A stretch of DNA of 64,000 nucleotides from Candidatus Aminicenantes bacterium (GTDB lineage Bacteria; Acidobacteriota; Aminicenantia; JAMOAD01), in NCBI GenBank assembly GCA_035403085.1, contig DAONEM010000002.1, forward strand, positions 10,876 through 74,875, in the 5' to 3' direction. Positions 1 to 64,000 of this stretch are shown here, one piece after another. Below the pieces are notes generated by a model. That model ran no database searches. It was not told the DNA's origin and saw only the letters and a program-made list of their open reading frames with translations. The translations under genes and the position numbers were made by a program. Every line of letters begins with the position of its first letter. Within the stretch, counting starts at the first letter, position 1.

Positions 1-623
1 TCTCCTTCGGTTTCGCCGTCCTGGACTACTTCTCCCCCGGGAAAGACAAGACCCTCTTCCGGCTGGAGGGTTTCGACAGGGAGTGGCGACGGGCCGACCC
101 CCTTCAGAGCTCGGTGGTCTACACGAACCTCGCTCCCGGAAAGTACAGCTTTCGAGTCATCGCCGCGAACAGGGACGGCATTTGGAACCGTTGGGGCGTG
201 ACCCTGCCGGTTCGGGTCCGCCCGACCCTTCTTCAAGCACTCTGGTTTCGACTTCTTGCCGGAGGAGGGCTCCTTCTGCTCCTACTAGGCTTCGTCGGTC
301 TCCACTTCTACAGGAGCAGGCGAAGGGAGGAGCGGCTGGAGAGGGAGGTCAACGAGAGAACCGCGGAGGTCAAGGGAGCTCTGGCGGAGCGGGAGAAGCT
401 GATCGAGGAGTTACGACGGCTCCTGAAGAACGTCAAGGAACTCAACGGCCTCCTCCCGATCTGTTGCAACTGCAAGAAGATCAGGGACGATAAAGGGTAC
501 TGGCACCAAGTGGAGAACTATATCGAGAAGCACTCCCGAGCGGAATTCACCCACGGCCTTTGTCCTGAGTGTCGGGAAACGCTCTACCCTAAGCGTAAGA
601 AAAAAGAGGAGCCGGAGTCTTAA
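1..623 (+). CDS. 3' part of a membrane sensor: Y_Y_Y domain, TM helix, coiled coil and Cys-rich zinc-ribbon-like tail (5' end outside window)
   Basis: Frame 3 is open from the window edge. FAVLDYFSPGKDKTLFRLEGFDREW...LAPGKYSFRVIAANRDGIWN matches the Y_Y_Y motif. Hydrophobic LLAGGGLLLLLLGFVGL follows, then a charged coiled coil and the tail CCNCKK..(30 aa)..HGLCPEC. Confidence 0.7.
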   Translation, partial: SFGFAVLDYFSPGKDKTLFRLEGFDREWRRADPLQSSVVYTNLAPGKYSFRVIAANRDGIWNRWGVTLPVRVRPTLLQALWFRLLAGGGLLLLLLGFVGLHFYRSRRREERLEREVNERTAEVKGALAEREKLIEELRRLLKNVKELNGLLPICCNCKKIRDDKGYWHQVENYIEKHSRAEFTHGLCPECRETLYPKRKKKEEPES

Positions 624-637
624 AGGAGAGAGCTCCT

Positions 638-1096
638 TTACCCCTCCAATGTCGAGGTACAGTGGGGGCAACGCCGTGCCTTCAGGGGAATCGTGGAAAG
701 GCAGAAGGGGCAGCTCTTTTCCGTGGTCACCGGAGGCGGCAGGACCGGCTCCTCCGGCTTCCTGAGACGGTTGATCACCTTGAGAATCAGGAAGAGGGCG
801 AAGGCGACGATGAGGAAAGAGATGACCCTGTTGAGGAAGAGGCCGTAGGAAAAGGTGACGGCCCCCGCTTTCTGGGCCTCCGCCAGCGTAGAGAAGGGTC
901 CCTCCACGGTGCCTTTTTTGAGGATCAGGAAAAGGTTGGAGAAGTCAGTCTTCCCTAAGAGGAGCCCCAGGGGGGGCATGAGGATATCTGTGACCAGAGA
1001 GTTGACGATGGCTCCGAAGGCGCTTCCGACGACGACACCCACGGCCATGTCCAAGGCGTTTCCCTTCACGGCGAACTCTTTAAACTCTTTCAGCAT
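638..1096 (-). CDS. mscL: Large-conductance mechanosensitive channel MscL with an extra C-terminal CxxC...CxxC zinc-ribbon
   Basis: [33 protein letters not shown] is the MscL signature. Tail [32 protein letters not shown] lies before the ATG. Confidence 0.85.
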
Positions 1097-1197
1097 TCTT
1101 CCTCCTTTCTTCTCTTCCGTTTCCGCTACTTGAGCCGGTCTCTTTCCCGACGATGCCTGTGGAAGAGTCCCCGGTCAACCCCAGGAGACAGGGTACT

Positions 1198-1226
1198 ATT
1201 TTGCCGGAAAGGAGGGGACGTGACAA
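1198..1226 (-). promoter_or_regulatory. Candidate sigma70 promoter for mscL (TTGTCA-N17-CAAAAT on the minus strand)
   Basis: The hexamers and 17-nt spacer were read from the reverse complement. The leader to the ATG would be about 95 nt. Confidence 0.25.
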
Positions 1227-1254
1227 GGGAAACGAAGAAGCGGAGACTCCTCAA

Positions 1255-1283
1255 GAGGAGGGGAGGTCTTGTCTCCCCTCCTC
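1255..1283 (-). terminator. GC-rich hairpin immediately 3' of the DUF4097 gene
   Basis: GAGGAGGGGAG-N6-CTCCCCTCCTC perfect 11-bp inverted repeat 12 nt after the stop. There is no clear U-tract. Confidence 0.3.
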
Positions 1284-1294
1284 TTGGTGGGAGA

Positions 1295-2254
1295 TTAACG
1301 TTCCAGGATCTCCACACGTCCCGTCGCGGTGGAGAGGGAAATCTTCACGGAAGAGCCTCCCCGTCGAACGCTCTTCTTCTCATACTCCTCTCCCCACTCC
1401 GTGAAGGTCTCCTGTTTCTCGAAGGAGAAGGGGGCGGCAATGCGGCCTTCGCGTTTCCGCGCGGTCATCTCGAAGATCCCGTTCATCGGGTTGCCCTTGA
1501 AGTTGAGGGAGGCGTCTCCACTGGCCGAAGCCACGGAGAGATCTGCGGAAGGGCTCTTGTTCAGAGAGACCTTCATGTCCCCCGAAGCGGTTCTGAAGGA
1601 GGAGGGTCCCGTTACGGTGACGTCGACGTCTCCGTCGCCGCTGGCCAGGGAGAAATGGAGGCTCCCCTGCGCGTCCTCGGCGGAGAGGTCGCCTGAGGCG
1701 AGGGAGGCGCGGGTCTCCCCTTTGGTCTTGTTTAGGGTGATGTCCCCGGAGGCCGTGTTCAGGGAGAGGGAACCCTGAACGTTCTTGAGGGTCAAGTCGC
1801 CGGAGGCGGAACGGAGGGAGAAAGAGCCTTCACAACGGCTGATGAGGATATCTCCAGAGGCGGTCTTCCCCTTGAACTCCCCCTTCAGATCCTCGCCGGT
1901 GATGTCTCCGGAGAGGGAGGAGGCGTTCACCGTAGCCCCTTCGGGAAGGGTGATCGTCCAGAGAATGTTTCCAGAGGAGTGGTCCCTGACCCAGCGTTCC
2001 TGAAGGGTCAGAGCCGTTCCCTCTTCGGAGACGACCGTCTCGACCGCTCCCGCGGGGGAGAGCTCGGCGACGACCAGAACGGTGATGGAATCGGTGGTTC
2101 CTCTTTTGAAAAGACAATCCCCGCTGATCGTCTTAATGTTCACCGTTCTCTTGTTGGGGAAGCTCTTCTCCAGGAGAACCTCTCTGCCCTGCGCCGCAAC
2201 GGTGAGGGTGAGAAGGGAGAGGCACAGGCCGAACAAAAATGTTTTTCGTTTCAT
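1295..2254 (-). CDS. Secreted DUF4097/DUF4098-type putative adhesin-like beta-helix protein with about 8 (A/T/S)SGD repeats
   Basis: Signal peptide MKRKTFLFGLCLSLLTLTVAAQG. Repeats TASGDILISRC / SASGDLTLKNV / TASGDITLNKT / LASGDLSAEDA recur about every 21 aa. Confidence 0.7.
   Translation of the reverse strand: MKRKTFLFGLCLSLLTLTVAAQGREVLLEKSFPNKRTVNIKTISGDCLFKRGTTDSITVLVVAELSPAGAVETVVSEEGTALTLQERWVRDHSSGNILWTITLPEGATVNASSLSGDITGEDLKGEFKGKTASGDILISRCEGSFSLRSASGDLTLKNVQGSLSLNTASGDITLNKTKGETRASLASGDLSAEDAQGSLHFSLASGDGDVDVTVTGPSSFRTASGDMKVSLNKSPSADLSVASASGDASLNFKGNPMNGIFEMTARKREGRIAAPFSFEKQETFTEWGEEYEKKSVRRGGSSVKISLSTATGRVEILER
1480..2000 (-). repeat. Intragenic tandem repeats of about 63 nt encoding the xSGDxxL beta-helix rungs
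   Basis: The motif TC(C/G)CC(G/A)GAGGC recurs on the plus strand about every 60-66 nt inside the DUF4097 CDS. Confidence 0.4.
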
Positions 2255-2270
2255 CTTTCCTCCTTGAAAT

Positions 2271-2378
2271 TCAGGGGGCCCGTTGCCCCCTTCTCCCAGA
2301 GTTTAGGGAAAAAGAGGGGGGCTGTCGCCCGGAATCGGGAAATCCGAACCTTTCGGAGTGTTCGGATTCACGATTCCG
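2271..2378 (-). terminator. Two stem-loops at the 3' end of the sensor/AraC gene: a long nested inverted repeat and a G5C hairpin
   Basis: CGGAATCGGGAAATCCGAAC-N10-GTTCGGATTCACGATTCCG (about 19-bp arms) overlaps the stop codon. AGGGGGC-ccgtt-GCCCCCT lies further 3'. A C-rich/T5 stretch sits between them on the minus strand. Confidence 0.35.
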
Positions 2379-4902
2379 GACCCTTCGATGGCTCCTTTCC
2401 GGGGAGAGAGCGACGCCAGAGAGAGGGTGTGGTCCCGTACCTCTTCTTAAAACCGGTGTTGAAGACCGACTTGGAGTTAAAACCGCACTCCAGAAGGATC
2501 TCCAGGACCGTCTCATCCCGGTTCTTCTGCAACCGTTCGCAGGCCTCCTGGAAACGGTACCCGTTGAGGTAGTCGTTGAACCCCTTGCCGAGGTGGTCGT
2601 TGAGAAAGCGGGAGAGAAGGTGGGGGGAGAGGGAGAGCCTCTCCGCCAACCTGGGCAGGGAGAGCAGGGGATCACGGTAGAGGCGGTCCCTCTCCATGGC
2701 CTTGCTCAGAAGAGAGGCGATGCGGGTGCTCTCTTCCGAGGGGAGGAGCGGCCTCGAAGGGCTCTTCCGCCTTCGTCGAAGGAATGCCCACGTCAACGTT
2801 CCCCCTCCGATCAACAGGAGGGAGAGGAGGAGGGGGAGGAAGGAGAGGTCTCGGGCCACACGGAACTTTCCCTCCCAAGGGGAAAGGAGTTCCGGAGCCG
2901 TCACCGTGAGGGTGTAGCGCCCCGGGGGAAGGGGGGGCAGGGAGAGGGTTCCCGCCTTCGCGGTCAAGGTCTTCTCCAGGGGCCCCTTGAGGGAGATCTT
3001 CAGAAGGTGCTCCCCTCTTTGCTCCTCACCAGGAAGGAAGAGGCGGAGGACGGGACGGCGGCACCGTTCCGAAAGCCTGCCCTCGGAGCCTAGGTCTTCA
3101 CAGAGGGGACCCTCTACCCAGAGTCCGGAAAGGGGAGGGGGCTCACCGTCGAAGGAGTTGAGAAGGACTCCCCTCCGGGAGGAGGCGTAGATCCTCCCAT
3201 CTTGTAGGGTTGAGACCAGGGGGTAAGCGGGGGAGGAGGGGGGCCTTGCCTCCGGGGTGTCCAGGAGGCGGCGGAGTTCCAGAGTGCCGGTCGTTGAAAG
3301 CTCCTGCTCCGGGGTACGGGAGAGGCGGAGAATGCCCCTGGAGGTTCCCGCCCAGAGGCGTCCTCCTCTGTCTCGAACCAGCCAGAGGATGCTCTCCCCG
3401 TCCAGGGCCCCTCTGTCGAAGAAGAAACGGTTGCCGAGAAAGAGGCCGATCCCGTTGTTGCGGGAACCGAGCAGGAGGCCTCTCCCAGGGGTCGGAAGGA
3501 GGGAGAGGAGGGGCGGCGAGGGGTGGAGGAGAGGTGCCTTGGAGGGCTTTAACTCGAGCAGCCCCTTGTCCGTCGCCGCCCAGAGGGTGCCCTCCCTTCC
3601 CAGGAGGAGCTCCCGGACCCCAGAGGCGGGGACCCTTTGCAGAACCTCTCCCTCCTGGAGGAGCAAGAGAGAACGGTCTGTTCCGGCCCAGAGGCGCTCT
3701 CCTTCACCCTTGACAAGACAGAGCAGGGGGCCCTCCTTCAGGGCGAAACGTCTTTCGACCCCTCCCCGAGGGGAGAGGAGGTAGAGGGTTCCTTCCCTGG
3801 AGCCGACCCAAAGCCGGCCCTCAGCGGAAGAGGCCAAGGAGAGGGGCGTCTCTTTGAGGGAAGCCGTAAGCCTCCGTCCTCCCTGAAGGCCCAGGAGGCT
3901 GTCGTTGGAAAGAATGGCCCAGAGAGCGCCTCCGGGGAGAAGGGTCAGAGCCTTCGTCTCCTCCTCGGGAAAGGCCTTAACCGGGGACCAGGCTTTGGGG
4001 CTTAAACGGAGAAGGCCTCCGGCGACGGATCCGGCCCAGAGAGTCTTGGTCTGAGAGACCCAGAGGAGGGAGTTGATCCAATCGTCGGGGATCCCCTGGG
4101 CGACCCCCAGGGGGGTCCACTCCCTTCCCTCCCTCTTGAGAAGGCCCTCTCCCTCCGAGGCTCCCCAGAGAAGACCCTCCTGGTCCTCCACTAAGGCCCG
4201 GAGAGGGGGACCATAAGGGGGGAGGAGGCGGCCTCCCTCTTCCAGAACGAGCCCCCCCTCCCCTCCGATCGCCAAGGAGCCGTCCCTTCTGATCAGAAGG
4301 GAGCGTACGAGACCCGGAAAGAGAGAGGTTACCACCCGCCGGGAGCCTTTGAGGAGGGAGACAACCTCTCCGTTCCCTCCCGCGAGAATCACTCCCTTAG
4401 GATCTTCCAGGAGGGAGGTCACCGGCGGGCGGGGGCCGTCGGAGCGGAGAGCGAACAGGGATTTACCGGCGGCCTTCACATAGAGGCCTCTCTCCGTTCC
4501 CGCCCAGAGGTTCCCCCCGCGGTCGACGAGAAGGGAGTAGACCGAGAGCTCCTTGAGCCCTTCCGGTGGTGGGTCGAATCGACCGCTTCGGCTATGGAGT
4601 AGCCTTGGGCCTCCGCCTTCGAAGCCGACCCAGAGGTCGCCGCTGGAAAGGGGGAGGAGGGAGAGGACCCTCCTTTTCGTATCCCCCTCTTCGAGAGGGA
4701 AGAAGCGGCTTCCGTCGAACCTGAGGAGTCCTTCCGGAGTTCCGAGCCAAAGCCAACCATCAGAGGATCTGGCGATAGCGGTGACCGTCGGTGTCGGCAA
4801 CCCTTCCCAGAGGCTCCATTGCCTCAAGAGAAGGTCCTGGGCCTCAAGGGGAAGAGAGAGAAGAAGAAGGGAGAAGAGCCCTTTTCTGACCCAAGAGAGC
4901 AT
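2368..4902 (-). CDS. Membrane one-component regulator: signal/TM, periplasmic Reg_prop beta-propeller repeats, Y_Y_Y domain, TM helix, cytoplasmic AraC-type HTH; no HisKA/HATPase/REC
   Basis: Repeated xLW(A/V)GT..GL.R motifs: DGWLWLGTPEGLLRFD, GNLWAGTERGLYV, RLWVGSREGTLYLL, RLWAGTSRGILRL. Y_Y_Y-like PPGRYTLTVTA. TM LPLLLSLLLIGGGTLTWAF. C-terminal AraC HTH ...GFNSKSVFNTGFKKRYGTTP. The ORF track starts at 5013; the internal ATG at 4902 has a GGAGG RBS and begins the signal-like MLSWVRKGLFSLLLLSL. Confidence 0.8.
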   Translation of the reverse strand: MLSWVRKGLFSLLLLSLPLEAQDLLLRQWSLWEGLPTPTVTAIARSSDGWLWLGTPEGLLRFDGSRFFPLEEGDTKRRVLSLLPLSSGDLWVGFEGGGPRLLHSRSGRFDPPPEGLKELSVYSLLVDRGGNLWAGTERGLYVKAAGKSLFALRSDGPRPPVTSLLEDPKGVILAGGNGEVVSLLKGSRRVVTSLFPGLVRSLLIRRDGSLAIGGEGGLVLEEGGRLLPPYGPPLRALVEDQEGLLWGASEGEGLLKREGREWTPLGVAQGIPDDWINSLLWVSQTKTLWAGSVAGGLLRLSPKAWSPVKAFPEEETKALTLLPGGALWAILSNDSLLGLQGGRRLTASLKETPLSLASSAEGRLWVGSREGTLYLLSPRGGVERRFALKEGPLLCLVKGEGERLWAGTDRSLLLLQEGEVLQRVPASGVRELLLGREGTLWAATDKGLLELKPSKAPLLHPSPPLLSLLPTPGRGLLLGSRNNGIGLFLGNRFFFDRGALDGESILWLVRDRGGRLWAGTSRGILRLSRTPEQELSTTGTLELRRLLDTPEARPPSSPAYPLVSTLQDGRIYASSRRGVLLNSFDGEPPPLSGLWVEGPLCEDLGSEGRLSERCRRPVLRLFLPGEEQRGEHLLKISLKGPLEKTLTAKAGTLSLPPLPPGRYTLTVTAPELLSPWEGKFRVARDLSFLPLLLSLLLIGGGTLTWAFLRRRRKSPSRPLLPSEESTRIASLLSKAMERDRLYRDPLLSLPRLAERLSLSPHLLSRFLNDHLGKGFNDYLNGYRFQEACERLQKNRDETVLEILLECGFNSKSVFNTGFKKRYGTTPSLWRRSLPGKEPSKGPES

Positions 4903-5006
4903 GCTTTGCCTCCATGGAAGAGAAGACGAAAGGGGGCAGAGGTTTGTTCCCCGGAACCTTTCTTTCCCTTCAGGGGAGTACCTTCGGGCTTTCCGGAGTT
5001 GTCTTC

Positions 5007-5035
5007 TTGTCATCCCGGAGAAAGGTGAGTAGAAT
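5007..5035 (+). promoter_or_regulatory. Near-consensus sigma70 promoter for the esterase-methyltransferase operon (TTGTCA-N17-TAGAAT)
   Basis: Hexamers at 5007-5012 and 5030-5035 with a 17-nt spacer. Predicted TSS is about 5042, leader about 40 nt, RBS GGAGG at 5073. Confidence 0.45.
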
Positions 5036-5041
5036 GAAGGG

Positions 5042-5066
5042 ATCCGGAAGATTGTTCCCTCCGGAT
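5042..5066. promoter_or_regulatory. Palindrome ATCCGGA-N11-TCCGGAT at the predicted +1 site, within an intergenic region carrying five CCGGA(A/G) motifs; candidate operator for the divergent AraC-type regulator
   Basis: Perfect 7-bp inverted repeat. CCGGA copies near 4946, 4992, 5014, 5044 and 5061. Confidence 0.3.
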
Positions 5067-5083
5067 TTTAATGGAGGCCGACT

Positions 5084-6214
5084 ATGGGCAAGAAGCTCCT
5101 TCTCCTTTTCCTCATCCTCGCTTCCTTTCTTCCCCTTTCGGGGGAGAAGAAGAGAGGCCTCTGGACAGATCCGGACTCCATCGATCCCCTTAAGATCGGA
5201 GTCTCCTCCTTCTTGAGCGTCGACCTGGGAGAGTACTTCGACAAGGCCTACAAGGCTATGGGGAAGAAGGAGTACTACCAGGCCGCTCAACTCTACCTCT
5301 TCATCCTTCACCATCGACCCGACGACGGAGAGGCTCTCTACAACCTTGCCTGCGCCTATGCGGGGCTCGGGGAGCCCAAACTGGCGGTTCCTTTCCTGGA
5401 AAGGGCCTTCGAGACGGGGCGTTTCTCTCTTGCGCAGATTCGCAGGGACAACGACCTTCAGCCCTTGGCTGGGGAGAGGAGCTTCGACGAAGCCTTGAAG
5501 CGGATGGAGGAAGAGGAGGCGGGGCGGGGTAAGTGGTTCTACTTCGCGGCGCCCCGGGTGGCGAGATGCCGCATCCACATCCCCGAAGGGTTCGATGCCC
5601 GCAAGAGTTACCCCCTCTTGGTCGGTCTACACGGGTATGGGGGCAACGCCGACGAGTTCGGCGGAATCTGGAAGTTCCTGCAGGGGAGGGAGCTCATCTA
5701 CGTCGCCTTGGAGGCCCCCTATCCCTTTCCTCCCAGCGGAAGAGTGAGGGGAAGCCACTACTCCTGGTCTTTCCCGGATCAGAATCCGGACCTGGGAAAG
5801 CTGGCGGACCCCCTGATCGCCGACACCGTAGAGGCCGTTGTCCGCCAGATCTCCCAGAGGTACTCCCTGAAGGGGGTCTACCTTTTCGGTTTCTCCCAGG
5901 GGGCCGTCTACGCGTACTACTGCCTCTCTCAGACCCCGGAACTCTACCAAGGGGTGATCGCCTTCGGGGGGCATCTGCCCCTGAAGGGGGCGACCTCCCC
6001 CTTCCGTGAGGAGGAACTGGCAAGGGCCAAGGGGGTCAAGGTCTTCATCGCCCACGGAAGGCAGGATCCGGTGGCGGACTTCCAAGAGGCCGTCCTGGCC
6101 AGAGACGACCTCAAGAGGCTCGGCTTCGATGTCACCTTTTCCGAGTTTCCAGGGGGCCACTCCATCCCCCCCTCGGTTCTCTCGAAGGCCCTCCTTTGGA
6201 TGGAGGGGCTCTGA
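5084..6214 (+). CDS. Secreted alpha/beta-hydrolase (esterase, phospholipase/carboxylesterase-type) with N-terminal TPR-like region
   Basis: Signal peptide MGKKLLLLFLILASFLPLSG. HGYGGN oxyanion region, GFSQGA nucleophile elbow, later Asp (GRQDPV) and His (PGGHS). Confidence 0.75.
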   Translation: MGKKLLLLFLILASFLPLSGEKKRGLWTDPDSIDPLKIGVSSFLSVDLGEYFDKAYKAMGKKEYYQAAQLYLFILHHRPDDGEALYNLACAYAGLGEPKLAVPFLERAFETGRFSLAQIRRDNDLQPLAGERSFDEALKRMEEEEAGRGKWFYFAAPRVARCRIHIPEGFDARKSYPLLVGLHGYGGNADEFGGIWKFLQGRELIYVALEAPYPFPPSGRVRGSHYSWSFPDQNPDLGKLADPLIADTVEAVVRQISQRYSLKGVYLFGFSQGAVYAYYCLSQTPELYQGVIAFGGHLPLKGATSPFREEELARAKGVKVFIAHGRQDPVADFQEAVLARDDLKRLGFDVTFSEFPGGHSIPPSVLSKALLWMEGL

Positions 6215-6834
6215 TGGCCGCCGACATCGGAAGAATCGTCTCCGAGCTCATCTCTTTTCGCAGCCTCCTGGGTAAGAGGGTTCTCTCGGTGGGTGCAGGG
6301 GGAGGGCAGTTTGTCGGCCTCTACAGGGAAGCGCGGGAGGTCGTCGCTCTGGACAACGACCCTTCCGCTCTGGATGCCTTGCGGGAGAGGGTGAGGTTGG
6401 AGGGGCTTGAGAACAGGGTGACTCCGCTCCTGGGGGATCTTCTCCTCCTTCCGGAGGGGGAAAAATACGACCTTCTCCTCTTCGAGTTCAGCCTCCACGA
6501 GATGGGAGACCCCGAAGTGGCGCTGAAAAAGGCCTGTACTCTCGCCTCAGAAGTCCTTGTGGCCGACCACGACCCCTCTTCCCCTTGGGCCTCTCTGGTC
6601 GGAGAGGGGGAGAAGGTCGCCCGTGCCTGGCGGGGCGTGAGGAACCGTGGCGCTCTCCTGGAGGTCGCCCATGGTGGGGAGCAGATCTTTTCCTCGAAGG
6701 AGGAGCTCCTGAGAAGGGTCGCCCCTCTGGGGCCGGAGGTTCAAGGTAACGCCAGGGCCTGGGCGGAGAGGGAGGGGCTCAGAATCCCTATGGTCTACAG
6801 GTTCGCCCTTCTCAAAGGGCTTTCAGGTTCCTGA
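6214..6834 (+). CDS. Class I SAM-dependent methyltransferase
   Basis: Motif I VLSVGAGGGQFVG and an acidic residue after beta2 (VVALDND). The ATG at 6214 overlaps the esterase stop (ATGA), indicating coupling. The ORF track starts 18 nt earlier. Confidence 0.65.
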   Translation: MAADIGRIVSELISFRSLLGKRVLSVGAGGGQFVGLYREAREVVALDNDPSALDALRERVRLEGLENRVTPLLGDLLLLPEGEKYDLLLFEFSLHEMGDPEVALKKACTLASEVLVADHDPSSPWASLVGEGEKVARAWRGVRNRGALLEVAHGGEQIFSSKEELLRRVAPLGPEVQGNARAWAEREGLRIPMVYRFALLKGLSGS

Positions 6835-7705
6835 CCCTGATCATCTGGGCGGCGATGCTGACGGCGATCTCTTCGGGGGTCTGGCTTCCGATGGGAACTC
6901 CCGCGGGGGAGACGATCCTCGCCAACTCCTCCCGGGAGAAACCCTCCTTCGCCAGGCGCTCCTTAATGGTCCCGCCCTTCTCGGGGCTGGCGACCAGGGC
7001 CAGGTAGGCGAAGGGCCTTCTCAGAAGGCTCCTCAAGGCGACCTCGTCCCAGAGGTGTTGGGAGGTCATGACGACGACGTAGCTCTCCTCCCCTTGGGGG
7101 ACCCTCTCCCCTACCGTGGTGAAGGGGTTCTCCTCGTGCCGTTCATCGAAGAGGGCGACCGAGAAACCGAGGCCGGGGAGGATCTTCGCCAACGCCACGG
7201 CCAGGTGACCTCCGCCGATGAGGGAGGCCCGCCATCGGCTTCCCAAGGGGGAGAGAAAGCTCCACCCCTTGGGAAGCCTTTCAAAGAGGGGTTCCCGGCG
7301 GAGGGTAGCCGACCAGGAGAGGGTGGTAGGGGTGATGGCGAGAGTGCCGGAACCCCCTTGCCTTAAGGCGCCGACGATCCGTTCAACCTCTTCGAGAAAG
7401 GCCGGGGGAACGGGGAGGAAGAGAAGGGTCATCTCCCCTCCGCAGAGGGTTCCGGACTCCTCTTCCTTGAGGAGGAAACGGAGAGGGGGGGGAGGGGGAT
7501 CCCCCTCCAGAACCCTTCTCGCCCTTTCCAAGGCCAGAAGCTCGGTCTGGCCGCCTCCGATGGTCCCGGCCGATTCTTCCGGTGTGACGGCCATGAGGAA
7601 CCCCGCCCTTCCGGGAGAACTTCCCGAGCTCTCTGCCACTACCACTAACAAAGCCCTTCCCCCTTTCAGAAGGGTTCTTTGGAGAAGAGCCCAGGGTTCA
7701 ACCAT
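6812..7705 (-). CDS. XdhC/CoxI family xanthine dehydrogenase accessory (Mo-cofactor insertion) protein
   Basis: MVEPWALLQRTLLKGGRALLVVVAESSGSSPGRAGF is a typical XdhC N-terminus. C-terminal Rossmann-like IGGGHLAVALAKIL. The upstream 56 codons of the ORF are Pro/Ser-rich and overlap the next gene, so the start is taken at ATG 7705. Confidence 0.7.
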   Translation of the reverse strand: MVEPWALLQRTLLKGGRALLVVVAESSGSSPGRAGFLMAVTPEESAGTIGGGQTELLALERARRVLEGDPPPPPLRFLLKEEESGTLCGGEMTLLFLPVPPAFLEEVERIVGALRQGGSGTLAITPTTLSWSATLRREPLFERLPKGWSFLSPLGSRWRASLIGGGHLAVALAKILPGLGFSVALFDERHEENPFTTVGERVPQGEESYVVVMTSQHLWDEVALRSLLRRPFAYLALVASPEKGGTIKERLAKEGFSREELARIVSPAGVPIGSQTPEEIAVSIAAQMIRVRNLKAL

Positions 7706-8174
7706 GGATTCCCCCCAGAAGACGGGCCATGACGGCGTAGTAGAGGGCCATGATCCCGGAGAAGGTCGCCGACCCGAGGAATCTGTGCGAGAGGGGAAGC
7801 TTGTTCTGGACAACGTAGTTTCCCACCGCCGAAAGGGGAAGGGAGATGAGGAAGGAGGAGAGGGAGGCGGCAAGAAGGCCTGAGGCCAGGAGTGCTTGGC
7901 CCGAGAAGAGGCGGAGGAAGAAGAGGTGTCTGGCGATCCAGAGGGGGTTGAAGTAGAGAAGGGCCAGGAGGAGCTTCCTCAAGGGGCGCTCTTCGGAGAG
8001 GCCGGAGATGATGGAGAAGGCCAGAGGAACCTCCCACGCGTAGAGGGAAGCGCCCACGAGGGAGAGCCCCAGGAAGCGACCCCACGTGAAAGAACCTGTC
8101 AGCAAGGCCCCCAAGGCGTCCCCGACGGGGTAGAGGATCGCCCCGGCGACGACCCGGCGCTTTTGGAGGATCAA
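7698..8174 (-). CDS. Small polytopic membrane protein of unknown function between the xdh Mo-subunit gene and xdhC
   Basis: Likely TTG start at 8174 (LILQKRR...) with RBS GGAGGAAGG 8 nt upstream, overlapping the xdh stop. About 4 hydrophobic segments. The first 107 codons of the ORF-track call overlap the xdh Mo-subunit gene in another frame. Confidence 0.45.
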   Translation of the reverse strand: MILQKRRVVAGAILYPVGDALGALLTGSFTWGRFLGLSLVGASLYAWEVPLAFSIISGLSEERPLRKLLLALLYFNPLWIARHLFFLRLFSGQALLASGLLAASLSSFLISLPLSAVGNYVVQNKLPLSHRFLGSATFSGIMALYYAVMARLLGGIHG

Positions 8175-10441
8175 GGCTTGCCTTCCTCCCTTTGGACGAG
8201 GAGGTTCAGGAGCCTTTCGTTGGTCAAGGGGGCGATCCCTTGGAAGGGTTGCGGCCTTCCCCAGGCGTTGATCGCCTTCCAAAGGGCTTGGTAGCCGGCG
8301 ATTCCGTAGAGGAAGGGGGGTTCGCCGGTCGCCTTCGACCCCAGGAGCCCCCGGACGCCTCCCTCCTCCTCTTCGAGAAAGCGGACATCCACCACCCCTG
8401 GGCAAGAGGAGAAATCTGGAACCTTGTAGGTGGTGAGGGTGTCGGTGATCATCTTCCCCTGAGGGGTCACCCTGCTCTCTTCGAGGGTGAGCCACCCGAG
8501 ACCCTGGAGGAAGGCCCCCTCAATCTGGCCGCGGTCCACCTCGGGTGCCGGTGTGCTCCCCACGTCGTGAACGACTTGGAATCTGTCGGTGCGAAAGGTT
8601 CCCCGAAGGGTGTCCAGGGTAACTTCGACCAAGGCCGTTCCAGAGACGTAGTAAGAGAAAGGCTCCCCCCGCTCTCTCTTACCGTCGAACCAGATGGCGG
8701 GGGTGGCGTAATGGACGAGGGCCGAGAGGTGAACCCGCTTTTGGTAGGCTTCCTTGACGACTCTCTCCCAGCTCCAGGTGGTCTTCTTCCCACCCCTTTC
8801 CAAGAGGCCCCTTCGGAAGAGAAGCTCCTCGGGAGAGGCGCCCAGAAGCTCCGCGGCGACGGCGAGGAGCCTTTCCTTCAGGAGGAGGGCGGCTCTTCGG
8901 GCGGCTTCGCCGTTCAGGTCCGCGCCGGTGCTGGCGGCGGTGGGGGAGGAGTTGGCGATGCGGGATGTGTCAGTGCTCTCCATACGGATTCGGGAGGGAG
9001 GGATTCCCAAGGTTTCCGCGACGGCCCTGGAGATCTTCACGGAGACTCCCTGGCCCATCTCTACGGCACCGGTGCTCACGGAGACGCTCCCGTCCGTGTA
9101 GACGTTGACCAGGGCGGAGGCCTGGTTGAGGGGGGTGTAGGTGAAGGCGATGCCGAAGTGGATCGGCATGAGGGCCGCCCCCTTCCGGCTCCAGGAAGCG
9201 GAGCGGTTGTACTCTTCGATCCTGGCCTCTGTCTCTTCCCAGCGGAAGAGGGCCTTCGCCTTCTTCCAACTGGCGGGGAGAGTCTCTTTCCCGAGGGTCT
9301 TCCCGTAGGGAAGGGTGTCCCCCTCCCTCAGAAGGTTGCGCTCCTTCAGCTCCTCCAGGGGAACCTTCATGGTCTCGGCGGCCTGGAAGAGGGCCGACTC
9401 TATCGCGAAAAAGGCTTGGGGGGCGCCGAAGCCTCTGAAGGCCGTTCTGGGCACATGGTCCGTCCGGCAACTGAGACCCGTGGCCCGCCCGTTGGGAACC
9501 CTGTAGGCTCCGGTGGCGTGGAGCAGGGTTCGGCTCAAGATAGAGAGGGAGAGGTCCATGGCGGCCCCTCCGTCCTGGTGAAAGAGGACCCGATAGGAGA
9601 GGATCCGCCCCTCTCGGTCGAGGCCGAGGGAGTAGTCCGTGGAGTAGGGATGGCGTTTCCCCGTGAAGGCCATGTCCTCCCTCCTGTTCAGGCTCAGGCG
9701 GAGAGGGCGGTTCAGGAGCCTGGCGCCGAGCGCGGCCAAAGCGGCCCAGGAGTTTGCGTTGGTCTCTTTCCCCCCGAAACCGCCACCCAGACGGAAGGCC
9801 TCTACGGTGACCAGGTGCATGGGGAGGCCGAGGATCCGGGCGACCGTCTTCTGGGTGCCCCCAGGGGACTGGGTGGATGAGAAGACCTTGACCCCTCCGT
9901 AGGGGAGAGGGAGGGCCAGGGCGCTCTGGGTTTCCATGTAGAGGTGTTCTTGATCACCCGAGTCGGCTCGTCCCTGAATCTTCCAGAAGGAGTCTTCCCA
10001 GGCCTTGTCAGGTTCACCCCAAGAGAGAACCTCGGGAGGGGCGTGGAGGCGTCCTTTGAGCGCGGCCTCCCGGGGATCGAACACGGGTCTCTCCCCAAGG
10101 GCCTCGACAACGATGAGGGGGAGGGCCCGGCGGGCGATCTCTTCGCTCTCGGCGACCACAAGGGCCAAGGGGTGACCGGGGTGGAGGATTCTTCGCTCCG
10201 CCAAGAACGGTTCGTCCGGAGCGAGGTCGTTCACCTGGTTCTCGCCGGGGATATCCTTGGCCGTAAAAACGGCCTTGACCCCCTCTAGGGCGAGGGCGGC
10301 AGAGGGGTCGATGCTCAGTAACTCCCCGCAGGGGACGGGAGGGGGTAAGACGGCTCCGAAGAGGGTCCCTTCGGGAAGGGGGAAGTCGACGACATAGAGG
10401 GGCTCCCCTTTCAGGGCCGCCAGGGAGAACTTTTTATCCAC
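8171..10441 (-). CDS. Xanthine dehydrogenase/aldehyde oxidase family molybdopterin-binding large subunit
   Basis: a/b-hammerhead and MoCo-binding regions (KDIPGENQVND, ETQSALALP, large C-terminal Mo domain). The ORF track starts at TTG 10492 with no RBS; GTG 10441 (VDKKFSLAALKG) follows an AGGAGAAAG RBS and overlaps the upstream stop. Confidence 0.8.
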   Translation of the reverse strand: MDKKFSLAALKGEPLYVVDFPLPEGTLFGAVLPPPVPCGELLSIDPSAALALEGVKAVFTAKDIPGENQVNDLAPDEPFLAERRILHPGHPLALVVAESEEIARRALPLIVVEALGERPVFDPREAALKGRLHAPPEVLSWGEPDKAWEDSFWKIQGRADSGDQEHLYMETQSALALPLPYGGVKVFSSTQSPGGTQKTVARILGLPMHLVTVEAFRLGGGFGGKETNANSWAALAALGARLLNRPLRLSLNRREDMAFTGKRHPYSTDYSLGLDREGRILSYRVLFHQDGGAAMDLSLSILSRTLLHATGAYRVPNGRATGLSCRTDHVPRTAFRGFGAPQAFFAIESALFQAAETMKVPLEELKERNLLREGDTLPYGKTLGKETLPASWKKAKALFRWEETEARIEEYNRSASWSRKGAALMPIHFGIAFTYTPLNQASALVNVYTDGSVSVSTGAVEMGQGVSVKISRAVAETLGIPPSRIRMESTDTSRIANSSPTAASTGADLNGEAARRAALLLKERLLAVAAELLGASPEELLFRRGLLERGGKKTTWSWERVVKEAYQKRVHLSALVHYATPAIWFDGKRERGEPFSYYVSGTALVEVTLDTLRGTFRTDRFQVVHDVGSTPAPEVDRGQIEGAFLQGLGWLTLEESRVTPQGKMITDTLTTYKVPDFSSCPGVVDVRFLEEEEGGVRGLLGSKATGEPPFLYGIAGYQALWKAINAWGRPQPFQGIAPLTNERLLNLLVQREEGKP

Positions 10442-11870
10442 CTTTCTCCTCCAGTACAAGGTTCTCAAGGAGGGGGGCCTGCTCGGGAGCAAGTCTCAAG
10501 AGAACGCCGGCGACCAGCCTTCCTAAGAGATGGGTCTTGTAGAGCGCGGAACCACGAACGTCGTCAATAGGGGTGACCTCTCCCTTCGCCGTCTCCCCGG
10601 CCTCCCGGATGAGCCCAGGAGAGAGGGGCGAGGAGAGGAGGAGGGCTGAGGTCTTCGAGAGGAGAAGGGGTACCGGGGCCACTCCTCCGGCGGCAAGACG
10701 GGCCTCCTCCAGGTGTCCCTCTTTGAGAAGGAGGAGGGCCGAGAGGTTCACCGAGGCGATATCCAACCGTTCCCGTCGGGAGACCTTCTCGAAGAACAAC
10801 CGGCTTCCCTCGGTAGGGAGGGGGATCAAGATTCTCTCCACAAGCTCTCCCGGAAGGAGGTCAACCTTTCGGTAGGCTAAGAAGAACCTCTCCAGGGGGA
10901 GGGTCCGTCGGCTGTTCCCCTTCACCAACCGGAGAGAGGAGCCCAGGGAGAGAAGGATCAGGGAGAGGTCTCCGATCGGGGAGGCGTTGACGAGATTCCC
11001 CGCCAGAGTTGCTCTGGCGCGTATGGGAGGAGAGGCCACGGAGAGAAGGGCGGTGGAGAGCTCGGGGAAGTGATCGGCCACCAGGGGAGAGAGACGGAAC
11101 TCCTCCAGGTTCACTCCGCCCCCCAGGGAGAGAAACTCGCCGCTTCTTCGAATCCCTTGAAGGGAGGGCTTGCGGGAGAGGAAGAGGGGGGAGGAAAGAG
11201 TCTCCCTCTGAACGAGAAGGTCTGTCGCCCCGCCGACGGGGAGAGCCCCCCGGCGATGGGAGGGAGGGGGAGGGTCGGGAAGGGCTTGGGCGAGGGAGGG
11301 AACCCAAGGGGGCAGAACCTTTCGGGCCACGAGCCACTCCATCCTGGCGAGGAGGCCACGGCGGCCGGACTCTTCGAATTCCCCCTTCTCCCAGAGGGAA
11401 CAGAGGGCTTCGATACCTCTGCCGAGGGAGGCGTAGCCTGTGCAACGGCAGAGGTTGCCTCCCAGAGCCTCCCTGGCGAGGGAGGAATCCAGGCGGGGGG
11501 AGTTGAGAAGGAAACCGGTGAGGGCGACGACGAATCCCGGTGAGCAGAAGCCGCACTGGACCACACCCGCCTCTTCCAGAGCCTTCTGGACCGGCGTGGT
11601 TCCCTCCGCCGAGAGGCCCTCGATGGTGAGGATGTGGCTCCCGTCGATCTCTCCGGCCGGGAGCAGGCAACTGTTAACGCTTCTGTAGAGGGTTTGCGCC
11701 CCCTCCCGTCGTCCCCAGAGGATCATGCAGGCCCCGCAGTCCCCCTCGCGGCAACCCTCCTTGGTCCCTACCAGGGAGAGGTCCCTTCTGAGAAGGTCGA
11801 CGACCCTTTGGGAAGGGGAGAGGGAGAGAGAGACTCTCCTCTGGTTGACCCAGAAGGTTGAGATTCCCAT
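10434..11870 (-). CDS. Xanthine dehydrogenase small subunit: N-terminal [2Fe-2S] domains fused to an FAD-binding domain
   Basis: CREGDCGACM and CGFCSPGF...CRCTGY 2Fe-2S motifs. CO-dehydrogenase-flavoprotein-like middle/C-terminal part. ATG 11870 (MGISTFWVNQRRV) preferred over the TTG 21 nt upstream. Confidence 0.8.
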   Translation of the reverse strand: MGISTFWVNQRRVSLSLSPSQRVVDLLRRDLSLVGTKEGCREGDCGACMILWGRREGAQTLYRSVNSCLLPAGEIDGSHILTIEGLSAEGTTPVQKALEEAGVVQCGFCSPGFVVALTGFLLNSPRLDSSLAREALGGNLCRCTGYASLGRGIEALCSLWEKGEFEESGRRGLLARMEWLVARKVLPPWVPSLAQALPDPPPPSHRRGALPVGGATDLLVQRETLSSPLFLSRKPSLQGIRRSGEFLSLGGGVNLEEFRLSPLVADHFPELSTALLSVASPPIRARATLAGNLVNASPIGDLSLILLSLGSSLRLVKGNSRRTLPLERFFLAYRKVDLLPGELVERILIPLPTEGSRLFFEKVSRRERLDIASVNLSALLLLKEGHLEEARLAAGGVAPVPLLLSKTSALLLSSPLSPGLIREAGETAKGEVTPIDDVRGSALYKTHLLGRLVAGVLLRLAPEQAPLLENLVLEEKGG

Positions 11871-11887
11871 CTTCGCAGGGGCTCCGA

Positions 11888-12331
11888 TCAAGGGATCAGA
11901 CCGGAACGGCGAAAGTTTCTCACCGTGTGCTTGACGGTGAAGTGGAGGTCAGGAATGGGCTTGGCCAAGGGGAACCAGCCGACGGCGCTGAACTTCCAGT
12001 TGGGGCTGGGCCAGTTCTCCGGTTTCTCTTTCACTCGAGAGAGATAGGTCCTGTACTCCCAGACGAAGGGGATCTGAATGAGGGTAACCTTGGTCTCGTC
12101 GGTGGCGAAGTAGCGTTCATCCAGGAGGAACTCCGTATTGGGGGCGCCGAACTCGGAACAGGTCTCCCGGAGGGCGCACTCCCAGTAACTCTCCCGATCC
12201 TTCCGGATTCCCCCGGGGATGCTCCAGACTCCAGAGGGTTTCGGGGTCCTCTTTCCAAGAAGGATCTCTCCACCCTGGGGGGTAGGGTAGAAGAAGAGGA
12301 ACCCCGCGCCCTCATACTTTTTCACCTTCAT
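11888..12331 (-). CDS. NUDIX hydrolase
   Basis: Nudix box GGIRKDRESYWECALRETCSEFG. ATG 12331 is preceded by GGAGGTGA. The upstream 116 codons of the ORF are a non-coding-like extension. Confidence 0.75.
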   Translation of the reverse strand: MKVKKYEGAGFLFFYPTPQGGEILLGKRTPKPSGVWSIPGGIRKDRESYWECALRETCSEFGAPNTEFLLDERYFATDETKVTLIQIPFVWEYRTYLSRVKEKPENWPSPNWKFSAVGWFPLAKPIPDLHFTVKHTVRNFRRSGLIP

Positions 12332-12400
12332 CTCACCTCCTCTCGGAACGGAAAGACCGCTCCCATAATACTGTAATCCCGAGAGGGGGGGGTTGTCAAA

Positions 12401-12443
12401 GGGGGGGGAAAAAGAGGGCGGAGGTCCCGGCGGCTCCGCCCTC
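12401..12443 (-). terminator. Rho-independent terminator after the M28 peptidase gene
   Basis: GAGGGCGGAG-N10-CTCCGCCCTC stem followed on the minus strand by TTTTTCCCCCCCC, 8 nt after the stop. Confidence 0.6.
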
Positions 12444-12450
12444 GCCCAAT

Positions 12451-13929
12451 TCAAAGGTCCGCGTTCGCGGCTTCGGTCAAACCGAGGAAGAGAAGCCGAG
12501 AGACGTCTTCCATGATCTCCGGCGTCAACTCCTGCCAGGTGTCCCGAGGATCGTGGTAGTAGATAGGTTTGACGGTGTCGGTTGCTCCCACGCCGATGGT
12601 CGGGAAGCCCGCCCGGGAGAAGACGGCGCCGTCGCTCCGGGGTCTGCCGTAGGAGGGACGGTTCTGGGAGGCGCGCCAAGGCCTGTGGATGTACCGGTCG
12701 TTCGCCTTTCTGAAGATCTCCTCAATCTTAGGATAGGAGAGTCCCCCCCAGAGGGAGAGCCCCGTTCCGTTTCCGACCATGTCCAAGTTCATGAAGATCT
12801 TGGTCTTTTGGAGAGGGAAGAGGGGGTGCTGGGTGTAGTAGGTACTGCCCAGAAGGCCGCTCTCCTCCCCGCCGAAGAAGAGGAAAAGGAGCGACCGCTT
12901 GCGGGGGAGGGGAGAAGTTCCGAGGGCCTGGGCGGCGCCGAGGATGTCCACGCACCCCGAGGCGTTGTCCAAGGCGCCGGGGAAGAGGGTTCCAATGGTT
13001 CCCAGATGGTCCAGATGACCGCCGAGGATGAGGACTTCCCCCTTCAACTCAGGATCGCTTCCCTCCAGGAGTCCGACAACGTTGCACCCTTTCCCCTCGG
13101 GATGGCGTGTCGTGGAGGCGGTGATCCTCGCCTTGAGGGAGGTGGAGAAGGACCGAGGCTTGAGGGTCTTGACGATCTCCTCCTTGAGCACCTGGATGTC
13201 TTTCCCTGTAGGGAGAAGGAGTTGGCGGGCCAGTTCGTGTGTGGTGTGGGCGTAGACGAAGCCCGGCTGGTAGAGGGTGTTGGGGTTTCCTACCTTGTCC
13301 AGGACGAGCAAGCCGGCGGCCCCATGGCGGAGGGCGTTTTCCAGCTTGTGGCGGGTCCCGTTGTAGGGGGCCCAGGCGGCGCCTGGGGGATCGTTCTTTT
13401 CGTAGGGGCTTCCGGATTCCACAAGGACGATCTTCCCCTTCGCCGTGATGCCACGGTAATCGTCGTATTTCAGCTCCGGAGCGGTTATGCCGAAGCCGAC
13501 GTAGACAACCTCCCCTTCGACCTTTCCAGAGGCCGAGTTGGAGCCGGGGAAGTACTCATCGGGGAAGAGGAGCGGCCTCTCTTTGAGGGCTCCGGAGCCG
13601 TCCTTTACGAGAAAGACGACGGAACCGGCGGAGTCCACGGAGGTGTAGGGGGCCGGGAACTCCTGAAAATAGGTCCCGCCTTCGCCGCCGGGGCGGATAC
13701 CCCACTCCTTCAGCCGATCCGCAACCCACTGGGCGGTCAGGCGGTACTCGGGGGTTCCGGTAAGCCTTCCTCCGAACTCGGGGGAGGTGAGCTTCTGGGC
13801 GTATCCCAGAAGGGTGTTGCTGGAAATGTTGTGAAACCCTTTCAGAAGCTCTTGCTCTCGGTCATCGGCTCCGAGAGAGGAGAAGGAGAAGAGAAGGGAG
13901 AGAGAAAGAATCAGGGCGAACCGTTTCAT
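12451..13929 (-). CDS. Secreted M28-family aminopeptidase with PA (protease-associated) domain
   Basis: Signal peptide. Zn ligands in ILGGHLDHLG, ...DNASGCV..., FGGEESGLLGS, HxD region. RBS GAGGAGG. Confidence 0.8.
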   Translation of the reverse strand: MKRFALILSLSLLFSFSSLGADDREQELLKGFHNISSNTLLGYAQKLTSPEFGGRLTGTPEYRLTAQWVADRLKEWGIRPGGEGGTYFQEFPAPYTSVDSAGSVVFLVKDGSGALKERPLLFPDEYFPGSNSASGKVEGEVVYVGFGITAPELKYDDYRGITAKGKIVLVESGSPYEKNDPPGAAWAPYNGTRHKLENALRHGAAGLLVLDKVGNPNTLYQPGFVYAHTTHELARQLLLPTGKDIQVLKEEIVKTLKPRSFSTSLKARITASTTRHPEGKGCNVVGLLEGSDPELKGEVLILGGHLDHLGTIGTLFPGALDNASGCVDILGAAQALGTSPLPRKRSLLFLFFGGEESGLLGSTYYTQHPLFPLQKTKIFMNLDMVGNGTGLSLWGGLSYPKIEEIFRKANDRYIHRPWRASQNRPSYGRPRSDGAVFSRAGFPTIGVGATDTVKPIYYHDPRDTWQELTPEIMEDVSRLLFLGLTEAANADL

Positions 13930-13984
13930 GAAGACCTCCTCTGCGGTAGAGAAGGATTATACGCAGAGGCGAGAGATAATCCTC

Positions 13985-14716
13985 TCAGGAGAGGGAAGAA
14001 ATTCTCCAATAGTTGGAGAAGGAGAGGTCGAGACGAAAGCTCTTCTTGAAGAAGAGAAATCCCCCCGAGCCCTCCACGACCATGCGGCGGGGGTGCCAGA
14101 CCCCCCGGGGCGCGGTTTCGTAGAAGGTCGTACTCTTCATGGAGCGCACCTTCTTGGGAAGGGGGGAGAGGGAGCTCTCCGTTTTCAAGGGAGCCCCGGT
14201 CTTCTCATCCAGCCAGGCCATACCCAGGGAGCGGAAGGGCCGTGCCTTTCCGTCCTTGAGGGACCTCCCCTCCTGGATGAAGCGGAAGAGGCGGCAACTC
14301 TTTCCCTCCAGAGTCTCCGAACGTCCGGTCTCTTGAACGAAGACCTTCGCCTCTGGGTTGAAGGGGGAATCCTGGAAGGGGAAGAGGCGGCTTCCCTCCC
14401 TTTTTTCCTCGGATTTTCTGAGCGCCTCCGTCCTGTCCCGGCCGTTTTGAAGGATCTTGAGAATCTCCCAGCGGTAGCCCTTGGGAGAGCCAGAAAAGGT
14501 CCGGATCCAAACCTCCCCCTCTCGGCGGGTCCGGCGGTCTCCCACCCGGAGAGAGCTTTTCTGAACGACGATTCCGGGGATTCGATTCCGGTTTTTCAAG
14601 AAGAAGGCCTGAGCCTTTTTCCAAAGCTCGGGAACCTGTCCCCCTCCGTTGGGTAGAGAAAGGAGGGGAAGGGAGAGGAAAAGAAGGAAAAGAAGAGGGC
14701 GGAGGCTCTTGACCAC
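13985..14716 (-). CDS. Secreted hypothetical protein (possible LolA-like/lipoprotein-carrier fold); GTG start
   Basis: GTG start with a GGAGA RBS. Signal peptide MVKSLRPLLFLLFLSLPLLSLP. No motif is recognised with confidence. Confidence 0.4.
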   Translation of the reverse strand: MVKSLRPLLFLLFLSLPLLSLPNGGGQVPELWKKAQAFFLKNRNRIPGIVVQKSSLRVGDRRTRREGEVWIRTFSGSPKGYRWEILKILQNGRDRTEALRKSEEKREGSRLFPFQDSPFNPEAKVFVQETGRSETLEGKSCRLFRFIQEGRSLKDGKARPFRSLGMAWLDEKTGAPLKTESSLSPLPKKVRSMKSTTFYETAPRGVWHPRRMVVEGSGGFLFFKKSFRLDLSFSNYWRISSLS

Positions 14717-14844
14717 GGTATCTCCAAAAAATTATCTCCCCTATTATGACATAAAGATGAGACCCGGAGGAAGGACGAAGAGAGGCCTTTTTCTTCTTTA
14801 CCCGAAAGAGCCTTTGATGGCTCCGCTACGGAGCGCCTTCCCCT

Positions 14845-14872
14845 TTACAGAATCGGGAATAGGCCGTAAAAT
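14845..14872 (+). promoter_or_regulatory. Candidate sigma70 promoter for the first TPR gene (TTACAG-N16-TAAAAT)
   Basis: Hexamers about 30 nt upstream of the AAGGGAGG RBS and the ATG at 14905. Confidence 0.3.
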
Positions 14873-14904
14873 AGAGAGGTTACCCAATTCAAAGGGAGGA
14901 TTTA

Positions 14905-15891
14905 ATGAAAAAAGCGCTTATTCTTTTTGTTGCCTGCACACTCTTTCTCGGAGGCCTTTCCCTCTTTGCCGCCGATAAAGACCAGAAGATTTCCAAAGAC
15001 GCCGAAAAGATCATGAAGGAAGCTGATAAGGCCTTCAAAGCCAAGGAGTTCGACAAGGCCCTGGAACTCTTTAAACAGGTTACCACCATGGAGCCTAACT
15101 ACGCTTCCGCATGGTACGATGTCGCCGTGGTCTGTCAGAACCAGGGAAAGCTCGCCGAGGCTGCGGAGAGCGCCGAGAAGGCTTTTCAGCTTAAGCCCGA
15201 CAACCCGAAGTTCAAAGAGATCCTCGTGAAAGACCTCGACTACCTTGGGAAGAAGGCCTTTCAGGACAAGGAAGCCGAGAAGGCCTACGGGTACATGAAA
15301 CGGCTCCTGGCCGTGCCCGGCATGGAAACCGAAAACCCCGGCTTCTACCTCTCCGCTCTCTACATCGCCGGAGTCTCCGCCGTTCAGCTTGAGAAGGCCC
15401 CTGAGGCGGTTGAAATCTTCAAGACCTTCCTCGGCGTGAGCAAGGATCCCCAGTTCAACGCGCTGGCGGAGTTCTTTGTCGGCCACAGCCTCTTCCTGGA
15501 GCTCGAGAAAGAGGTGAAGCCCATGAAGGATGAGATCCAGAAGATGGGAGACGAGAGAAACGCCAAGGCCGCCGACCCCACCATCAAGCAGGCCCAGAAG
15601 GACACGCTTCTTGCGGATTACGACAAGAAGATCTCTGGCGTGAAGGCCAAGATGGGCGAGACCGCCAAAGCCAAAGGGGAGATCGTCACCTACCTCGAGA
15701 AGTCCCTCTCCGTGAAGGCTGACAACGAAGACGCCTTCGTGGACCTTGGGAACTACTACTACTACGCCAACGACCTGGACAAGTCGATCGAGACCTACAA
15801 CAAGCTCATCGCCGCCTTCCCCCAGTCCGGAAACCTCTCCTCTTATAAGAGCTTCGTCGATTCTTTGACGAAAGAAAAGAGCGGGAAGTAA
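14905..15891 (+). CDS. Secreted tetratricopeptide-repeat protein
   Basis: Signal peptide MKKALILFVACTLFLGGLSLFA. Multiple TPR-like A..Y..A..G repeats. Lys-rich, about 50% GC. Confidence 0.7.
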   Translation: MKKALILFVACTLFLGGLSLFAADKDQKISKDAEKIMKEADKAFKAKEFDKALELFKQVTTMEPNYASAWYDVAVVCQNQGKLAEAAESAEKAFQLKPDNPKFKEILVKDLDYLGKKAFQDKEAEKAYGYMKRLLAVPGMETENPGFYLSALYIAGVSAVQLEKAPEAVEIFKTFLGVSKDPQFNALAEFFVGHSLFLELEKEVKPMKDEIQKMGDERNAKAADPTIKQAQKDTLLADYDKKISGVKAKMGETAKAKGEIVTYLEKSLSVKADNEDAFVDLGNYYYYANDLDKSIETYNKLIAAFPQSGNLSSYKSFVDSLTKEKSGK

Positions 15892-15930
15892 TCTGAGAGA
15901 CGAAAGAAAGGGAACGAAAGTTTAAACTTG

Positions 15931-15964
15931 CCCCGGATCGAGGAGTAGGCTCCCCGATCCGGGG
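15931..15964 (+). terminator. Hairpin terminator after the first TPR gene
   Basis: CCCCGGATCG-N12-CGATCCGGGG followed by TTCCGCATTCC. Confidence 0.4.
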
Positions 15965-16041
15965 TTCCGCATTCCAAGAGAAGCGAGACAGACAACATAA
16001 CGATCAAGAGCCCCTCGAGTCAGGAGGGGTGGGAGGAAAAG

Positions 16042-16989
16042 ATGAAGAAAAAAGCACTCCTGTTTTCCCTTACGGTTCTCCTTATGGCAGGGGTCATCTT
16101 CGCCCAGGAAGGCAGGGGCGGAGGACGCCTCATGGGTGAAGTCGTCGACGAGAGCGGGAAGGCTCTGGAAGGGGCGAAGATCAAACTCGCCTACGTTGAA
16201 TACAAGTACAAGGCCGAAACGGTCTCCAACGATAAGGGTCAGTGGGGTTTCATCGGTATCGGGAAAGGAACCGTTATCGTCACGGCGGAGAAAGAGGGTT
16301 TCGTGATGGGGCAGATTCAGCTGGGGGTCAGCGGCGCCAACAAGAACCCTACACAGAAGATTGTTCTTCAGAAGCCCCAAAGCGCCGCCGCCGATCCGGC
16401 GAGCGCGTTTTTCGTGAAGGGATCCGACCTCTACGATCAAGGAAAGTACGAAGAGGCCAAGGAGGCTTTCACCCAGTTTTTAGCGGAGAACCCCACCGCA
16501 TCGAGGGTGAGGGTGAACATCGGCAACTGTCTCCTGAACCTCGGGAAGTACGACGAGGCGATCGCCGAGTTTGAGAAACTGGCCGCCGAGCTGGAGGCCA
16601 AACCGGTCGACCCCGAGACGACGACTCTGAAGGCGCAGGTGTACGCAAGCATCGCGGATACCTACATGCGCCAGGATAAGTTTGAACAGGCCATGGAGTT
16701 CTTCAAGAAGGCCTTGGCGTGTAACCCCGGTGACCCGGCCATCCCTTTCAACATCGGCGAGATTATGCTCAACGCCGGCAACGGGACCGAAGCCGTCAAG
16801 TACTACAACATTGCCATTCAGATTAAGCCCCAATGGGCCAAGGCGTACATGAAGTTGGGATATGCCTACTTGAACCAAGGCGATACGACCTCTGCGGTGA
16901 CAAACCTCAAGAAGTTTTTAGAGTTGGCTCCCGAGGACCCCGAGGCCGGCGCCGTTCAGGGCGTTATCAAGAGTCTGACGAAGAAATAA
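16042..16989 (+). CDS. Secreted protein with carboxypeptidase-regulatory-like (CarbopepD_reg) beta-sandwich and TPR repeats
   Basis: Signal peptide MKKKALLFSLTVLLMAGVIFAQ. GEVVDESGKALEGAKIKL...SNDKGQWGF is a CarbopepD_reg-like N-domain. Several TPRs follow (YDQGKYEEAKEAFTQFL, NLGKYDEAIAEFEKL, ...). RBS GGGAGGAAAAG. Confidence 0.7.
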   Translation: MKKKALLFSLTVLLMAGVIFAQEGRGGGRLMGEVVDESGKALEGAKIKLAYVEYKYKAETVSNDKGQWGFIGIGKGTVIVTAEKEGFVMGQIQLGVSGANKNPTQKIVLQKPQSAAADPASAFFVKGSDLYDQGKYEEAKEAFTQFLAENPTASRVRVNIGNCLLNLGKYDEAIAEFEKLAAELEAKPVDPETTTLKAQVYASIADTYMRQDKFEQAMEFFKKALACNPGDPAIPFNIGEIMLNAGNGTEAVKYYNIAIQIKPQWAKAYMKLGYAYLNQGDTTSAVTNLKKFLELAPEDPEAGAVQGVIKSLTKK

Positions 16990-16995
16990 AGAAGC

Positions 16996-17066
16996 GGTTT
17001 ATCACTTCCGCAGGAGATAAACCTAAGCGAGGCTCCCGAAGGGTTTCCCTTCGGGAGCCTTTTTTT
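16996..17066 (+). terminator. Tandem hairpins after the second TPR gene; the second is a canonical rho-independent terminator
   Basis: GGTTTATC-N12-GATAAACC, then GGCTCCCGAAGGG-ttt-CCCTTCGGGAGCC followed by TTTTTTT. Confidence 0.7.
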
Positions 17067-17155
17067 GTCCTCCCCTCCGAAGCGTCTCCCAGGCCTCTAC
17101 AATGCCGTCGGAATGGCCTAACCCTCTTTCAAGAGACGCGCGTTGGTAGCGCCCC

Positions 17156-17578
17156 TTATTCGGGAACGACCAGAACCTGTCCGGGCACGATGGTGTCGGG
17201 GTCTTTCAGCTTATCCTTGTTGGCCTCGTAGATTCTCTTGTAAAGGGAGGCATCCCCGTAGTAGGTCTTGGCGATCTTGGAGAGGGTGTCTCCGGGAACG
17301 ACCACGTGAACCCTCAGAGCGTGGGGGGGCGTCTCCTGCCCTCCTAGGTCATCCTTGAGGAAGGTGATCTCAGCGATCAGATCCTGGGAAAAATGGCGGT
17401 TCACCAACTTGATCTGGTCCCACACCTTGAAAGAGTCACTCTTTGTCTTGGCCTCTCCGCGGATGACCAGCTTGTTCTCTTGAAGGTGAACGTTTTTCAG
17501 CTGAACCCCAAGGTTGTTCATGAGGTTCAGGACAGACTGGTACTTCAGCTTGAGCTGTTCCAGGGTAGGTGTTGTCAT
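17156..17578 (-). CDS. BON + LysM domain protein (Kbp/YgaU-like)
   Basis: C-terminal LysM HVVVPGDTLSKIAKTYYGD...YKRIYEANKDKLKDPDTIVPGQVLVVP. N-terminal BON-like domain. ATG 17578 is preceded by AGGAGGGG; the ORF-track start is 27 nt upstream. Confidence 0.75.
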   Translation of the reverse strand: MTTPTLEQLKLKYQSVLNLMNNLGVQLKNVHLQENKLVIRGEAKTKSDSFKVWDQIKLVNRHFSQDLIAEITFLKDDLGGQETPPHALRVHVVVPGDTLSKIAKTYYGDASLYKRIYEANKDKLKDPDTIVPGQVLVVPE

Positions 17579-17629
17579 GGCCCCTCCTTGAAAGAGAAAT
17601 TCCAAAGGTGAAAAGGGCGTTCCACAATA

Positions 17630-17659
17630 ATGGTAGTGTGGCCTCTCGACCTTGTCAAG
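17630..17659 (-). promoter_or_regulatory. Candidate sigma70 promoter for the Kbp-like gene (TTGACA-N17-TACCAT)
   Basis: Read on the minus strand. About 44-nt leader. Confidence 0.3.
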
Positions 17660-17720
17660 AAGAGGGGGTTTTAGACGGCTGGGGTGCCGTGGAAAGGAAG
17701 GGAAAGCGGGAAGTGATGGA

Positions 17721-17797
<77 letters not shown>

Positions 17798-17826
17798 ATG
17801 GTTGAGCTATAGAATACCAAAAAAAA

Positions 17827-17859
17827 GGGGGGAGGAAAAGGCTTTCCTCCCCCTTTTTT
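17827..17859. terminator. Bidirectional rho-independent terminator (A-tract, stem, T-tract) between the TPR lipoprotein gene and tRNA-Pro
   Basis: AAAAAA-GGGGGGAGGAAA-aggc-TTTCCTCCCCC-TTTTTT. Confidence 0.65.
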
Positions 17860-17889
17860 ACCTCATCGCCGGAGCGATGGGCTGAAACT

Positions 17890-19278
17890 TTATTTCTTTT
17901 CGAGCTCTTTCTCAAGCTTGGAGCGCTGTTGGAGCCGCTTGTAGAGCATCTGGAACTTCTCTACGTTCTCTTGAGCCTTCGCCGAGTAGGTCTTTTCGTT
18001 CTTCGGATCGTACTTGATCATCTCACGGTAGAGAAGGTTGATGTAGGCGTAGGGTTCGGGGTAGTTCTCGTCGAGCTCCACGGCCCTTGTCAGCGCCTTC
18101 ATCCCCTTTTCAACAACCGCCTTCCTCTCGTTGTCAGGAAGCATCTGCCGCTTGAAGCTCTTGGTCCAGCTGAAGACGCCCAAGGTGTAGTAGGCTTCCG
18201 CACGCTTCCTGGTATCAACGTTGGGGTCCTTCTCGAGGATGTCGATACGCTTCTGAACAGAGGTCAAAGCGTCGTCGTACTTTTGCTTCCCCATGTAGTA
18301 GTTGGCGACGTAGAGGTAACCGTCCGGGTCATCAGGGTTGGCGTCGATGGCCTTCTTGAAGTACTCCAGGGTCTTATCGTCTTTGCCGTACTTGCTGTAG
18401 AACTCGGCGATGACGAAGAAGCTCTTGGAGGTGGCGTAAGAGCTGTCAAGAATGCGGAGGTAGTACCTCTCGGCCATGTCGAAGTTGCTGAGGTTGTTGT
18501 AGAGTTCGCCAAGGCTCAGGAGCGGATCCACTGAGGCGGTGTTGTAGTACTTCACAACCAGGGCGTTCCCCAGGGCGCGCATGGCCCTGATAGTGTTCTT
18601 CTCCATGAGCTTGCGGGTGGAATCGTTCATGGGGGGCTGAGGGGCTGGGGCTTCGTCGGCTTTCTTCTCGCCGTCGGCAGGTTGCTGTGCGTCGCCGGGC
18701 TGGGAGATGACGTTGGCCTGCTGAGCCTTCTTCTTCGCCTCTTCTTCGGCCTTCTTCTTGGCGGCGATAGCGGCCTTATCGGCCTCTACCTTCTTGAAGA
18801 GTTCGGCGATCTGGGGGTCAACGGAGACCAGGGCCTTAGTGGAAGTCACGGCGGCGGGGGGCGTATCGGGAAGATTGATTCCCTTCACGTACTCTGCGAA
18901 CTCCGGGTAGCTCTCATCACCAAGCGTGTTGAGGTTGAAGACGATCTCACGGAGCTGGTTGGCATCGGTAGCGTTCTCCATCTTGTTGGTCAGAGAGGTC
19001 ACCAATTTGTCATCCAGGGGGACACCCACCTTGTAGAGCTGCTGGTAGCAGGAGGCGAGGTAATAGTAGGCGGGGATATAGGAGGGGTCGATCTTCAAAA
19101 CCCGAGTGTACTCTTCGGCGGCGACCTTGTAATCCTCTTCCGTGAATTTCGCGTTGGCCTTCTTAAAGAAGTAGTTGGCCTTCAGCTTGGAATATTTGAG
19201 ATCCTGACAGGAGACTGAGAATAGGAAGGCGAAGGCTAACGTTATAGACAAGAGCCTTAGGAACTTACCTTTATTCAT
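17890..19278 (-). CDS. Secreted or lipo-anchored TPR-repeat protein with a central Ala/Lys/Glu-rich low-complexity linker
   Basis: Signal peptide MNKGKFLRLLSITLAFAFLFSVSC. TPRs at both ends. Linker KKAEEEAKKKAQQ. Confidence 0.7.
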   Translation of the reverse strand: MNKGKFLRLLSITLAFAFLFSVSCQDLKYSKLKANYFFKKANAKFTEEDYKVAAEEYTRVLKIDPSYIPAYYYLASCYQQLYKVGVPLDDKLVTSLTNKMENATDANQLREIVFNLNTLGDESYPEFAEYVKGINLPDTPPAAVTSTKALVSVDPQIAELFKKVEADKAAIAAKKKAEEEAKKKAQQANVISQPGDAQQPADGEKKADEAPAPQPPMNDSTRKLMEKNTIRAMRALGNALVVKYYNTASVDPLLSLGELYNNLSNFDMAERYYLRILDSSYATSKSFFVIAEFYSKYGKDDKTLEYFKKAIDANPDDPDGYLYVANYYMGKQKYDDALTSVQKRIDILEKDPNVDTRKRAEAYYTLGVFSWTKSFKRQMLPDNERKAVVEKGMKALTRAVELDENYPEPYAYINLLYREMIKYDPKNEKTYSAKAQENVEKFQMLYKRLQQRSKLEKELEKK

Positions 19279-19347
19279 ACTTACCTCCTAGAATGTATGG
19301 AATAGTGTAAAAGAAAAGGGCGAAAAAATCAAGCCTCATTATCCTTG

Positions 19348-20616
19348 TCAGTAAAGGAGTTCGCCATTTTTCAGGAGAATCTCCCCCTCTTTGACGACCA
19401 TCTCCAAGGGATCCAGAGAGGGGGAGTAGAAGAGCTCCCGGTAGTGGGGGACATCGAAAACGAGAAGGTCCATCTTCTTGCCCGGAGCAAGGGAGCCTAC
19501 GGAATCCTGAACCCCTATGGCGCAGGCCCCGTTGATGGTGGAGGCGGCGATCGCCTCCTCCATGCGGAATTCCGAAAGGAAGACCCCCAAGCGGAGGGCG
19601 AAGAGCATCCGGTGGATCATGGAACTTCCGGGGTTGAAATCTGTCCCCAAGGCAACGGCGACTCCGGAATCGATCATCTTCCTGACCGGAGCGGAGGAAC
19701 GGGTCCGAAGGAAGAAGTAGACGCCCGGGAGGACGACGGCGACGGTGGAAGAGGCCGCCAAGGCGGTGATTCCGGAATCGGAGATCTTCAAGAGGTGTTC
19801 GGCGCTGACGCAACCCAAGGAGGCGGCCAGCGCGGCTCCCCCTTGGTCGGTGAACTCGTCGGCGTGAAGCTTCAGCTCGAAACCTGAATTTCTGGCGGCT
19901 TCGAGCATCCTTCGGATCTCTTCGGGGGTGAAGATTCCCTCCTCCAGGAAGGCGTCAAAGAAGCGGGCTCTCTTGAGAGAGGCGACCAGGGGGATATGGT
20001 GAGAGATCAGGGCGTCCAGATACTCCTCCTTCTTCTCTCCCGGGGGAACATCGTGCCCCCCCATGTAGGTGGAGACGATGTCGACGGGATGGATCTCCTT
20101 CAGGACCTTGAGAGCCTCCAACTGTTTGAGCTCCCCCGCCTCATCCAAACCGTAGCCGCTCTTGGCCTCTATGGTTGTCGCTCCTCCCCGGACCATCTCA
20201 TCCAGCCGCTTCTGGCAGACCGAGACAAGGTCCTGAAGGGGGATCTCCCGGGTCGCCTTCACCGTAGCCTTGATGCCCATCCCCTTTCTCTGGAGCTCCA
20301 GGTAAGAGATGCCGTCGAGCTTCATCTTGAACTCTTCCGAGCGGTCTCCCGCGAAGGGAAGGTGGGTGTGGGAGTCGACGAAGCCTGGGGTGACGATCTT
20401 CCCAGTGGCGTCGATCTCCACGGCCTCTTCGGTGAGCTTGGCCTTCTCCCGGAAGAGGGCTTCGTCTCCGACGAAGACGATTTTCCCCTGGCGGGAACCG
20501 ATCCATCCCTTCTCAATGATTCCCAGATCCGAAAGGGCCGCTCCTCTGCGGGGAGCTTCGCCGTAGAGGGTCAGCAGTTGGGAACAGTTTTTGACTAGAA
20601 AATCCACAAGTATCAT
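19348..20616 (-). CDS. hutI: Imidazolonepropionase
   Basis: Amidohydrolase fold with TPGFVDSHTHLPF, HADE, ALGTDFNPGS. Confidence 0.85.
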   Translation of the reverse strand: MILVDFLVKNCSQLLTLYGEAPRRGAALSDLGIIEKGWIGSRQGKIVFVGDEALFREKAKLTEEAVEIDATGKIVTPGFVDSHTHLPFAGDRSEEFKMKLDGISYLELQRKGMGIKATVKATREIPLQDLVSVCQKRLDEMVRGGATTIEAKSGYGLDEAGELKQLEALKVLKEIHPVDIVSTYMGGHDVPPGEKKEEYLDALISHHIPLVASLKRARFFDAFLEEGIFTPEEIRRMLEAARNSGFELKLHADEFTDQGGAALAASLGCVSAEHLLKISDSGITALAASSTVAVVLPGVYFFLRTRSSAPVRKMIDSGVAVALGTDFNPGSSMIHRMLFALRLGVFLSEFRMEEAIAASTINGACAIGVQDSVGSLAPGKKMDLLVFDVPHYRELFYSPSLDPLEMVVKEGEILLKNGELLY

Positions 20617-20635
20617 CTATCCTCCCGATGGTCCC

Positions 20636-21730
20636 CTATGCCCGAAGGTCGATGGCTCCGGAAGTGAGGGACCACCCATCTAAAAAGAACTCCTGGTCCG
20701 AAGGGTCCAGGGCGTGAAAATCGGCGAAGATCTTTTCGAAGTAGGGTGAAAGGGCGTGTTCCAAGGCGGGAACGGCTCCCTTGAGCTGTTCGAGGGTCTC
20801 CTCGCGACAAGAGGAGATGTCCAGGCGCAGAACATGGCCGACTTGGGAGAGGTCGATCCCCAGCGGGCCGAGGTTGGAGAGGTCAAGGTTCAGGGAGAGA
20901 CGGTTCAGACGGAACGAGGTTCCCTGGGAGGAGCTCTCCTCCTGACGGTACTCGACCTTGGCCATTCCCGATCCCGAGGAACCATCCAAGAGGAAGGGGA
21001 CCAAGAGGGAGAGGGTCTGGATACTCTCCCCTCCCTCGGTGAGGGGAAGCGCTTTGAGGGCGACGTTAGCCTCACGGAGGGAGGCGGTGAGTTCCTCGAC
21101 GCTCCGGGTTTGTGCGGAAGGGGAGCTGGAGGGAAGGGGAGAATCCTTTGAGGGGGAGGGGACAAGGTTCTCCAGCGTCTGCAAGAGCTCGCGGGCCTCT
21201 TGGGGGAGGGGCTCGGCGGAGTTGGGCGAGATCTTTGTCAGAAGCTCTTTCAAGGGAAGTTCCTTGGAGTCGTTGAGAAAGAAGGTGAAGAGGCCTTGCC
21301 AACGGGAGGGAGCCCCTTGGGGAAGGGAGCGGAGAAGGGCCGCCAGAGGAGTCGCCGAGGAGGAGGGGGAGGAGAGGGCCGAGACGAGCTCCTTGGCGGT
21401 TTGGGCCAACTTTCCGTGGAGCTCCGTAAGGGGCTGGGCCGCTTGGGCGGGAGAGGAGCTTCCTCTGCCGGGAACGACCAGCTCCAGCTTGGGCTGAGGG
21501 GCTCCCTCCCGGACCCTCAACAACAGGCTCTCCCCCTCTTGGGCCTTCCAGGGAAGGTCGGCCTTTAGACGGAAAGAGCCGAAGTCCAAGAGGGCCTCTT
21601 TGTCAGAGGCGGAGACCACCGTCGCCTTGAGAAGGTCTCCGGAGCGGAGGGCCTTGATGGAGAGCAGAGACTTCTCGATCTCCGAGAAACGGACGTTGAT
21701 CTCCAAGGGGAGAGAGGGCCCTATCTTCAT
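20636..21730 (-). CDS. Hypothetical protein with a Ser/Pro/Ala/Gln-rich low-complexity centre and possible FliK(Flg_hook)-like C-terminal region; start overlaps the rtcB stop
   Basis: ATG 21730 and the rtcB TGA form ATGA. Low-complexity SSSPAQAAQP, SSPSSSATP, SPSKDSPLPSSSPS. C-terminal LNLDLSNLGPLGIDLSQVGHVLRLDISS...LEQLKGAVPALEHAL. Confidence 0.35.
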   Translation of the reverse strand: MKIGPSLPLEINVRFSEIEKSLLSIKALRSGDLLKATVVSASDKEALLDFGSFRLKADLPWKAQEGESLLLRVREGAPQPKLELVVPGRGSSSPAQAAQPLTELHGKLAQTAKELVSALSSPSSSATPLAALLRSLPQGAPSRWQGLFTFFLNDSKELPLKELLTKISPNSAEPLPQEARELLQTLENLVPSPSKDSPLPSSSPSAQTRSVEELTASLREANVALKALPLTEGGESIQTLSLLVPFLLDGSSGSGMAKVEYRQEESSSQGTSFRLNRLSLNLDLSNLGPLGIDLSQVGHVLRLDISSCREETLEQLKGAVPALEHALSPYFEKIFADFHALDPSDQEFFLDGWSLTSGAIDLRA

Positions 21731-23157
21731 CCTTTCACCACCAGCAGGGGTTGAAGTCGGCAAACCAGCGTCGAGAGGCCCGCGCCGACCACGGCCTCCA
21801 CGACGAGACCGGCGTCTTTGTACGCCTCCGAAGACTCCTCCTCAAGGGTGCGTCGGTTGGCGCAACCGAGGAGGATCCCCTTCTCCTCCATCTCCCTCTC
21901 GATGGAGCGTCCCTTGGCCCTCTTGACGGCTTGATTACGGGAGAGAAGCCTTCCCGCGCCGTGGCAGGTGGAGCCGAAGCTCTCTTGCAGAGCGGTGGGA
22001 GCCGCCGCAAGGACGAAGGAGAAGCGTCCCATGTCGCCGGGGATCAAGACGGGCTGGCCGGTGGAGGAGTAACGGGGGGGAAGCTCTGAGTGGCCTGCGG
22101 GGAAGGCCCGGGTGGCCCCTTTTCGGTGGACGAGAAGGAGCTTTTTCTGGGCGGCGATTCTGTGCGCCTCTTCCCTCACGACGTTGTGCCCGTGATCGTA
22201 AACAAGCTCTAAGGCCGCTCTAGGGCCGAAGAGAGAGGAGAAGACCTCTCTCAGGCGGTGGGTGATGGCCTGGCGGTTGGCCCAGGCGAAGTTTGCCCCA
22301 CAGGCCATGGCGGCGAGGTACTCCCGTCCTTCCGGAGAGTCCGCGGGAGCGCAGGCAAGCTCTCGGTCCGGGAGGGTGAAACGGTACTTTCGGGCGGCTC
22401 TTTCCATCTTTTCCAGGGCCTCCGTGCAGATCTGGTGGCCGAGTCCCCGTGATCCCGTGTGGACCATGATGGTCAGAGTCTCCTGGGTGAGTCCCCAGAG
22501 TCGAGCCCTCTCTGGATCGTAGACCTCAACGACCCGCTGGACCTCAAGGAAGTGGTTCCCCGCCCCAAGGGTCCCCAGCTGACGGGATCCCCTCTCCCAG
22601 GCCCTGTCGCTGATCAGGGAATCCTCCGCGCCGGGGAGGCTTCCGGAGGATTCGGTCCTCTCCAGATCTTCCCTCTCCGCCATCCCCCTGCGCAAGAGGG
22701 CGGCGGCGCCCTCCCGTAGGACGCGGTTTCCCTCTCTCCGGCTCAACGCTTCGCTTTGCACGGCGCCCACTCCGGTGGGGACGGCGGAGAGGAGCGCCGC
22801 CAGGAGCGCCTCTCTCTTCTCCAGAAGGTTCTGTGGTTCAAGGTTGGTCCTGAGGAGCCGAACGCCGCAGTTGATATCGTACCCAACCGCGCCTGGGGAG
22901 ACGACCCCTTCCGCCGAGTCCGTGACGAGAACTCCTCCGATAGGAAGCCCGTAACCGCAATGGATGTCCGGCATGGCCAAGACCGCCTCCACGCGCCCCG
23001 GAAGTGAAGCGGCGTTTACGATCTGTTCGAGGGCCTTCTCGTCGAAGCCGGCGCGGTAGAGCCTCTCGGTTAGGAAGAGGGTTCCCGGAACGGTCATTCT
23101 CCGGGAGGGGGGAACCTCCCACTTGTACTCACTCAGGGGGTGTAGCGACGGATGCAT
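21727..23157 (-). CDS. rtcB: RNA-splicing ligase RtcB
   Basis: DIHCGYGLPIGGV, GAGNHFLE, HGAGR and the C-terminal region typical of RtcB. Confidence 0.9.
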   Translation of the reverse strand: MHPSLHPLSEYKWEVPPSRRMTVPGTLFLTERLYRAGFDEKALEQIVNAASLPGRVEAVLAMPDIHCGYGLPIGGVLVTDSAEGVVSPGAVGYDINCGVRLLRTNLEPQNLLEKREALLAALLSAVPTGVGAVQSEALSRREGNRVLREGAAALLRRGMAEREDLERTESSGSLPGAEDSLISDRAWERGSRQLGTLGAGNHFLEVQRVVEVYDPERARLWGLTQETLTIMVHTGSRGLGHQICTEALEKMERAARKYRFTLPDRELACAPADSPEGREYLAAMACGANFAWANRQAITHRLREVFSSLFGPRAALELVYDHGHNVVREEAHRIAAQKKLLLVHRKGATRAFPAGHSELPPRYSSTGQPVLIPGDMGRFSFVLAAAPTALQESFGSTCHGAGRLLSRNQAVKRAKGRSIEREMEEKGILLGCANRRTLEEESSEAYKDAGLVVEAVVGAGLSTLVCRLQPLLVVKG

Positions 23158-23175
23158 CGATCCCCTCCGGAAGGG

Positions 23176-25092
23176 TCAGAAAATTTTCTCCTTGATGTTA
23201 TCCAAGAGAGTCTTCTTCTTGTGGCTGTGGAGCTTGCGGACACGGTTCGCGATTCCTTCACGGTCGAGGAAGAAGAGCTTATGGATCTGGGAGGAGCTTC
23301 CTTGTGGGAGTAGGGAGTCGGGGTAACCCAGGGAGTGGACTTGGGTCTTGAAGAGTTCTTTGTTCCTGAGGGCCGAGGCGACCGCTGACCCGAACCCTCC
23401 CTGGAGGACTCCGTCTTCCAGTGTCAGAATCCACCGAGCCTTTTTCCCGATTTCGAAGAGGAGCTTTTCGTCCAAGGGTTTGACAAAGCGGGCGTTGACG
23501 ACACCTACGGAGATCCCTTCCTGTTCAAGCTCTCGGGCCGCCTCCAAGGCTTCGTAAACCAGAGGGCCCACCGCAAGGATCGTGCCGTTGCTTCCCTCCT
23601 TGAGGGTCTCCCAACGGCCTAAAGGAACGGTCTCGAACCCCTCGGAAAGAGGAATTCCCTTGCCTGGGGCCTTAGGGTAACGGATGGCGACGGGGTGGTC
23701 GATCTGAAGAGAGGTGTAGAGCATGTTCCTGAGTTCCGCCTCATCCTTGGGAGCCATGACCACGAAGTTGGGCAGAGGGAGGAGGTAGGAGAGGTCGTAG
23801 ATCCCCTGATGGGTCGGACCGTCTCCGCCGACGGCGCCGGCCCTGTCGATGGCGAAGATAATCGGCAGGTCCATGAGGGAGACATCGTGGACGAGCTGGT
23901 CGTAGGCTCTCTGGAGGAAGGTCGAGTAGATAGCCACCAGGGGGCGTTCTCCCCCGAGGGCGAGGCCGACGGCGAATTCCGCCGCATGCTGTTCGGCGAT
24001 TCCTACATCGAAGAACCTGGCGGGGAAGGCTTTCTGAAAGTCCTGAAGCCCTGTGCCTTCCGGCATAGCCGCGGTGATGGCGAAGAGTCGAGGTTCGGCG
24101 GCCCCGAGCTCGGCGACGGTCTTCCCGAAGACGGCGCTGTAGGTCGGGGGATGGTCGCCCCGGCGGAAACGGCCAGTGGCGATGTCGAAGGGAGCGGCGG
24201 AGTGGAAGAGGTCGGGTTTCTTCTCCGCCGGCAGGTACCCTTTCCCTTTCTTGGTTACCACGTGGATCAACACGGGGCGCGTCAACTCCTTGCACTTTCT
24301 CAGGACGCCTTCGAGCTCTCGAAGGTTGTGGCCGTTGATGGGGCCGACGTACTTGATCCCCAGTTCTTCGAAGAAAGAGCCAGGAGTCATGAGCTTCTTC
24401 AGCTTGTCTTCGATGTCGTGGGCAAGGTCGACGAACTTCGGGCCGATTCCCGGGATTCCCTCGACGACGGTGCGGATGCTCTCCTTGGTCTTGACGTAGA
24501 ACTGTCCGGATTGGAGATAGTCGAGGTATTTGGAGATGGCTCCTACGTTGGGGGAGATGCTCATCTTGTTGTCGTTCAGGACAATGATGAGCCGTTTCTT
24601 GTGCTGGCCGATCTGGTTGATCGCTTCCAGGGAGAGGCCTCCGGTCAGGGAGCCGTCTCCGACGACGGCCACCACATGGTGGCTCTCCTTGCGGCTCTCT
24701 CGGGAGACGACGAGGCCGAAGGCGGCGGAGAGGACCGTGCTGGCATGGCCGGTGTTCAGAGTGTCGTGGACGCTTTCGTCCCGGTTGGGGAAGCCCGAGA
24801 TTCCTCCGAACTGGCGGAGCTTTGGAAAGAGCTCCTGCCTTCCCGTAAGAAGTTTGTGGCTGTAGGCTTGGTGGCCGACATCCCAAAGGATCTTGTCCTG
24901 CGGCGTGTTGAAGACACGGTGGAGGGCGAGGGTGAGCTCCACGACCCCTAGGTTGGAGGAGAGGTGTCCCCCGGTCTCGGAGACAACGGAGAGAATCGAC
25001 TGTCTCAGTTCTCGGGCCACACACTCCAACTCCTCGTAGGTGAGGGGCTTCAGGTCCGCAGGGGAGTGAAGTGAATCAAGGAGCTTTCTCAT
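23176..25092 (-). CDS. dxs: 1-deoxy-D-xylulose-5-phosphate synthase
   Basis: TPP-binding GDGSLTGG, transketolase-like pyrimidine and C-terminal domains, canonical Dxs N-terminus. Confidence 0.9.
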   Translation of the reverse strand: MRKLLDSLHSPADLKPLTYEELECVARELRQSILSVVSETGGHLSSNLGVVELTLALHRVFNTPQDKILWDVGHQAYSHKLLTGRQELFPKLRQFGGISGFPNRDESVHDTLNTGHASTVLSAAFGLVVSRESRKESHHVVAVVGDGSLTGGLSLEAINQIGQHKKRLIIVLNDNKMSISPNVGAISKYLDYLQSGQFYVKTKESIRTVVEGIPGIGPKFVDLAHDIEDKLKKLMTPGSFFEELGIKYVGPINGHNLRELEGVLRKCKELTRPVLIHVVTKKGKGYLPAEKKPDLFHSAAPFDIATGRFRRGDHPPTYSAVFGKTVAELGAAEPRLFAITAAMPEGTGLQDFQKAFPARFFDVGIAEQHAAEFAVGLALGGERPLVAIYSTFLQRAYDQLVHDVSLMDLPIIFAIDRAGAVGGDGPTHQGIYDLSYLLPLPNFVVMAPKDEAELRNMLYTSLQIDHPVAIRYPKAPGKGIPLSEGFETVPLGRWETLKEGSNGTILAVGPLVYEALEAARELEQEGISVGVVNARFVKPLDEKLLFEIGKKARWILTLEDGVLQGGFGSAVASALRNKELFKTQVHSLGYPDSLLPQGSSSQIHKLFFLDREGIANRVRKLHSHKKKTLLDNIKEKIF

Positions 25093-25906
25093 CCTTTCCT
25101 CGGGTAAGTATCCGCTCCATCAGTTCGTTGAAGGGAGGAGCGTCCACCTTTAAAGTATGAACCATTCTCCTGCAACGGTCAACCTTCTCCTCCAGAAGCC
25201 TGAGGCACTCTGGACGGTTGAGGCGGAAGAGGATGTTGAAGCTGGAGGACCCGCTGTCCTGGAGATCGTCTTGGAGCTGAAAGACGATTCCCAGTTCTTC
25301 CCCAAGGGAGGCGAAGAGTTTGACCCTCTTGGGCGTGAACCCGAGGATGAGCGCTGTTCCTTCCAGGGCGGCGGCGAAGAGGGCTCCGGTCTTCATCGCG
25401 AAAAGATCGAGAGGGTCCGAGTCCGGGAGGAGTTCCATGGATTGGCCTCCGGCGATTCCCTGATCGCCCCAGCTTCTCAGGAGGAGCTGGGTGAGGCGGA
25501 GCTTGAGGGAGGTGGAGTAGGAGGCCTCTTGGAGAACCTCGGCGCCCAGGGAGACGAGTCCGTCTCCGGCGAGAAGGGCCAACCCCGGCGAGAAGGCCTT
25601 GTGGAGGGTGGGCTTCCCTCTTCTCAGGTCATCGTTGTCCAGAAGAGGCAAGTCGTCGTGGACCAGGGAGGCGGTGTGGACCATCTCGACCGCGGCCGCC
25701 CAAGGGAGAACCCTCTCCTGTGAGGCCGAGAGAAGTTCGCCCAGGGAGATGACCAAGAGGGGACGAACCCGTTTGCCACCGGAGAAGAGAGCGTACCTGT
25801 AGAGGGGGTGGAGGGGGCTCCGTGCTTCCGGGACCTTGGAAGAGAGATACTCCTCGAAGAGAGCCTCCCGGGTTCTCAGAAAGCGGTTGGCCTTGGGAGC
25901 CGTCAC
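25076..25906 (-). CDS. ispA: Polyprenyl (farnesyl/geranylgeranyl) diphosphate synthase
   Basis: First DDxxD (LVHDDLPLLDNDDLRRGKP) and second aspartate-rich motif. GTG start with RBS CAGGAGGAAA overlapping the xseB stop. Confidence 0.8.
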   Translation of the reverse strand: MTAPKANRFLRTREALFEEYLSSKVPEARSPLHPLYRYALFSGGKRVRPLLVISLGELLSASQERVLPWAAAVEMVHTASLVHDDLPLLDNDDLRRGKPTLHKAFSPGLALLAGDGLVSLGAEVLQEASYSTSLKLRLTQLLLRSWGDQGIAGGQSMELLPDSDPLDLFAMKTGALFAAALEGTALILGFTPKRVKLFASLGEELGIVFQLQDDLQDSGSSSFNILFRLNRPECLRLLEEKVDRCRRMVHTLKVDAPPFNELMERILTRGKDEKAP

Positions 25907-26142
25907 TTTTCCTCCTGGAGGAGAAAGGGTGTCGTGGCTTCGCCCTCTCCGTCGGCGTTCTTCATGAGCATCTCCACACGGTTTTCCACGGCGTCGAGTT
26001 CGGCCCGCAGCGTCCGGGAGAGGGAGATCCCCCTCTCGAAGAGTTCGAGGGAATCCGCCAGAGGGAGGTTGCCCTCCTCCATCTTCTTGACGATTCCTTC
26101 CAGGTCCTGAAACATCTTTTCAAAATCAACCTTCTTGTCCAA
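25903..26142 (-). CDS. xseB: Exodeoxyribonuclease VII small subunit
   Basis: FEKMFQDLEGIVKKMEEGNLPLADSLELFERGISL matches XseB. Probable TTG start at 26142 with RBS AAGGAGGA 5 nt upstream, overlapping the xseA stop. The ORF-track start lies inside xseA. Confidence 0.75.
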   Translation of the reverse strand: MDKKVDFEKMFQDLEGIVKKMEEGNLPLADSLELFERGISLSRTLRAELDAVENRVEMLMKNADGEGEATTPFLLQEEK

Positions 26143-27562
26143 GGGTTTCCTCCTTGATCTTCTTGACTTCGGCGATAAGCTCCCCCCGGGAGAGGACGAT
26201 TCGAAGGGGATCGCCAGTCCTTGCTTCTGAAGCATCCAAGAGGGGCCGTCCCTCCTTGAGGGCCAGGGCGAACCCTCTCTCCAGGACCCTTCGGTAGGAG
26301 AGATCCTCGAGCCTTCCCGAAAGGGCCTCCAGGGAGAGACGCCTCTTCGACAGGGCGGTGGGGAAGAGGGAGAGGAGTCTCTGCTGAAGGAGTTCGACTC
26401 TCCGGGCCAGGGCCGTCCTTTGGCCGGGAAGAGGCCTGAGAAGACGGTTCTCGAGGCTCTCCAAACGGAGCTTCTCCCTTCCCAGGTAGCGGAGGGGATG
26501 GTAGGCGGAGAGGCGTTCTAGAAGGAGATTCAGAGCCTCTCTCCTCTTTTCGGTCTTCCCCTTCAGAGGGGCGAGGAGCCTCTCTTCAAACTCCTCGGCC
26601 TCCATGCAGAGGCGCTGGAGCCGGAGGGGAAAATCACGGAAGGGGGGGGAAGAGAGGAGCTGTGCCGTGAGCGCCCCGAGGGAGGTGATCCGCAGGGAGA
26701 GAAGGCGGTGGGCCTTCTCTTCCAAGGCGAGAAGCCTCTCTTCCAGGAGGTCCCCCCGTTGGACGACGAGCTCCGCAGCCGCGGAGGGGGTGGAGGCCCT
26801 CAGGTCGGCGGCGAAGTCGCAGATGGTGAAGTCCGTCTCGTGCCCTACCGCCGAGAGGGTAGGGATCTTCGAAGAGGCGACGGCCCGGGCGACGATCTCT
26901 TCGTTAAAGGGCCAGAGGTCCTCGATGCTTCCCCCTCCCCTGGCAAGGATGATCACCTCCACGTCGCCGCGGCGGTTGAAGGCTTCGACTCCCTCTACCA
27001 GGGATTGGGCGGCGCCCTCCCCCTGAACCTTGGCGGGGTAGATCAGGATACGAAGACCCTTGTGCCGACGGGCCAGAATGCGGAGAATGTCCATCACCAC
27101 CGCCCCTTGGGGGGAGGTAACAAGGCCGATGGAGCGGGGAAAGGGAGGGAGGGGGCGCTTCCGCTCCTGGGAGAAGAGACCCTCCTCTTGAAGCCGCTTC
27201 TTAAGGGCTTCAAACCTGAGGAAAAGGTTTCCGAGACCCTCGGAGACCATCTCTTCAACGATCAGCTGGGTGTCTCCCCGCTTCTCGTAGAGGGAGACCC
27301 TTCCCCTGACGACGACGGCGTCGCCGTCTTTGGGAGGAAAGGAGACCCTGTCGGCCTGGGAGCGGAACATGACGCAACGGATCTTCCCCTGATCGTCTTT
27401 CAGGTCGAAGTAGAGGTGGCCTGAGGAGTACCTCAGGAAGTTGGAGATCTCTCCCCGGACTCGAACTTCCGGGAAGGTGTACTCCAGGCTGGTTTTGATC
27501 ATGAGAACCAACCGGGAGACGGGATAGACGGGAGTGTCGGGCCTCAGGTCCTCTCTACCCAT
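26126..27562 (-). CDS. xseA: Exodeoxyribonuclease VII large subunit
   Basis: OB-fold N-terminus VYPVSRLVLMIKTSLE..RVRGEISNF, catalytic core, coiled C-terminus. ATG 27562 has RBS GGAGAGGAT; the ORF's first 130 codons are a spurious extension. Confidence 0.85.
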   Translation of the reverse strand: MGREDLRPDTPVYPVSRLVLMIKTSLEYTFPEVRVRGEISNFLRYSSGHLYFDLKDDQGKIRCVMFRSQADRVSFPPKDGDAVVVRGRVSLYEKRGDTQLIVEEMVSEGLGNLFLRFEALKKRLQEEGLFSQERKRPLPPFPRSIGLVTSPQGAVVMDILRILARRHKGLRILIYPAKVQGEGAAQSLVEGVEAFNRRGDVEVIILARGGGSIEDLWPFNEEIVARAVASSKIPTLSAVGHETDFTICDFAADLRASTPSAAAELVVQRGDLLEERLLALEEKAHRLLSLRITSLGALTAQLLSSPPFRDFPLRLQRLCMEAEEFEERLLAPLKGKTEKRREALNLLLERLSAYHPLRYLGREKLRLESLENRLLRPLPGQRTALARRVELLQQRLLSLFPTALSKRRLSLEALSGRLEDLSYRRVLERGFALALKEGRPLLDASEARTGDPLRIVLSRGELIAEVKKIKEETLGQEG

Positions 27563-28338
27563 ATCCTCTCCACCGCCAGAGCCTCGCCGGTCTGGGGGTT
27601 GAGGTCGGCCATCAGGCCGTTGATCATGACGGGGCCCTTGGCGACTTCGAAGCGCACCGGGAGACCCGTGAGAAAGCGCTCCAGGGCGATTTCGGATCTC
27701 ATTCCGATCACCGAATCCCGGGCGCCGCACATCCCCAGATCGGTCTGGTAGGCCGTCTTGTTGGGAAGGATTCTGGAGTCTGAGGTCTGAACGTGGGTGT
27801 GGGTTCCTACCATCATGGAGACCTTTCCATCCAGGTACCACCCCATGGCGACCTTCTCGGAGGTGACCTCTGCGTGCAGATCGGTGAGGAGAATCTTCAC
27901 GCCCTCCTCCCGAAGCTTCTTGGCGATCTCGAGGCCTCTTCTGAAGGGGCACTCGATCTCGGGAAGGTACTTTCTCCCCTGAAGGTTGATGATTCCCACC
28001 TTCACGTCCCCTTTCGTGAGGACCGTGTAGCCCCTTCCGGGAGCCCCCTCGGGGTAGTTGGCGGGGCGAAGGATTCGGGGGTCTCTCTTGAGGATGTCCA
28101 GGCCGTCCTTCTTGTCCCAGACATGGTTGCCCGTGGTGATGAAGCTGATTCCGCTGAAGAAGGCCTCTTGAACGGTCTTCTCCGTCAGGCCGAACCCTCC
28201 GGCCAAGTTTTCTCCGTTGATTCCGATGAAATCGATCTCTTTGCTCTTCTTGAGGGAGGGGAGTATCTCGTTCAACGCCCTGCGCCCCGGTTGCCCTATG
28301 ACGTCCCCGAGCATGAGGACTCGGAAGTGGTTGTTCAC
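27544..28338 (-). CDS. YmdB-like metallophosphoesterase (2',3'-cyclic-nucleotide phosphodiesterase family)
   Basis: VLMLGDVIGQPGR, GNHVWDKK, GTHTHVQT metal-ligand motifs. Confidence 0.8.
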   Translation of the reverse strand: MNNHFRVLMLGDVIGQPGRRALNEILPSLKKSKEIDFIGINGENLAGGFGLTEKTVQEAFFSGISFITTGNHVWDKKDGLDILKRDPRILRPANYPEGAPGRGYTVLTKGDVKVGIINLQGRKYLPEIECPFRRGLEIAKKLREEGVKILLTDLHAEVTSEKVAMGWYLDGKVSMMVGTHTHVQTSDSRILPNKTAYQTDLGMCGARDSVIGMRSEIALERFLTGLPVRFEVAKGPVMINGLMADLNPQTGEALAVERIWVERT

Positions 28339-28405
28339 TGTTTCTCCTTAAAGATGAAAGCTTTCCCTTATTTTACAGGAAAAAGGGGAGCAGGGGAAGG
28401 GAGGG

Positions 28406-29017
28406 TCAGAGGAGGCCGGGGAGGAAAGGAAGGAGTTCCTCTCTTGAGAGGCTTCCGGGGCGGACGATTCGGGGGACCGGGAGGGAGAGATCGACCATGG
28501 TGGAGGGGAGGGCGCCACGGGGACCATCCTCGACGAAGAGGTCGATCCCTTCGGGGAAGTAGGCGGCGGCTTCCCGAACGCTCCCCGCCGGCGGGAGCCC
28601 ATGGGGGTTGGCGGAGGTGGAGACGATGGGGAAGGGGAGAAGGGAGAGAAGCTCCTTGAGGGGCTGATGGTTGGGCCAGCGAACAGCGATCTTCCCTTCG
28701 GGTCCCGTGAGGAGGGGGAGGGGGCGGCGGGAGGGGATCAGGAGGGTGAGAGGTCCGGGGACCACCCTGTCCCAGAGTCTGTCCAGGGCGGAGGGAAGGG
28801 CAGAGATCAGGGGGGAGAGTTTCTCTCGGTCATCACAAAGGAGGAGGAAGGGGGAGCTCCTCCCCTTGAGGGTGGCGATCCGGTGGAGAGCGTCGCCGTG
28901 AAAGGCTCCCGCGGAGAGGCCGTAGAGCGTATCGGTGGGGAGGAAGACCACCCCCCCCTGCCGAAACACCTCGGCGATCGGTTCCGGCGGGGTCAGGGGG
29001 AGACTCTCTCTCTCCAA
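28406..29017 (-). CDS. tsaC: L-threonylcarbamoyladenylate synthase (YrdC/TsaC type)
   Basis: FLPTDTLYGLSAGAF, STSANPHG. Confidence 0.8.
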   Translation of the reverse strand: MERESLPLTPPEPIAEVFRQGGVVFLPTDTLYGLSAGAFHGDALHRIATLKGRSSPFLLLCDDREKLSPLISALPSALDRLWDRVVPGPLTLLIPSRRPLPLLTGPEGKIAVRWPNHQPLKELLSLLPFPIVSTSANPHGLPPAGSVREAAAYFPEGIDLFVEDGPRGALPSTMVDLSLPVPRIVRPGSLSREELLPFLPGLL

Positions 29018-29970
29018 GGGGGCACCAAGAACGGGGGGACCCTTCCCGCAAAGGTCTCCTTGAGGGCTTCTACTGTCATCCAGGCCATCCGGGTGCGGGT
29101 CTCTTCGGTGGCCGAGCCGATATGGGGAAGGAGAACGGTCCTCTCCGCTAAGAGAAGCTTCGGGTGGATTTGGGGCTCCTGCTCAAAGACGTCCAGACCG
29201 GCGCCCCAGAGCCTTCCCTCCAGAAGGGAGTCGGCGAGGGCCTCCTCGTCGACGATGGGCCCCCGGGAGGTGTTGATCAGAATCGAACCGGGCTTCATCA
29301 AACCGATGCGGCGACGGTCGAGGAGGTGCCGGCTCTCCGGAGTCAGGGGGAGGTGGAGGGAGAGAAAGTCCGACAGGGGAAGGAGCTCCTCCAGGGGGAG
29401 GAAGGCGGCGTTGAGGAGGGCTTCGTCGGCCCGCGGCAGGGGCTTCGGTCCTGTGTAGAGAACCTTCAAGCCGAAGGCGAGACACCTTCTGGCGAAGGCC
29501 TTCCCGATCCTTCCCATCCCCACGATGCCGACGGTTTTTCCGAAGAGCTCCTGTCCGAGGAAGAGGTTGGCTCCCCACCCCTCGAACCTTCCCTCCCGGA
29601 GGAACCGCTCGGCTTCTGGTATCCTTCTGGCGACGGCCAGGAGAAGGGAGAAGGCTAGATCCGCGGTGGCTTCCGTCAGTACGTCGGGGGTGTTGGTGAC
29701 GTAGATGCCCTTACTGAGGGCGTAACCAACGTCGATGTTGTTAAAACCGACGGCGTAGTTGGCGACGATTCGGAGGTTGGGACAACCTTCGAGGAAGGAG
29801 CTGTCCAGAGGGTCAGAGAGGAAGGAGATCAAGCCCTCTGCATCCCGGGAGAGCTCCCGGAGCGAGGAGGGGGAAAAGGGCTCAGGAATCCGGAGGTCGA
29901 ACTCCGAGGCCAGGGCCGACATGGGTGCCCTCTGAAAAGGGTGGGAGAGGACAACGGTCTGCTTTTTCAT
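28993..29970 (-). CDS. D-isomer-specific 2-hydroxyacid dehydrogenase (glycerate/hydroxypyruvate reductase-like)
   Basis: NAD-binding GIVGMGRIGKAFARR, catalytic R/E/H region. ATG 29970 has a GGTGGAGAG RBS and overlaps the gmhB stop (ATGA). The ORF's first 71 codons are an extension. Confidence 0.8.
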   Translation of the reverse strand: MKKQTVVLSHPFQRAPMSALASEFDLRIPEPFSPSSLRELSRDAEGLISFLSDPLDSSFLEGCPNLRIVANYAVGFNNIDVGYALSKGIYVTNTPDVLTEATADLAFSLLLAVARRIPEAERFLREGRFEGWGANLFLGQELFGKTVGIVGMGRIGKAFARRCLAFGLKVLYTGPKPLPRADEALLNAAFLPLEELLPLSDFLSLHLPLTPESRHLLDRRRIGLMKPGSILINTSRGPIVDEEALADSLLEGRLWGAGLDVFEQEPQIHPKLLLAERTVLLPHIGSATEETRTRMAWMTVEALKETFAGRVPPFLVPPWRERVSP

Positions 29971-30542
29971 GGATTCTCTCCACCCTTGAGGGGTACGACC
30001 CCTCTCCGGCAAATCCACCTGGCCGCATCCAGGAGAGTGTCGAAGACAAGGCTCTTCTCCCTCTCCTCCCCGGTGAGGTCGGCCAGGGTCTTGCGTCCCT
30101 CTCCGGTCAGAACGAGAAGGGCGGTGGAGCCCGCGGCCCAGGCGGTCTTCAGGTCTGAGAGTTTGTCCCCAACGAGGAAGCACTCTGGGAGCGTCAGGGA
30201 GAAGTCCGAGGCCGCCTTCAGAACCATTCCGGGGTTTGGCTTCCGGCAGGGGTCGTTGTCGTCGGGGTGGGCGGAGCAGTGGTAGATACCGTCAAGACGC
30301 GCCCCTCGGGCGGCCAACTCCTGGGAGAGCCTGCCGTGGATGAGGGAGAGGGTCTCTTCGGTGAAGTAGCCCCTGGCGATTCCCGACTGGTTGGTCACCA
30401 GAAGGACCAGAAAGCCCGCCCCGTTCAAGAGGGAGATCGCCTCGGCGGAGAAGGGGAAGAGTCTCATCTCTTCGGGGGAGCAGACGTAGCCGTCGTTGTC
30501 GTTCAGCGTCCCGTCACGGTCGAGGAAGACGGCCCTAACCAT
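29967..30542 (-). CDS. gmhB: D-glycero-D-manno-heptose-1,7-bisphosphate phosphatase (HAD-IIIA)
   Basis: VFLDRDGTLN HAD motif I, LLVLTGEGR..., C-terminal Cys cluster. The start is taken at ATG 30542. Confidence 0.75.
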   Translation of the reverse strand: MVRAVFLDRDGTLNDNDGYVCSPEEMRLFPFSAEAISLLNGAGFLVLLVTNQSGIARGYFTEETLSLIHGRLSQELAARGARLDGIYHCSAHPDDNDPCRKPNPGMVLKAASDFSLTLPECFLVGDKLSDLKTAWAAGSTALLVLTGEGRKTLADLTGEEREKSLVFDTLLDAARWICRRGVVPLKGGENP

Positions 30543-31521
30543 GGAGAAGCTCCTTGGCGGCGGAGAAGGCTTCACCGACGGAGACGGCCTTCATGCAGAG
30601 CCTGAGGTCGTAGGGGCAGGCCCGATGACGGCAGGGGGCGCAGAGGGGGGGGTGGTGAAGGATTCGGAAGGGAGGGTTGGCGGGGGCGGTACTGGTGGGG
30701 GAGGTAGGGCCGAAAACCGCCAAAACCGGTGTCCCTAGGGCGCTGGCAAGGTGCATGAGCCCGGAATCGTTGCACAGCAAGAGGTCCATTCTCTCCAAAA
30801 GGGCCATGGTCTGCCGAATCGACGTGACGCCGGCGAGGTTCTTGCTCGTGGGGGTCGACGCCTTCAGGCAATCTTCCTTGTCCCCGGAGCCGCCGAAGAC
30901 AAAGGTCTGGCAGTGAAAGGCCTCTTCCAGGAGGAGCGCGGTCCGACGGAACCTCTCAGGAAACCACTTCTTCGTATCGCCGTAGGCGGCGCCTGGAGCG
31001 ATTCCGATTCGGGGACCCTGGGCGGGGCCGAGCTGCGAAAGGGCCCACTCCCTCTCTTCGTCGCCGAGGTGGAGTGCGACCCGGGGCGAGGGGGGCTGTT
31101 CGAGGCCGTAAGCGGCGACCAGGTCCAGGTAGTACTGGACGAAGGGCTTCCTTGTGGAAAAATCCGGTTCGATGGCTCTATGGAGTAAGAGGCCGCGACC
31201 GTCCCGGTTGTACCCGATTCGCTCCTGAACACCGGCGAGGGTGAAGGTCAGAGCCGAAAGGAAGGAGTTGGTGAAGAGGAAACCCTTCTGGAAGTGGAAG
31301 GGGAAGAGCCTCGTGGCGGTCTTTAGGTCTTCCTTCCACCCTTTCCCGGGGATCTTGAAGAGGAAAGAGAGGCCAGGGTGGTGGTCGAAGAGGGAGACGG
31401 CCGGTTCACGCCCCAGCAGGAAGAGCTCCGCCTCGGGGAAGCCGAAACGGATCCGTTCCAGGGCGGGGACCGCCATGACGGCGTCTCCGATCCAGTTGGG
31501 AAGTCGGACAAGAATTTTCAT
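30535..31521 (-). CDS. GT9 family ADP-heptose:LPS heptosyltransferase (WaaF/WaaC-like)
   Basis: MKILVRLPNWIGDAVMAVPAL N-terminus, conserved C-terminal GxxDxGLMHLASALGTP. Confidence 0.8.
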   Translation of the reverse strand: MKILVRLPNWIGDAVMAVPALERIRFGFPEAELFLLGREPAVSLFDHHPGLSFLFKIPGKGWKEDLKTATRLFPFHFQKGFLFTNSFLSALTFTLAGVQERIGYNRDGRGLLLHRAIEPDFSTRKPFVQYYLDLVAAYGLEQPPSPRVALHLGDEEREWALSQLGPAQGPRIGIAPGAAYGDTKKWFPERFRRTALLLEEAFHCQTFVFGGSGDKEDCLKASTPTSKNLAGVTSIRQTMALLERMDLLLCNDSGLMHLASALGTPVLAVFGPTSPTSTAPANPPFRILHHPPLCAPCRHRACPYDLRLCMKAVSVGEAFSAAKELLHG

Positions 31522-31583
31522 GGCCAGGGCGAACTCGAAGAAATAGGGTTGTTTTTCAAAAGGGACCTCGGCTGACTCTTCTC

Positions 31584-31612
31584 TATATACCCCGGAAGGG
31601 CGGAAAAAGCAA
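31584..31612 (-). promoter_or_regulatory. Candidate sigma70 promoter for the heptosyltransferase-gmhB-dehydrogenase-tsaC run (TTGCTT-N17-TATATA)
   Basis: Read on the minus strand. A direct repeat CGGAAGGGCG x2 lies nearby. Confidence 0.3.
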
Positions 31613-31632
31613 ACCCCGGTTTCGGAAGGGCG

Positions 31633-32496
31633 CTAGAAGGCGTAGTTGATCGCCAGGGCGCCTCCTCCTCCGGGTTGGAGAACCGGGGAGACTTGGAACC
31701 GCGAGGCCCGGCGGCGAACGACGAAACGGGCGATGGTCCAGCCCAGGGCGGCGCCGGCGACAACATCCGAGAACCAATGAGCGTCTTCGGTGACCCGGGA
31801 GAGTCCGCAGAGGGTGGCCAGGGAGTAGGCTGTCACGGGGACCCAAACCGTTCCCTTGTACTGTTCGGCGATGACCGTCGCCAAGCCCATGGCCGTGATC
31901 ATGTGGCCCGAGGGGAAGGAGTCGTACTTCGAGAATTGGCCGTTCTTCTTGTACCTCTGAAAGAACCCCGACGGTCCGTACCAATGGTCCTCTCCGCCCG
32001 CATAGGAGGGCCTTTGCCGTCCGGCGATGTGTTTGCCCACTTGGACGACGATGGCGGTATGGACCAGGGTCTGGAGGGCGAGAGAGGCGGTCTCCTTGGC
32101 CTTGGGGTCGTGAAAGATCTCCCCTTCCAGGAAGAAGAGGGAGGTGATGGCCAGATTCACTCCTCCGTCGCCCAGAAGGGTGACCTTCGGGCTCACATCG
32201 TCCACCCAGGAGTGCTTCTTCTGATAACTCTTGAAACGGCGGTAGATCGATTCGTCCTCTTTGATGGAGTAGAGAGTGAGCGCCGTCACGGGGACCCAAA
32301 AGAGAAGGTCCTTGGTGCGGATTCGGAAGGGAGAGGTCCAGAGGGCCGCCTCGTCTTGGAGAAGAGCCTTGCCCAGGGAGGTTTTCTTCTCTTCCTTTTC
32401 GGTTTTTTCGCTCTCCTCCGCCAGGGATGAGGGGGTGAGGAGGAGGATGGTCAGAAGAACGGCCAGCAGGGAGGAGAGGAAGGGAGATCTTCTCAC
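31633..32496 (-). CDS. Secreted/membrane PAP2-superfamily phosphatase; candidate lipid A or undecaprenyl phosphatase
   Basis: PAP2 motifs KxxxxxxRP (GRQRPSY), PSGH (SFPSGHMI) and SRxxxxxHxxxD (SRVTEDAHWFSDV). Signal peptide. GTG start overlapping the lon stop. Confidence 0.75.
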   Translation of the reverse strand: MRRSPFLSSLLAVLLTILLLTPSSLAEESEKTEKEEKKTSLGKALLQDEAALWTSPFRIRTKDLLFWVPVTALTLYSIKEDESIYRRFKSYQKKHSWVDDVSPKVTLLGDGGVNLAITSLFFLEGEIFHDPKAKETASLALQTLVHTAIVVQVGKHIAGRQRPSYAGGEDHWYGPSGFFQRYKKNGQFSKYDSFPSGHMITAMGLATVIAEQYKGTVWVPVTAYSLATLCGLSRVTEDAHWFSDVVAGAALGWTIARFVVRRRASRFQVSPVLQPGGGGALAINYAF

Positions 32497-35288
32497 GGGT
32501 TTTCCTTCTTGGAGGGGTCGCTCTCCTCTCCAGACCCCTTCCGTGTCTTTCCCGAGGCCTTCGCGGTGGCTTTCGGCCTCTTCTTGGCGCCTTTTCCCGA
32601 TGTCTTCTTCTTGGACCCTTTGGAAGGGGTCTCTTCTGAAGGGGGCTTGGTCCCTTTCGCTTGAGAGGGTTTCGCTTTGCGCTTAGGGAGCCCTTCTTGA
32701 ACCTTCACCTCCGCCTTTTCTAGAGGGGTTGTCGTAACCCCCTCCACCGGGGAAGCCACCTGAGACTGCGCCTTGGGAGGACGACCACGGCGCTTAGGGG
32801 GGAGAGCCTCCTTCGGCTCTCGTGGCTTTGGAGGGAGGGAGGGATCGATCAGGGCCGCTTCGAGAACTTGAGAGGCCTCTTCGACGAAGACGAAACGGAG
32901 GTGGCGGCGGATGTTCTTGGGGATATCGTCGAGATCTTTCTTGTTGAAAGCGGGGAGGATGATCTCTTCGATCCCCGCTCTCTGGGCGGCGAGAACCTTG
33001 GACTTGATCCCGCCCACCGGAAGGACCCTCCCCTGGAGGGTGATCTCACCGGTCATGGCGACCTCTTTGCGGATCGGTTTTCCCGTGAAGGCGGAGAGCA
33101 TGGACGAGAGCATGGTGACTCCCGCGGAAGGGCCGTCTTTCGGAATCGCGCCCTCTGGGACATGGATATGGACGGTCTTCTCCTTGAAGAAGTCCGCGGC
33201 GAGGCCGTAATCGGCGGAATGCGCCTTGATGAAGGAGAGGGCGGCTATGGCGGATTCTTTCATGACCTCCCCCAGGGAGCCTGTGAGGACAAGGTTATCC
33301 TTGCCGGCCATAACGGTGGCCTCGATGAAGAGGATGTCTCCCCCTGTGGGAGTCCAAGCCATGCCCGTGGCGACTCCGACGGCGTTTTCTTTCAGGAGCT
33401 GGTCTCTGAAGATCATCGGGCGGCTGAGATACTTCTCCAACCCACCCGCGCGAATCGTGTACCGTTTCTTGCTCCCCGAGGCGATCTCTTTGGCCACCTT
33501 CCGGCAGACCGCGCCGATCTCCCTCTCCAGGTTTCGGACTCCCGCCTCCCGGGTGTACTCGATGATGATTCTCTGCAAGGCGGCGTCGGTAAAGGTAATG
33601 TCCTTCTTCTTCAGCCCGTTTTCGGTGATCTGCCTGGGGATCAGGTAGTTGTGGGCGATGTGGAGCTTCTCGTCCTCACCGTACCCGGGGAGTTGAATCA
33701 CCTCCATCCGGTCGAGGAAAGCGGGCTGAATCGTGTCGAGCTGGTTGGCGGTGGTGATGAAGAGGACCTTGGAGAGGTCGAAGGGAACTCCCAGGTAGTT
33801 GTCTCTGAAGGAGTGGTTCTGCTCGGGGTCGAGGACTTCCAGGAGGGCCGAGGAGGGGTCTCCCCTGTAGTCGGAGCCGATCTTGTCCACTTCGTCCAAC
33901 ATGAAGACCGGGTTGTTCGAGCCGGCCTGCCGGAGGCTCTGGAGGATTCTGCCCGGGAGGGCGCCGACATAGGTCCTGCGGTGGCCGCGGATCTCCGCTT
34001 CGTCGTGAACCCCTCCGAGAGAGGAGCGGACGAAGTTTCTCCCCATGGCCCGGGCAATGGAGCGGCCCAAGGAGGTCTTCCCGACGCCGGGAGGTCCGAC
34101 GAAGCAGAGGATGGGCCCCTTGGAACCCTGGGTGAGTTTGCGGACGGCCAGGTACTCAAGGATTCTCTCCTTGACCTTTTCGAGATCGTAGTGGTCCTCG
34201 TCGAGGATCTTCTTCGCCTTCTTGATGTTGATGTTGTCTTTACTGGATGTGGACCAAGGGAGGGAGAGCACTGTGTCGAGGTAGGTACGGATCAGGTTGC
34301 TTTCCGAGGATTCCGGGCTCATCTTGGTCAGCCGGGAAAGCTGTCTCTCCACTTCCTGGAGCGCCTCTTCCGGAAGCACAAGCCCAGAGAGCTTCTCCCT
34401 GTAGGCCTTGATCTCTTCGTCCATCTCCCCGGCCTCACCCAACTGCTCCTGGATGGCCTTCATCTGCTGGCGGAGGTAGTATTCCTTCTGCAGGGAATCG
34501 ATCTCCTCCTTGGCCTTCGTGGAGATCTCCTTCTGCACCTGGAGCAACTGCACCTCTTTGAGGAGGAGCTCGTAGACCCTCTGAAGCCGGGCCACCGGTT
34601 CTTCCAACTCCAGGGTGTTCTGGGCCTCCGAAACCGTGAGGGTCAGGTAGGCGAGGATGTTGTCGGCCAGTCTCCCGGCCTCCTCAATCTCCTGGATGTA
34701 GTAGATCAGTTCGGGGGGAAGCTGCTTGCCCAGTTCTATGAACTTTTCGAAGGTTTGCTTCAGGTTCTTCTTCAGGGCCTGGAGCTCCAGGGTCTCCTCC
34801 GAGGGTTCCACATCGCGGATAAGCTCGATCTTCGCCAAGGGGTTAGCCCCTTCCAGGTCCAACTCTTTGACGCGGGCGCGGAGAATGCCCTGGACGAAGA
34901 GGCGCACGTCTCCGCTGGAAAGCTTCAGCATCCGAAGGATCAGGACCACCGTGCCCACCCGGTAGATGTCCTTCTCCACAGGCTCTTCCACCTTGGCGTC
35001 CTTCTGCGTGAGAAGGAGGACCATCCGGTTCCCGTGAAGGGCCTTATCGACGGACTTCTTCGACTTCTCACGGCCGACGTGGAGGGGGAGGGCCATGTAG
35101 GGAAAGACCGTCAGGTCCCGAATGAAGATCACCGGAAGCTCATCGGGGATCGAGTCCGTGATGTCGCCGGAATCCGCCGGCCCCTTGTGGGAAATGTCGA
35201 GGCCCTCGACGGGGATCTCTTCTCTATTCTCTTCACCCTTCTCCTCTTCCGGGGAGATCGGCTCTTTCTTCTCTTTGTCGTCGCTCAT
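32493..35288 (-). CDS. lon: ATP-dependent Lon protease (LonA) with acidic N-terminal extension and about 125-aa Lys/Pro-rich AT-hook-containing C-terminal tail
   Basis: Lon N-domain, Walker A GPPGVGKTS, Ser-Lys dyad regions (PKDGPSAGV, ...). Tail PKRRGRPPKAQS...KGSKKKTSGKGAKKRPKATAKASGK. Confidence 0.9.
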   Translation of the reverse strand: MSDDKEKKEPISPEEEKGEENREEIPVEGLDISHKGPADSGDITDSIPDELPVIFIRDLTVFPYMALPLHVGREKSKKSVDKALHGNRMVLLLTQKDAKVEEPVEKDIYRVGTVVLILRMLKLSSGDVRLFVQGILRARVKELDLEGANPLAKIELIRDVEPSEETLELQALKKNLKQTFEKFIELGKQLPPELIYYIQEIEEAGRLADNILAYLTLTVSEAQNTLELEEPVARLQRVYELLLKEVQLLQVQKEISTKAKEEIDSLQKEYYLRQQMKAIQEQLGEAGEMDEEIKAYREKLSGLVLPEEALQEVERQLSRLTKMSPESSESNLIRTYLDTVLSLPWSTSSKDNINIKKAKKILDEDHYDLEKVKERILEYLAVRKLTQGSKGPILCFVGPPGVGKTSLGRSIARAMGRNFVRSSLGGVHDEAEIRGHRRTYVGALPGRILQSLRQAGSNNPVFMLDEVDKIGSDYRGDPSSALLEVLDPEQNHSFRDNYLGVPFDLSKVLFITTANQLDTIQPAFLDRMEVIQLPGYGEDEKLHIAHNYLIPRQITENGLKKKDITFTDAALQRIIIEYTREAGVRNLEREIGAVCRKVAKEIASGSKKRYTIRAGGLEKYLSRPMIFRDQLLKENAVGVATGMAWTPTGGDILFIEATVMAGKDNLVLTGSLGEVMKESAIAALSFIKAHSADYGLAADFFKEKTVHIHVPEGAIPKDGPSAGVTMLSSMLSAFTGKPIRKEVAMTGEITLQGRVLPVGGIKSKVLAAQRAGIEEIILPAFNKKDLDDIPKNIRRHLRFVFVEEASQVLEAALIDPSLPPKPREPKEALPPKRRGRPPKAQSQVASPVEGVTTTPLEKAEVKVQEGLPKRKAKPSQAKGTKPPSEETPSKGSKKKTSGKGAKKRPKATAKASGKTRKGSGEESDPSKKENP

Positions 35289-35692
35289 TCTTTTTCTCCT
35301 TGCTCTGTTTTGATGGAAACCCTCTTCCTCTTCTTGGTCTTCGGAAGGGAGACGGTGAGGACTCCCTGGGAGAAGGTGGCTTCGGTCTTCTCCTCCACAA
35401 TGGGGAGCGGGAACGATACGCTCCTTGTGAAAGAGCCGAAGGACCTCTCCAAGAGAAGGTAGGTCTCCTCGCCGTCCAGCTTCGGACGGGGTTTGACCCC
35501 TTCGAGAAGAAGGGTCTGACCGTGGATCTTCAGGTTGATCTTATCGGGCTTGACTCCGGGTAAGTTGACCCGGACGAAGTAGTGCTCTGAGGTTTCGCTG
35601 ACATCGACTGCGGGAGCGAAGCGGTGTAAACGCTCCTCGGAGAAACCGGAAACCTTCTTACTTTGGGAGGCGGGGCGTTGTTTACTGCTCAT
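35285..35692 (-). CDS. Hsp20/alpha-crystallin small heat-shock protein
   Basis: ACD core FAPAVDVSETSEHYFVRVNLPGVKPDKINLKI...GVLTVSLPK. Stop overlaps the lon ATG (ATGA). Confidence 0.85.
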   Translation of the reverse strand: MSSKQRPASQSKKVSGFSEERLHRFAPAVDVSETSEHYFVRVNLPGVKPDKINLKIHGQTLLLEGVKPRPKLDGEETYLLLERSFGSFTRSVSFPLPIVEEKTEATFSQGVLTVSLPKTKKRKRVSIKTEQGEKE

Positions 35693-36164
35693 GATCGGGT
35701 TCTCCCCCTCTTCTTCTATTCTTGAGAGACTTTAACTCCTTCTCAAACTCCGCGATGTCCCGGAAATCCTTATACACCGAGGCAAAACGGACGTAAGAGA
35801 CCTTGTCGATCCTTCTTAATTCCGCCATCACAAGCTCGCCGATGGTCAAGGAACGGACCTCGCGGTTTCCGGATTCGAAGAGTCGTGTCTCTACAGCGTC
35901 GGCGGCGGTTTCGATCTCCTGGGCGCTGACGGGCCGCTTTTCACACGCCTTCAAGAGCCCCTTAACGATCTTCTCGCGGTCGTAAGGCTCTCTCTCGCCG
36001 TTCTTCTTGACGACCAGCAGAGGCCGCTCTTCGATTCTTTCGTAGGTCGTGAAGCGGGCGCCGCAGTGGAGGCACTCCCTTCGCCGACGGGTCTCCCACC
36101 CGTTCTTAACCTCTCGGGTGTCGAGAACCTTGATCTGGTCCTTCTTGCAGAAAGGGCATCTCAC
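35682..36164 (-). CDS. nrdR: Transcriptional repressor NrdR (zinc ribbon + ATP-cone); GTG start
   Basis: MRCPFC...RRRECLHCGARFTTYE zinc ribbon, ATP-cone VVKKNGEREPYDREKI...RFASVY. GTGA overlap with the upstream gene. Confidence 0.9.
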   Translation of the reverse strand: MRCPFCKKDQIKVLDTREVKNGWETRRRRECLHCGARFTTYERIEERPLLVVKKNGEREPYDREKIVKGLLKACEKRPVSAQEIETAADAVETRLFESGNREVRSLTIGELVMAELRRIDKVSYVRFASVYKDFRDIAEFEKELKSLKNRRRGGEPDHEQ

Positions 36165-37201
36165 GGTCTCTCCTCACCTCTGCGAAGGGCCAGGCGGAAG
36201 AGTCCTCCTCCTTCCCTGAAGAAGAAGGGGAGAGCGGTGAGAAAAGTGGCGAAGATCAGGGAAAAGTGGAAGAGAATCGTTGCCGCCGCGGCCTTGTTGG
36301 CCTCCATTCCGTAGAGACCCGTCAAGGCCAGCTGAGAGAGGGCCTCGAATCCACCGACCATACCGGGGGTGGGGATCGAAGAGCCGGCCAGGAGCGCCAC
36401 CACGTAGGGGATTATGGCAAAGGGTTTCATGGTGAGGGCGAAGTCCCAGAGGCCGACCCAATAGGAGGCGGCGATGAAGACCCACACCATGAGGGAGTGA
36501 AAGAGGATGGCCCCCTTGTGGGGGTTGCCGAAGAAAGAGATCACCCCTTGGAGAAACCTCTCTCCCGTTTCCGCCAGAGGCTTAGCCCAACGGGCCGGAC
36601 AAAACCGGTGAACCCAACGGGTCCAGAGGGCCAGGGACCTCTCGCCTCCCCGGTAGAGGAAGAAGAGGAAGATTGCGATGGAGAGCAAGAAAAGAAAGGC
36701 CAGGAGGCTTCCCTTGGAGATCAGCGTCAAGACGGTCGGTTCCGAGGAGAAGGAGCCCATGAGGCTCTTGCGGAAGGGGAAGAAGAGGCCTGCCAGAAAG
36801 ACCGTCGCCCCAAGGTCGAGCAGTCTCTCCAGGACGACTGTGGCGAAGGTGTAACTGGTGCTGAGCCCCCCCTTGCGGCCGAGGAGATAGGCCCTCAGCC
36901 ACTCTCCGATACGGCCGGGGAGAAGGTAGTTGAAGGCGAAGCCCAAGGAGGTGGAAGAGAAGACATCGCCCAGGGAGACCTTCTCTTTTCCCAGAAGGAG
37001 TCTCCATCGGAGGCTCCGGAAGTAGTACTGCAGCGGCATGAAGAGGAACATGGTCCAAAGCCAACGGATCTTTGTGCCGGTGATATGGGCGCCCACTTGA
37101 GAGAAGTCGAGGCTTCGAAAAAAGAAAAACAGGAGCAACCCGATGAGGGCGACGAGAAGGATAGGCTTAATGGACCTCTTCATGGAGTCATAAAGTACCA
37201 T
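36161..37201 (-). CDS. UPF0104 / lysylphosphatidylglycerol-synthase-TM (flippase-like) family membrane protein
   Basis: About 8 TM segments, basic-loop pattern typical of LPG_synthase_TM proteins. Confidence 0.6.
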   Translation of the reverse strand: MVLYDSMKRSIKPILLVALIGLLLFFFFRSLDFSQVGAHITGTKIRWLWTMFLFMPLQYYFRSLRWRLLLGKEKVSLGDVFSSTSLGFAFNYLLPGRIGEWLRAYLLGRKGGLSTSYTFATVVLERLLDLGATVFLAGLFFPFRKSLMGSFSSEPTVLTLISKGSLLAFLFLLSIAIFLFFLYRGGERSLALWTRWVHRFCPARWAKPLAETGERFLQGVISFFGNPHKGAILFHSLMVWVFIAASYWVGLWDFALTMKPFAIIPYVVALLAGSSIPTPGMVGGFEALSQLALTGLYGMEANKAAAATILFHFSLIFATFLTALPFFFREGGGLFRLALRRGEERP

Positions 37202-37276
37202 ACCTGGGAAAGAAAAGTCAAATATTCCTCACTATTTGCCGGAAGAGAGGGAAAATTATTCGAAAACAGGGGGATC

Positions 37277-38497
37277 CTAGGGGAGAAGGGAGAGGATTTT
37301 CCCCCTGCCGACTCCGGTCATTTCCACAAAAACACCCTCTCTTTCCGTAGAAATCTCCTTTCCAACCTGAACTTCCATGTAGTTTTCGGTCAAAACCTCT
37401 CCGGCGCGGATGATCACCCCTTTGAGAACCCTACCCACCTCCCGGCGGCAGAAGAGGGAGAACCTCTCCTCGTGGAAACGACGGAGCCTCTGCACGCGCT
37501 CTTTCACCGAAGCGGAGTGGGGCCGTTTGAGAAGGGCGGCGGGAGTTCCCGGCCTTGGCGAGTAGGGAAAGATGTGCAAGTAATCCAGGGGAGATCCCTC
37601 CAAAAAGGCGAGCCCCTCCTGGAACTCCTCTTCCCCCTCACCGGGAAAGCCGACGATGTAGTCCGCCGCCAGGAGACGGTCCTCTTTCTTTGCCAGGAGG
37701 GAGAGAATTCGGCTGTACCGGTCCGCCTCTTCGGGCCTGCCCATGGCCCGAAGGATCTTGGGGCTCCCGTTCTGGAGGGAGAGGTGAAAATGGGCGGCCA
37801 CCCGGGGCTCAGAGACGAGAAAACCGGCTAACCTGGGAGAGAAGGCTCGGGGGTCTAAGGATGTGAGGCGGAGGTAGAAGGAGGGAGAGAGGGCGAGGAG
37901 TCTCTCGAGAAGGCGGAGGAAGCCCTCGTCGACGCCCTCCTCCCGTCGGTAGGTAAGGATGTTGATCCCGGTCACGACGATCTCCCGGTGACCCAGGCGG
38001 AGAAGCTGCCGGAGGCGCTCCTCAACGGCCTCTTCGGCCAGACTCCTCGCCGGCCCCCTTACAGAGGGGATGATGCAGTATCGGCACCGGTAGTCGCACC
38101 CGTCGTTGATCTTGAGAAACCCCCTGGCCAGCGTCGGCGTGGGTGTGGAGAGAGGGGCCGCCGGAGCGGAGATGAGAGTCTCCGGGAGGGAGTCCTTCGC
38201 CTCGTTCGGGAAGACGAGATCGACTCCCTCGTCAGAGAGGAAGGTCTGGTGGGTGTGGACGAAGCACCCCGCCACAACCAGGCGGGTCCGGGGGGATCCC
38301 TTGCGCACCTGACGGATGAAGCGGCGGATCTCCGCGTCCGCCCTCTGGGTGAGTGTGCATCCGTTGATCAGGAGGTAGTCGCTCCCCTTCCAGGAGGGGA
38401 GGAAGGTCCATCCGGCCTCCTGGAGACGCTGGATCCAGAGAGAGGTTTCGGCCTGGTTGAGGCGGCAGCCGAAGTTAGAGGCGGAAAAAGTGGGCAT
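37277..38497 (-). CDS. Radical-SAM methylthiotransferase of the MiaB/RimO/MtaB family (MtaB-like size)
   Basis: N-terminal MTTase Cys triad (GCRLN..., INGCTLT, VAGC), radical-SAM CDYRCRYC, C-terminal TRAM-like domain. Confidence 0.8.
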   Translation of the reverse strand: MPTFSASNFGCRLNQAETSLWIQRLQEAGWTFLPSWKGSDYLLINGCTLTQRADAEIRRFIRQVRKGSPRTRLVVAGCFVHTHQTFLSDEGVDLVFPNEAKDSLPETLISAPAAPLSTPTPTLARGFLKINDGCDYRCRYCIIPSVRGPARSLAEEAVEERLRQLLRLGHREIVVTGINILTYRREEGVDEGFLRLLERLLALSPSFYLRLTSLDPRAFSPRLAGFLVSEPRVAAHFHLSLQNGSPKILRAMGRPEEADRYSRILSLLAKKEDRLLAADYIVGFPGEGEEEFQEGLAFLEGSPLDYLHIFPYSPRPGTPAALLKRPHSASVKERVQRLRRFHEERFSLFCRREVGRVLKGVIIRAGEVLTENYMEVQVGKEISTEREGVFVEMTGVGRGKILSLLP

Positions 38498-38990
38498 AAA
38501 GTGAGAGTTCCTTCTCCATCTCCGAGGAATCTTTAATGATTTTCTCCTTCTGCTGTTGCCTGTAGAGGGAGATCTTCTCTTTCAGGGCTTGATCGTGAAG
38601 GGCCAACACGGAAAAGGCGAAGAGAACGGCGTTCTTCACTCCGGCCTTACCGATGGCCATAGAGGCGACAGGGATTCCCCCGGGCATCTGAACAATGGAG
38701 AAGAGGGAATCGATTCCCTTCAGCTCCGTCGAGGGGAGGGGGACTCCGATGACCGGGAGGGTTGTGAAGGAGGCGATGACCCCCGGAAGGTGGGCCGCCG
38801 CGCCGGCAAGGCCGATGATGATCTCCACTCCCTTCTCCTCCATCTTCTTGACGATCTCTTTGGTCCGTTCCGCGGTGCGGTGGGCCGAAGAGATTTGAAC
38901 CGTAAAGGGGACGTTGAAATCCTGGAAGAGAGGGAGGGAACCCTCCAGGAAGGAGAGGTCTGACTTGCTGCCGAGAACGATACCGATCAT
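38475..38990 (-). CDS. purE: 5-(carboxyamino)imidazole ribonucleotide mutase
   Basis: IVLGSKSD...IIGLAGAAAHLPGV...GVPLPS. Confidence 0.9.
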   Translation of the reverse strand: MIGIVLGSKSDLSFLEGSLPLFQDFNVPFTVQISSAHRTAERTKEIVKKMEEKGVEIIIGLAGAAAHLPGVIASFTTLPVIGVPLPSTELKGIDSLFSIVQMPGGIPVASMAIGKAGVKNAVLFAFSVLALHDQALKEKISLYRQQQKEKIIKDSSEMEKELSLYAHFFRL

Positions 38991-40261
38991 GTCTTCTCCT
39001 CAACACCGATGTCGTTGCGGTAGTTCATGCCTTCGAAGGAGACGAAGGAGACGGCCGTGTAAATCTTCTCCATCACCGTTTGCAGAGAGGGGGCGGTGGC
39101 ACAGACGTTCAGCACCCGGCCTCCGGAGGTTAAGAACTTGGAGTCTCTCTTCTCGGTTCCCGCGTGGAAGATCTGGACCCCCTCCATCATGGTTCCCCTG
39201 CTGAGGCCGTAGATCTCCTTCCCGGTCTCGTAACGCTCCGGATACCCTCCGGAGGCGAGGACGACGGTGCCCGAGGCGTTCATGCTCCAATCGATGTCAA
39301 CGTCCGAGAGGCTGTTGTTGACGATTCCGAGGAAGATTTCCAGCAGGTCGCTTTGGAGACGGAGCATGATGGTCTGCGTCTCGGGGTCGCCGAAACGGCA
39401 GTTGAACTCGAGAACCTTGGGACCTTGGGGGGTCATCATCAGACCCGCGTAGAGGACTCCTTTAAAAAGTCTTGATTCCTGGGCCATCCCGAAGACCGTC
39501 GGCATGATGATCGTTTCCATGACCATGCGGATGGAGGCGTAGTCGATGAAGGGAGAGGGGGAGATGGCCCCCATGCCTCCCGTGTTGGGTCCTGCGTTGC
39601 CGTTGTCCCTTCGCTTGTAATCCTTGCTGGTGACCATGGGGAAGGCCCTCTTGCCGTCGCTGAAGACCATGAACGAGGTCTCCTGTCCGGTGAGGAACTC
39701 TTCCAGGATCAGCCTCTCTCCGGCACCGCCGAATTCCTTGGAGACCATGATCTTCTCTACGGCCTTGACGGCCTCCTCTTTGGAGGAGACGACGATGACC
39801 CCTTTCCCCGCGGCCAAGCCATCGGCCTTGATGACGAAGGGATAGGAGAAACGTCCTCTTTCGATGGCGCTCATAGCCTCTTGGGGAGTGTTGGCGACGA
39901 GAAAGTCCGCCGTTGGAATCTCGTACTTCCTCATGAACTCTTTGGAGAAGACCTTGCTCCCTTCGAGAAGGGCGGCCCTCTGGGAGGGGCCGAAGATCTT
40001 CAGCCCTTTCTTCTCGAAGAGGTCCACGATCCCGGCCGCCAGGGGAGCCTCCGGTCCGACCACGGTCAGGTCGATCTCCTTCTCCTTGGCGAACTGGAGG
40101 AGGCTTTGGCCGTCGTTGACGGAGAGGTGGACCCTGGTGGCGATTTCGTCCATGCCCCCGTTCCCTGGAGCCACGTAGATCTGTTTAATGTCGGGATTCT
40201 GGGAGAGCTTCCAGATCAGGGCGTGTTCTCGGCCGCCTCCGCCGATGACGAAAATTTTCAT
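38987..40261 (-). CDS. purD: Phosphoribosylamine-glycine ligase
   Basis: MKIFVIGGGGREHAL..., ATP-grasp core. RBS AAGGAGGCTCA. Confidence 0.9.
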   Translation of the reverse strand: MKIFVIGGGGREHALIWKLSQNPDIKQIYVAPGNGGMDEIATRVHLSVNDGQSLLQFAKEKEIDLTVVGPEAPLAAGIVDLFEKKGLKIFGPSQRAALLEGSKVFSKEFMRKYEIPTADFLVANTPQEAMSAIERGRFSYPFVIKADGLAAGKGVIVVSSKEEAVKAVEKIMVSKEFGGAGERLILEEFLTGQETSFMVFSDGKRAFPMVTSKDYKRRDNGNAGPNTGGMGAISPSPFIDYASIRMVMETIIMPTVFGMAQESRLFKGVLYAGLMMTPQGPKVLEFNCRFGDPETQTIMLRLQSDLLEIFLGIVNNSLSDVDIDWSMNASGTVVLASGGYPERYETGKEIYGLSRGTMMEGVQIFHAGTEKRDSKFLTSGGRVLNVCATAPSLQTVMEKIYTAVSFVSFEGMNYRNDIGVEEKT

Positions 40262-40326
40262 TGAGCCTCCTTGGAGGGAATCGGTCCAATTTTACCACAG
40301 AGAGGGGATGGGGGAAAAGGGGCGGG

Positions 40327-41298
40327 TCAGAGAGGGGGAAGACCTTCCAGGTAGTGTCGAACCCTGAAGAGGCCCTTGCCGTCGACGAGCTCCCGGCCGC
40401 GGCGGAGATGTTCCGTGCGAAGGACTCTGCCGGAGAGGTAAGGGGAGAGCTTTTCCAGGAGGGAGTCTGGAGTGATCTCTTCGAGAAGCCCGCCGGAGAG
40501 TCCGAACCCTTCCTTGACAAGACTCTCCGCGGCGAAGCCCTGGAGGGAATCTTTCGCCAGGAGGAGAGAGGGGGTTCCGCAACAAGCCGCCTCGTAAAAG
40601 GAGATTCCTCCGCAGACCAGGGCGATGTCGGCCTCGTAGTAACGGCGGGCCGTGTCGGGCAGAGAGCCCGCGACGAGCCTGACCGAGGGGAAACTCTTGC
40701 GGAAGAGACGCCTCTCCCGAGAGCTCTTCCCGAACCCCCAGGCCAGGGTCAGGGTAAAGCCCTCCCTCAGGAGGGGCTCGACGAAGAGGCGCAGTGTGGA
40801 GGTGTCGCACCACCCTCCCAGGGAGAGGAAGATCCGCCGGACTCGGCGGGGGACCTTCCTGGGGGCGTCGTGAAAATGGATGTACCTTGGGGAGAGAAGA
40901 AAGTACTCCGGCCCCAAGAGTTTTACCGGCCTCTCCCCTTCATCGTAGGGGTAAAGGGCCTTCAGATGGCCGTCTACCACGGTGTCGCAGGAGGTTTTGG
41001 CGAGTCCGAGGTCCTGAAGGGAGAGGTGGTGAAAGGCGCGGGCTTTGACCACCTCAAGGAGGGGAAGGTGCTCCTCGGGGTGGCGCAGGTCGGTCACCAG
41101 GAGGTACCCTTCCTGGGGGAGCGTCTCCGGCGAAAGGGGCTGAAACCCTCTCTTTGAGAGAAAGGCACGGCTTTCGGCGGAGACGGCGAGGAAAGCGACC
41201 TCTTGCCGGCTCTTCATCTCCCTTGCCAGAGTCGTGCTCCGGACAAGGTGTCCCGAACCGATGGCGGCCCCTCCTTCGGCCCAGAAGAGAACCCTCAT
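40327..41298 (-). CDS. PseG/SpsG-family glycosyltransferase-like protein (UDP-sugar hydrolase, pseudaminic-acid-type)
   Basis: MRVLFWAEGGAAIGSGHLVRSTTLA N-terminus, C-terminal GT-B nucleotide half (ADIALVCGG...). Confidence 0.55.
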   Translation of the reverse strand: MRVLFWAEGGAAIGSGHLVRSTTLAREMKSRQEVAFLAVSAESRAFLSKRGFQPLSPETLPQEGYLLVTDLRHPEEHLPLLEVVKARAFHHLSLQDLGLAKTSCDTVVDGHLKALYPYDEGERPVKLLGPEYFLLSPRYIHFHDAPRKVPRRVRRIFLSLGGWCDTSTLRLFVEPLLREGFTLTLAWGFGKSSRERRLFRKSFPSVRLVAGSLPDTARRYYEADIALVCGGISFYEAACCGTPSLLLAKDSLQGFAAESLVKEGFGLSGGLLEEITPDSLLEKLSPYLSGRVLRTEHLRRGRELVDGKGLFRVRHYLEGLPPL

Positions 41299-42476
41299 GG
41301 GACGATGAGCTCCGACGGGCGGACCATGGTAACCCCCGATTGCTTGAGGAGTTCGGGAAGGCGCCGAAGAATGACCGCGAGAGTCTCCTCTTTGGGGTGG
41401 CCGATCCCTAAGGCGGTGCCGTTCTTCTTGGCCAGGGCGAGGAGGTGCCGGAAGTTCAGCAGGGTCATCTCTTCGCTCTCCCCGTCGACGAAGACATCCC
41501 GAACCAAGGAAGGGACTCTCATGTGTCGGGCCTCCTCGAAGGCGACGCTCTTGCCCGAGGTTCGGCTGTCGACGAAGAGAAGCCCGTGACGGGAGAGAGT
41601 CTCGAGAACGGTTCTCATCTTTTCCCGGTCCTGGGTGAAGAGGGAGCCGGTATGGTTGTTGGCCCCCACGGCTCCGGGGACGCGTTCAAGGAAGACCTCC
41701 AGGTAGTTTTGTAAAAGCTCCTTTCTCATGGAAACTTTAAGGAAGCCCTCTAAGTCCATGGAGTTGCCGTTGGATGGTATCGGTTCCATGGGGATGTGAA
41801 GCCAGATCTCTTTTCCTCTTTTCTTGGCGGTCTCGATGGATTCGTCCCGGTAGGGGGAATCCGGGAGGATGGAGAGCGCCAGAGGAAGAGGGGACGAGGC
41901 GAGGAGCCTCGTGGTGTCCGCGCTGTTCCCGATGTCGTCGATGATCAGGGCCACCCTGGGGGAAGGGGTGATGGGCTTCGCCTTCACGGGGGGGCTCTTG
42001 AAGACGACAAGAATGGCAACAAGGCTTTCCCGGCTCTTCTCGGGAAAGATCTCCCAGAGGTAACGTTTCTCCTCTTCCAGGACCTTCGCGGAGAGGAGGT
42101 ACCCTTTCCGGTGGAAGAAGAGGGTGAACTTCTCTTGAAGAAGGGGGTAATCCTGTGGGTCCGCGAGGGTTTTGAAGAGCAGGCGTCCCTTCTCGGCGGT
42201 TTCGCTGAACTCGAGGTTGTTGAGGAAGAGAAAATCCTCCACCGCCGTCTTGAGCTCCCTCTCAGGGGAAGGGGCTTTCTCCCTGGAGGGTTCCACCTTC
42301 TGGGTGACGGCGGAGCGGCGTACCGGAGGGCGACGTCGGAGGGAGTCCTTCTCCCGGGGGAGGTGGGAGAGGAAGAGGAGGATCACTCCCAGAGAGAGGA
42401 TAAAAATCGCCAGGGTTACCCAGAGGACAACCGGGGCTTTACTTCTTTTTCGGCGGAAGCTTTTGGATTTTTTCAT
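41295..42476 (-). CDS. Divergent polysaccharide deacetylase family protein (YibQ-like), membrane-anchored
   Basis: N-terminal TM. ALIIDDIGNS...ILPDSPY...HIPMEP...ANNHTGS pattern of YibQ/Polysacc_deac_2. Confidence 0.7.
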   Translation of the reverse strand: MKKSKSFRRKRSKAPVVLWVTLAIFILSLGVILLFLSHLPREKDSLRRRPPVRRSAVTQKVEPSREKAPSPERELKTAVEDFLFLNNLEFSETAEKGRLLFKTLADPQDYPLLQEKFTLFFHRKGYLLSAKVLEEEKRYLWEIFPEKSRESLVAILVVFKSPPVKAKPITPSPRVALIIDDIGNSADTTRLLASSPLPLALSILPDSPYRDESIETAKKRGKEIWLHIPMEPIPSNGNSMDLEGFLKVSMRKELLQNYLEVFLERVPGAVGANNHTGSLFTQDREKMRTVLETLSRHGLLFVDSRTSGKSVAFEEARHMRVPSLVRDVFVDGESEEMTLLNFRHLLALAKKNGTALGIGHPKEETLAVILRRLPELLKQSGVTMVRPSELIVP

Positions 42477-43530
42477 GGAAGAAGGGCTCCGGATTTTTCA
42501 ACACCCTCTCCAGGGAGAGGGCGGGGCTTGGGGTGACCCCCTTCCCCTGAACCTGGGGGGGGCACTCGGAGAGAACCAACAGAAGAGAACCGTCGGAGAA
42601 ACCAAGGGAAGAGAAGAGGCCGCACTCCCCCCGGGTGGTCTCCCCGTAGAGGGGGGCACCGGCCTCCTTGAGGGCGGCGGCGAGGAGTTCCGCCTCCTCC
42701 CCGGTCGTTGAATCGACCAGAGCGGCGACCTTAGGGATTCTCTTCATCTTGGGAGAGAGCCTCAGGAGCCTCTCCCCCTTCGGTCCCCTGAGCTTCAGAG
42801 TCACCTCTCTGGGGAGGAGGCTTTGAAGGAAGGGGATGGCCTGGAGAGGGTGGCAGAAGAAGAGATGCCTCAGGTCTACGAGGAGGTAGGGGGTCTTGAG
42901 ATCCTCCAGGGCCTTGTCCAGGGAGCGTTGGTCTTCGGAGGAGCGGAGGAAGAGGGGGGTCAGGATGGAGACCGCTCCGCGGCGCTCGAGCGAAAAGGGA
43001 GAACCATCGGTCTTGAGGGAGAGGCGGACGGGGTCTCCCTCCTCTCCCCGGATCAGGGTCAAGGAGAGTTCCTCAGAGGGGAGGGTCATGAGCATGAGCT
43101 TGACCGTGAGGAGGGGACGGTTGTAGGTGGACCTGTCTCCGATCCTCTTGAGGATGTCCCCCTCTTGGAGGTCTCCACGGTAGTTTGGGGAGAGGTGGGC
43201 GATGACCGGAAACCCGTACCGCCTTACCAGGGTAAAAGGAGGGGCCCCTAAACGGGGAAGCTCTTCGAAGAGAGTCTTCTCCCTAGGGGAGAGGTATCCG
43301 CTCAAGCCGTCCAGATGTGAGCTCATGGAGCGCAAGGCCTCGTCGAAGACGGCGTCGGGCTTGGCGGTGTCGACGTAGTTGTTTTGGATCACCGCCGCGG
43401 CCTTGGCGACCATCTCCGCCTCTTCGGCGGCCCCGGCGGAGAGCCCTTCACGGCTCTCTCTCCAGGAGAAGAAGAAGGCCGCGGAGAGGAGGAAGCCCAG
43501 GGAGAAGAGGAAGAGGGCGAGCTTTTTCAC
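42439..43530 (-). CDS. Secreted S41 (C-terminal processing peptidase)-like protein, probably catalytically inactive
   Basis: Signal peptide. LLVDLRH and ALVDSTTGEEAELLAAALKE...YGETTRGECG align to LDLRNNPGG and LVNxGTASASEILAGALQD...GEKTFGKG of CtpA. Ala/Glu sit at the catalytic Ser and Lys positions (alignment by eye). Confidence 0.55.
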   Translation of the reverse strand: MKKLALFLFSLGFLLSAAFFFSWRESREGLSAGAAEEAEMVAKAAAVIQNNYVDTAKPDAVFDEALRSMSSHLDGLSGYLSPREKTLFEELPRLGAPPFTLVRRYGFPVIAHLSPNYRGDLQEGDILKRIGDRSTYNRPLLTVKLMLMTLPSEELSLTLIRGEEGDPVRLSLKTDGSPFSLERRGAVSILTPLFLRSSEDQRSLDKALEDLKTPYLLVDLRHLFFCHPLQAIPFLQSLLPREVTLKLRGPKGERLLRLSPKMKRIPKVAALVDSTTGEEAELLAAALKEAGAPLYGETTRGECGLFSSLGFSDGSLLLVLSECPPQVQGKGVTPSPALSLERVLKNPEPFFHEKIQKLPPKKK

Positions 43531-44672
43531 TGCCTAGCCTCCTCCCTTGAACCGAGCCATTGGAGAGGATCTTCGGGAGTCGACGCCTGACGGACCGAGA
43601 AGAAGAGGGTCTCTTTCCCTTGAAAGCCGGAACTTCCTACCAGACCGATCACCTCGCCGGAGGAGACCGTGGCGCCTTTCTCCACGAGAAAGTCCCTCAG
43701 GTGGGAGTAGAGGGTGAAGTACTTCCCGGGGTGCTCGACGATGATCGTCTGCCCGTAGGAGGCGACGTAATCCGCATAGATGACCACTCCGTTGTGTACG
43801 ACCCGCACTTTCTCTTCTCCTCGGGCCGGCGTGATTTCGATTCCCGCCGACTTCAAACGGATATTATACTTGGGATGGCGTTGGATGCCAAACTTCAAGG
43901 TGACTCTCCCTCTGATAGGCCAGGGGAGGCGGCCCTTGAGGGAGGAGATGGAGGCTCCGGCGGGGGAGGCCGTAGAGGGGGGGGCCTTGAGAAGGCTCTC
44001 CCACCTACGGAGTTGACCCTCCTTCTCCCGGATCAACCCTTGGAAGCTCTCCTTCTCGTTCTGAAGACGCCTCATCTCCGCGTCTTTCTCTCCCTTCCTC
44101 TGCTCGAGCTCGGCACGGACCCTCCTCCGATCTTCCCAGAGGCGGTTCGCCGCCTCCTCTTTTTGAGCCAGGAGCCTCTCCTGCTTCTTCTTTTCGGCAA
44201 GGAGGGAGGCGTACTCCCGGTAGGAGAGGTAGAGCTTGTCGGAAAAAGTCTGGAGGGGGCCCAGGTTCTGAAGGAGTGAGAGCGCGGAATTGCCGGAGAG
44301 GTAGAGCTCTAGAGGGCCCAGGGGTCCCCGCTTGTAGAGGACCGTTAGGACGTTCTTGAGCTGTTTTTTCCGCGCCTCTACCTGGTCGGCCAGGCGTTGG
44401 TTGCGGCGGGACGCCGCCTCCCTCTCCCTCTGGGCCTTCTTAAAATCTCTCTGGAGAAGGTTTTCCTCCTTCTGAGCGAGCTGGAGTTTCAGGTCGAGCT
44501 CTTCGAGTTGGGAGGAGAGCCCCTGTTTTCCCTCTTCCGCCGCTTTCAACCGCTCTTGAAGGAGGGAGACCTGTCTTTGAAGTTTCTCCTTCTCTTGGTC
44601 CGTACGGTTTTGGCCTACCGTTCCGAGGCTGAGGATGAGCAGAAGAAGGAGAAGAGGGGGGAGCCGTCTCAT
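43527..44672 (-). CDS. EnvC-like murein hydrolase activator: coiled coil + degenerate LytM (M23) domain
   Basis: Signal peptide, long coiled coil (LQERL..., EELDLKLQ...). C-terminal LytM-like domain lacking the HxH motif (LFFSVRQ in place of HLHFE). Confidence 0.7.
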   Translation of the reverse strand: MRRLPPLLLLLLILSLGTVGQNRTDQEKEKLQRQVSLLQERLKAAEEGKQGLSSQLEELDLKLQLAQKEENLLQRDFKKAQREREAASRRNQRLADQVEARKKQLKNVLTVLYKRGPLGPLELYLSGNSALSLLQNLGPLQTFSDKLYLSYREYASLLAEKKKQERLLAQKEEAANRLWEDRRRVRAELEQRKGEKDAEMRRLQNEKESFQGLIREKEGQLRRWESLLKAPPSTASPAGASISSLKGRLPWPIRGRVTLKFGIQRHPKYNIRLKSAGIEITPARGEEKVRVVHNGVVIYADYVASYGQTIIVEHPGKYFTLYSHLRDFLVEKGATVSSGEVIGLVGSSGFQGKETLFFSVRQASTPEDPLQWLGSREEARQ

Positions 44673-45610
44673 CTTTTCCGGGAAACGAAGAGGATCCCTC
44701 CGATGGCCCCCAGGATGATGTTGAAGAGGAGGTCGACGAAGGAGAAGGCCAACGCCGGGGCGTAGGGGTTCCCCAGGGCGGGGAAGCTCTTGAGAATCTC
44801 AACCATGCTCAGCTCCCGCAGACCGATTCCGTTGATGGAGACCGGAAGGACGAGAACCACCAGAACGATGGGCATGAAGAGGAAGTAGGGGGCCAGGGGA
44901 AGAGCGATTCCCACGGCTCTTCCTATGAAGTAGTAGTGGACGATGACGTTGAACTGAAGGAGGAGGGAGAAGAGGGTGACCAAGGCCATCTTTCGGGGGA
45001 AGACCCAGAGGGAGGAGACGACTCCGGCCACGGTCTCCGCGGTCGAACGGAGCTTCTTGGGGAGGGGGAGCCCTCTGAGGAGGAGGGGAAAGAGGGGAGA
45101 GAGGGCCAAGGAGGCGCAAAGGAGTCCTCCCGCTCCCAGGAGGAGTCCGGTCAGAGCCAGGGGGGAGGGGGAAGAGCCCAGGAGGGGGAAGGAGGCCAGG
45201 AGGGCGAAGAGGAAGAGAACCGCCAGCCCGTTGATCCTCTCCGCTGCGACGATGGCGAAGGAACGGGTCGTCGAAGCGGCGGCTTCCCGGGTGTCCATGA
45301 CCCGGGCGATGTCTCCGCCGAAGCGGGTTGGGAGAAAGAGGTTGAAGAATCCCCCCACCAGGTACGATCCAACCAGGTAGTTCGTGGAGGGGGTCTTCGC
45401 CTCCTCCTGGCACTGGATGAGGACCTTCCAGCGAAGCGCGCTCAGGTAGAGGCCGAAGAGGTGAAGGGAGAAGGAGAGGAAGAGGAGCCCGGGGTTGGCC
45501 TTGCTCAGAACCTTCCAGAGGCTCCCCAGGTCGACCTTGAAGAGGAGAAGGTAGAGGATGACGCCGAGGCTGAAGAGAATCTTGAGGGTGAGGATGAGGC
45601 CCTTCTTCAC
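44669..45610 (-). CDS. Second UPF0104 / LPG-synthase-TM (flippase-like) family membrane protein
   Basis: Polytopic, about 8 TM. Paralogous architecture to the 36161-37201 protein. Confidence 0.6.
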   Translation of the reverse strand: MKKGLILTLKILFSLGVILYLLLFKVDLGSLWKVLSKANPGLLFLSFSLHLFGLYLSALRWKVLIQCQEEAKTPSTNYLVGSYLVGGFFNLFLPTRFGGDIARVMDTREAAASTTRSFAIVAAERINGLAVLFLFALLASFPLLGSSPSPLALTGLLLGAGGLLCASLALSPLFPLLLRGLPLPKKLRSTAETVAGVVSSLWVFPRKMALVTLFSLLLQFNVIVHYYFIGRAVGIALPLAPYFLFMPIVLVVLVLPVSINGIGLRELSMVEILKSFPALGNPYAPALAFSFVDLLFNIILGAIGGILFVSRKR

Positions 45611-46308
45611 TCTCCGCTCCCGGCTTCGGCTACGATGGAGAGGAAAGCCCTTTCAGGGTCTTCGGCCTGGACGATGGGACGGCCGATCACTGCGTAGGAG
45701 GCTCCGTTTTCGAGGGCCTCCCGGAAGGAGAGGGTCCGTTTCTGATCGTCCGGAGGGGCCGAGGCGGAACGAATCCCCGGGGTGACGTAGAGCAGGCTGT
45801 CGCCGAACCGTTGTCTGAGGGGCTTCAACTCCAGGGGGGAGGAGACGATTCCGTCCACGCCGGCCTCGGTTCCGATCTGCGCGAGTTTCAGGACCTGATC
45901 GGCTACGGAGGTTGTGATTCCGATCCGCTCAAGGTTTGAGGAGTTGAAAGAGGTGAGGACGGAGACGCCCAGGATGCGGCACTCGGGCCTGGTCTCCTTG
46001 ATCTTTTCGACGACCCGCTTGATGTGGTCAGGGCCGGCGGAGAGGTGAACGGTGAAGAAGTCCGCCCCCAGCGCGGCGAGAGACCCTGCGGCTTCGGCCA
46101 TGGTGTTGGGGATGTCGAAGAGCTTGAAATCGAGGAAGACCTTCTTCCCCATCCTTTTCAGAGTCTCAATTCCCCGGGGTCCTATCCGAAGGAAGAGGGG
46201 AAAGCCGATCTTGAAGTGGGTGGCCGATGGAAGGCTCTTGACCAGGGGCTCAAAACGGTTTTCGTCGACATCCAGGGCGACGAAGATTCTTTCGCTGAGG
46301 GTCTTCAT
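45607..46308 (-). CDS. pyrF: Orotidine-5'-phosphate decarboxylase
   Basis: FVALDV...FKIG, FLDFKLFDIPNT, DGIVSS. ATG 46308 has an AAGGAGA RBS. Confidence 0.85.
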   Translation of the reverse strand: MKTLSERIFVALDVDENRFEPLVKSLPSATHFKIGFPLFLRIGPRGIETLKRMGKKVFLDFKLFDIPNTMAEAAGSLAALGADFFTVHLSAGPDHIKRVVEKIKETRPECRILGVSVLTSFNSSNLERIGITTSVADQVLKLAQIGTEAGVDGIVSSPLELKPLRQRFGDSLLYVTPGIRSASAPPDDQKRTLSFREALENGASYAVIGRPIVQAEDPERAFLSIVAEAGSGE

Positions 46309-47102
46309 GGAACAATCTCCTTGTTTTTGATCTGCTCGCAAAGGAGAAGGAGCCTACGGAAAGACTCTCTCTCCTTCGGGTCCTTGAGAGAATCGGCCTC
46401 TTGAAAGGCCTGGGATCGGTCTCCCCGAGCGAGGGGGCCGCTGATGGAGCCGCTCTCCAGAAACCCTTGTAGGGATTGGAGGGAGAGGGTTTTGAAAATC
46501 TCCAGAGCCTCCTCCGGGAAGAGTTCGTTCAGGAGGCGTCGGCCCCATTCCATCAGGTAGAAGGGGTAGTTGGAGATGAGCGTGAGGGAGGCGTGGTAGA
46601 GGGCCTTCTTTTCGGGAGGGAGAAAAAGGTAACGGTCCTGGAGGGGAGACCAGAGGCTCTTCCACTCCTCCAAGGCCTCATCGCTTCCCTCCCAGGCCCA
46701 GAGGAGGGGCGTCTCCCCGGTGTCCATGAAGCGGCGGGGAAAGGAGAAGAGGGGATGGGCGGCCAGGGTTCTTCCCCCTTTTTCCTTCAGGGGCGTCAGA
46801 ACCGCGCTGGGGAGAAGCCCGGAGAGGGTGACCACGGTTCTTCCCCGCCAGGAGAAGGATGAGAGACGGTCGACGGCGCCGGGGATCTCCCGGTCCGGAA
46901 GGGCGAGAAGAAGGAGGGGGGCCGAAGCGAAAGAGGAGTTCCACTCCGTGGTGCTCTCGAGGCCGTAGAGCCCGATCTCCTGGTCCAGGCGTCGGGTGAG
47001 GAGAAGGGGGGAGCGGCCCACACCCTTCCAACGGAGGGCGAGAGAGGAGGCCGCTCTCCCGGAGCCCCAGATCACCACTGGCGGCTGAAGAGTCTCTGCC
47101 AT
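46305..47102 (-). CDS. Rossmann-like / DUF2520-type protein (predicted NADP oxidoreductase-like)
   Basis: N-terminal VVIWGSGRAASSLA dinucleotide-binding-like motif, C-terminal ISGPLARGD region. Confidence 0.5.
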   Translation of the reverse strand: MAETLQPPVVIWGSGRAASSLALRWKGVGRSPLLLTRRLDQEIGLYGLESTTEWNSSFASAPLLLLALPDREIPGAVDRLSSFSWRGRTVVTLSGLLPSAVLTPLKEKGGRTLAAHPLFSFPRRFMDTGETPLLWAWEGSDEALEEWKSLWSPLQDRYLFLPPEKKALYHASLTLISNYPFYLMEWGRRLLNELFPEEALEIFKTLSLQSLQGFLESGSISGPLARGDRSQAFQEADSLKDPKERESFRRLLLLCEQIKNKEIVP

Positions 47103-47530
47103 TGCAGGAGGTCTCTCTCCGAGAGAGGGGGTTCCGGTTTGGCGTCGACGAGGGCGCCCCTCTCGAAACGGAGCAGTTGGTCAAAGAAGGAGCGGGGGGA
47201 GAGGACCGAAACCTTGCGGCCTCGGGCGTAGTTGATCAGCTCCCGGTCTGCCGAGACCAGGAGAGTCTCGCCCCAGTTCCGGGAGGATTCGAGGGTTTCC
47301 AGGATGAGCTCATCCGCTTCCCTCTCCTGAGAGAAGAAGAGCTCCAGATCCGAGGCCAGGGGGAAGAGATCGTACTCCTTCGGGCCGTCGAAGAAGAGGA
47401 GGATTCGGCATCCCTTCGTCCGGGCGAAGCGGGAGAGGCTCGAAACGAGACGGGAGCGGGTTTCAGGATCCCCTCTGCGGCGGTGGAGGACCACCCCCAG
47501 CAAGTTGTTCCCGTCGATCAGGTAAGGCAT
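47072..47530 (-). CDS. NYN-domain (YacP/Rae1-like PIN-fold) predicted ribonuclease
   Basis: MPYLIDGNNLLG...LLFFDG... acidic residues in the NYN pattern. Confidence 0.65.
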   Translation of the reverse strand: MPYLIDGNNLLGVVLHRRRGDPETRSRLVSSLSRFARTKGCRILLFFDGPKEYDLFPLASDLELFFSQEREADELILETLESSRNWGETLLVSADRELINYARGRKVSVLSPRSFFDQLLRFERGALVDAKPEPPLSERDLLQWQRLFSRQW

Positions 47531-47533
47531 CCG

Positions 47534-49585
47534 TCAGAAGTCCCTCTGGATTCCCAGAACCAGGGAGATCCCCGGAAAGGTTGTCAAGACTCCCCCGTCC
47601 AGGAGGCTTCTGTCCAGAGGAGGCCTCTTGTCCAGCAGGTTCTTGGCCCCGAGCCAGAGTGTCCAACCGTCCAGGTCGAAGAGGACCCTTCCGGCCAGGT
47701 AGTCGAGGCTTTCCCCTTTGGGCTTCGTCGGCAGGAGAGTCCACCCACTGCCTCCTTCGGTATCGAAAGAGAGGAAGCGGAGGGAAGGGAGGTGAACGAA
47801 GAGGGCCTCGAAGCTCCAGGGGCCTTCAGGCGTGAAGAGGGCGTGGAGGGTGAGCTTCACCCCGTTCCCGAAGGTTAGGTCCTGCCGCTCCTGAAAGAGG
47901 CTCTCCAGGGAGGAGTCGAGGTAGACGAGGGAGCGGCTGACGCCTCCCCCCAGAGGGGAGTCGAAGAGGTTGGAGAGGTTCCCCTCGCTCTTCATCCAGG
48001 AGAGGCCCCCTTCCAGGGCGACCCTTTCATCCTTCCAGAGAGCGCCTACGTGGAGGCCCGTGAAGAGGTTCTCCGGAGAGGAGAAGCTCTTCACCTTTCC
48101 GATCTCTCCGATGGTCAGAACGTTGCCAGCTTCCCCGTTTGCCGAGTCGGAGCCGAGGTCCATGCGATCCCAGAATCCCTTCTCCTTGCCGAACTCGAAG
48201 GCCGCCGAGAGGGTCAGGCCTCCGGAGCTCTTCCAACCGGTCAGGGAGAGAGAGGAGCGGGAGGTGTAGGCGTTCCCCTCGCCGAGGGCGTAGGGTCTGG
48301 AGGCTTCCGTGAAGGACTCCTTCCAGCCGGAGCCGGAGGGGATGAGAATCGTCATGGGGAAGATCTTGTTCGTCAGAGGTCCCAGCTGTAGAAGGTTGAG
48401 GGGACGCGGCGTGATGGAGACTCCCAGGGAGAGGCCGGCGGTTTCGGTCTTGTACCCTCCCTTGAGGGAGAGTTCCGGAGCCGTGGAACTCAGGGAAGAG
48501 GCGAACCCTTCTCCGTTGTAGGAGAACCTGTGGGCGGCAAGGAGGAGGGAGAGAGAGGGCCCCTCTTCGTTCAGGGTCGAAAGGGAGAACCCCGGGTTGA
48601 GGTCGCTCTTGTTCAGGTCGAAGTCGTAGCCGTAACCAAGGACTTTGATGCTGTTGTCGTAGACGATCCCCAGGGGGTTGTAGCCGTAGATCCGGTGCCC
48701 CTTGTCGTAGGCTAGGGAGAGGAAAGGGGTGAAAGAGAGCTCCCCGAGACGGCCCTCCCAGGAGAGAAGCCCCTTGAGGGAGACGAAGGAGCGGCTCTGG
48801 GGGAAGGGGTAGGATCCCTCCCAGGTTTGTGTCTGGGAATCGTAGCTGGAGGGGGTCGCCGTTTTTTGTGAAAGCTCCTCCTTCCCCGTGGAGAAGGAGA
48901 GACGGCTCTGGAAGGTTCCGGAATCGCTCTCCTTCTTCCAGAGGAGGGAACCGCCCAGGAAGGTCTTGGTCCTGTCAGGTTCCGAAGAGTCGGCCCAGGT
49001 TTCCGGAAGGGAGGAGTCGCTTCCGCTCCTTTCGGTGAGGGGGGTGGAGTCTTTTCGGTAAGAGAAGAAGATGTTGGCCTTCAGGTCTCCCTGGAGGTAG
49101 GAGAGAAGGAGGTCCCCCCGGTTTCCCAGGTGACTGTCCGGTGAGAGGGGGGAGGTGACTCCGTCGTGGCTGAGAACAGCCGATCCGGAGAGGGGGCCCG
49201 AGGTTCCCGAGAGGAGGAGGGAGTTGACCACCTCCTGCCGTTTTCCCCCCCTCAGGGAGAGGCCGTCCCGGAAGAAGGTGACCCTGTTGCCTGGTTTCCG
49301 GGCGGAGAGGTCGAAACCCTGACCCTGGCGGAGAGAGTCAGAGGAGAAGAGGAGAGGGGAGAGGGTGAGAAAGGTTCTCCCGTCTGAGGGGTCGGCGAAG
49401 GGGATCGATTCGAAGGAGAGAGAGTACCCGTTCTCATACCGGCTTGCGGAGAGGGAGAGGTAGTGGGAGAAGGGGAGAAGGAGGATCTCCTCATCCAGGG
49501 TCAGCCAGGGGGGGAGAGGCTCCTGGGCGGCGAGGCCGGGGAGTAAGAAGAGCGTCAGAAGAAGCAGGGTCAGTGTTTTTTTCAT
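47534..49585 (-). CDS. Large outer-membrane beta-barrel protein (TonB-dependent-receptor-like C-terminus, terminal Phe); no obvious plug/TonB box
   Basis: Signal peptide MKKTLTLLLLTLFLLPGLAAQ. Alternating amphipathic beta-strand pattern. C-terminus ...NLLDKRPP...LVLGIQRDF. The ORF track extends 34 codons upstream of this Met. Confidence 0.6.
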   Translation of the reverse strand: MKKTLTLLLLTLFLLPGLAAQEPLPPWLTLDEEILLLPFSHYLSLSASRYENGYSLSFESIPFADPSDGRTFLTLSPLLFSSDSLRQGQGFDLSARKPGNRVTFFRDGLSLRGGKRQEVVNSLLLSGTSGPLSGSAVLSHDGVTSPLSPDSHLGNRGDLLLSYLQGDLKANIFFSYRKDSTPLTERSGSDSSLPETWADSSEPDRTKTFLGGSLLWKKESDSGTFQSRLSFSTGKEELSQKTATPSSYDSQTQTWEGSYPFPQSRSFVSLKGLLSWEGRLGELSFTPFLSLAYDKGHRIYGYNPLGIVYDNSIKVLGYGYDFDLNKSDLNPGFSLSTLNEEGPSLSLLLAAHRFSYNGEGFASSLSSTAPELSLKGGYKTETAGLSLGVSITPRPLNLLQLGPLTNKIFPMTILIPSGSGWKESFTEASRPYALGEGNAYTSRSSLSLTGWKSSGGLTLSAAFEFGKEKGFWDRMDLGSDSANGEAGNVLTIGEIGKVKSFSSPENLFTGLHVGALWKDERVALEGGLSWMKSEGNLSNLFDSPLGGGVSRSLVYLDSSLESLFQERQDLTFGNGVKLTLHALFTPEGPWSFEALFVHLPSLRFLSFDTEGGSGWTLLPTKPKGESLDYLAGRVLFDLDGWTLWLGAKNLLDKRPPLDRSLLDGGVLTTFPGISLVLGIQRDF

Positions 49586-49667
49586 GAAGGTACCCTCAGA
49601 GTCGAAGTGGAAACACTTAAGTATACTGGATCTGGATGGTGGAGACAAGAAGAAGTCGGCTCCTCTC

Positions 49668-49696
49668 TTGACAAGGGGAGGCGCCATGGTTTAAAG
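49668..49696 (+). promoter_or_regulatory. Candidate sigma70 promoter for the J-domain gene (TTGACA-N17-TTAAAG)
   Basis: Lies upstream of the GGGGAG RBS and the ATG at 49740. Confidence 0.25.
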
Positions 49697-49739
49697 TCAC
49701 TCCAGGGTCACTCGAGAGGGTTTGCTTTAGGGGAGCAGG

Positions 49740-51110
49740 ATGGACTACCGGTATTTGGAGACCTTAGCTGAGATTTCCCGGGCAAAAGGGAGAGGAGAGC
49801 TCCTCGTCACAGGGGAGAAAAGCCGGAGAAGGCTCTTCTTCAAGGATGGGCGCCTCTGTTTCGCCACCAGCAACCTCGAGACGGAGCGGTTGGGGGAGGT
49901 TCTCTACGAGTTGGCCTTCATCTCGAAAGAGACCGGTTGGGAGCTGAAAAACTCGATCATCAAGCCCGACGGGAAGGAGAAGCTGGGAAAGATTCTGGTC
50001 AAGAAGGGAAAGCTGGCCCCGGAGAAGCTCTTTACGGCTTTGAAATATCAGATCCGCAAGATCGCCTTGGCCCCCTTTTCGGAGGAGAAACTCCAGTGGT
50101 TTTTCACGGAGGGGGACCCGGAGATTCCCACGGACAGCCATTTCGTTCTCTCCCTGGAGGAGCTCATCGAGGAGGGGATTGTCGGAGTCACTCTCAACCG
50201 GGAGTTTTTCCTGAGCCTCCAGGGGCAAATCAGCCGGGAGGCGCCTCCCGCCGAGGGCGATCCTCTCTTCGGCAGGGATATCCGCGCCCTCTGGGAGGCC
50301 ATGAACGTTCCCAAGGGAGGGGAGGAGCTGAGGGCGGCCTTTCCCTCCATGGAAGAGGGGACCTTCTGGAAGAACCTCTTCAGGATGAAGCTCTACGGGT
50401 GGGTTAAGGTTGAGGGGGGAGAGAAGGATTCCGAGGATGCGGCTTCGGCCCTCTCGGAGGACTTTCTTCAGGAGCTGGACGAGGCCTATGAGATCGTGAA
50501 GAGCCAGGTCTACTCAACCCTCCTTCCGGACAAGCTGAAGGGGGAGGAGAGAAAGAGGGAGTACCTGCGGCTGGTAAAGAAGTTTCACCCCGACAAGCTC
50601 CCTCCGGGAACGGACGAGGAGATCAAGAAGAGGAGCGAGGCCGTTCTGGACGGTATCAACAAGGCTTTTGAGAGGCCGCCGGGTTCCTCGGGTGAGGAGA
50701 ACAGGGATGACGATAACCCGGAGCTGATTCTCAAGCAGAGCCTCCAGAGGGCGAAGCTTCTCTACCGGGGCGAGAAGTACCTCGAAGTCATCGACCTTCT
50801 CCAATCGGTCCTTCGCTACAAAAACGATGACGGAGAGGCCCTCTTCCTGCTCGCCTTGGCGCAGTCCAAGGTGGAGGGGTTCAAGAAGAAGGCGGAGGGG
50901 ACCTTTCTCAAGCTCATCGAGGTGATGCCCTGGCACGCCGACGCTTACTACTACCTGATTCAGCTCTACGAGAGCGAAGGGATGGCGAGCCGGGCGGGTG
51001 GTTTGCTGGAGAAGAGCGTCTCCCTCTTTCCAAACAACAAGAAGCTCACAGACCTCCACGAGAAGCACTTTCCCCCCAAGAAGGGCCTCTTCGGTTTGTT
51101 CCGCAAGTAG
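49740..51110 (+). CDS. J-domain (DnaJ-like, HPD motif) protein with an uncharacterised N-terminal domain (DUF4388-like) and C-terminal TPR repeats
   Basis: YLRLVKKFHPDKLP J-domain signature. C-terminal TPR-like NDDGEALFLLALAQ..., ADAYYYLIQLYESEG. Confidence 0.6.
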   Translation: MDYRYLETLAEISRAKGRGELLVTGEKSRRRLFFKDGRLCFATSNLETERLGEVLYELAFISKETGWELKNSIIKPDGKEKLGKILVKKGKLAPEKLFTALKYQIRKIALAPFSEEKLQWFFTEGDPEIPTDSHFVLSLEELIEEGIVGVTLNREFFLSLQGQISREAPPAEGDPLFGRDIRALWEAMNVPKGGEELRAAFPSMEEGTFWKNLFRMKLYGWVKVEGGEKDSEDAASALSEDFLQELDEAYEIVKSQVYSTLLPDKLKGEERKREYLRLVKKFHPDKLPPGTDEEIKKRSEAVLDGINKAFERPPGSSGEENRDDDNPELILKQSLQRAKLLYRGEKYLEVIDLLQSVLRYKNDDGEALFLLALAQSKVEGFKKKAEGTFLKLIEVMPWHADAYYYLIQLYESEGMASRAGGLLEKSVSLFPNNKKLTDLHEKHFPPKKGLFGLFRK

Positions 51111-51114
51111 AGGC

Positions 51115-51720
51115 TTACAGGTCCCAGGGGTAGGGGTGGACGAGGAGGAAGCGCAGGAGAGCCTCTACGGCTCTTCCCCTGTGAGAGACGCGGTTCTTCG
51201 ACTCCCCTTCCGCTTGGGCGAAACTTTTCCTCAAGGGGTGGTAGTAGAAGAGGGGGTCGTATCCGAACCCCCCTTCCCCGGAAGGTTCCTCGAGAAGCCT
51301 TCCTCGAACTTCGCCGTGGAAGAGGGCGATTTTCCTCCCCTTCCAGGCCAAGGCCAGGGAGGTGCGGAAGAGGGCCTCTCGATCGGGGCCCTTGAGAGAG
51401 GAGGCCTTCTGTAAGAGAAGCAGGTTCCTCTCCTGAACGGTGGGGGCGATCCGGGCGGAGTGGACTCCTGGAAAGCCTCCGAGCCTTGGAACGAGCAGTC
51501 CCGAATCGTCGGCGACCACCGGTCCGGGAAAGAGACGGGAGTAGAAGAGGGCCTTCTTCCAGGCGTTGGCGGAGAAGGTCTTCCCGTCCTCTTCGACCAG
51601 GTACTCCTCCAGCCCCGCCTCCTTCAGGTCGATCAGGGTCAGGGGAAGGGAGGAGAGGAGGCGGCGAAATTCCTCGCCCTTACCGGGGTTGGAAGTGGCC
51701 AGAAGGAGAGGCTCTCTCAT
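51115..51720 (-). CDS. rdgB: Non-canonical purine NTP pyrophosphatase (RdgB/HAM1)
   Basis: LLLATSNPGKGEEFRRLL, FHGEVRGRL, GFGYDPLF. ATG 51720 overlaps the mgtC stop (ATGA). The ORF's first 205 codons are an extension. Confidence 0.85.
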   Translation of the reverse strand: MREPLLLATSNPGKGEEFRRLLSSLPLTLIDLKEAGLEEYLVEEDGKTFSANAWKKALFYSRLFPGPVVADDSGLLVPRLGGFPGVHSARIAPTVQERNLLLLQKASSLKGPDREALFRTSLALAWKGRKIALFHGEVRGRLLEEPSGEGGFGYDPLFYYHPLRKSFAQAEGESKNRVSHRGRAVEALLRFLLVHPYPWDL

Positions 51721-52367
51721 GGGTATTTGTTGAACTCGAACCCTTCGACCCCGTTCAGGGAGAGGGCCTTGCGGAAGAGCTCCTCCTCTTCGAAGTGCTT
51801 GGAACGGAACTCGATCGTCCAGGTGTAGTCGGTTCCCTCCTTCTTTTGGGAGAGCCGTTGCACGTGGGCGTTGGCGATCTGAAACTTGGAGAGGATCGTC
51901 TCGTTCTCCAGGGGATAAGTGGACCGGAGGGAGAGGGAGTAGAGAGTCTCCTTGGCCTCCATCTCGTCTTCGATCCTCTTGAAGACCGTCAGAACCAGGA
52001 GGATGAAGAGGGTGGAACCGGCGGAGAGGAGGTAGAAGCCGGCACCTATGGAGATTCCCAGGGCCGCGGTGACCCAGAGGGTCGCGGCGGTGGTGAGGCC
52101 GTGAACGCCTCCCCGGGACTGGAGAATCGTGCCTGCACCGAGAAAGCCGATTCCTGTGATGATGTTGGCGGCTAACCTGGCGGGGTCTCCGAGAATCTCT
52201 TGGCCGCTCTTCACCATCTCGTAGGAGACGATGGTGATGAGAGTGGAGCCGAAACAGATGAGAATCAGGGTTCTCATGCCGGCGGGTTTCCCCCTCCACC
52301 CTCTCTCGAGGCCGATAAGACCCCCTAAGACGCAAGACAGGATGAGCTTCAGGGCCATTTCTATCAT
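51717..52367 (-). CDS. mgtC: MgtC/SapB family membrane protein
   Basis: GLIGLERGWRGKPAGMRTLILICFGS, AAIWVTAALG-type motifs. C-terminal ACT-like domain. Confidence 0.8.
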   Translation of the reverse strand: MIEMALKLILSCVLGGLIGLERGWRGKPAGMRTLILICFGSTLITIVSYEMVKSGQEILGDPARLAANIITGIGFLGAGTILQSRGGVHGLTTAATLWVTAALGISIGAGFYLLSAGSTLFILLVLTVFKRIEDEMEAKETLYSLSLRSTYPLENETILSKFQIANAHVQRLSQKKEGTDYTWTIEFRSKHFEEEELFRKALSLNGVEGFEFNKYP

Positions 52368-53866
52368 TTCGCTCTCTCCCTCAAGATGTTCTTGGCGACT
52401 TTCCCCGTAGCGGTCCTAGGGAGTTCGTCGACGAAGTAGAGCCTTCTGGGAATCTTGAACTCCGCTAAGTTGTTGCGCAGGTAGGCGAAGACCTTGCGGT
52501 GATCGGGAACCTCTCCGCTCTTCAAGACCAAGAAGGCGACCGGGACCTCTCCGTGAAGGGGATGGGGAGTCCCGACCACCGCGGCCTCTCGGATCGAGGG
52601 GAGCCGGTAGAGCTCTTCCTCCACCTCCCGGGGGTAGACGTTGAGGCCGTTGATGATGATCATGTCTTTCTTGCGGTCGACGATGGTGAAGTACCCCTCC
52701 TCGTCGCGGGTCCCGATGTCGCCGGTGAGGTACCAGCCTCCCGGGAGGAAGCTCTCCCGGGTTGCCTTCTCGTTGTTGAAGTAACCGAGCATGACGGTCT
52801 CCCCCCGGACGGCGATCTCCCCCGGAGTGAGGGGGGGAAGCTCCTGACCCTTTTCGTCGACGATTCGCATCTCCACTCCCCGGATGGGAAGGCCGATGGT
52901 CCCCTTCTTGCGCTTTCCGCCCACCGGGTTAACGGAGGTGACCGGAGAACACTCGGTGGGGCCGTCCCCTTCGTAGACGGTGATCCCGTACTTTTCTTCG
53001 AAACGGTCGATCAGGTCGATCGGCAAGGGGGCGCCTCCGGCGATGCAGAAGCGGAGGGAAGAGGTGTCGTAGTGCTTCAGGGTCTCTTGCGGGAGGAGGG
53101 CCAGGCTTTGGAACATGGCGGGGACGGCGGAAAAGAGGGTGCACCCGTGCTCTTGAATCAGGGAGACGCTCTCTTCGGGGGTGAAGCGGGGGGCCAAGAC
53201 GAAGGAGGCGTTGACCCAGAGGGGGGCGAGCATCCCGACGGTCTGCCCGAAGGAGTGGAAGAGGGGAAGAACGGTCAGGAAGCGGTCGTCTTGGTTGATT
53301 TTCAGGGCCTCCGCGACTCCCTGAACGTCCGCCAGGAGGTTGCGGTGGGAGAGGACGGCTCCTTTGGGCTTCCCGGTCGTTCCCGAGGTGTAGAGGATGG
53401 CGGCGCTCTGACGGTGGGGATCGTCGACGGGACAAATCAAGGGAGGGGTCTCTCTCTCTCTGAGGGCCATCCACTCCGGAGTCTCCATCGTCCAGACCGA
53501 AAAGTCCTCCCGGAGCCGAAGCAAGTCGGACGCCTTCTTCTCGACGGACGGGTGGGTCAGAAGGAGGGAGCACTCCCCGTTGGTGGTGATATAGTTCACC
53601 TCGTTGGGGGTGAGAAGGGGGTTGATGGGAATGACGACGCCTCCCGCCTTGAGGATGGCGAAGTAAGAGACCACGAAGTCAGGGCAGTTGGGGGCGTAGA
53701 GGGCGACCTTTTCCCCGGGCCTAATTCTTTCGGCCAAAGCGTGGCCGAGGCTGTCGCTTCGGCTCCTGAGCCAGCCGTAGGAGTAGGGTGTGGAGCGGAA
53801 GAAGAAGGCGGGACGGTCTGGGGTGGAGGGAAAACGGGTGAGAAGTTCCGGCAGGGTGAAGGTCAA
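52364..53866 (-). CDS. AMP-dependent synthetase/ligase (long-chain fatty acid-CoA ligase-like)
   Basis: AMP-binding YTSGTTGKPKGAVLSHRNL, ...GYGxTE..., C-terminal lid. Confidence 0.8.
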   Translation of the reverse strand: MTFTLPELLTRFPSTPDRPAFFFRSTPYSYGWLRSRSDSLGHALAERIRPGEKVALYAPNCPDFVVSYFAILKAGGVVIPINPLLTPNEVNYITTNGECSLLLTHPSVEKKASDLLRLREDFSVWTMETPEWMALRERETPPLICPVDDPHRQSAAILYTSGTTGKPKGAVLSHRNLLADVQGVAEALKINQDDRFLTVLPLFHSFGQTVGMLAPLWVNASFVLAPRFTPEESVSLIQEHGCTLFSAVPAMFQSLALLPQETLKHYDTSSLRFCIAGGAPLPIDLIDRFEEKYGITVYEGDGPTECSPVTSVNPVGGKRKKGTIGLPIRGVEMRIVDEKGQELPPLTPGEIAVRGETVMLGYFNNEKATRESFLPGGWYLTGDIGTRDEEGYFTIVDRKKDMIIINGLNVYPREVEEELYRLPSIREAAVVGTPHPLHGEVPVAFLVLKSGEVPDHRKVFAYLRNNLAEFKIPRRLYFVDELPRTATGKVAKNILRERAK

Positions 53867-53869
53867 AGG

Positions 53870-54159
53870 CTACTCTTCCTCGCCTCTTTCCTGCAGGAGC
53901 CGCAGGAAGGCCTCCTCTGCTTCGGCCTTCTTCTTCTCCTTCAGCTCCCAGGCGGCGTCCATCTTGCCGGGGAGTGTCTCCTTCTTCCTCTTCTCCTTCT
54001 CCATGAGGGAGTCGAGGGAGAGGCCGGGTCTTCGCGAAGGCTTCTCCTTTCTTAGCACCGTCTTGGTCTCGGAATCGATCCAGAGACGGCTCCCGCAATC
54101 GGGGCAGACGACGGAAAAGACGCGTTCATCTTCCAGGTCGCTCTTTTTCATGACTACCA
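53870..54159 (-). CDS. Small zinc-ribbon (CPDC...) protein with K/E-rich coiled-coil tail, immediately upstream of the acyl-CoA ligase
   Basis: VFSVVCPDCGSRLWID. Candidate starts ATG 54159 / 54150. No convincing RBS. The ORF-track N-terminal 96 codons are low-complexity and unlikely to be coding. Confidence 0.35.
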
Positions 54160-54284
54160 TCATAGCAGAAAAGAGGAGGGTAGGTGAAGGGTTGGCGAGG
54201 AATGAGGAAAAGCTCTTCAAGGCTCGAAGAACAACGACGAGAACGCCTTTTTCGAAGCCGCCTATGACGGTGGAGAGGGCGGAT

Positions 54285-55487
54285 CTATTTCTCCCCCAGA
54301 GAACGGATGTACGAGAGAATCCCTTCGTAGAGACCTTCGGCGATCTTCTCCCTGAAGAGAGGGTCTTCGAGGAGCTCTTCGTTGGCTTTGTTGCTGAGGA
54401 ATCCGATCTCCACGAGGGTGGCCGGCATGGAAGCCCCGATGAGGACATAGAAGGGGGCCTTGCGGACGTTGTAATCCTGGTAGTCGGGTACCTTGGTCCG
54501 GGTCTTTTCGAGGACGGACTTGTGGATCTGGTTGGCGAAGATTCGGGATTCGATGAGCTTGGAGGTGAGGGAGATCTTCTTCAGAAGGCCCTGCAACTCC
54601 CAGATGGAACGTTCCGAGGAGGAGTTCTCCGCCGCGGCGATCTCCACGGCGTGGGGGTCGGAGGTGAAGTTCAACCAGAAGGTCTCCAGCCCTGAGGCGG
54701 AGCGGTTCTTCGCGGCGTTGGCGTGGACCGAGACGAAGAGGTCCGCGTGTCGCGAGTTGGCCAAGGCGGTTCTCTCTTCCAGGGAGAGAAAGGTGTCGTT
54801 CTGACGGGTGAGGATTACCTCCAGGTCGGAACCCTTCTCCAAGAGCGCCTTCAGCCTGAGGCTGACATCGAGGACGACCTCTTTCTCCGGGAGCCCCTTG
54901 ACCTTCCCGATGGTCCCCGGATCCTTTCCCCCGTGGCCAGGGTCGATGACCACCCGCTTCACCCGGAGGCCTAACTGCCGGGTAAGGGAGAGGCCTTTCT
55001 CTCCGGAGAGGTCGGCAGGAGGCTTGATGGTGGTGGTCGCCTCGCTCTTGGGGGGCCTCTTAAGGGAAGGGAGAACCTCCTTCTCCTCGCTCCGTTGGCC
55101 GTAGATGTCGATGACGATTCGGAAAGGGTTGGCCAGAAGGAAGGTCTTGAGGGTCCTGACCTCCGGGAACTCGAGGACCACCCGGGCGATTCGGGGGGTG
55201 AACTGGCCGACCCGGATCTCTTTCAGATAACCGACCCCAACGGGGATGGTCTTGAGGAGGACCAGTTCATGGGTCAGCCTCGTCTGAGCGATATCGAAGA
55301 AGAAACGGACCCGACCGGGCTCCTTGAGCTCCTTGGTCGTGAAGGTCACGGGGTCGGAGAGGTCGAGGACCACCCGGGTGTAGTCGGGGTAGGTGAAGGA
55401 ACGGACCCCCTTGAGGAGCGCATCGCCGCTCAGGGGCAAGGGGAGGAGAAGGAGAAGGAGGAGAAAACGTCTCATCGTCCGCCTCAC
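54285..55487 (-). CDS. N-acetylmuramoyl-L-alanine amidase (Amidase_3) with N-terminal AMIN domain
   Basis: Signal peptide, AMIN-like N-domain. VVIDPGHGGKDPG, ...SVHANA, E in the catalytic region. Confidence 0.85.
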   Translation of the reverse strand: MRRTMRRFLLLLLLLPLPLSGDALLKGVRSFTYPDYTRVVLDLSDPVTFTTKELKEPGRVRFFFDIAQTRLTHELVLLKTIPVGVGYLKEIRVGQFTPRIARVVLEFPEVRTLKTFLLANPFRIVIDIYGQRSEEKEVLPSLKRPPKSEATTTIKPPADLSGEKGLSLTRQLGLRVKRVVIDPGHGGKDPGTIGKVKGLPEKEVVLDVSLRLKALLEKGSDLEVILTRQNDTFLSLEERTALANSRHADLFVSVHANAAKNRSASGLETFWLNFTSDPHAVEIAAAENSSSERSIWELQGLLKKISLTSKLIESRIFANQIHKSVLEKTRTKVPDYQDYNVRKAPFYVLIGASMPATLVEIGFLSNKANEELLEDPLFREKIAEGLYEGILSYIRSLGEK

Positions 55488-56548
55488 CCCTTGAGCCTCT
55501 CCAGGTGGTCGAGAAGAAGGGAGCGGATGTTGTGGTAACGGTACTTTTCGAGGGCCTTCTCTTCCCCTTGGACGACCCGTTTGCGGAGGGAGGGGTCGTT
55601 CCTGAGAGCCTCGATCAGCCCGCAGATCCTCTCCGGGTCCTTGCTCTTGATCAGGAGGCCGCCACCGTTCATCGTCTCGGCCACCGCCGCTGCGTCGTAG
55701 GCGATCACGGGAATCTTGTTATGAAAAGCCTCTAGAAGGGGAACTCCGAAACCTTCATGCTCCGAGAGGGAGAGGTAGAGGTCGGCCCTCCGGTAGTAGG
55801 CGACAAGGTCGTCGAAGGGGACATGACCGGGGATCCAGACCTCTTTGAGGTCGTAACGGCCGACGATCTGTTGAATCTCCGCCAGGTACCTTTCGAAGCC
55901 TCGGTACTCTCCGGCCAGTATCAGGCGGGAGTTGGGGTTGTAATACTTCTGGTAGACCGCGAAGAGGCGAAGGAGGTCATCGATCTTCTTGTTGGGGATG
56001 ATGCGGCCGACGAAGAGAAGGGTGAACTTGTCATCCTTCAGAAGCCTCTCCGTGACGGGGTTGGGCTCGGTGTCGAAGAGGGAGAAGTCGGCGACAATGG
56101 GGAGGACCCCGGTCTTGGGGAACCCCAACTCTTCGAGCTCCCTACGGTTGTATTCGGAATCGCCCAGGGCGAGATCGGTTCTCTTGACGAAGGTCTCCAG
56201 CTCTTTACGCCCCTTGTAACACTCTTTGGCCAGGATTCTGTGGTAGTCGAGGAAGAAGGCGTGGGGGGTGATGTTGTGGTAGATCATCCCCTTCCGGCCA
56301 GGCGATTGAAAGTAGATCTTCGAGACCGGTGAACCGATGGAGAAGTGGTAGAGAAGGAGGGCTTCCGGGGCGGCGTAGAGGGGAAACTGGGAGTAGTGGG
56401 TGAAGTGGGAGGCCAGGCTGGCGTGGTGGTAGTAACCGAAGATGCGGCTTTCGTGACCCTCTTCGAGGAGGATCCTGCGGATCGTGAGGGCCTCGTTGGA
56501 GATCGCGTCCCCGGGGACCAGGGACGTGAGAAGCTGGTGGACGATCAT
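55484..56548 (-). CDS. GT4-family (GT-B) glycosyltransferase
   Basis: C-terminal EHEGFGVPLLEAFHNKIPVIAYD EX7E-like motif. Confidence 0.8.
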   Translation of the reverse strand: MIVHQLLTSLVPGDAISNEALTIRRILLEEGHESRIFGYYHHASLASHFTHYSQFPLYAAPEALLLYHFSIGSPVSKIYFQSPGRKGMIYHNITPHAFFLDYHRILAKECYKGRKELETFVKRTDLALGDSEYNRRELEELGFPKTGVLPIVADFSLFDTEPNPVTERLLKDDKFTLLFVGRIIPNKKIDDLLRLFAVYQKYYNPNSRLILAGEYRGFERYLAEIQQIVGRYDLKEVWIPGHVPFDDLVAYYRRADLYLSLSEHEGFGVPLLEAFHNKIPVIAYDAAAVAETMNGGGLLIKSKDPERICGLIEALRNDPSLRKRVVQGEEKALEKYRYHNIRSLLLDHLERLKG

Positions 56549-57153
56549 CCCCTCTTCTCCAGGGATCTCTCGAGGACTCTCTCCCTCTCCTCCAGGAACT
56601 GGAGACGGTTCTCCAACTCCTTGAGCTTGACGCGCAGGGAATCGTTCTCGATCTTGAGCTTGGTCGTCTCACCGGTCATATGGAAGAAGAGGTTGTAGAC
56701 GATCTTGAGGTGTTCACGGTAGGTCGTGTGGATCTGAAGGCTTGTGCGAACGTTGTCTTCTAAGGTGTAGACGAGCTTCTCCGTCCGGAAGTTGAGGTCC
56801 GCCAAACGGTAGAGGGTGAGGATGTTGATGACCGGGGCCAGTTTATGGCCAAGCCTGTAGAGGACCCTTTTGATCTTGCCTTTGATCCCCGAGGGGGGAA
56901 GAGGAAACTCCATGGGCAGGTCTCTGACGGTGCCGAAGGAGAGCGTTCCCAGGTGCTTCTCCATCTCCTCGGGATCGTAGAGGTGGGGAACGTCGAGGAT
57001 GTCCGGCAGGGGAAGGAGGTCCACATGCTCGATGGCCCGAATCTCCTCCTGGGTGTAGACTCTCTTCTCCCTCTTCTCTTCGATCCGCCGTCGGATCTCC
57101 TCCATGACGGTCTCTACGTCGATGCCCTCGGCCTCAACCCATCTTTCGTCCAT
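56545..57153 (-). CDS. Hypothetical protein with C-terminal coiled coil, in the glycosyltransferase/amidase gene run
   Basis: ATG 57153 has a GGAGGT RBS. No recognised motifs. C-terminal heptad-rich LKLKELENRLQFLEERERVLE. Confidence 0.4.
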   Translation of the reverse strand: MDERWVEAEGIDVETVMEEIRRRIEEKREKRVYTQEEIRAIEHVDLLPLPDILDVPHLYDPEEMEKHLGTLSFGTVRDLPMEFPLPPSGIKGKIKRVLYRLGHKLAPVINILTLYRLADLNFRTEKLVYTLEDNVRTSLQIHTTYREHLKIVYNLFFHMTGETTKLKIENDSLRVKLKELENRLQFLEERERVLERSLEKRG

Positions 57154-57167
57154 GAAAACCTCCGGGA

Positions 57168-57617
57168 TCAGAATTCTATGAAGAAACCGCCGTAAAGCCT
57201 GCCGTAAGAGTGCTCCTTCTCCTGCAGGACGGTCCACCCGGCCTTGAGGCCGAAGAGGGGGGAGAGGTAGAACTTGCCCCCTCCGCCCACGTAGTAGAAG
57301 GTCGTGACGCCCGAGAAGGAGAGATCATCTGAACGGAGCCCCACTCCGGTAACGACGAAGGGAGCGATCAGGCCCAAACGGAATTGCCCGTTGAGGCCGA
57401 TCTCAAGGTTCTTTTGCCCGGTCTTGTCGTTCTTGAGGAGCTGAAGCTCCATCCTCAGGATCGGCAGGAGGGAGGTGTTCCCGGCGATGCCGTAGATCTC
57501 CTCCCCATGGTGTTGTTTCCCCCCGTGTAGGGCGAGCTCCCAAGAGGCGTGGGCCGGTGCCGTCAGGAGAAGAAAGAGGAAGGACCATTTCAGAAGAGCC
57601 TTGACAATCATCTTCAT
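57168..57617 (-). CDS. Small outer-membrane beta-barrel protein (OmpW/OmpA-beta-barrel-like), C-terminal Phe
   Basis: Signal peptide MKMIVKALLKWSFLFLLLTAPAHA, alternating hydrophobic beta-strands, ends ...GGFFIEF. Confidence 0.55.
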   Translation of the reverse strand: MKMIVKALLKWSFLFLLLTAPAHASWELALHGGKQHHGEEIYGIAGNTSLLPILRMELQLLKNDKTGQKNLEIGLNGQFRLGLIAPFVVTGVGLRSDDLSFSGVTTFYYVGGGGKFYLSPLFGLKAGWTVLQEKEHSYGRLYGGFFIEF

Positions 57618-57670
57618 CGAAAAGGATAACAGGAATCCCTCTTGCTGTAAAGAAGAGGGTCTCCGTCGGG

Positions 57671-57699
57671 TTGTCATGCCCTGGGAGGGGTGATAGAAT
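57671..57699 (+). promoter_or_regulatory. Near-consensus sigma70 promoter (TTGTCA-N17-TAGAAT) for the MBL/beta-CASP RNase gene
   Basis: Hexamers at 57671-57676 and 57694-57699. RBS GGGAAGGAGAG before the ATG at 57732. Confidence 0.45.
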
Positions 57700-57731
57700 A
57701 AAAAACCCTGTCTTGTGGGAAGGAGAGTGCT

Positions 57732-59150
57732 ATGGAGAAAATCGCCCTTTGGTCGGCCGGTGGAGCGGAAGAGGTTACCGGATCCAAACATGTTCTCGAC
57801 GTTAATGGACAACGAATTCTTGTGGATTGTGGTCAATTTCAGGGGCGCCGGGAAGAAACCTATGAAAAGAACCAGCGCTTTCCCTTCGATCCCAAGAGTG
57901 TCGAGGCTGTTCTTTTAACCCATGGACATTTCGACCATTGTGGCAATCTTCCATCCCTGGTTAAGCAGGGTTTTGACGGAAATATCTACTCCACTCCTTC
58001 GACGCAGGAGCTCTCCGCCCTTGTGCTCAACGACAGCGCCCACCTTCAAGAGAAGGACGCCGAGTTCGTCGCCAAGATCATCAAGAAGAAGAAGAGAGCG
58101 GACATGAAGGTTTATCCCCCCCTCTACAATGCAGAGGACGTGAAAGAGACCCTTCGCCACTTCGTCACCTATGACTACGAAAGGCGTTTCCGGGTCGGGC
58201 AGAAGCTCAACGTGGAGTTCTTCGATGCCGGGCACATCCTCGGGTCGGCCATGGTCATGGTCACCGTGAACAGGGAGGATGGAACGGCTGTGAGAATCGG
58301 CTTCTCCGGGGACTTGGGAAGGAAGGCGACACCCCTTCTGAAGAACCCCAGACACATGCCTCCGGTGGACTATTTCATCGTGGAAAGCACTTACGGCAAC
58401 AGACTCCACGAAGATGTCGACCAAGCGGAGACGGAACTGGCAGAGGTGATCACGTCAACCGCCGCCAAGGGGGGCAAAGTCATCATTCCCGCCTTCGCCA
58501 TCGAGCGGACCCAGGTTCTCCTCTACTTCATCCACAAACTGCGCAATGCCAACAGAATCCCCAGGATCCCCGTTTATGTCGACAGTCCCATGGCCATCAG
58601 CGCCACCTCCATCTTCAAGGCCCATCCGGAGTGCTTCGATCGGGAGACCTACGAGCTCTTCTTCGACCACGACAGGAACCCCTTCGAGTTCCCCGAAGTC
58701 CGTTACGTGGCGGAAGTTCAGGAGAGCATGCAGATCAACGAGAGGCACGAACCGGCCATCATCATCTCCGCCAGCGGCATGTGCGAGGCCGGGCGGATTC
58801 TTCACCACCTGAGGAACAACGTGGAGAACCCGAACAACACGGTGCTCATCGTGGGCTTCATGGCTAAGAACACCCTGGGGAGGAAGCTGGCCGACCGGAA
58901 CCCCACGCTGACGATCTTCGGTGAAACCTTCGAGCTCAAGTCCAGGGTCAAGATCATCAACGCCTTCAGCGCCCACGCCGACTACAGGGAGATCGCGGAG
59001 TACGTCTCCGAGATGGATCTGACAAGGCTGAAGAAGATCTTCCTGGTTCACGGCGAAACCGAGGCCAGAAACAACCTGAAGCTCGAACTCAAGAGAATCT
59101 TTCCCAACGTGGAGCCCGTGGAAACCGAGAAGAGGTATACTCTGGAGTAA
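57732..59150 (+). CDS. MBL-fold metallo-hydrolase with beta-CASP / RNA-specificity domain (RNase J-like, short form)
   Basis: HGHFDHCG (HxHxDH), later Asp/His ligands, beta-CASP region, C-terminal ...FSAHADYREI. Confidence 0.8.
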   Translation: MEKIALWSAGGAEEVTGSKHVLDVNGQRILVDCGQFQGRREETYEKNQRFPFDPKSVEAVLLTHGHFDHCGNLPSLVKQGFDGNIYSTPSTQELSALVLNDSAHLQEKDAEFVAKIIKKKKRADMKVYPPLYNAEDVKETLRHFVTYDYERRFRVGQKLNVEFFDAGHILGSAMVMVTVNREDGTAVRIGFSGDLGRKATPLLKNPRHMPPVDYFIVESTYGNRLHEDVDQAETELAEVITSTAAKGGKVIIPAFAIERTQVLLYFIHKLRNANRIPRIPVYVDSPMAISATSIFKAHPECFDRETYELFFDHDRNPFEFPEVRYVAEVQESMQINERHEPAIIISASGMCEAGRILHHLRNNVENPNNTVLIVGFMAKNTLGRKLADRNPTLTIFGETFELKSRVKIINAFSAHADYREIAEYVSEMDLTRLKKIFLVHGETEARNNLKLELKRIFPNVEPVETEKRYTLE

Positions 59151-59306
59151 AGAGAACCTCTCACGTAGCGGGGAGGGTTTTTCCAAAGGTTCTTTCCGGA
59201 GAGAGCTCCGCCCCACCGGGCCATGAAGGTTACCCGGATCCGACCGCCGTCTCGTCGATCCCTTCCCGCGGGTTTGTCCGCTCTCCCGACGCCGACCGAT
59301 TCCCTC

Positions 59307-60380
59307 TCAACCGCCTGGGAGGTACCGTTCCCTGTACCATTTGATCAGATCTGAGAGAAAGAGCTTACAGGCGCCAGCGTAGGGGACCGCGAGGAGGAGG
59401 CCGATGAAGCCGAAGTACCTTCCTGCAAGCAGGAGGGTGAGAATGATGATGAGGGGGTGAACGCCGATCTTCTTGCCCATGATTCGGGGGTAGAGGAACC
59501 AGTTCTCGAAGAGTTTGACGCCGGTGAAGACAAGGACGAGAAGGAGAAGGGTCGTCCAGGGTAGGGCATAGAGGAGACAGAGAGCAACGGCGGCAAGGAA
59601 CCCGACCAGGGTGCCGAAGTAGGGGACGATGTCGCCGAGGCCGGCGAAGACCCCCAGAAGGGCGGCGAAGGGGACCCCTATGATGGTCAACCCCAGGGAG
59701 TAGAGGAGGGCCAGGATCAGGGAGATGATGAGTTGCCCCCTGAGGAAGGCCCCCACGACCAGGTTGAGCTCATGGGCTTTCTTCAGGAGGGAGAGTCGGG
59801 CGGAAGGGGGAAGGATCCCGATGAAGAAGGTTTTGATCTTCGGCAGTTCCTTGAGGAGGTAGAAGGTGAAGAGGGGGACCAGAATCAGGGAGATGAGGAA
59901 GAAGATGAAAAGGCTGATGTTGGTGAAGAGGGAGGCGGCGAAGGTGGAGAGGGAGGAGAAGAGACCTCCGGTCTGAACCTGGAGCTCCTGGGAGAGGTTG
60001 AAGTGGGCCTGCCAGTTGAGGTGGAACTTCTGGTTCAACCGCCGGAAGAGGGACGAAAGGGAGGAGTTGAGGGCGGTGACATAGTCGGGGAGGCGTTTTC
60101 CCAACTCCTCGAGTTGGGAGAGGAGGAGGGGCGTCAGAAGCAGGACGAGGAGGCCGATGGTGAAGATCAAGAGGAAGACCAGGGTGAGAGACCAGAAGGT
60201 TCGGGAGAGGTTCGTCTTTCTTTCGAGTCTCTTAACCAGAGGGTCCAGGAGATAGGTCAGGAGGAAAGCGATGATCAGAGGGGTTAAGAAGGGTTTGTAA
60301 AGGGAGAAGGCTACCAGTAGAAAGAGGGAGAGAAGGCAGAAGGCGACGAAGTGATAAACCGGTTCACGGTCTCTGTACAT
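59307..60380 (-). CDS. AI-2E family transporter (UPF0118/PerM)
   Basis: Polytopic. Conserved C-terminal GxxxGxxGxxLAVPL-type region (FIGLLLAVPYAG). Start taken at ATG 60380. Confidence 0.75.
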   Translation of the reverse strand: MYRDREPVYHFVAFCLLSLFLLVAFSLYKPFLTPLIIAFLLTYLLDPLVKRLERKTNLSRTFWSLTLVFLLIFTIGLLVLLLTPLLLSQLEELGKRLPDYVTALNSSLSSLFRRLNQKFHLNWQAHFNLSQELQVQTGGLFSSLSTFAASLFTNISLFIFFLISLILVPLFTFYLLKELPKIKTFFIGILPPSARLSLLKKAHELNLVVGAFLRGQLIISLILALLYSLGLTIIGVPFAALLGVFAGLGDIVPYFGTLVGFLAAVALCLLYALPWTTLLLLVLVFTGVKLFENWFLYPRIMGKKIGVHPLIIILTLLLAGRYFGFIGLLLAVPYAGACKLFLSDLIKWYRERYLPGG

Positions 60381-60978
60381 GCTTGTTCTTGGCGCGGTGC
60401 CGAGCCTCTTTGAGAGCGTACCGGACATACCCCTCCAAGGAGAGGAGGGCGAGGGCCAGTGTGATGATGTAGAGAACGAAGAGGAGAGGCGCGGGACGGT
60501 TCAAGGCGTTGAGGAGGAAGACCAGGAAGAGAGAGACATCTTCGAAGAAGGTACTCGCCTTTCCCAGGGCGTGAACCTTGATGGAGATCCTCCGGATCAT
60601 CGAGTAGAGAATGATGATGCCCACCAGGAGGAAGATGTCCCGGAAGAGGATCAAGACCGTGAACCAGAGTGGAAGGGGGTTGGAGTAACCCAGGGAGGGG
60701 ACCGTTAAAGCCACCAGGGAGACGAAAGAGAGCAGCTTGTCCGCGATCGGATCGAGGATGAGGCCGAGCCGGGAGGTCTGACGGATTCTTCGCGCCAGGT
60801 ACCCGTCGACCCAGTCCGTGGTCGCGGCCAAGGCGTAGAGGGCGAAAGCGACCTTGAAGGAGCGGTAGAGGAGGGCGAGGAGGATGGGGGGGATCAGAAG
60901 AAGCCTGAGAAGGGTAAGAAGGTTGGGAAGGGTGAGAAACCTTCCGCTTCTGCCGTCTTTACGGGAGAATCTCTTCAT
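60364..60978 (-). CDS. pgsA: CDP-diacylglycerol--glycerol-3-phosphate 3-phosphatidyltransferase
   Basis: CDP-alcohol phosphatidyltransferase motif DWVDGYLARRIRQTSRLGLILDPIADK. Confidence 0.8.
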   Translation of the reverse strand: MKRFSRKDGRSGRFLTLPNLLTLLRLLLIPPILLALLYRSFKVAFALYALAATTDWVDGYLARRIRQTSRLGLILDPIADKLLSFVSLVALTVPSLGYSNPLPLWFTVLILFRDIFLLVGIIILYSMIRRISIKVHALGKASTFFEDVSLFLVFLLNALNRPAPLLFVLYIITLALALLSLEGYVRYALKEARHRAKNKHVQRP

Positions 60979-62249
60979 CTTTTCCGGATCAGCTGGGAGA
61001 AGCGGTCGACGCTCTCAGCCAGCTCCTTTCCGCTGACGCTTCTTCCAGGGGAGAACCGCTGAGCTCCATCGGGGAGGAGAACTCCCAAGGCCACCGCGTT
61101 CTCGATCTCCTTGCGTTGGCGATGGTAGGCGGGAACATCCTTGAGTACGGTCTTACCCTTGTTGGTCGGTTCGATCTTGAGCTCTTTGGCGAGCCGGGCG
61201 TAGAAAGTCGCCAATTCCCAACGGGAGAAGCTCTTCTCCGGGACGAAGGTGTGGTTGTCCTCGGGAGAGATGAGGCCGGCGTAGACGACCTTCTGAATGA
61301 ACTCCTTCCCCCAGTGGGTGTCGATATCCAAGAGGATCTCCGCGCGGGCGGGGATTCCCTCGATGGTTTCGTGAAGTTTCACCCAGAGGAAGGTGGCCGC
61401 CTCGGCCCTGGTCACCGAAGCCTGGGAGGAGAGGTTCTTGACGTAGGGCTGGGCCTTGAGGGCATCGACTTTGGCCTTCCAGTTGTAGTAGAGCCTCTCG
61501 TACTCCCTGTTGTCGGGGTAGTCTTTGAAGAGCTCCTCCATGGCCGTCAGGGCGCTGGAGTAGATCCCTTCGTTGTAAAGGGCGTTGGCGTAGACGACCC
61601 GGAGGCTTTGGTCGGGTTTGGCATACTTCAGGAGGGTGTTGTAGTGGTCGATGGCCTCTTTCATGATCCCCTTGTCGAAGTAGTAGTGGATCAGCTCAGA
61701 ACGGTAGAGGCTTGCGTCGGGGGCGACGTAGAGGATTTTGAGAATCAGGGCTTCCCGCTCGGGAGAATCCTTGGCCAGGGTCTCAATCTGGGCGGAGAGA
61801 CGTTGCAGGAGAGAGGTGCGCAATTGGGCCAAACGCTCCTTCACGAAGGGGTCTTGAGGGTTGAGGGAGGCCGCCTTGTGGTAGAAGGAGAAGGCGTTCT
61901 CCTGATTCCCCTTGGGGTGGTCTTCGCTCTGGGCGAGGCCGCAATAAACGGAAAAGCTCTCCTTCTTCGCCAAGGCGTAACGGAAGGCTTCCCGGGCCTT
62001 CTCCCTCTTCCCCTGCAGAAGGTAGGCGTAGCCCGATCCCAGCCAACGTTGGTAAGGGTCGTCGATCTTTTCGAAAAGGGCCAGGGCCTTCCCCGCTTCT
62101 CCCTTCTGTAGGCGGCTCCATCCGTCTTGAGAGAGTCCTTGGGCTCCGTCCAGGCAGAGGTTGATCTCCCCGCCTCTCTTCGCACAGGAGCAGAGGGTGA
62201 GAGCGAGAAAGAGAAAGATGGAGAGGGTGAGTCCAGTCGTTTTTTTCAT
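60975..62249 (-). CDS. Lipoprotein-like TPR-repeat protein with 2-3 C-terminal S-layer-homology (SLH) repeats
   Basis: Signal MKKTTGLTLSIFLFLALTLCSC. TPRs in the N-terminal two thirds. SLH-like VTRAEAATFLWVKL, DIDTHWGKEFIQKVVYAGLISP...FSRWELATFYARL, LKDVPAYH...AVALGVLLPDG. Confidence 0.6.
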   Translation of the reverse strand: MKKTTGLTLSIFLFLALTLCSCAKRGGEINLCLDGAQGLSQDGWSRLQKGEAGKALALFEKIDDPYQRWLGSGYAYLLQGKREKAREAFRYALAKKESFSVYCGLAQSEDHPKGNQENAFSFYHKAASLNPQDPFVKERLAQLRTSLLQRLSAQIETLAKDSPEREALILKILYVAPDASLYRSELIHYYFDKGIMKEAIDHYNTLLKYAKPDQSLRVVYANALYNEGIYSSALTAMEELFKDYPDNREYERLYYNWKAKVDALKAQPYVKNLSSQASVTRAEAATFLWVKLHETIEGIPARAEILLDIDTHWGKEFIQKVVYAGLISPEDNHTFVPEKSFSRWELATFYARLAKELKIEPTNKGKTVLKDVPAYHRQRKEIENAVALGVLLPDGAQRFSPGRSVSGKELAESVDRFSQLIRKR

Positions 62250-62251
62250 GG

Positions 62252-63508
62252 TCAGTCGCCTTTTCCCGTGAACTTGGGAAAAAATTGTAACATATCTTCA
62301 TATTTCAAGTAAACCTCGACCGCCCACCCTTGGGGGACGGCCGTCTTGCGAACGATGAACCCTTTCTTTTCGACGGAGGAGAGGATGTTTTCTTTGGAGT
62401 GTTCCAGTGTAAAGCGATAAAGTTTGAAGTTGCCAAAGAGCATTCTGTCCAGGGAACGGAGAAGGTCTTCGACACCTAGTTTCTCCTTGACAGACAAGAA
62501 GACCTCTTCTGGCCTCTCGCCGCAGTTTTTTTCCAGGAGGGAAGAGCCGGAATCGATCAGGTCGATCTTGTTGTTGACCTGTAGGAGGGGAACCTGTCCT
62601 GCGGAGATCTCCGCCAGAATCGAACGGACCGATTCCGCTTGCTCCTTCGCCTGAGGAGAGCTGTAATCGACCACATGGAGGATCAGGTCGGCGCAAAGAA
62701 TCTCGTCCAGGGTGCTTTTGAACGCTTCCACAAGCTCGATGGGCAAGTTGCGGATGAACCCGACGGTGTCGGAGAGGAGGAAGGGAAGGCCCGAGGGGAG
62801 GGTCACGAGACGGGTGAGGGGGTCGAGGGTCGAGAAGAGGCGTGAAGAGACGAGGGCCCCTTCCCGGGTCAGAAGGTTGAAGAGCGAACTCTTGCCGGCG
62901 GAGGTGTACCCGGCGAGGCAAACCACGGGGAGAGGACTTTTGCGGCGGTTTTCCCGGGTTCGGCTTCTTCTCAGGGAGAGCTCCTTGAGTTCGTTCTTGA
63001 TTCGGACGATCTGGTCGCGAAGGCTTCGGCGTTCATACTCCAGTTTCTTCTCTCCCGGTCCGCGGGTTCCGATTCCTCCTCCCAGACGGGAGAGGGAGGT
63101 CCCCTTTCCTGTCAGCCGGGGAAGGAGAAAGAGAAGCTGAGCCAGCTCGACTTGGAGCTTCCCCTCCCTGCTCTTCGCCCTTTGAGCGAAGATGTCGAGG
63201 ATGAGCTGGGTTCGGTCGACGACCTTGACGTTCCAGCGCCGTTCCAGGTTCCTCTGCTGGGAAGGGGAGAGGCGGTTGTCGAAGATCACGACTTCCGGAG
63301 AGAGGGTCTCCAGCAAAGCCGCGACCTCATCTACCTTGCCCTCTCCCAGGAGGTACTTGGAGTCTGGGCGGTCCCTGTGTTGAAGGAGGGTGAGAACAAC
63401 CTCACCGCCCGCCGAGAGGGTCAACTCCTTCAGCTCTTCCAGGGACTCTTCGGCCTCCCGGCGTCGTTGGAGTCCAAAGGTCATGCCTATGAGAATCGCT
63501 TTTTCCAT
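62252..63508 (-). CDS. hflX: GTPase HflX
   Basis: HflX N-domain, G1 GYTSAGKSSL, G3 DTVGF, G4 NKID. Confidence 0.9.
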   Translation of the reverse strand: MEKAILIGMTFGLQRRREAEESLEELKELTLSAGGEVVLTLLQHRDRPDSKYLLGEGKVDEVAALLETLSPEVVIFDNRLSPSQQRNLERRWNVKVVDRTQLILDIFAQRAKSREGKLQVELAQLLFLLPRLTGKGTSLSRLGGGIGTRGPGEKKLEYERRSLRDQIVRIKNELKELSLRRSRTRENRRKSPLPVVCLAGYTSAGKSSLFNLLTREGALVSSRLFSTLDPLTRLVTLPSGLPFLLSDTVGFIRNLPIELVEAFKSTLDEILCADLILHVVDYSSPQAKEQAESVRSILAEISAGQVPLLQVNNKIDLIDSGSSLLEKNCGERPEEVFLSVKEKLGVEDLLRSLDRMLFGNFKLYRFTLEHSKENILSSVEKKGFIVRKTAVPQGWAVEVYLKYEDMLQFFPKFTGKGD

Positions 63509-64000
63509 CAGGACAGCTCCTCTTGAACCAGCCTTAGAAGGGTCTCCCCTTGGGAGACGGGAAGGTGGAGAAACCCCTTCTCCTTCTTGAACCAGACGAT
63601 CTGGCGCTTGGCGTAGTTCCTCGTCAACCTCTGCATGTTCTCCAGCGCCACACTCTTAGGCGTCTCTCCCCGAAGGAACTCAAGGACATCTCTATAGCCG
63701 ATGGACTGGAAGCCCGGACAAGAGGGGTCGTATCCCTCCTGGAGAAGCCTTCTCACCTCCTCTTCGAGGCCCTGTCGGAACATCTCCTCTACGCGGGCGT
63801 CAATACGTCGGTAGAGCTCTTCACGGGCTTGGGTGAGGAAGATCTTCAAGGAACGGAACTCCGGAAGCGGCGGACGGGTCTCCCGGAAGTGCTCGGAGAT
63901 AGGGCGTCCCGAGGTCTTGAAAACCTCGAGGGCCCGGATGATGCGAACCCGGTCGTTGGAGGAGAGGGTTGCCGCGTAGGAGGGATCGACTCCCTGAAGC
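63508..64000 (-). CDS. miaA: tRNA dimethylallyltransferase, 3' portion (5' end outside window)
   Basis: C-terminal YAKRQIVWFKKE and upstream ...RALEVFKTSGRPISE... MiaA pattern. Open to the window edge. Confidence 0.8.
   Translation of the reverse strand, partial: LQGVDPSYAATLSSNDRVRIIRALEVFKTSGRPISEHFRETRPPLPEFRSLKIFLTQAREELYRRIDARVEEMFRQGLEEEVRRLLQEGYDPSCPGFQSIGYRDVLEFLRGETPKSVALENMQRLTRNYAKRQIVWFKKEKGFLHLPVSQGETLLRLVQEELS

Follow-up and report, generated by a model that had tools for sequence, protein, structure and literature searches.

A conserved helix and Cys4 knot at the C-terminus of a propeller sensor and of many other bacterial signalling proteins

The window, i.e., the whole 64-kb stretch of Candidatus Aminicenantes DNA analysed here, opens with the 3' end of a transmembrane sensor gene whose product terminates in a conserved unit of about 70–95 residues, composed of a heptad helix followed by a four-cysteine (Cys4) knot. 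Across bacteria, this helix and knot probably constitute a very large, uncurated, and unnamed family of signalling output modules. The sensor half of the window protein is itself similar to that of hybrid two-component systems (HTCS), and what is new here is a modular sensor with a probable output resembling the dimerisation domain of Fur.

The sensor gene and its locus

Window positions 3–623 (forward strand, frame 3) are free of stops for 206 codons before a TAA at 621–623, and the resulting 206-aa fragment is the C-terminal end of a 901-aa protein. The full-length gene, whose retrieval the original prediction had called for, was obtained from a JGI metagenome contig (L001) found by an exact 60-mer scan of metagenomes. 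Positions 5149–10755 of this contig correspond to window positions 1–5607 at 99.9% identity (BLAST), and the complete sensor gene lies at L001 3066–5771. An exact 60-mer from the sensor gene had no match among the reference genomes scanned. From N- to C-terminus, the 901-aa protein comprises a hydrophobic signal/TM segment, a Reg_prop propeller (Pfam, E = 8.1e-50), a Y_Y_Y domain (aa 714–766, E = 1e-10), a second TM segment, a coiled coil of ~45 aa, and a 45-aa knot with CxxC-29-CxxC spacing. The features of the sensor gene and of its neighbours in the window are as follows:

3–623, forward strand: 3' end of the transmembrane sensor gene, 206 codons and stop (translation, L001 match, Pfam)
57–218, forward strand: Y_Y_Y, the last extracytoplasmic module, fragment aa 19–72 (Pfam PF07495, E = 1.2e-11)
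228–311, forward strand: transmembrane helix LLQALWFRLLAGGGLLLLLLGFVGLHFY, then positively charged RSRRR (sequence reading)
312–446, forward strand: cytoplasmic charged coiled coil (signalling helix), of which the last ~25 residues, EREKLIEELRRLLKNVKELN, belong to the conserved module (AF2, family heptads)
447–590, forward strand: Cys4 knot GLLPICCNCKKIRDDKGYWHQVENYIEKHSRAEFTHGLCPECRETLYP (conservation, AF2, hhalign)
591–623, forward strand: non-conserved basic/acidic end KRKKKEEPES and stop TAA at 621–623 (family variability; stop in L001, L084, and L085)
638–1096, reverse strand: MscL gene, 152 aa, convergent with the sensor gene
2368–5013, reverse strand: 881-aa Reg_prop propeller protein ending in an AraC-type HTH (Pfam Reg_prop, HTH_18, HTH_AraC)

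The succession of Y_Y_Y domain, TM helix, charged coiled coil, and motif LPICCNCKKIRDDKGYWHQVENYIEKHSRAEFTHGLCPEC is present as originally claimed (translation, Pfam), and the ~100 cytoplasmic residues claimed compare with 103 counted between the TM helix (hydrophobic aa ~76–103) and the protein end. The C-terminal end of the protein, located behind this motif, reads RETLYPKRKKKEEPES, and the 64-kb window contains no second copy of the motif. Four Cys residues of the fragment are candidate metal ligands, namely C154 (nt 462–464), C157 (471–473), C187 (561–563), and C190 (570–572). No HisKA, HATPase, REC, or AraC-type HTH was detected in the 901-aa sensor (Pfam, E ≤ 0.001), and no kinase, HTH, or GGDEF in the 206-aa fragment (Pfam; NCBIfam likewise yielded no curated output domain), so that the predicted lack of a kinase, HTH, GGDEF, or other curated output is borne out for both fragment and full-length protein.

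On L001, the sensor gene is the last in a tight same-strand cluster of four packed or overlapping genes that begins at position 59. The three upstream genes are:

L001 59–1174, same strand as the sensor gene: PAS-HisKA-HATPase
L001 1171–1614, same strand as the sensor gene: REC only
L001 1595–3049, same strand as the sensor gene: REC-PAS-HisKA_2-HATPase

Bacteroides-type HTCS combine a periplasmic sensor made of a Reg_prop propeller and Y_Y_Y domain with a HisKA-HATPase-REC-AraC portion in a single chain, and the four-gene cluster looks like an HTCS divided into separate polypeptides. The window sensor shares with HTCS the N-terminal signal/TM segment, the Reg_prop repeats, the Y_Y_Y domain, and the single TM helix leading into the cytoplasm. 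It differs in having only the coiled coil and Cys4 knot on the cytoplasmic side, while the soluble kinases and the REC protein are encoded by separate upstream genes.

The original prediction had placed the sensor in one family with a nearby AraC-type paralog. A propeller-AraC relative is indeed located nearby, but it shares only ~30% identity with the sensor over the propeller (E = 2e-22) and lacks the Cys4 tail by which the family is defined. Judging from this sequence comparison, the neighbour is related to the sensor part alone, and only distantly. Its HTH directly follows the propeller without kinase or receiver, i.e., in the manner of a one-component HTCS. Two other features of the locus are worth recording. 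The window MscL has a C-terminal extension with a CxxC-x11-CxxC zinc-ribbon-like motif, unusual for a mechanosensitive channel, for which a weak UPF0547 match (E = 4.5e-4) fell below the cut-off. Downstream of the sensor genes, positions 6812–11891 (reverse strand) encode an XdhC-type maturation factor and molybdenum hydroxylase subunits (MoCoBD, FAD_binding_5/[2Fe-2S]), and no link was seen between this cluster and the Cys4 sensor.

A large tail family behind diverse input modules

The 83-aa tail used as query retrieved 399 homologues with 58–71% identity and E-values down to 1.6e-28, and since these were obtained with the tail alone, the motif match is far beyond chance. In all 237 retrieved hits, the CxxC-29-CxxC spacing is identical, 5–64 residues follow the last Cys, and the residues P, C, C, R, D, H, C, and C are invariant, the His being the residue that precedes CPxC. 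Nearly invariant across the same hits are G, K, K, I, D, G, Y, W, Q, E, Y, H, S/T, A, F, and P. The resulting consensus, L-x2-[VI]-K-x-L-x-G-L-L-P-I-C-x2-C-K-K-I-R-D-D-x-G-Y-W-x-Q-[IV]-E-x-Y-[IV]-x2-H-[ST]-x-A-x-F-[ST]-H-G-[IL]-C-P-x-C-x3-L-Y-P, is C-terminal and located behind a signalling input, and the window protein agrees with it at every invariant position.

Conservation extends ~25 residues upstream of the knot into a canonical heptad helix, with hydrophobic residues at positions −21/−20, −17, −13, −10, −7, and −4/−3 relative to the first Cys. In PAS-containing members, it continues up to the DITERK junction, which is found at a fixed distance. The region following the knot is variable (mean net charge +0.4), and the knot core is acidic (mean net charge −1.6). 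The basic tail noted in the original prediction is present in the window protein as KRKKK, but is peculiar to that protein and no family feature. A DNA-binding reading of the tail is weakened by this acidic core and by the absence of a shared basic end in the family.

When 1.84 billion cluster representatives were searched exhaustively with an HMM, 24,526 tail proteins were identified at E ≤ 1e-3, of which 20,585 also reached E ≤ 1e-10. The family is bacterial, spans >10 phyla, and is rich in anaerobic lineages, with loci in reference genomes of Desulfobacterota, Acidobacteriota, Bacteroidota/Ignavibacteria, Calditrichota, Nitrospirota, Chloroflexota, Verrucomicrobiota, Spirochaetota, Myxococcota, and several candidate phyla. 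A collection of 72,556 plasmids yielded a single match, a knot-coding remnant without annotation (56% identity) on Dongshaea marina plasmid NZ_CP028898.1, located between IS21- and IS91-family transposase genes (L086 2501–2617).

The helix and knot had no match in Pfam or NCBIfam (E ≤ 10), none in PADLOC or PHROGs, and none among PDB sequences, whether compared as a single sequence or as a profile; PDB sequence hits to glutamate dehydrogenase, TarL, and the Rad50 hook were chance matches only. The tail search proposed in the original prediction thus returned a conserved domain with 399 homologues and no Pfam or NCBIfam model, and the known DNA-binding or anti-sigma zinc-finger family that would have accounted for it was found in none of Pfam, NCBIfam, PDB sequences, PADLOC, and PHROGs. 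No publication describing the module was found in the open literature. The architecture appears to be uncharacterised, as predicted, but with 24,526 representatives it is no isolated oddity of propeller sensors. More than 20,000 tail sequence clusters are currently labelled only "PAS domain protein", "response regulator", or "hypothetical", and a definition of the module would bring an immediate annotation gain.

The modules to which the tail is attached were examined in 179 members, where it is C-terminal to input or receiver modules (PAS, REC, GAF, HAMP, MASE, Cache, propeller/Y_Y_Y). In 76 tail genes from reference genomes, the Pfam partners, counted over the top 25 of 46 families, include PAS (32), REC (10), Reg_prop with Y_Y_Y (6), and GAF (5), along with MASE3, HisKA_7TM, Tll0287, TPR, and SBP_bac_3. 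In 103 unbiased representatives, nearly all of the 24 partner families, here listed completely, are inputs or receivers (PAS, REC, MASE6, GAF, HAMP, dCache, PocR, and others), and none is HisKA/HATPase, GGDEF, EAL, HD-GYP, HTH, or MCPsignal. Hence no kinase, cyclase, or HTH was seen in the 179 members, considering the top 25 of 46 families for the 76 genome loci. The tail mostly follows cytoplasmic PAS and REC domains, and propeller/Y_Y_Y is a minority partner (6/76). The Reg_prop/Y_Y_Y-TM-coil-tail arrangement of the window protein nonetheless recurs, both in these six genome loci and in further homologues (P0241, P0124–P0131), and the Y_Y_Y-tail homologues have a hydrophobic stretch at the same position as the window TM helix.

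Two complete input-coil-knot units are found within one polypeptide in 26 of the 146 best-scoring representatives (P0238–P0279, e.g., P0238, P0239, P0240, and P0241), in the form of REC-tail-REC-tail, membrane-tail-membrane-tail, or propeller-tail twice. These tandem forms indicate that the knot tolerates a C-terminal continuation and that the units duplicate in tandem. Stand-alone helix-knot ORFs of 73 and 95 aa (L082 4967–6222, L083 5823–6288) overlap the end of an upstream HisKA_7TM-PAS gene or a 64-aa ORF; these were rejected as free adaptors, as they look like split or frameshifted sensor genes and probably are. No recurrent neighbour gene of tail loci emerged from BLAST clustering and Pfam counts, as the 124 neighbours carried 159 different Pfam families, and what few clusters recurred were generic.

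The portability of the tail is illustrated by a natural deletion variant found in a related population. A 231-aa protein composed of REC, coil, and tail (P0122) is 94% identical to the window protein over its last 84 residues, and its contig (L084, positions 1–1106) matches L001 1188–2051 (96% identity) followed by L001 5502–5773 (93%). The junction, between L001 ~2051 and ~5502 (window ~354), is in-frame and displays ~5 nt of microhomology. Together with the shared flanks, this junction indicates that a ~3.45-kb deletion joined the window tail to the receiver domain encoded by the upstream REC-PAS-HisKA_2 kinase gene. The same 231-aa REC-tail protein is encoded on several contigs from different sources, one of which (L085, gene at 80–775) continues with MscL, DUF4097, Reg_prop-AraC, esterase, and XdhC genes at 99.5% identity to the window. 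The knots of the window and L084 differ by 7 synonymous codon changes and no non-synonymous one, i.e., the tail is portable and still constrained after rewiring, and the knot is under purifying selection. This variant represents a ready allele pair, with the same tail on a periplasmic sensor and on a receiver in otherwise 99.5%-identical genomes.

The knot and the dimerisation domain of Fur, PerR, and Zur

Template-free AF2 models predict the coiled coil as a continuous helix (pLDDT 95–98), and the knot as a beta-beta-alpha-beta unit (pLDDT ~66–86) in which the first CxxC would sit on a hairpin, followed by a short helix, a strand, and the CPxC at a helix N-terminus. Instead of the zinc-ribbon-like output originally proposed, fold searches and hhalign identified as best relative the Zn(Cys)4 dimerisation domain of Fur, PerR, and Zur, and zinc-ribbon Pfam models (zf-ribbon_3, DZR, and others) did not match the tail at E ≤ 10. 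The top matches of the template-free fold search were Fur, PerR, and Zur, each insignificant alone. When a 386-sequence tail profile was aligned to a PerR C-terminal profile with hhalign, we obtained a probability of 95.2% and a score of 39.3, with 33% identity over 43 columns and a gap of 6 residues in the long Fur strand. As a control, the four Cys were kept fixed and all other columns permuted, and 200 such shuffled profiles scored 12.4 ± 3.1 against PerR, with a maximum of 25.4. The match was not reproduced with a single divergent Fur ORF, and a more diverse, non-PerR Fur profile was therefore built from three members (C. jejuni Fur, a second Fur, and an ORF from L035), against which the tail reached a probability of 83.8% and a score of 28.1 (shuffles: 12.3 ± 2.6). 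Overall, the tail-Fur/PerR scores are z = 6–9 above the Cys-fixed shuffles. Plain HMMER gave only 17.7 bits against PerR, and the Pfam FUR model (PF01475) did not match the tail even at E ≤ 10.

The C-terminal domains of the Fur family (PerR 2fe3, Fur 4ets/9ire, Zur 4mtd) resemble the tail in placing CxxC…CxxC in a beta-beta-alpha-beta unit. They differ in the spacing of the Cys pairs, which is 36 in the Fur family and 29 in the tail because of the 6–7-residue deletion in the long strand, and in a much lower sequence conservation than that of the tail family. In the tail-PerR alignment, the RDD Asp falls in the column that we take to be the regulatory-site Asp104 of PerR, and Gly and Leu occupy the positions of the PerR HxH motif, which lies just before the first Cys. 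Except for this Asp position, the regulatory ligands of Fur regulators are thus not kept in the tail. The N-terminal winged-helix DNA-binding domain is likewise absent, and the knot is instead preceded by the coiled coil and by sensor or receiver modules. From these profile comparisons and structure predictions, we conclude that the knot is a shortened, remote relative of the Fur-family Zn(Cys)4 dimerisation domain that has been separated from its DNA-binding partner domain and follows a coiled coil instead, and by the same comparisons it appears to be neither a classical zinc ribbon nor a DNA-binding finger. By the standards of Pfam, it does not belong to the Fur family, since the model misses it, the DNA-binding domain is absent, and the regulatory site is not conserved. 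The link to the Fur dimerisation domain does, however, provide a concrete structural hypothesis for the tail.

Several other candidates were considered and rejected. ZAS anti-sigma factors (zf-HC2, H-x3-C-x2-C) and the DksA/TraR C4 finger (C-x2-C-x17-C-x2-C behind a coiled-coil hairpin) had no match at E ≤ 10 in Pfam or NCBIfam, and the tail has an H-x2-C-x2-C motif and Cys pairs 29 apart. HNH/His-Me finger nucleases and the chemoreceptor zinc-binding CZB domain had no Pfam match either, and differ in motif order and ligand pattern, respectively. A lipobox or sorting signal does not fit a cytoplasmic tail. BldD has an RxDD motif for c-di-GMP that is similar to the RDD of the tail, but this motif is too short to weigh.

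A conceptual precedent is HalOD2, a response-regulator output of a few halobacteria that combines a HalX-like helical part with two CXXC 20–25 residues apart and is predicted to be a Zn finger (PMC5847659). Both HalOD2 and the tail are composed of a helix and two CXXC acting as output behind REC (putatively so for the tail). Going by the published description of HalOD2, the tail is set apart by its fixed spacing of 29, its bacterial distribution across >10 phyla, and its many input types.

Possible roles of the tail

In our preferred reading, which we consider to have about an even chance of being correct, the window protein would be a dimeric transmembrane sensor with a metal-clamped, coiled-coil-driven output knot, read by a conserved partner whose gene lies elsewhere in the genome. 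The four Cys would hold a metal ion, which the example of Fur and PerR suggests to be most likely Zn, and the dimer would pair its two knots atop a parallel coiled coil in the style of the Fur family. An extracellular ligand at the propeller/Y_Y_Y could then alter how the TM helices and the coiled coil pack, or shift their register, and as the helix runs into the knot in a fixed register, such a change would modify the geometry or exposure of a strongly conserved polar surface formed by the two knots (KK-RDD-G-W, Q-E, HS, [ST]H). It is this surface that the trans-encoded partner may read. If the tail truly acts as an output domain, a considerable share of the sensory proteins in Desulfobacterota, Acidobacteriota, Nitrospirota, Bacteroidota/Ignavibacteria, Chloroflexota, Verrucomicrobiota, Spirochaetota, and several candidate phyla would signal by a route undescribed in the databases and papers found. 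A more speculative extension, which we regard as possible although doubtful, is that the helix and knot form a common transmitter, through which thousands of sensors (PAS, REC, GAF, HAMP, MASE, Cache, propeller) would converge via a near-invariant docking surface on a single hub protein, in parallel to the convergence of chemoreceptor tips on CheA/CheW. The tail would in this case represent a further major bacterial output class beside kinases, cyclases, chemoreceptor signalling domains, and DNA-binding domains.

Alternatively, the tail could be a structural clamp for dimerisation or stability that carries no signal, with the output arising from the N-terminal modules, e.g., through REC/PAS contacts. 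This would be compatible with a dimerisation domain as closest relative and with the lack of any partner gene or fusion among the tail loci and members examined, and single-domain REC and PAS proteins are able to signal by contact (reviewed in PMC12471899). We nevertheless consider it unlikely, as a membrane sensor with an outside input would be left with no cytoplasmic effector at all, dimerisation is already supplied by the coiled coil, the conservation of exposed polar residues at 60–70% identity across >10 phyla is far beyond the need of a clamp, and regulated outputs are typically coupled in the way seen here, at a fixed distance from the PAS DITERK junction. The absence of an effector also weighs against the Cys4 knot being itself the sensor, i.e., a thiol/metal switch or rubredoxin-like Fe site that would act as a second input gating sensor dimerisation. 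Zn(Cys)4 oxidation switches are known from PerR, Hsp33, and RsrA, and the four invariant Cys, including the CPxC knuckle, the invariant or near-invariant His, Asp, and Glu, the alignment of the RDD Asp with what we take to be PerR Asp104, and the abundance of the family in anaerobic lineages would all suit such a switch; the title of PDB entry 2fe3 also describes PerR-Zn as a Zn(Cys)4 structural redox switch. The other regulatory ligands of PerR/Fur are however not conserved, the HxH positions being Gly and Leu, and a module found in thousands of sensors with diverse inputs is more easily understood as a common output, which makes this role quite improbable.

A third type of function, in which the tail would be a nucleic-acid-binding zinc finger and the sensor a membrane-tethered one-component regulator like the propeller-AraC neighbour or ToxR/CadC, is suggested by the KK-R behind the first knuckle, the basic end of the window protein, and the HTH at the equivalent position of the neighbouring relative, and binding to DNA or RNA was similarly proposed for the archaeal HalOD2 output (PMC5847659). 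Yet the core carries on average a negative net charge (−1.6) across the family and the basic end is not conserved, the related part of Fur is the dimerisation and not the DNA-binding domain, no DNA-binding family matched in Pfam or NCBIfam, and no conserved target genes are found nearby; we accordingly judge this very unlikely. Finally, the tail could in principle stem from a truncated or frameshifted histidine kinase, with a Cys motif arising by chance, and some very short stand-alone members of the family do look like split genes. Contrary to the sequencing error that the original prediction had allowed for, the stop at 621–623 is genuine: it is the same in three independent contigs (L001, L084, L085), and the convergent MscL gene 15 nt past it indicates that the stop is real and that no kinase continues downstream. 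With thousands of homologues sharing the same end and a knot under purifying selection, an artefact is vanishingly improbable.

For the preferred reading, i.e., a knot driven by the signalling helix and read in trans, REC- and PAS-GGDEF and PAS-HisKA proteins provide an analogy of mechanism, not of fold. These use the same input modules and carry their output directly behind a signalling helix of fixed length. As in these proteins, the tail helix starts at the PAS DITERK junction or after a REC or TM segment, and recombination in the linker helix can rewire it. Unlike them, the tail consists of ~45 residues plus the helix, without catalytic or phosphotransfer domain. A minor likeness is also seen at the helix-to-knot junction (window 447–461, GLLPI; family consensus VKTLSGLLPIC), which follows the pattern L-[ST]-G-L-x-P. 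GGDEF domains start with a …D-x-L-T-G-L-P-N-R junction, and the resemblance may reflect a common way of ending a signalling helix, and nothing more.

Follow-up and report, generated by a model that had tools for sequence, protein, structure and literature searches.

The window, the whole 64,000-nt stretch of Candidatus Aminicenantes DNA analysed here, carries a regulator gene divergent from an esterase and a methyltransferase gene. The features of this locus are as follows.

2368..4902, minus strand: regulator gene, 844 aa plus stop (open reading frame, Pfam, AF2 model, database match)
4837..4902, minus strand: signal peptide or signal anchor, aa 1-22, MLSWVRKGLFSLLLLSLPLEAQ (translation; model helix 2-15)
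3157..4833, minus strand: periplasmic tandem beta-propeller sensor, aa 24-582 (Reg_prop repeats; all-beta in the model)
2857..3120, minus strand: membrane-proximal Y_Y_Y-like beta-sandwich, degenerate, aa 595-682 (model strands 595-682)
2767..2841, minus strand: single transmembrane (TM) helix, aa 688-712, followed by RRRRK (hydropathy; model helix 688-712)
2740..2766, minus strand: short disordered tether between the TM helix and the DNA-binding domain (DBD), aa 713-721 (pLDDT <50 at 711-718)
2410..2739, minus strand: AraC/XylS-type DBD, seven helices with two HTH motifs, aa 722-831 (HTH_18, HTH_AraC; model)
4903..5083, no strand: divergent intergenic region, 181 nt, between the regulator and esterase starts
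4992..4997, no strand: TCCGGA box 1, about -50 to -45 from the predicted +1, in the conserved island TTTCCGGAG
5007..5035, plus strand: sigma-70-like promoter TTGTCA-17-TAGAAT of the esterase-methyltransferase operon (motif scan)
5043..5048, no strand: TCCGGA box 2, predicted +1 to +7, left arm of the palindrome (conserved in L004)
5060..5065, no strand: TCCGGA box 3, about +19 to +24, right arm of the palindrome (hexamer conserved in L004)
5084..6214, plus strand: exported TPR plus alpha/beta-hydrolase (phospholipase/carboxylesterase family), 376 aa, candidate target (Abhydrolase_2 1.2e-17, TPR)
6214..6834, plus strand: class I SAM-dependent methyltransferase, 206 aa (Methyltransf_25/31/11)

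Regulator gene and selection

The open reading frame 2368..5013 on the minus strand encodes 881 aa, but the true start is the ATG at 4902, which gives 844 aa. We rejected the ATG at 5013 on three grounds: the database gene calls (cluster P0001, with a product identical to the 844 aa of the regulator, and the ortholog L004) are both 844 aa long; L004 carries a 14-nt indel at 4976-4989, within the upstream extension, so that translation from 5013 would frameshift; and a GGAGG lies 6 nt upstream of the ATG at 4902. A sigma-70-like promoter driving the regulator gene was looked for and none was found. Orthologs occur only at 88-100% identity, with none found between 28% and 88%; L004, at 88%, keeps the 844-aa architecture intact. 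Against L004 the overall dN/dS is 0.18 (dS 0.31), and the gene is therefore under selection; this purifying selection acts most strongly on the Y_Y_Y domain (0.09) and the DBD (0.11).

Architecture of the regulator

Domain searches (Pfam and NCBIfam) returned Reg_prop repeats at 8.6e-28, HTH_AraC at 9e-8 and HTH_18 at 2.9e-18 (aa 789-868 of the 881-aa frame), and the Pfam profile search of that frame detected no HisKA, HATPase_c or Response_reg. The original prediction of a propeller, Y_Y_Y, TM helix and AraC domain without a kinase is thus borne out by Pfam, hydropathy, the AF2 model (pLDDT 82) and Foldseek, except that by profile the Y_Y_Y domain itself stays sub-threshold (E = 0.083). Its fold is nonetheless seen in the model as the beta-sandwich at 595-682; of its sequence motifs only the last one is retained (PPGRYTLTVTA), and within the domain G661, Y663, V667 and A669 are family-conserved.

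The sensor, shorter by about 90 aa, shares its fold with the sensors of the Bacteroidetes hybrid two-component systems (HTCS): Foldseek matched it to 3v9f (BT3049; E 4.5e-33) and also to 4a2l/4a2m (BT4663), with target-normalised TM-scores of 0.62-0.66 and E about 1e-32 over ~770 columns, and the superposition spans the entire periplasmic part. Sequence matches in the PDB agree, the sensor leading to the HTCS sensors 3v9f, 4a2l and 3ott and the DBD to Rob, MarA and GadX. Since the model places the end of the TM helix at 712 and the first DBD helix from 722 on, a kinase or receiver cannot fit between them; a hidden or degenerate domain of that kind is excluded, the space being filled by ~9 disordered residues. 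Sequence and predicted structure together support a kinase-less, single-pass transmembrane one-component regulator that joins an exported HTCS-type sensor, made of two beta-propellers and the degenerate Y_Y_Y sandwich, to a complete, MarA-like AraC DBD.

Esterase-methyltransferase operon and intergenic region

The pairing of a divergent alpha/beta-hydrolase with a SAM methyltransferase, as originally described, was confirmed by the domain matches and by the overlap of the esterase stop with the methyltransferase ATG (TGATG, 6212-6216), an arrangement shared by L004. The esterase has a signal-like sequence at its N-terminus, a PDB match to 4fhz (1.5e-10), a dN/dS of 0.14 and a GGAGG at 5073-5077 ahead of its ATG. 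The near-consensus promoter is likewise where it had been placed, with 10 of 12 consensus matches and no other match in 4700-5300; sites of such quality number 7 in the window vs 2.3 in shuffles, and all four on the plus strand sit 33-48 nt before an ORF start.

In L004 the promoter reads TTGTCA-17-TAAAAT. The stretch from the -35 to the ATG (5007-5083) is 93.5% identical between the two, vs ~75% expected from dS (P about 2e-5), and 4903-4988 shows 79.5% identity plus the 14-nt indel, approximately the neutral rate. The operon promoter and leader are thus more conserved than synonymous sites, a conservation that promoter and translation signals alone could account for, as promoter, leader and RBS are all included in the stretch.

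The palindrome ATCCGGA-N11-TCCGGAT was found as stated (5042-5048 / 5060-5066), and the count of five CCGGA(A/G) motifs in the intergenic region stands as a count of cores (4951, 4993, 5015, 5044 and 5061), the fifth fitting the full motif on the minus strand only. In L004, the sole diverged ortholog, two of the five motifs and the seventh palindrome base, the T flanking box 3, are lost; the three TCCGGA hexamers survive, boxes 2 and 3 with their N11 spacing and box 1 identical between the 14-nt deletion and four substitutions.

Five CCGGA cores per 181 nt occur at 3 places in the window (0.3% of positions), and three TCCGGA within 80 nt only once, here. The hexamer itself is not enriched across the window (55 observed vs 55.2 expected), TCCGGA pairs 5-25 nt apart number 2 vs 1.0 expected, 33% of 181-nt segments contain a perfect 7-nt inverted repeat with a 3-20 nt spacer, and 44% contain some hexamer at least three times; the 7-nt palindrome and the TCCGGA pair are at chance level. 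Nor did direct repeats at 15-25 nt spacing exceed chance. The layout had been called typical of AraC-family sites, which it is not: HTCS/AraC sites are predicted as 12-16-bp direct repeats with a spacing of ~21 bp (PMC3878776) and are usually long and asymmetric, whereas the three hexamers here are palindromic, stand 51 and 17 bp from one another and in two cases lie downstream of the -10. The claim of a CCGGA operator is weak, and the TCCGGA boxes, conserved with their N11 spacing in L004, are at most candidate binding sites.

Related proteins

The outputs found among the best 120 sensor homologs were HisKA, HisKA_3, GGDEF, adenylate cyclase, Ser/Thr kinase, a Cys-rich tail and AraC, so that the earlier view, in which this module normally serves Bacteroidetes HTCS as input, was drawn too narrowly. 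AraC was the sole output in 8 of the 120, all with Y_Y_Y, TM helix, basic patch, short linker and AraC DBD. All eight ~900-aa cluster representatives tested were Reg_prop plus Y_Y_Y plus HTH_18 without a kinase, and the databases hold at least 16 uncharacterised proteins of this architecture, of 860-1030 aa and also kinase-less, which JGI names [quoted passage not shown]:

Same-architecture proteins (Reg_prop, Y_Y_Y, TM, AraC): P0007, P0009, P0010, P0012, P0020, P0021, P0027, P0056, P0245, P0252, P0265, P0276, P0284, P0299, P0336, P0344

These proteins share 23-30% overall identity with the regulator and have a canonical Y_Y_Y domain and linkers of 20-50 aa, whereas the regulator has a degenerate Y_Y_Y domain and a ~9-residue tether. 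The genes next to same-architecture relatives are unrelated to the esterase-methyltransferase pair, and two of these relatives are paired with a Reg_prop-GGDEF protein and no enzyme operon; esterase homologs at 37-38% identity likewise have unrelated neighbours and no such regulator nearby. The regulator DBD falls in a membrane-tethered AraC subgroup in which most of its best relatives have 300-800 aa and 4-6 TM segments, and it is 44-51% identical to the DBDs of 350-420-aa polytopic AraC transmembrane transcription regulators (TTRs).

Discussion

Our preferred reading, to which we give a probability of roughly 0.55, is a membrane one-component regulator in which a dimeric, ligand-sensing periplasmic part would control a pair of tethered AraC domains, with the divergent operon as the likeliest target. 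By analogy with BT4663, and with what has been proposed for BguR, the sensor would be dimeric; an extracytoplasmic ligand (a glycan or other polymer fragment is the default guess) would bind it and move the two membrane-proximal domains and the TM helices relative to one another. This shift would alter the spacing and orientation of the two AraC domains, so that occupancy of sites on nearby DNA would be gained or lost, most probably at the esterase-methyltransferase operon 181 nt away. Given that the promoter is close to consensus and that, of the three conserved TCCGGA boxes, two occupy +1 to +24, ligand-relieved repression would fit slightly better than classical AraC-type activation.

The same membrane regulator may instead act elsewhere, on the DUF4097 (LiaG-like) and MscL genes or on distant loci, the TCCGGA boxes then serving another factor or nothing. 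We consider this unlikely, though worth keeping in view: adjacency is the sole link between the regulator and the esterase operon, the unrelated neighbours of same-architecture relatives (with the two Reg_prop-GGDEF pairings) and of the esterase homologs point the same way, as does a box layout that is not AraC-like, and the 113 nt that separate the regulator from the co-oriented DUF4097 gene downstream contain no terminator-like site on the shared strand, with MscL coming next. However, MscL has its own promoter-like site (1226-1198), one-component regulators most commonly act on a local divergent target, as BguR does, and the constrained esterase promoter and leader contain a locally unique TCCGGA cluster. 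It is improbable that the palindrome instead forms a hairpin in the 5'-leader RNA, with UUUU behind it, and so affects esterase mRNA stability, attenuation or translation. In the predicted transcript the arms do span about +1 to +25, just before the RBS, with a predicted stem of 8-10 pairs (-12.7 to -15.9 kcal/mol), and they are conserved in L004, where the sole internal substitution falls in the loop; but the folding energy is no better than that of shuffles (z -0.9 and -1.3 in the window, +0.6 in L004), the U-run is shorter in L004, the comparison rests on two alleles and hence offers no covariation, and conserved box 1, upstream of the -35, is left unexplained.

Two further readings concern the protein itself. 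DBDs of the MarA, SoxS and Rob type can act as monomers, and ligand-triggered proteolysis of the tether or TM helix could free a soluble, MarA-like DBD active in that form; the disordered, Pro/Ser-rich tether (aa 711-721) would suit cleavage, and with ~9 residues access to DNA from the membrane is sterically demanding. We hold this to be very doubtful, however, as there is no protease gene in the regulator neighbourhood, the relatives all have a short basic juxtamembrane segment and no recognisable cleavage module, and HTCS, BguR and TTRs generally, the published precedents, are treated as acting from the membrane. That the regulator is a decayed HTCS remnant, which lost its kinase and receiver and no longer signals, might be suggested by the degenerate Y_Y_Y domain and the short sensor, but it is effectively refuted by the dN/dS of 0.18, by a frame of 844 aa intact in two lineages at dS 0.31 and by the recurrence of the architecture across many independent clusters; the AF2 model is also confident. 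Moreover, the DBD is closer to those of other membrane-tethered AraC proteins (40-51% identity) than to that of a true HTCS (33%), which argues for domain shuffling and not internal deletion.

The preferred reading, a tethered one-component regulator, has close counterparts. The Bacteroides HTCS (BT4663 and BT3049; PDB 4a2l/4a2m and 3v9f) share with it the fold of the whole sensor, the AraC output and membrane-tethered DNA binding, but they carry a ~550-aa HisKA-HATPase-REC block that it does not have; the inhibitory REC-DBD contact that keeps HTCS DBDs off DNA (PMC11253607) therefore cannot exist here. BguR, which has a signal peptide, two propellers, Y_Y_Y, one TM helix and a GerE HTH without a kinase, was genetically shown to activate an adjacent laminarin PUL, and a direct, ATP-independent coupling of periplasmic sensing to transcription was proposed for it (preprint, 10.64898/2026.01.10.698779). 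The two proteins have in common the signal sequence, propellers, Y_Y_Y, single TM helix, short linker and C-terminal HTH, both lack HisKA, HATPase and REC, and each gene adjoins its presumed target. They differ in the HTH (GerE/LuxR-type vs AraC/XylS with two HTH motifs) and in setting: BguR activates a beta-glucan PUL of the SusCD type in Bacteroidota, whereas the regulator belongs to Aminicenantes, with no PUL and an esterase-methyltransferase neighbour, and its box positions hint at repression. ToxR, CadC and TcpP are also one-component, single-pass and bind DNA at the membrane, but their topology is the inverse, with a cytoplasmic winged-helix DBD of the OmpR type at the N-terminus and a periplasmic domain at the C-terminus, and their domains are unrelated to those of the regulator.

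With a DBD and at least one TM segment, the regulator also falls within TTRs as defined in the survey by Demey et al. (2023; PMC10269533), which gives HTH_18 as the commonest TTR DBD (33%), Y_Y_Y and Reg_prop as present in 7-8% of TTRs and single-pass as the commonest topology, and which takes in AraC proteins with a polytopic membrane part as well as "Y_Y_Y,GerE" proteins, Fjoh_1559 among them. The survey is a census and assigns no function or mechanism to the Reg_prop/Y_Y_Y/HTH_18 combination, and the part of its table covered here has no kinase-less "Reg_prop...Y_Y_Y,HTH_18" line. Kinase-less Reg_prop/Y_Y_Y-TM-AraC proteins are already numerous in the databases, and since a LuxR-type analogue has been characterised as well, the regulator is real but only mildly new: one more protein in which a periplasmic sensor of the HTCS type is wired through a single TM helix directly to an AraC domain.

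Architecture of the regulator

[quoted passage not shown] The open reading frame (ORF) at 2368..5013(-) is real, and its coding region begins at the ATG at 4902, which has GGAGG 6 nt upstream; the same length of 844 aa is found in the database gene calls for a 100% identical protein (cluster P0001) and for the ortholog at L004, a syntenic locus. The ATG at 5013, which would open an 881-aa ORF, was discarded as a start: in L004, a 14-nt indel (4976-4989) would frameshift the N-terminal extension. The nearest named relative (cluster P0005; locus L028, GCA_035386325.1), from a Candidatus Aminicenantes MAG, is called a [quoted passage not shown]

Pfam matches were obtained for Reg_prop (8.6e-28), HTH_18 (2.9e-18) and HTH_AraC; Y_Y_Y reached E = 0.083 at best. 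HisKA, HATPase_c and Response_reg gave no match up to E 0.1 in either Pfam or NCBIfam, as the original prediction of a kinase-less protein had anticipated, and GerE gave none in Pfam. Hydropathy places one internal TM segment in the protein, and an AlphaFold2 model (66-sequence alignment, pLDDT 82, pTM 0.61) divides it as listed below.

Regions of the regulator, with dN/dS by region (window versus L004)
aa 2-15: N-terminal helix (AlphaFold2 model)
aa 24-582: all-beta region, tandem propellers (AlphaFold2 model); propellers dN/dS 0.20
aa 595-682: beta-sandwich, Y_Y_Y fold (AlphaFold2 model); Y_Y_Y dN/dS 0.09
aa 688-712: TM helix (hydropathy and AlphaFold2 model)
aa 711-721: disordered stretch (AlphaFold2 model)
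aa 722-831: AraC DNA-binding domain (DBD), seven helices (AlphaFold2 model); DBD dN/dS 0.11

Foldseek ranked the entire periplasmic domains of two Bacteroides HTCS proteins, BT3049 (3v9f) and BT4663 (4a2l/4a2m), highest in the PDB (E 4.5e-33 to 1e-30; ~770 columns aligned; TM-score normalised to the target 0.62-0.66); a PDB sequence search agreed on the sensor and matched the C-terminus (aa 739-832) to Rob, MarA and GadX. Pfam, hydropathy, AlphaFold2 and Foldseek together bear out the order of tandem propellers, Y_Y_Y, TM helix and AraC domain that had been read from the sequence. The Y_Y_Y module holds as a fold (the beta-sandwich of the model), but its sequence is degenerate, with the last motif, PPGRYTLTVTA, alone retained. 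The C-terminal DBD has the ~100 aa and two HTH motifs of the AraC/XylS family (HTH_18, HTH_AraC, seven helices).

The regulator thus shares with HTCS proteins the periplasmic tandem beta-propeller and Y_Y_Y sensor (Foldseek E ~1e-32) and the C-terminal AraC-type DBD, but lacks both the HisKA + HATPase_c core and the receiver, for which there is no space. Only ~9 residues separate the TM helix from the DBD, which excludes a cryptic kinase or receiver at that point. In HTCS proteins the DBD is kept off the DNA by the REC domain until phosphorylation (PMC11253607); REC-based control of this kind cannot exist here.

Against the L004 ortholog (88% aa identity, dS 0.31) the whole protein has a dN/dS of 0.18, and the regional values show each domain to be under purifying selection, so that a decaying HTCS remnant is ruled out. 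For the regulator gene itself, no sigma-70-like promoter with at least 8/12 matches was found in the window or in L004.

Relatives and origin

This architecture is not very unusual. Eight of the 120 best sensor homologs are likewise AraC-only proteins (859-1034 aa), labelled by JGI as [quoted passage not shown]; other outputs on the same sensor include HisKA and HisKA_3 kinases, GGDEF, adenylate cyclase, a Ser/Thr kinase and a Cys-rich tail. All of the AraC-only relatives have the order Y_Y_Y, TM, basic patch, 20-50-aa linker and AraC DBD, and the linker of our regulator is the shortest among them. In an exhaustive HMMER search of 1.84 billion cluster representatives, the query aa 590-844 matched more than 15 proteins of 825-954 aa in a single contiguous stretch that includes the Y_Y_Y motif, crosses the TM helix and reaches the C-terminal DBD; Reg_prop, Y_Y_Y and HTH_18 without a kinase were present in all of those checked (8/8). 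The majority of the remaining top matches were proteins of 300-800 aa that combine 4-6 TM segments with an AraC DBD at the C-terminus. A query of the cytoplasmic tail alone returned three fragments and nothing more.

The DBD is 40-51% identical to membrane-tethered AraC domains versus 33% to the DBD of a genuine HTCS protein, which argues for an origin by domain shuffling rather than by internal deletion of an HTCS. Its nearest relatives belong to a very large group of polytopic proteins (350-420 aa, 4-6 TM segments, AraC domain), represented by a 347-aa membrane protein at L016 203-1246(+) whose C-terminal AraC DBD is 45% identical to that of the regulator. Regulator relatives were found at 88-100% identity (L004, L015, L028, L029), and all others had at most 30% identity or an HTH-only match; protein searches and scans of genome and metagenome contigs yielded no orthologs at intermediate distance.

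Genomic neighborhood

Features around the regulator
114-623(+): left neighbor, a second Reg_prop/Y_Y_Y sensor; full length (898 aa) at L004 2850-5546(+)
638-1096(-): MscL, with its own promoter-like site at 1226-1198
1295-2254(-): DUF4097/LiaG-like "toastrack" protein
2368..4902(-): regulator
5007-5035: promoter TTGTCA-17-TAGAAT
5084..6214(+): esterase, 376 aa; signal-like N-terminus, TPRs, Abhydrolase_2 (phospholipase/carboxylesterase); PDB 4fhz 1.5e-10
6214..6834(+): class I SAM methyltransferase (MTase), 206 aa; start codon overlaps the stop of the esterase gene (TGATG)
6812-12679(-), convergent with the MTase: XdhC-like gene and xanthine-dehydrogenase-type molybdoenzyme operon (MoCoBD, FAD_binding_5, Fer2_2; annotation from L004)
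Past the molybdoenzyme operon: NUDIX gene and M28 peptidase gene (annotation from L004)

L004 has the same gene order as the window (Reg_prop sensor with Cys tail, MscL, DUF4097, regulator, divergent esterase-MTase, XdhC and xdh-like operon), an identity of order that at 88% protein identity is uninformative on linkage. Among the distant AraC-only relatives, the genes after P0012 and P0020 encode a Reg_prop-GGDEF protein and a metallophosphoesterase, and P0009 and P0027 lie in contexts unrelated to that of the window. Identity among esterase homologs drops from 93% straight to 40%, and in three loci with esterase homologs at 37-38% identity neither the regulator nor the MTase was found beside them. 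The putative link between regulator and esterase rests on adjacency, divergent orientation and a constrained leader. The DUF4097 and MscL genes, downstream of the regulator on the same strand (638-2254), are possible envelope or osmotic-stress genes and possible alternative targets.

Two further observations concern other outputs on this type of sensor. In another lineage, at L001/L002 8001-13714 and L026 1498-7119, the Reg_prop-Y_Y_Y-AraC protein (P0012/P0020) directly precedes a Reg_prop-Y_Y_Y-GGDEF protein, followed by the metallophosphoesterase, so that like sensors with transcriptional and c-di-GMP outputs share one apparent operon. The left-neighbor sensor continues past its TM helix into a coiled coil and then a ~40-aa Cys motif, LPICCNCKKIRDDKGYWHQVENYIEKHSRAEFTHGLCPEC, which also ends P0046, P0067, P0099 and P0104; this Cys tail had no match in Pfam, the PDB or the literature, and has the appearance of a small, undescribed zinc-binding output module carried by the same type of sensor.

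The divergent promoter and the TCCGGA boxes

The predicted near-consensus esterase promoter was upheld as the sole sigma-70-like site in 4700-5300. Sites of its quality number 7 in the window versus 2.3 in shuffles, and all of those on the + strand (4/4) lie 33-48 nt upstream of an ORF start, so that the sigma-70-like consensus is meaningful in this organism. A second TTGTCA-17-TAGAAT, with identical hexamers and spacing, lies at 57671-57699(+), 33 nt upstream of the ORF at 57732..59150; nothing beyond the hexamers was common to the esterase promoter and other window promoters, including this one.

TCCGGA elements in the intergenic region
4992..4997: box 1, about -47 from the predicted +1
5043..5048: box 2, about +3; left arm of the palindrome ATCCGGA-N11-TCCGGAT (5042-5066)
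5060..5065: box 3, about +20; right arm of the palindrome

The palindrome and the five CCGGA cores that had been proposed as an operator are present in the window, but were retained in L004 only in part: L004 still has all three complete TCCGGA hexamers with the N11 spacing, and has lost the seventh palindrome base and two cores (CCGGA at 4951 to CCGGG, CCGGA at 5015 to CCGCA). Several of these features are at chance level. The window has 55 copies of TCCGGA against 55.2 expected, hence no enrichment, TCCGGA pairs within 5-25 nt number 2 versus 1.0 expected, 33% of 181-nt segments contain a perfect inverted repeat of 7 nt arms with a spacer of 3-20 nt, and some hexamer occurs at least 3 times in 44%. 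A palindromic hexamer in three copies was found in 2/353 segments only; three TCCGGA within 80 nt are unique in the window, and five CCGGA cores per 181 nt occur at 0.3% of window positions. The only other close TCCGGA pair in the window, at 39237-39253(+) (TCCGGATACCCTCCGGA), has CCCTCCGGA in common with box 3 and lies inside the ORF at 38987..40261. An RNA-hairpin reading of the palindrome was rejected, its folding energy being no better than that of shuffles (z -0.9, -1.3, +0.6).

For conservation, window versus L004 (dS 0.31) is the sole informative comparison; the intergenic region of L028 is identical to that of the window. The segment 4903-4988 is 79.5% identical with a 14-nt indel, approximately the neutral rate. 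From the -35 as far as the ATG (5007-5083), identity reaches 93.5% (P ~2e-5, with neutral divergence taken as 25%). Flanked by the indel on one side and a run of four substitutions on the other, TTTCCGGAG at 4990-4998 is an island without changes. The constraint on promoter and leader is real, and its source could be promoter/RBS function, an operator, or both.

Sites bound by AraC/XylS proteins are asymmetric, span about 17-20 bp and mostly form direct repeats that lie close to the -35 or overlap it. In this region, direct repeats spaced 15-25 nt apart are, at their best, no better than chance; TTTCCGGAG and ATCCCGGAG (5012-5020) are separated by 22 nt, and the proximal copy, which overlaps the -35, is mutated in L004. 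Reported HTCS/AraC sites are 12-16-bp direct repeats ~21 bp apart (PMC3878776), an arrangement that differs from that of the boxes, and the earlier description of the layout as typical of AraC-family sites is not supported.

Discussion

Transmembrane transcription regulators (TTRs) are defined by a DBD plus at least one TM segment in one polypeptide (Demey et al., 2023, PMC10269533); the regulator carries HTH_18 and a TM helix in a single chain free of Response_reg, HisKA and HATPase_c. According to that survey, HTH_18 is present in 33% of 50,302 TTRs and Y_Y_Y and Reg_prop in 7-8%, and kinase-less "Y_Y_Y,GerE" proteins such as Fjoh_1559 are among them; the part of its supplementary table showing "Y_Y_Y,GerE" has no AraC-only Y_Y_Y line (PMC10269533). 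The closest characterised analogue is BguR of Formosa agariphila (July 2026 preprint, 10.64898/2026.01.10.698779), which consists of a signal peptide, two propellers, Y_Y_Y, one TM helix, a linker and a GerE HTH, has no phosphorelay, and is needed for ~80-fold induction of an adjacent laminarin polysaccharide utilization locus (PUL). Our regulator matches BguR from signal peptide to linker (Y_Y_Y by fold only), but differs in phylum, in DBD class (AraC, HTH_18, rather than GerE/LuxR-type) and in genomic context, adjoining MscL, DUF4097, esterase, MTase and xdh-like genes rather than a beta-glucan PUL with a SusCD pair and GH families. A literature search found no paper characterising an AraC-output version. 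Found in a candidate lineage, the regulator is a relative of the BguR/TTR class with an AraC output and not a new principle; what was originally observed is confirmed, and its interpretation is partly supported.

By analogy with BT4663 and BguR, ligand would rearrange the sensor dimer, and through the TM helices the rearrangement would reach a pair of closely tethered AraC domains. Its most likely target is the divergent esterase-MTase operon, at a little short of even odds, and it is doubtful that the TCCGGA boxes are the operator. With a near-consensus promoter and two of the boxes downstream of its -10, repression would fit slightly better than activation. The full reading, to which we give roughly a one in eight chance, is that the conserved boxes are the operator of this regulator, acting as a ligand-relieved repressor of the near-consensus promoter and possibly looping the DNA from box 1 to boxes 2 and 3 while tethered ~9 residues from the membrane.

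The practical value is modest, with the class already visible in databases and the operator only putative. If the repressor reading is true, its mode (repression, with recognition of a palindromic hexamer) would be undescribed for HTCS proteins, BguR or typical AraC activators, and would have been found in a candidate phylum without genetics. If the regulator works as proposed, an HTCS-type propeller sensor would drive AraC directly via a single TM helix and a ~9-residue tether, with no phosphorelay and no REC-DBD safety catch, which would bear on how membrane-tethered regulators reach DNA and stay off it without ligand. The BguR principle would then extend past LuxR outputs, Bacteroidota and polysaccharide utilization loci, and uncultured Aminicenantes would have one concrete sensor-promoter pair.
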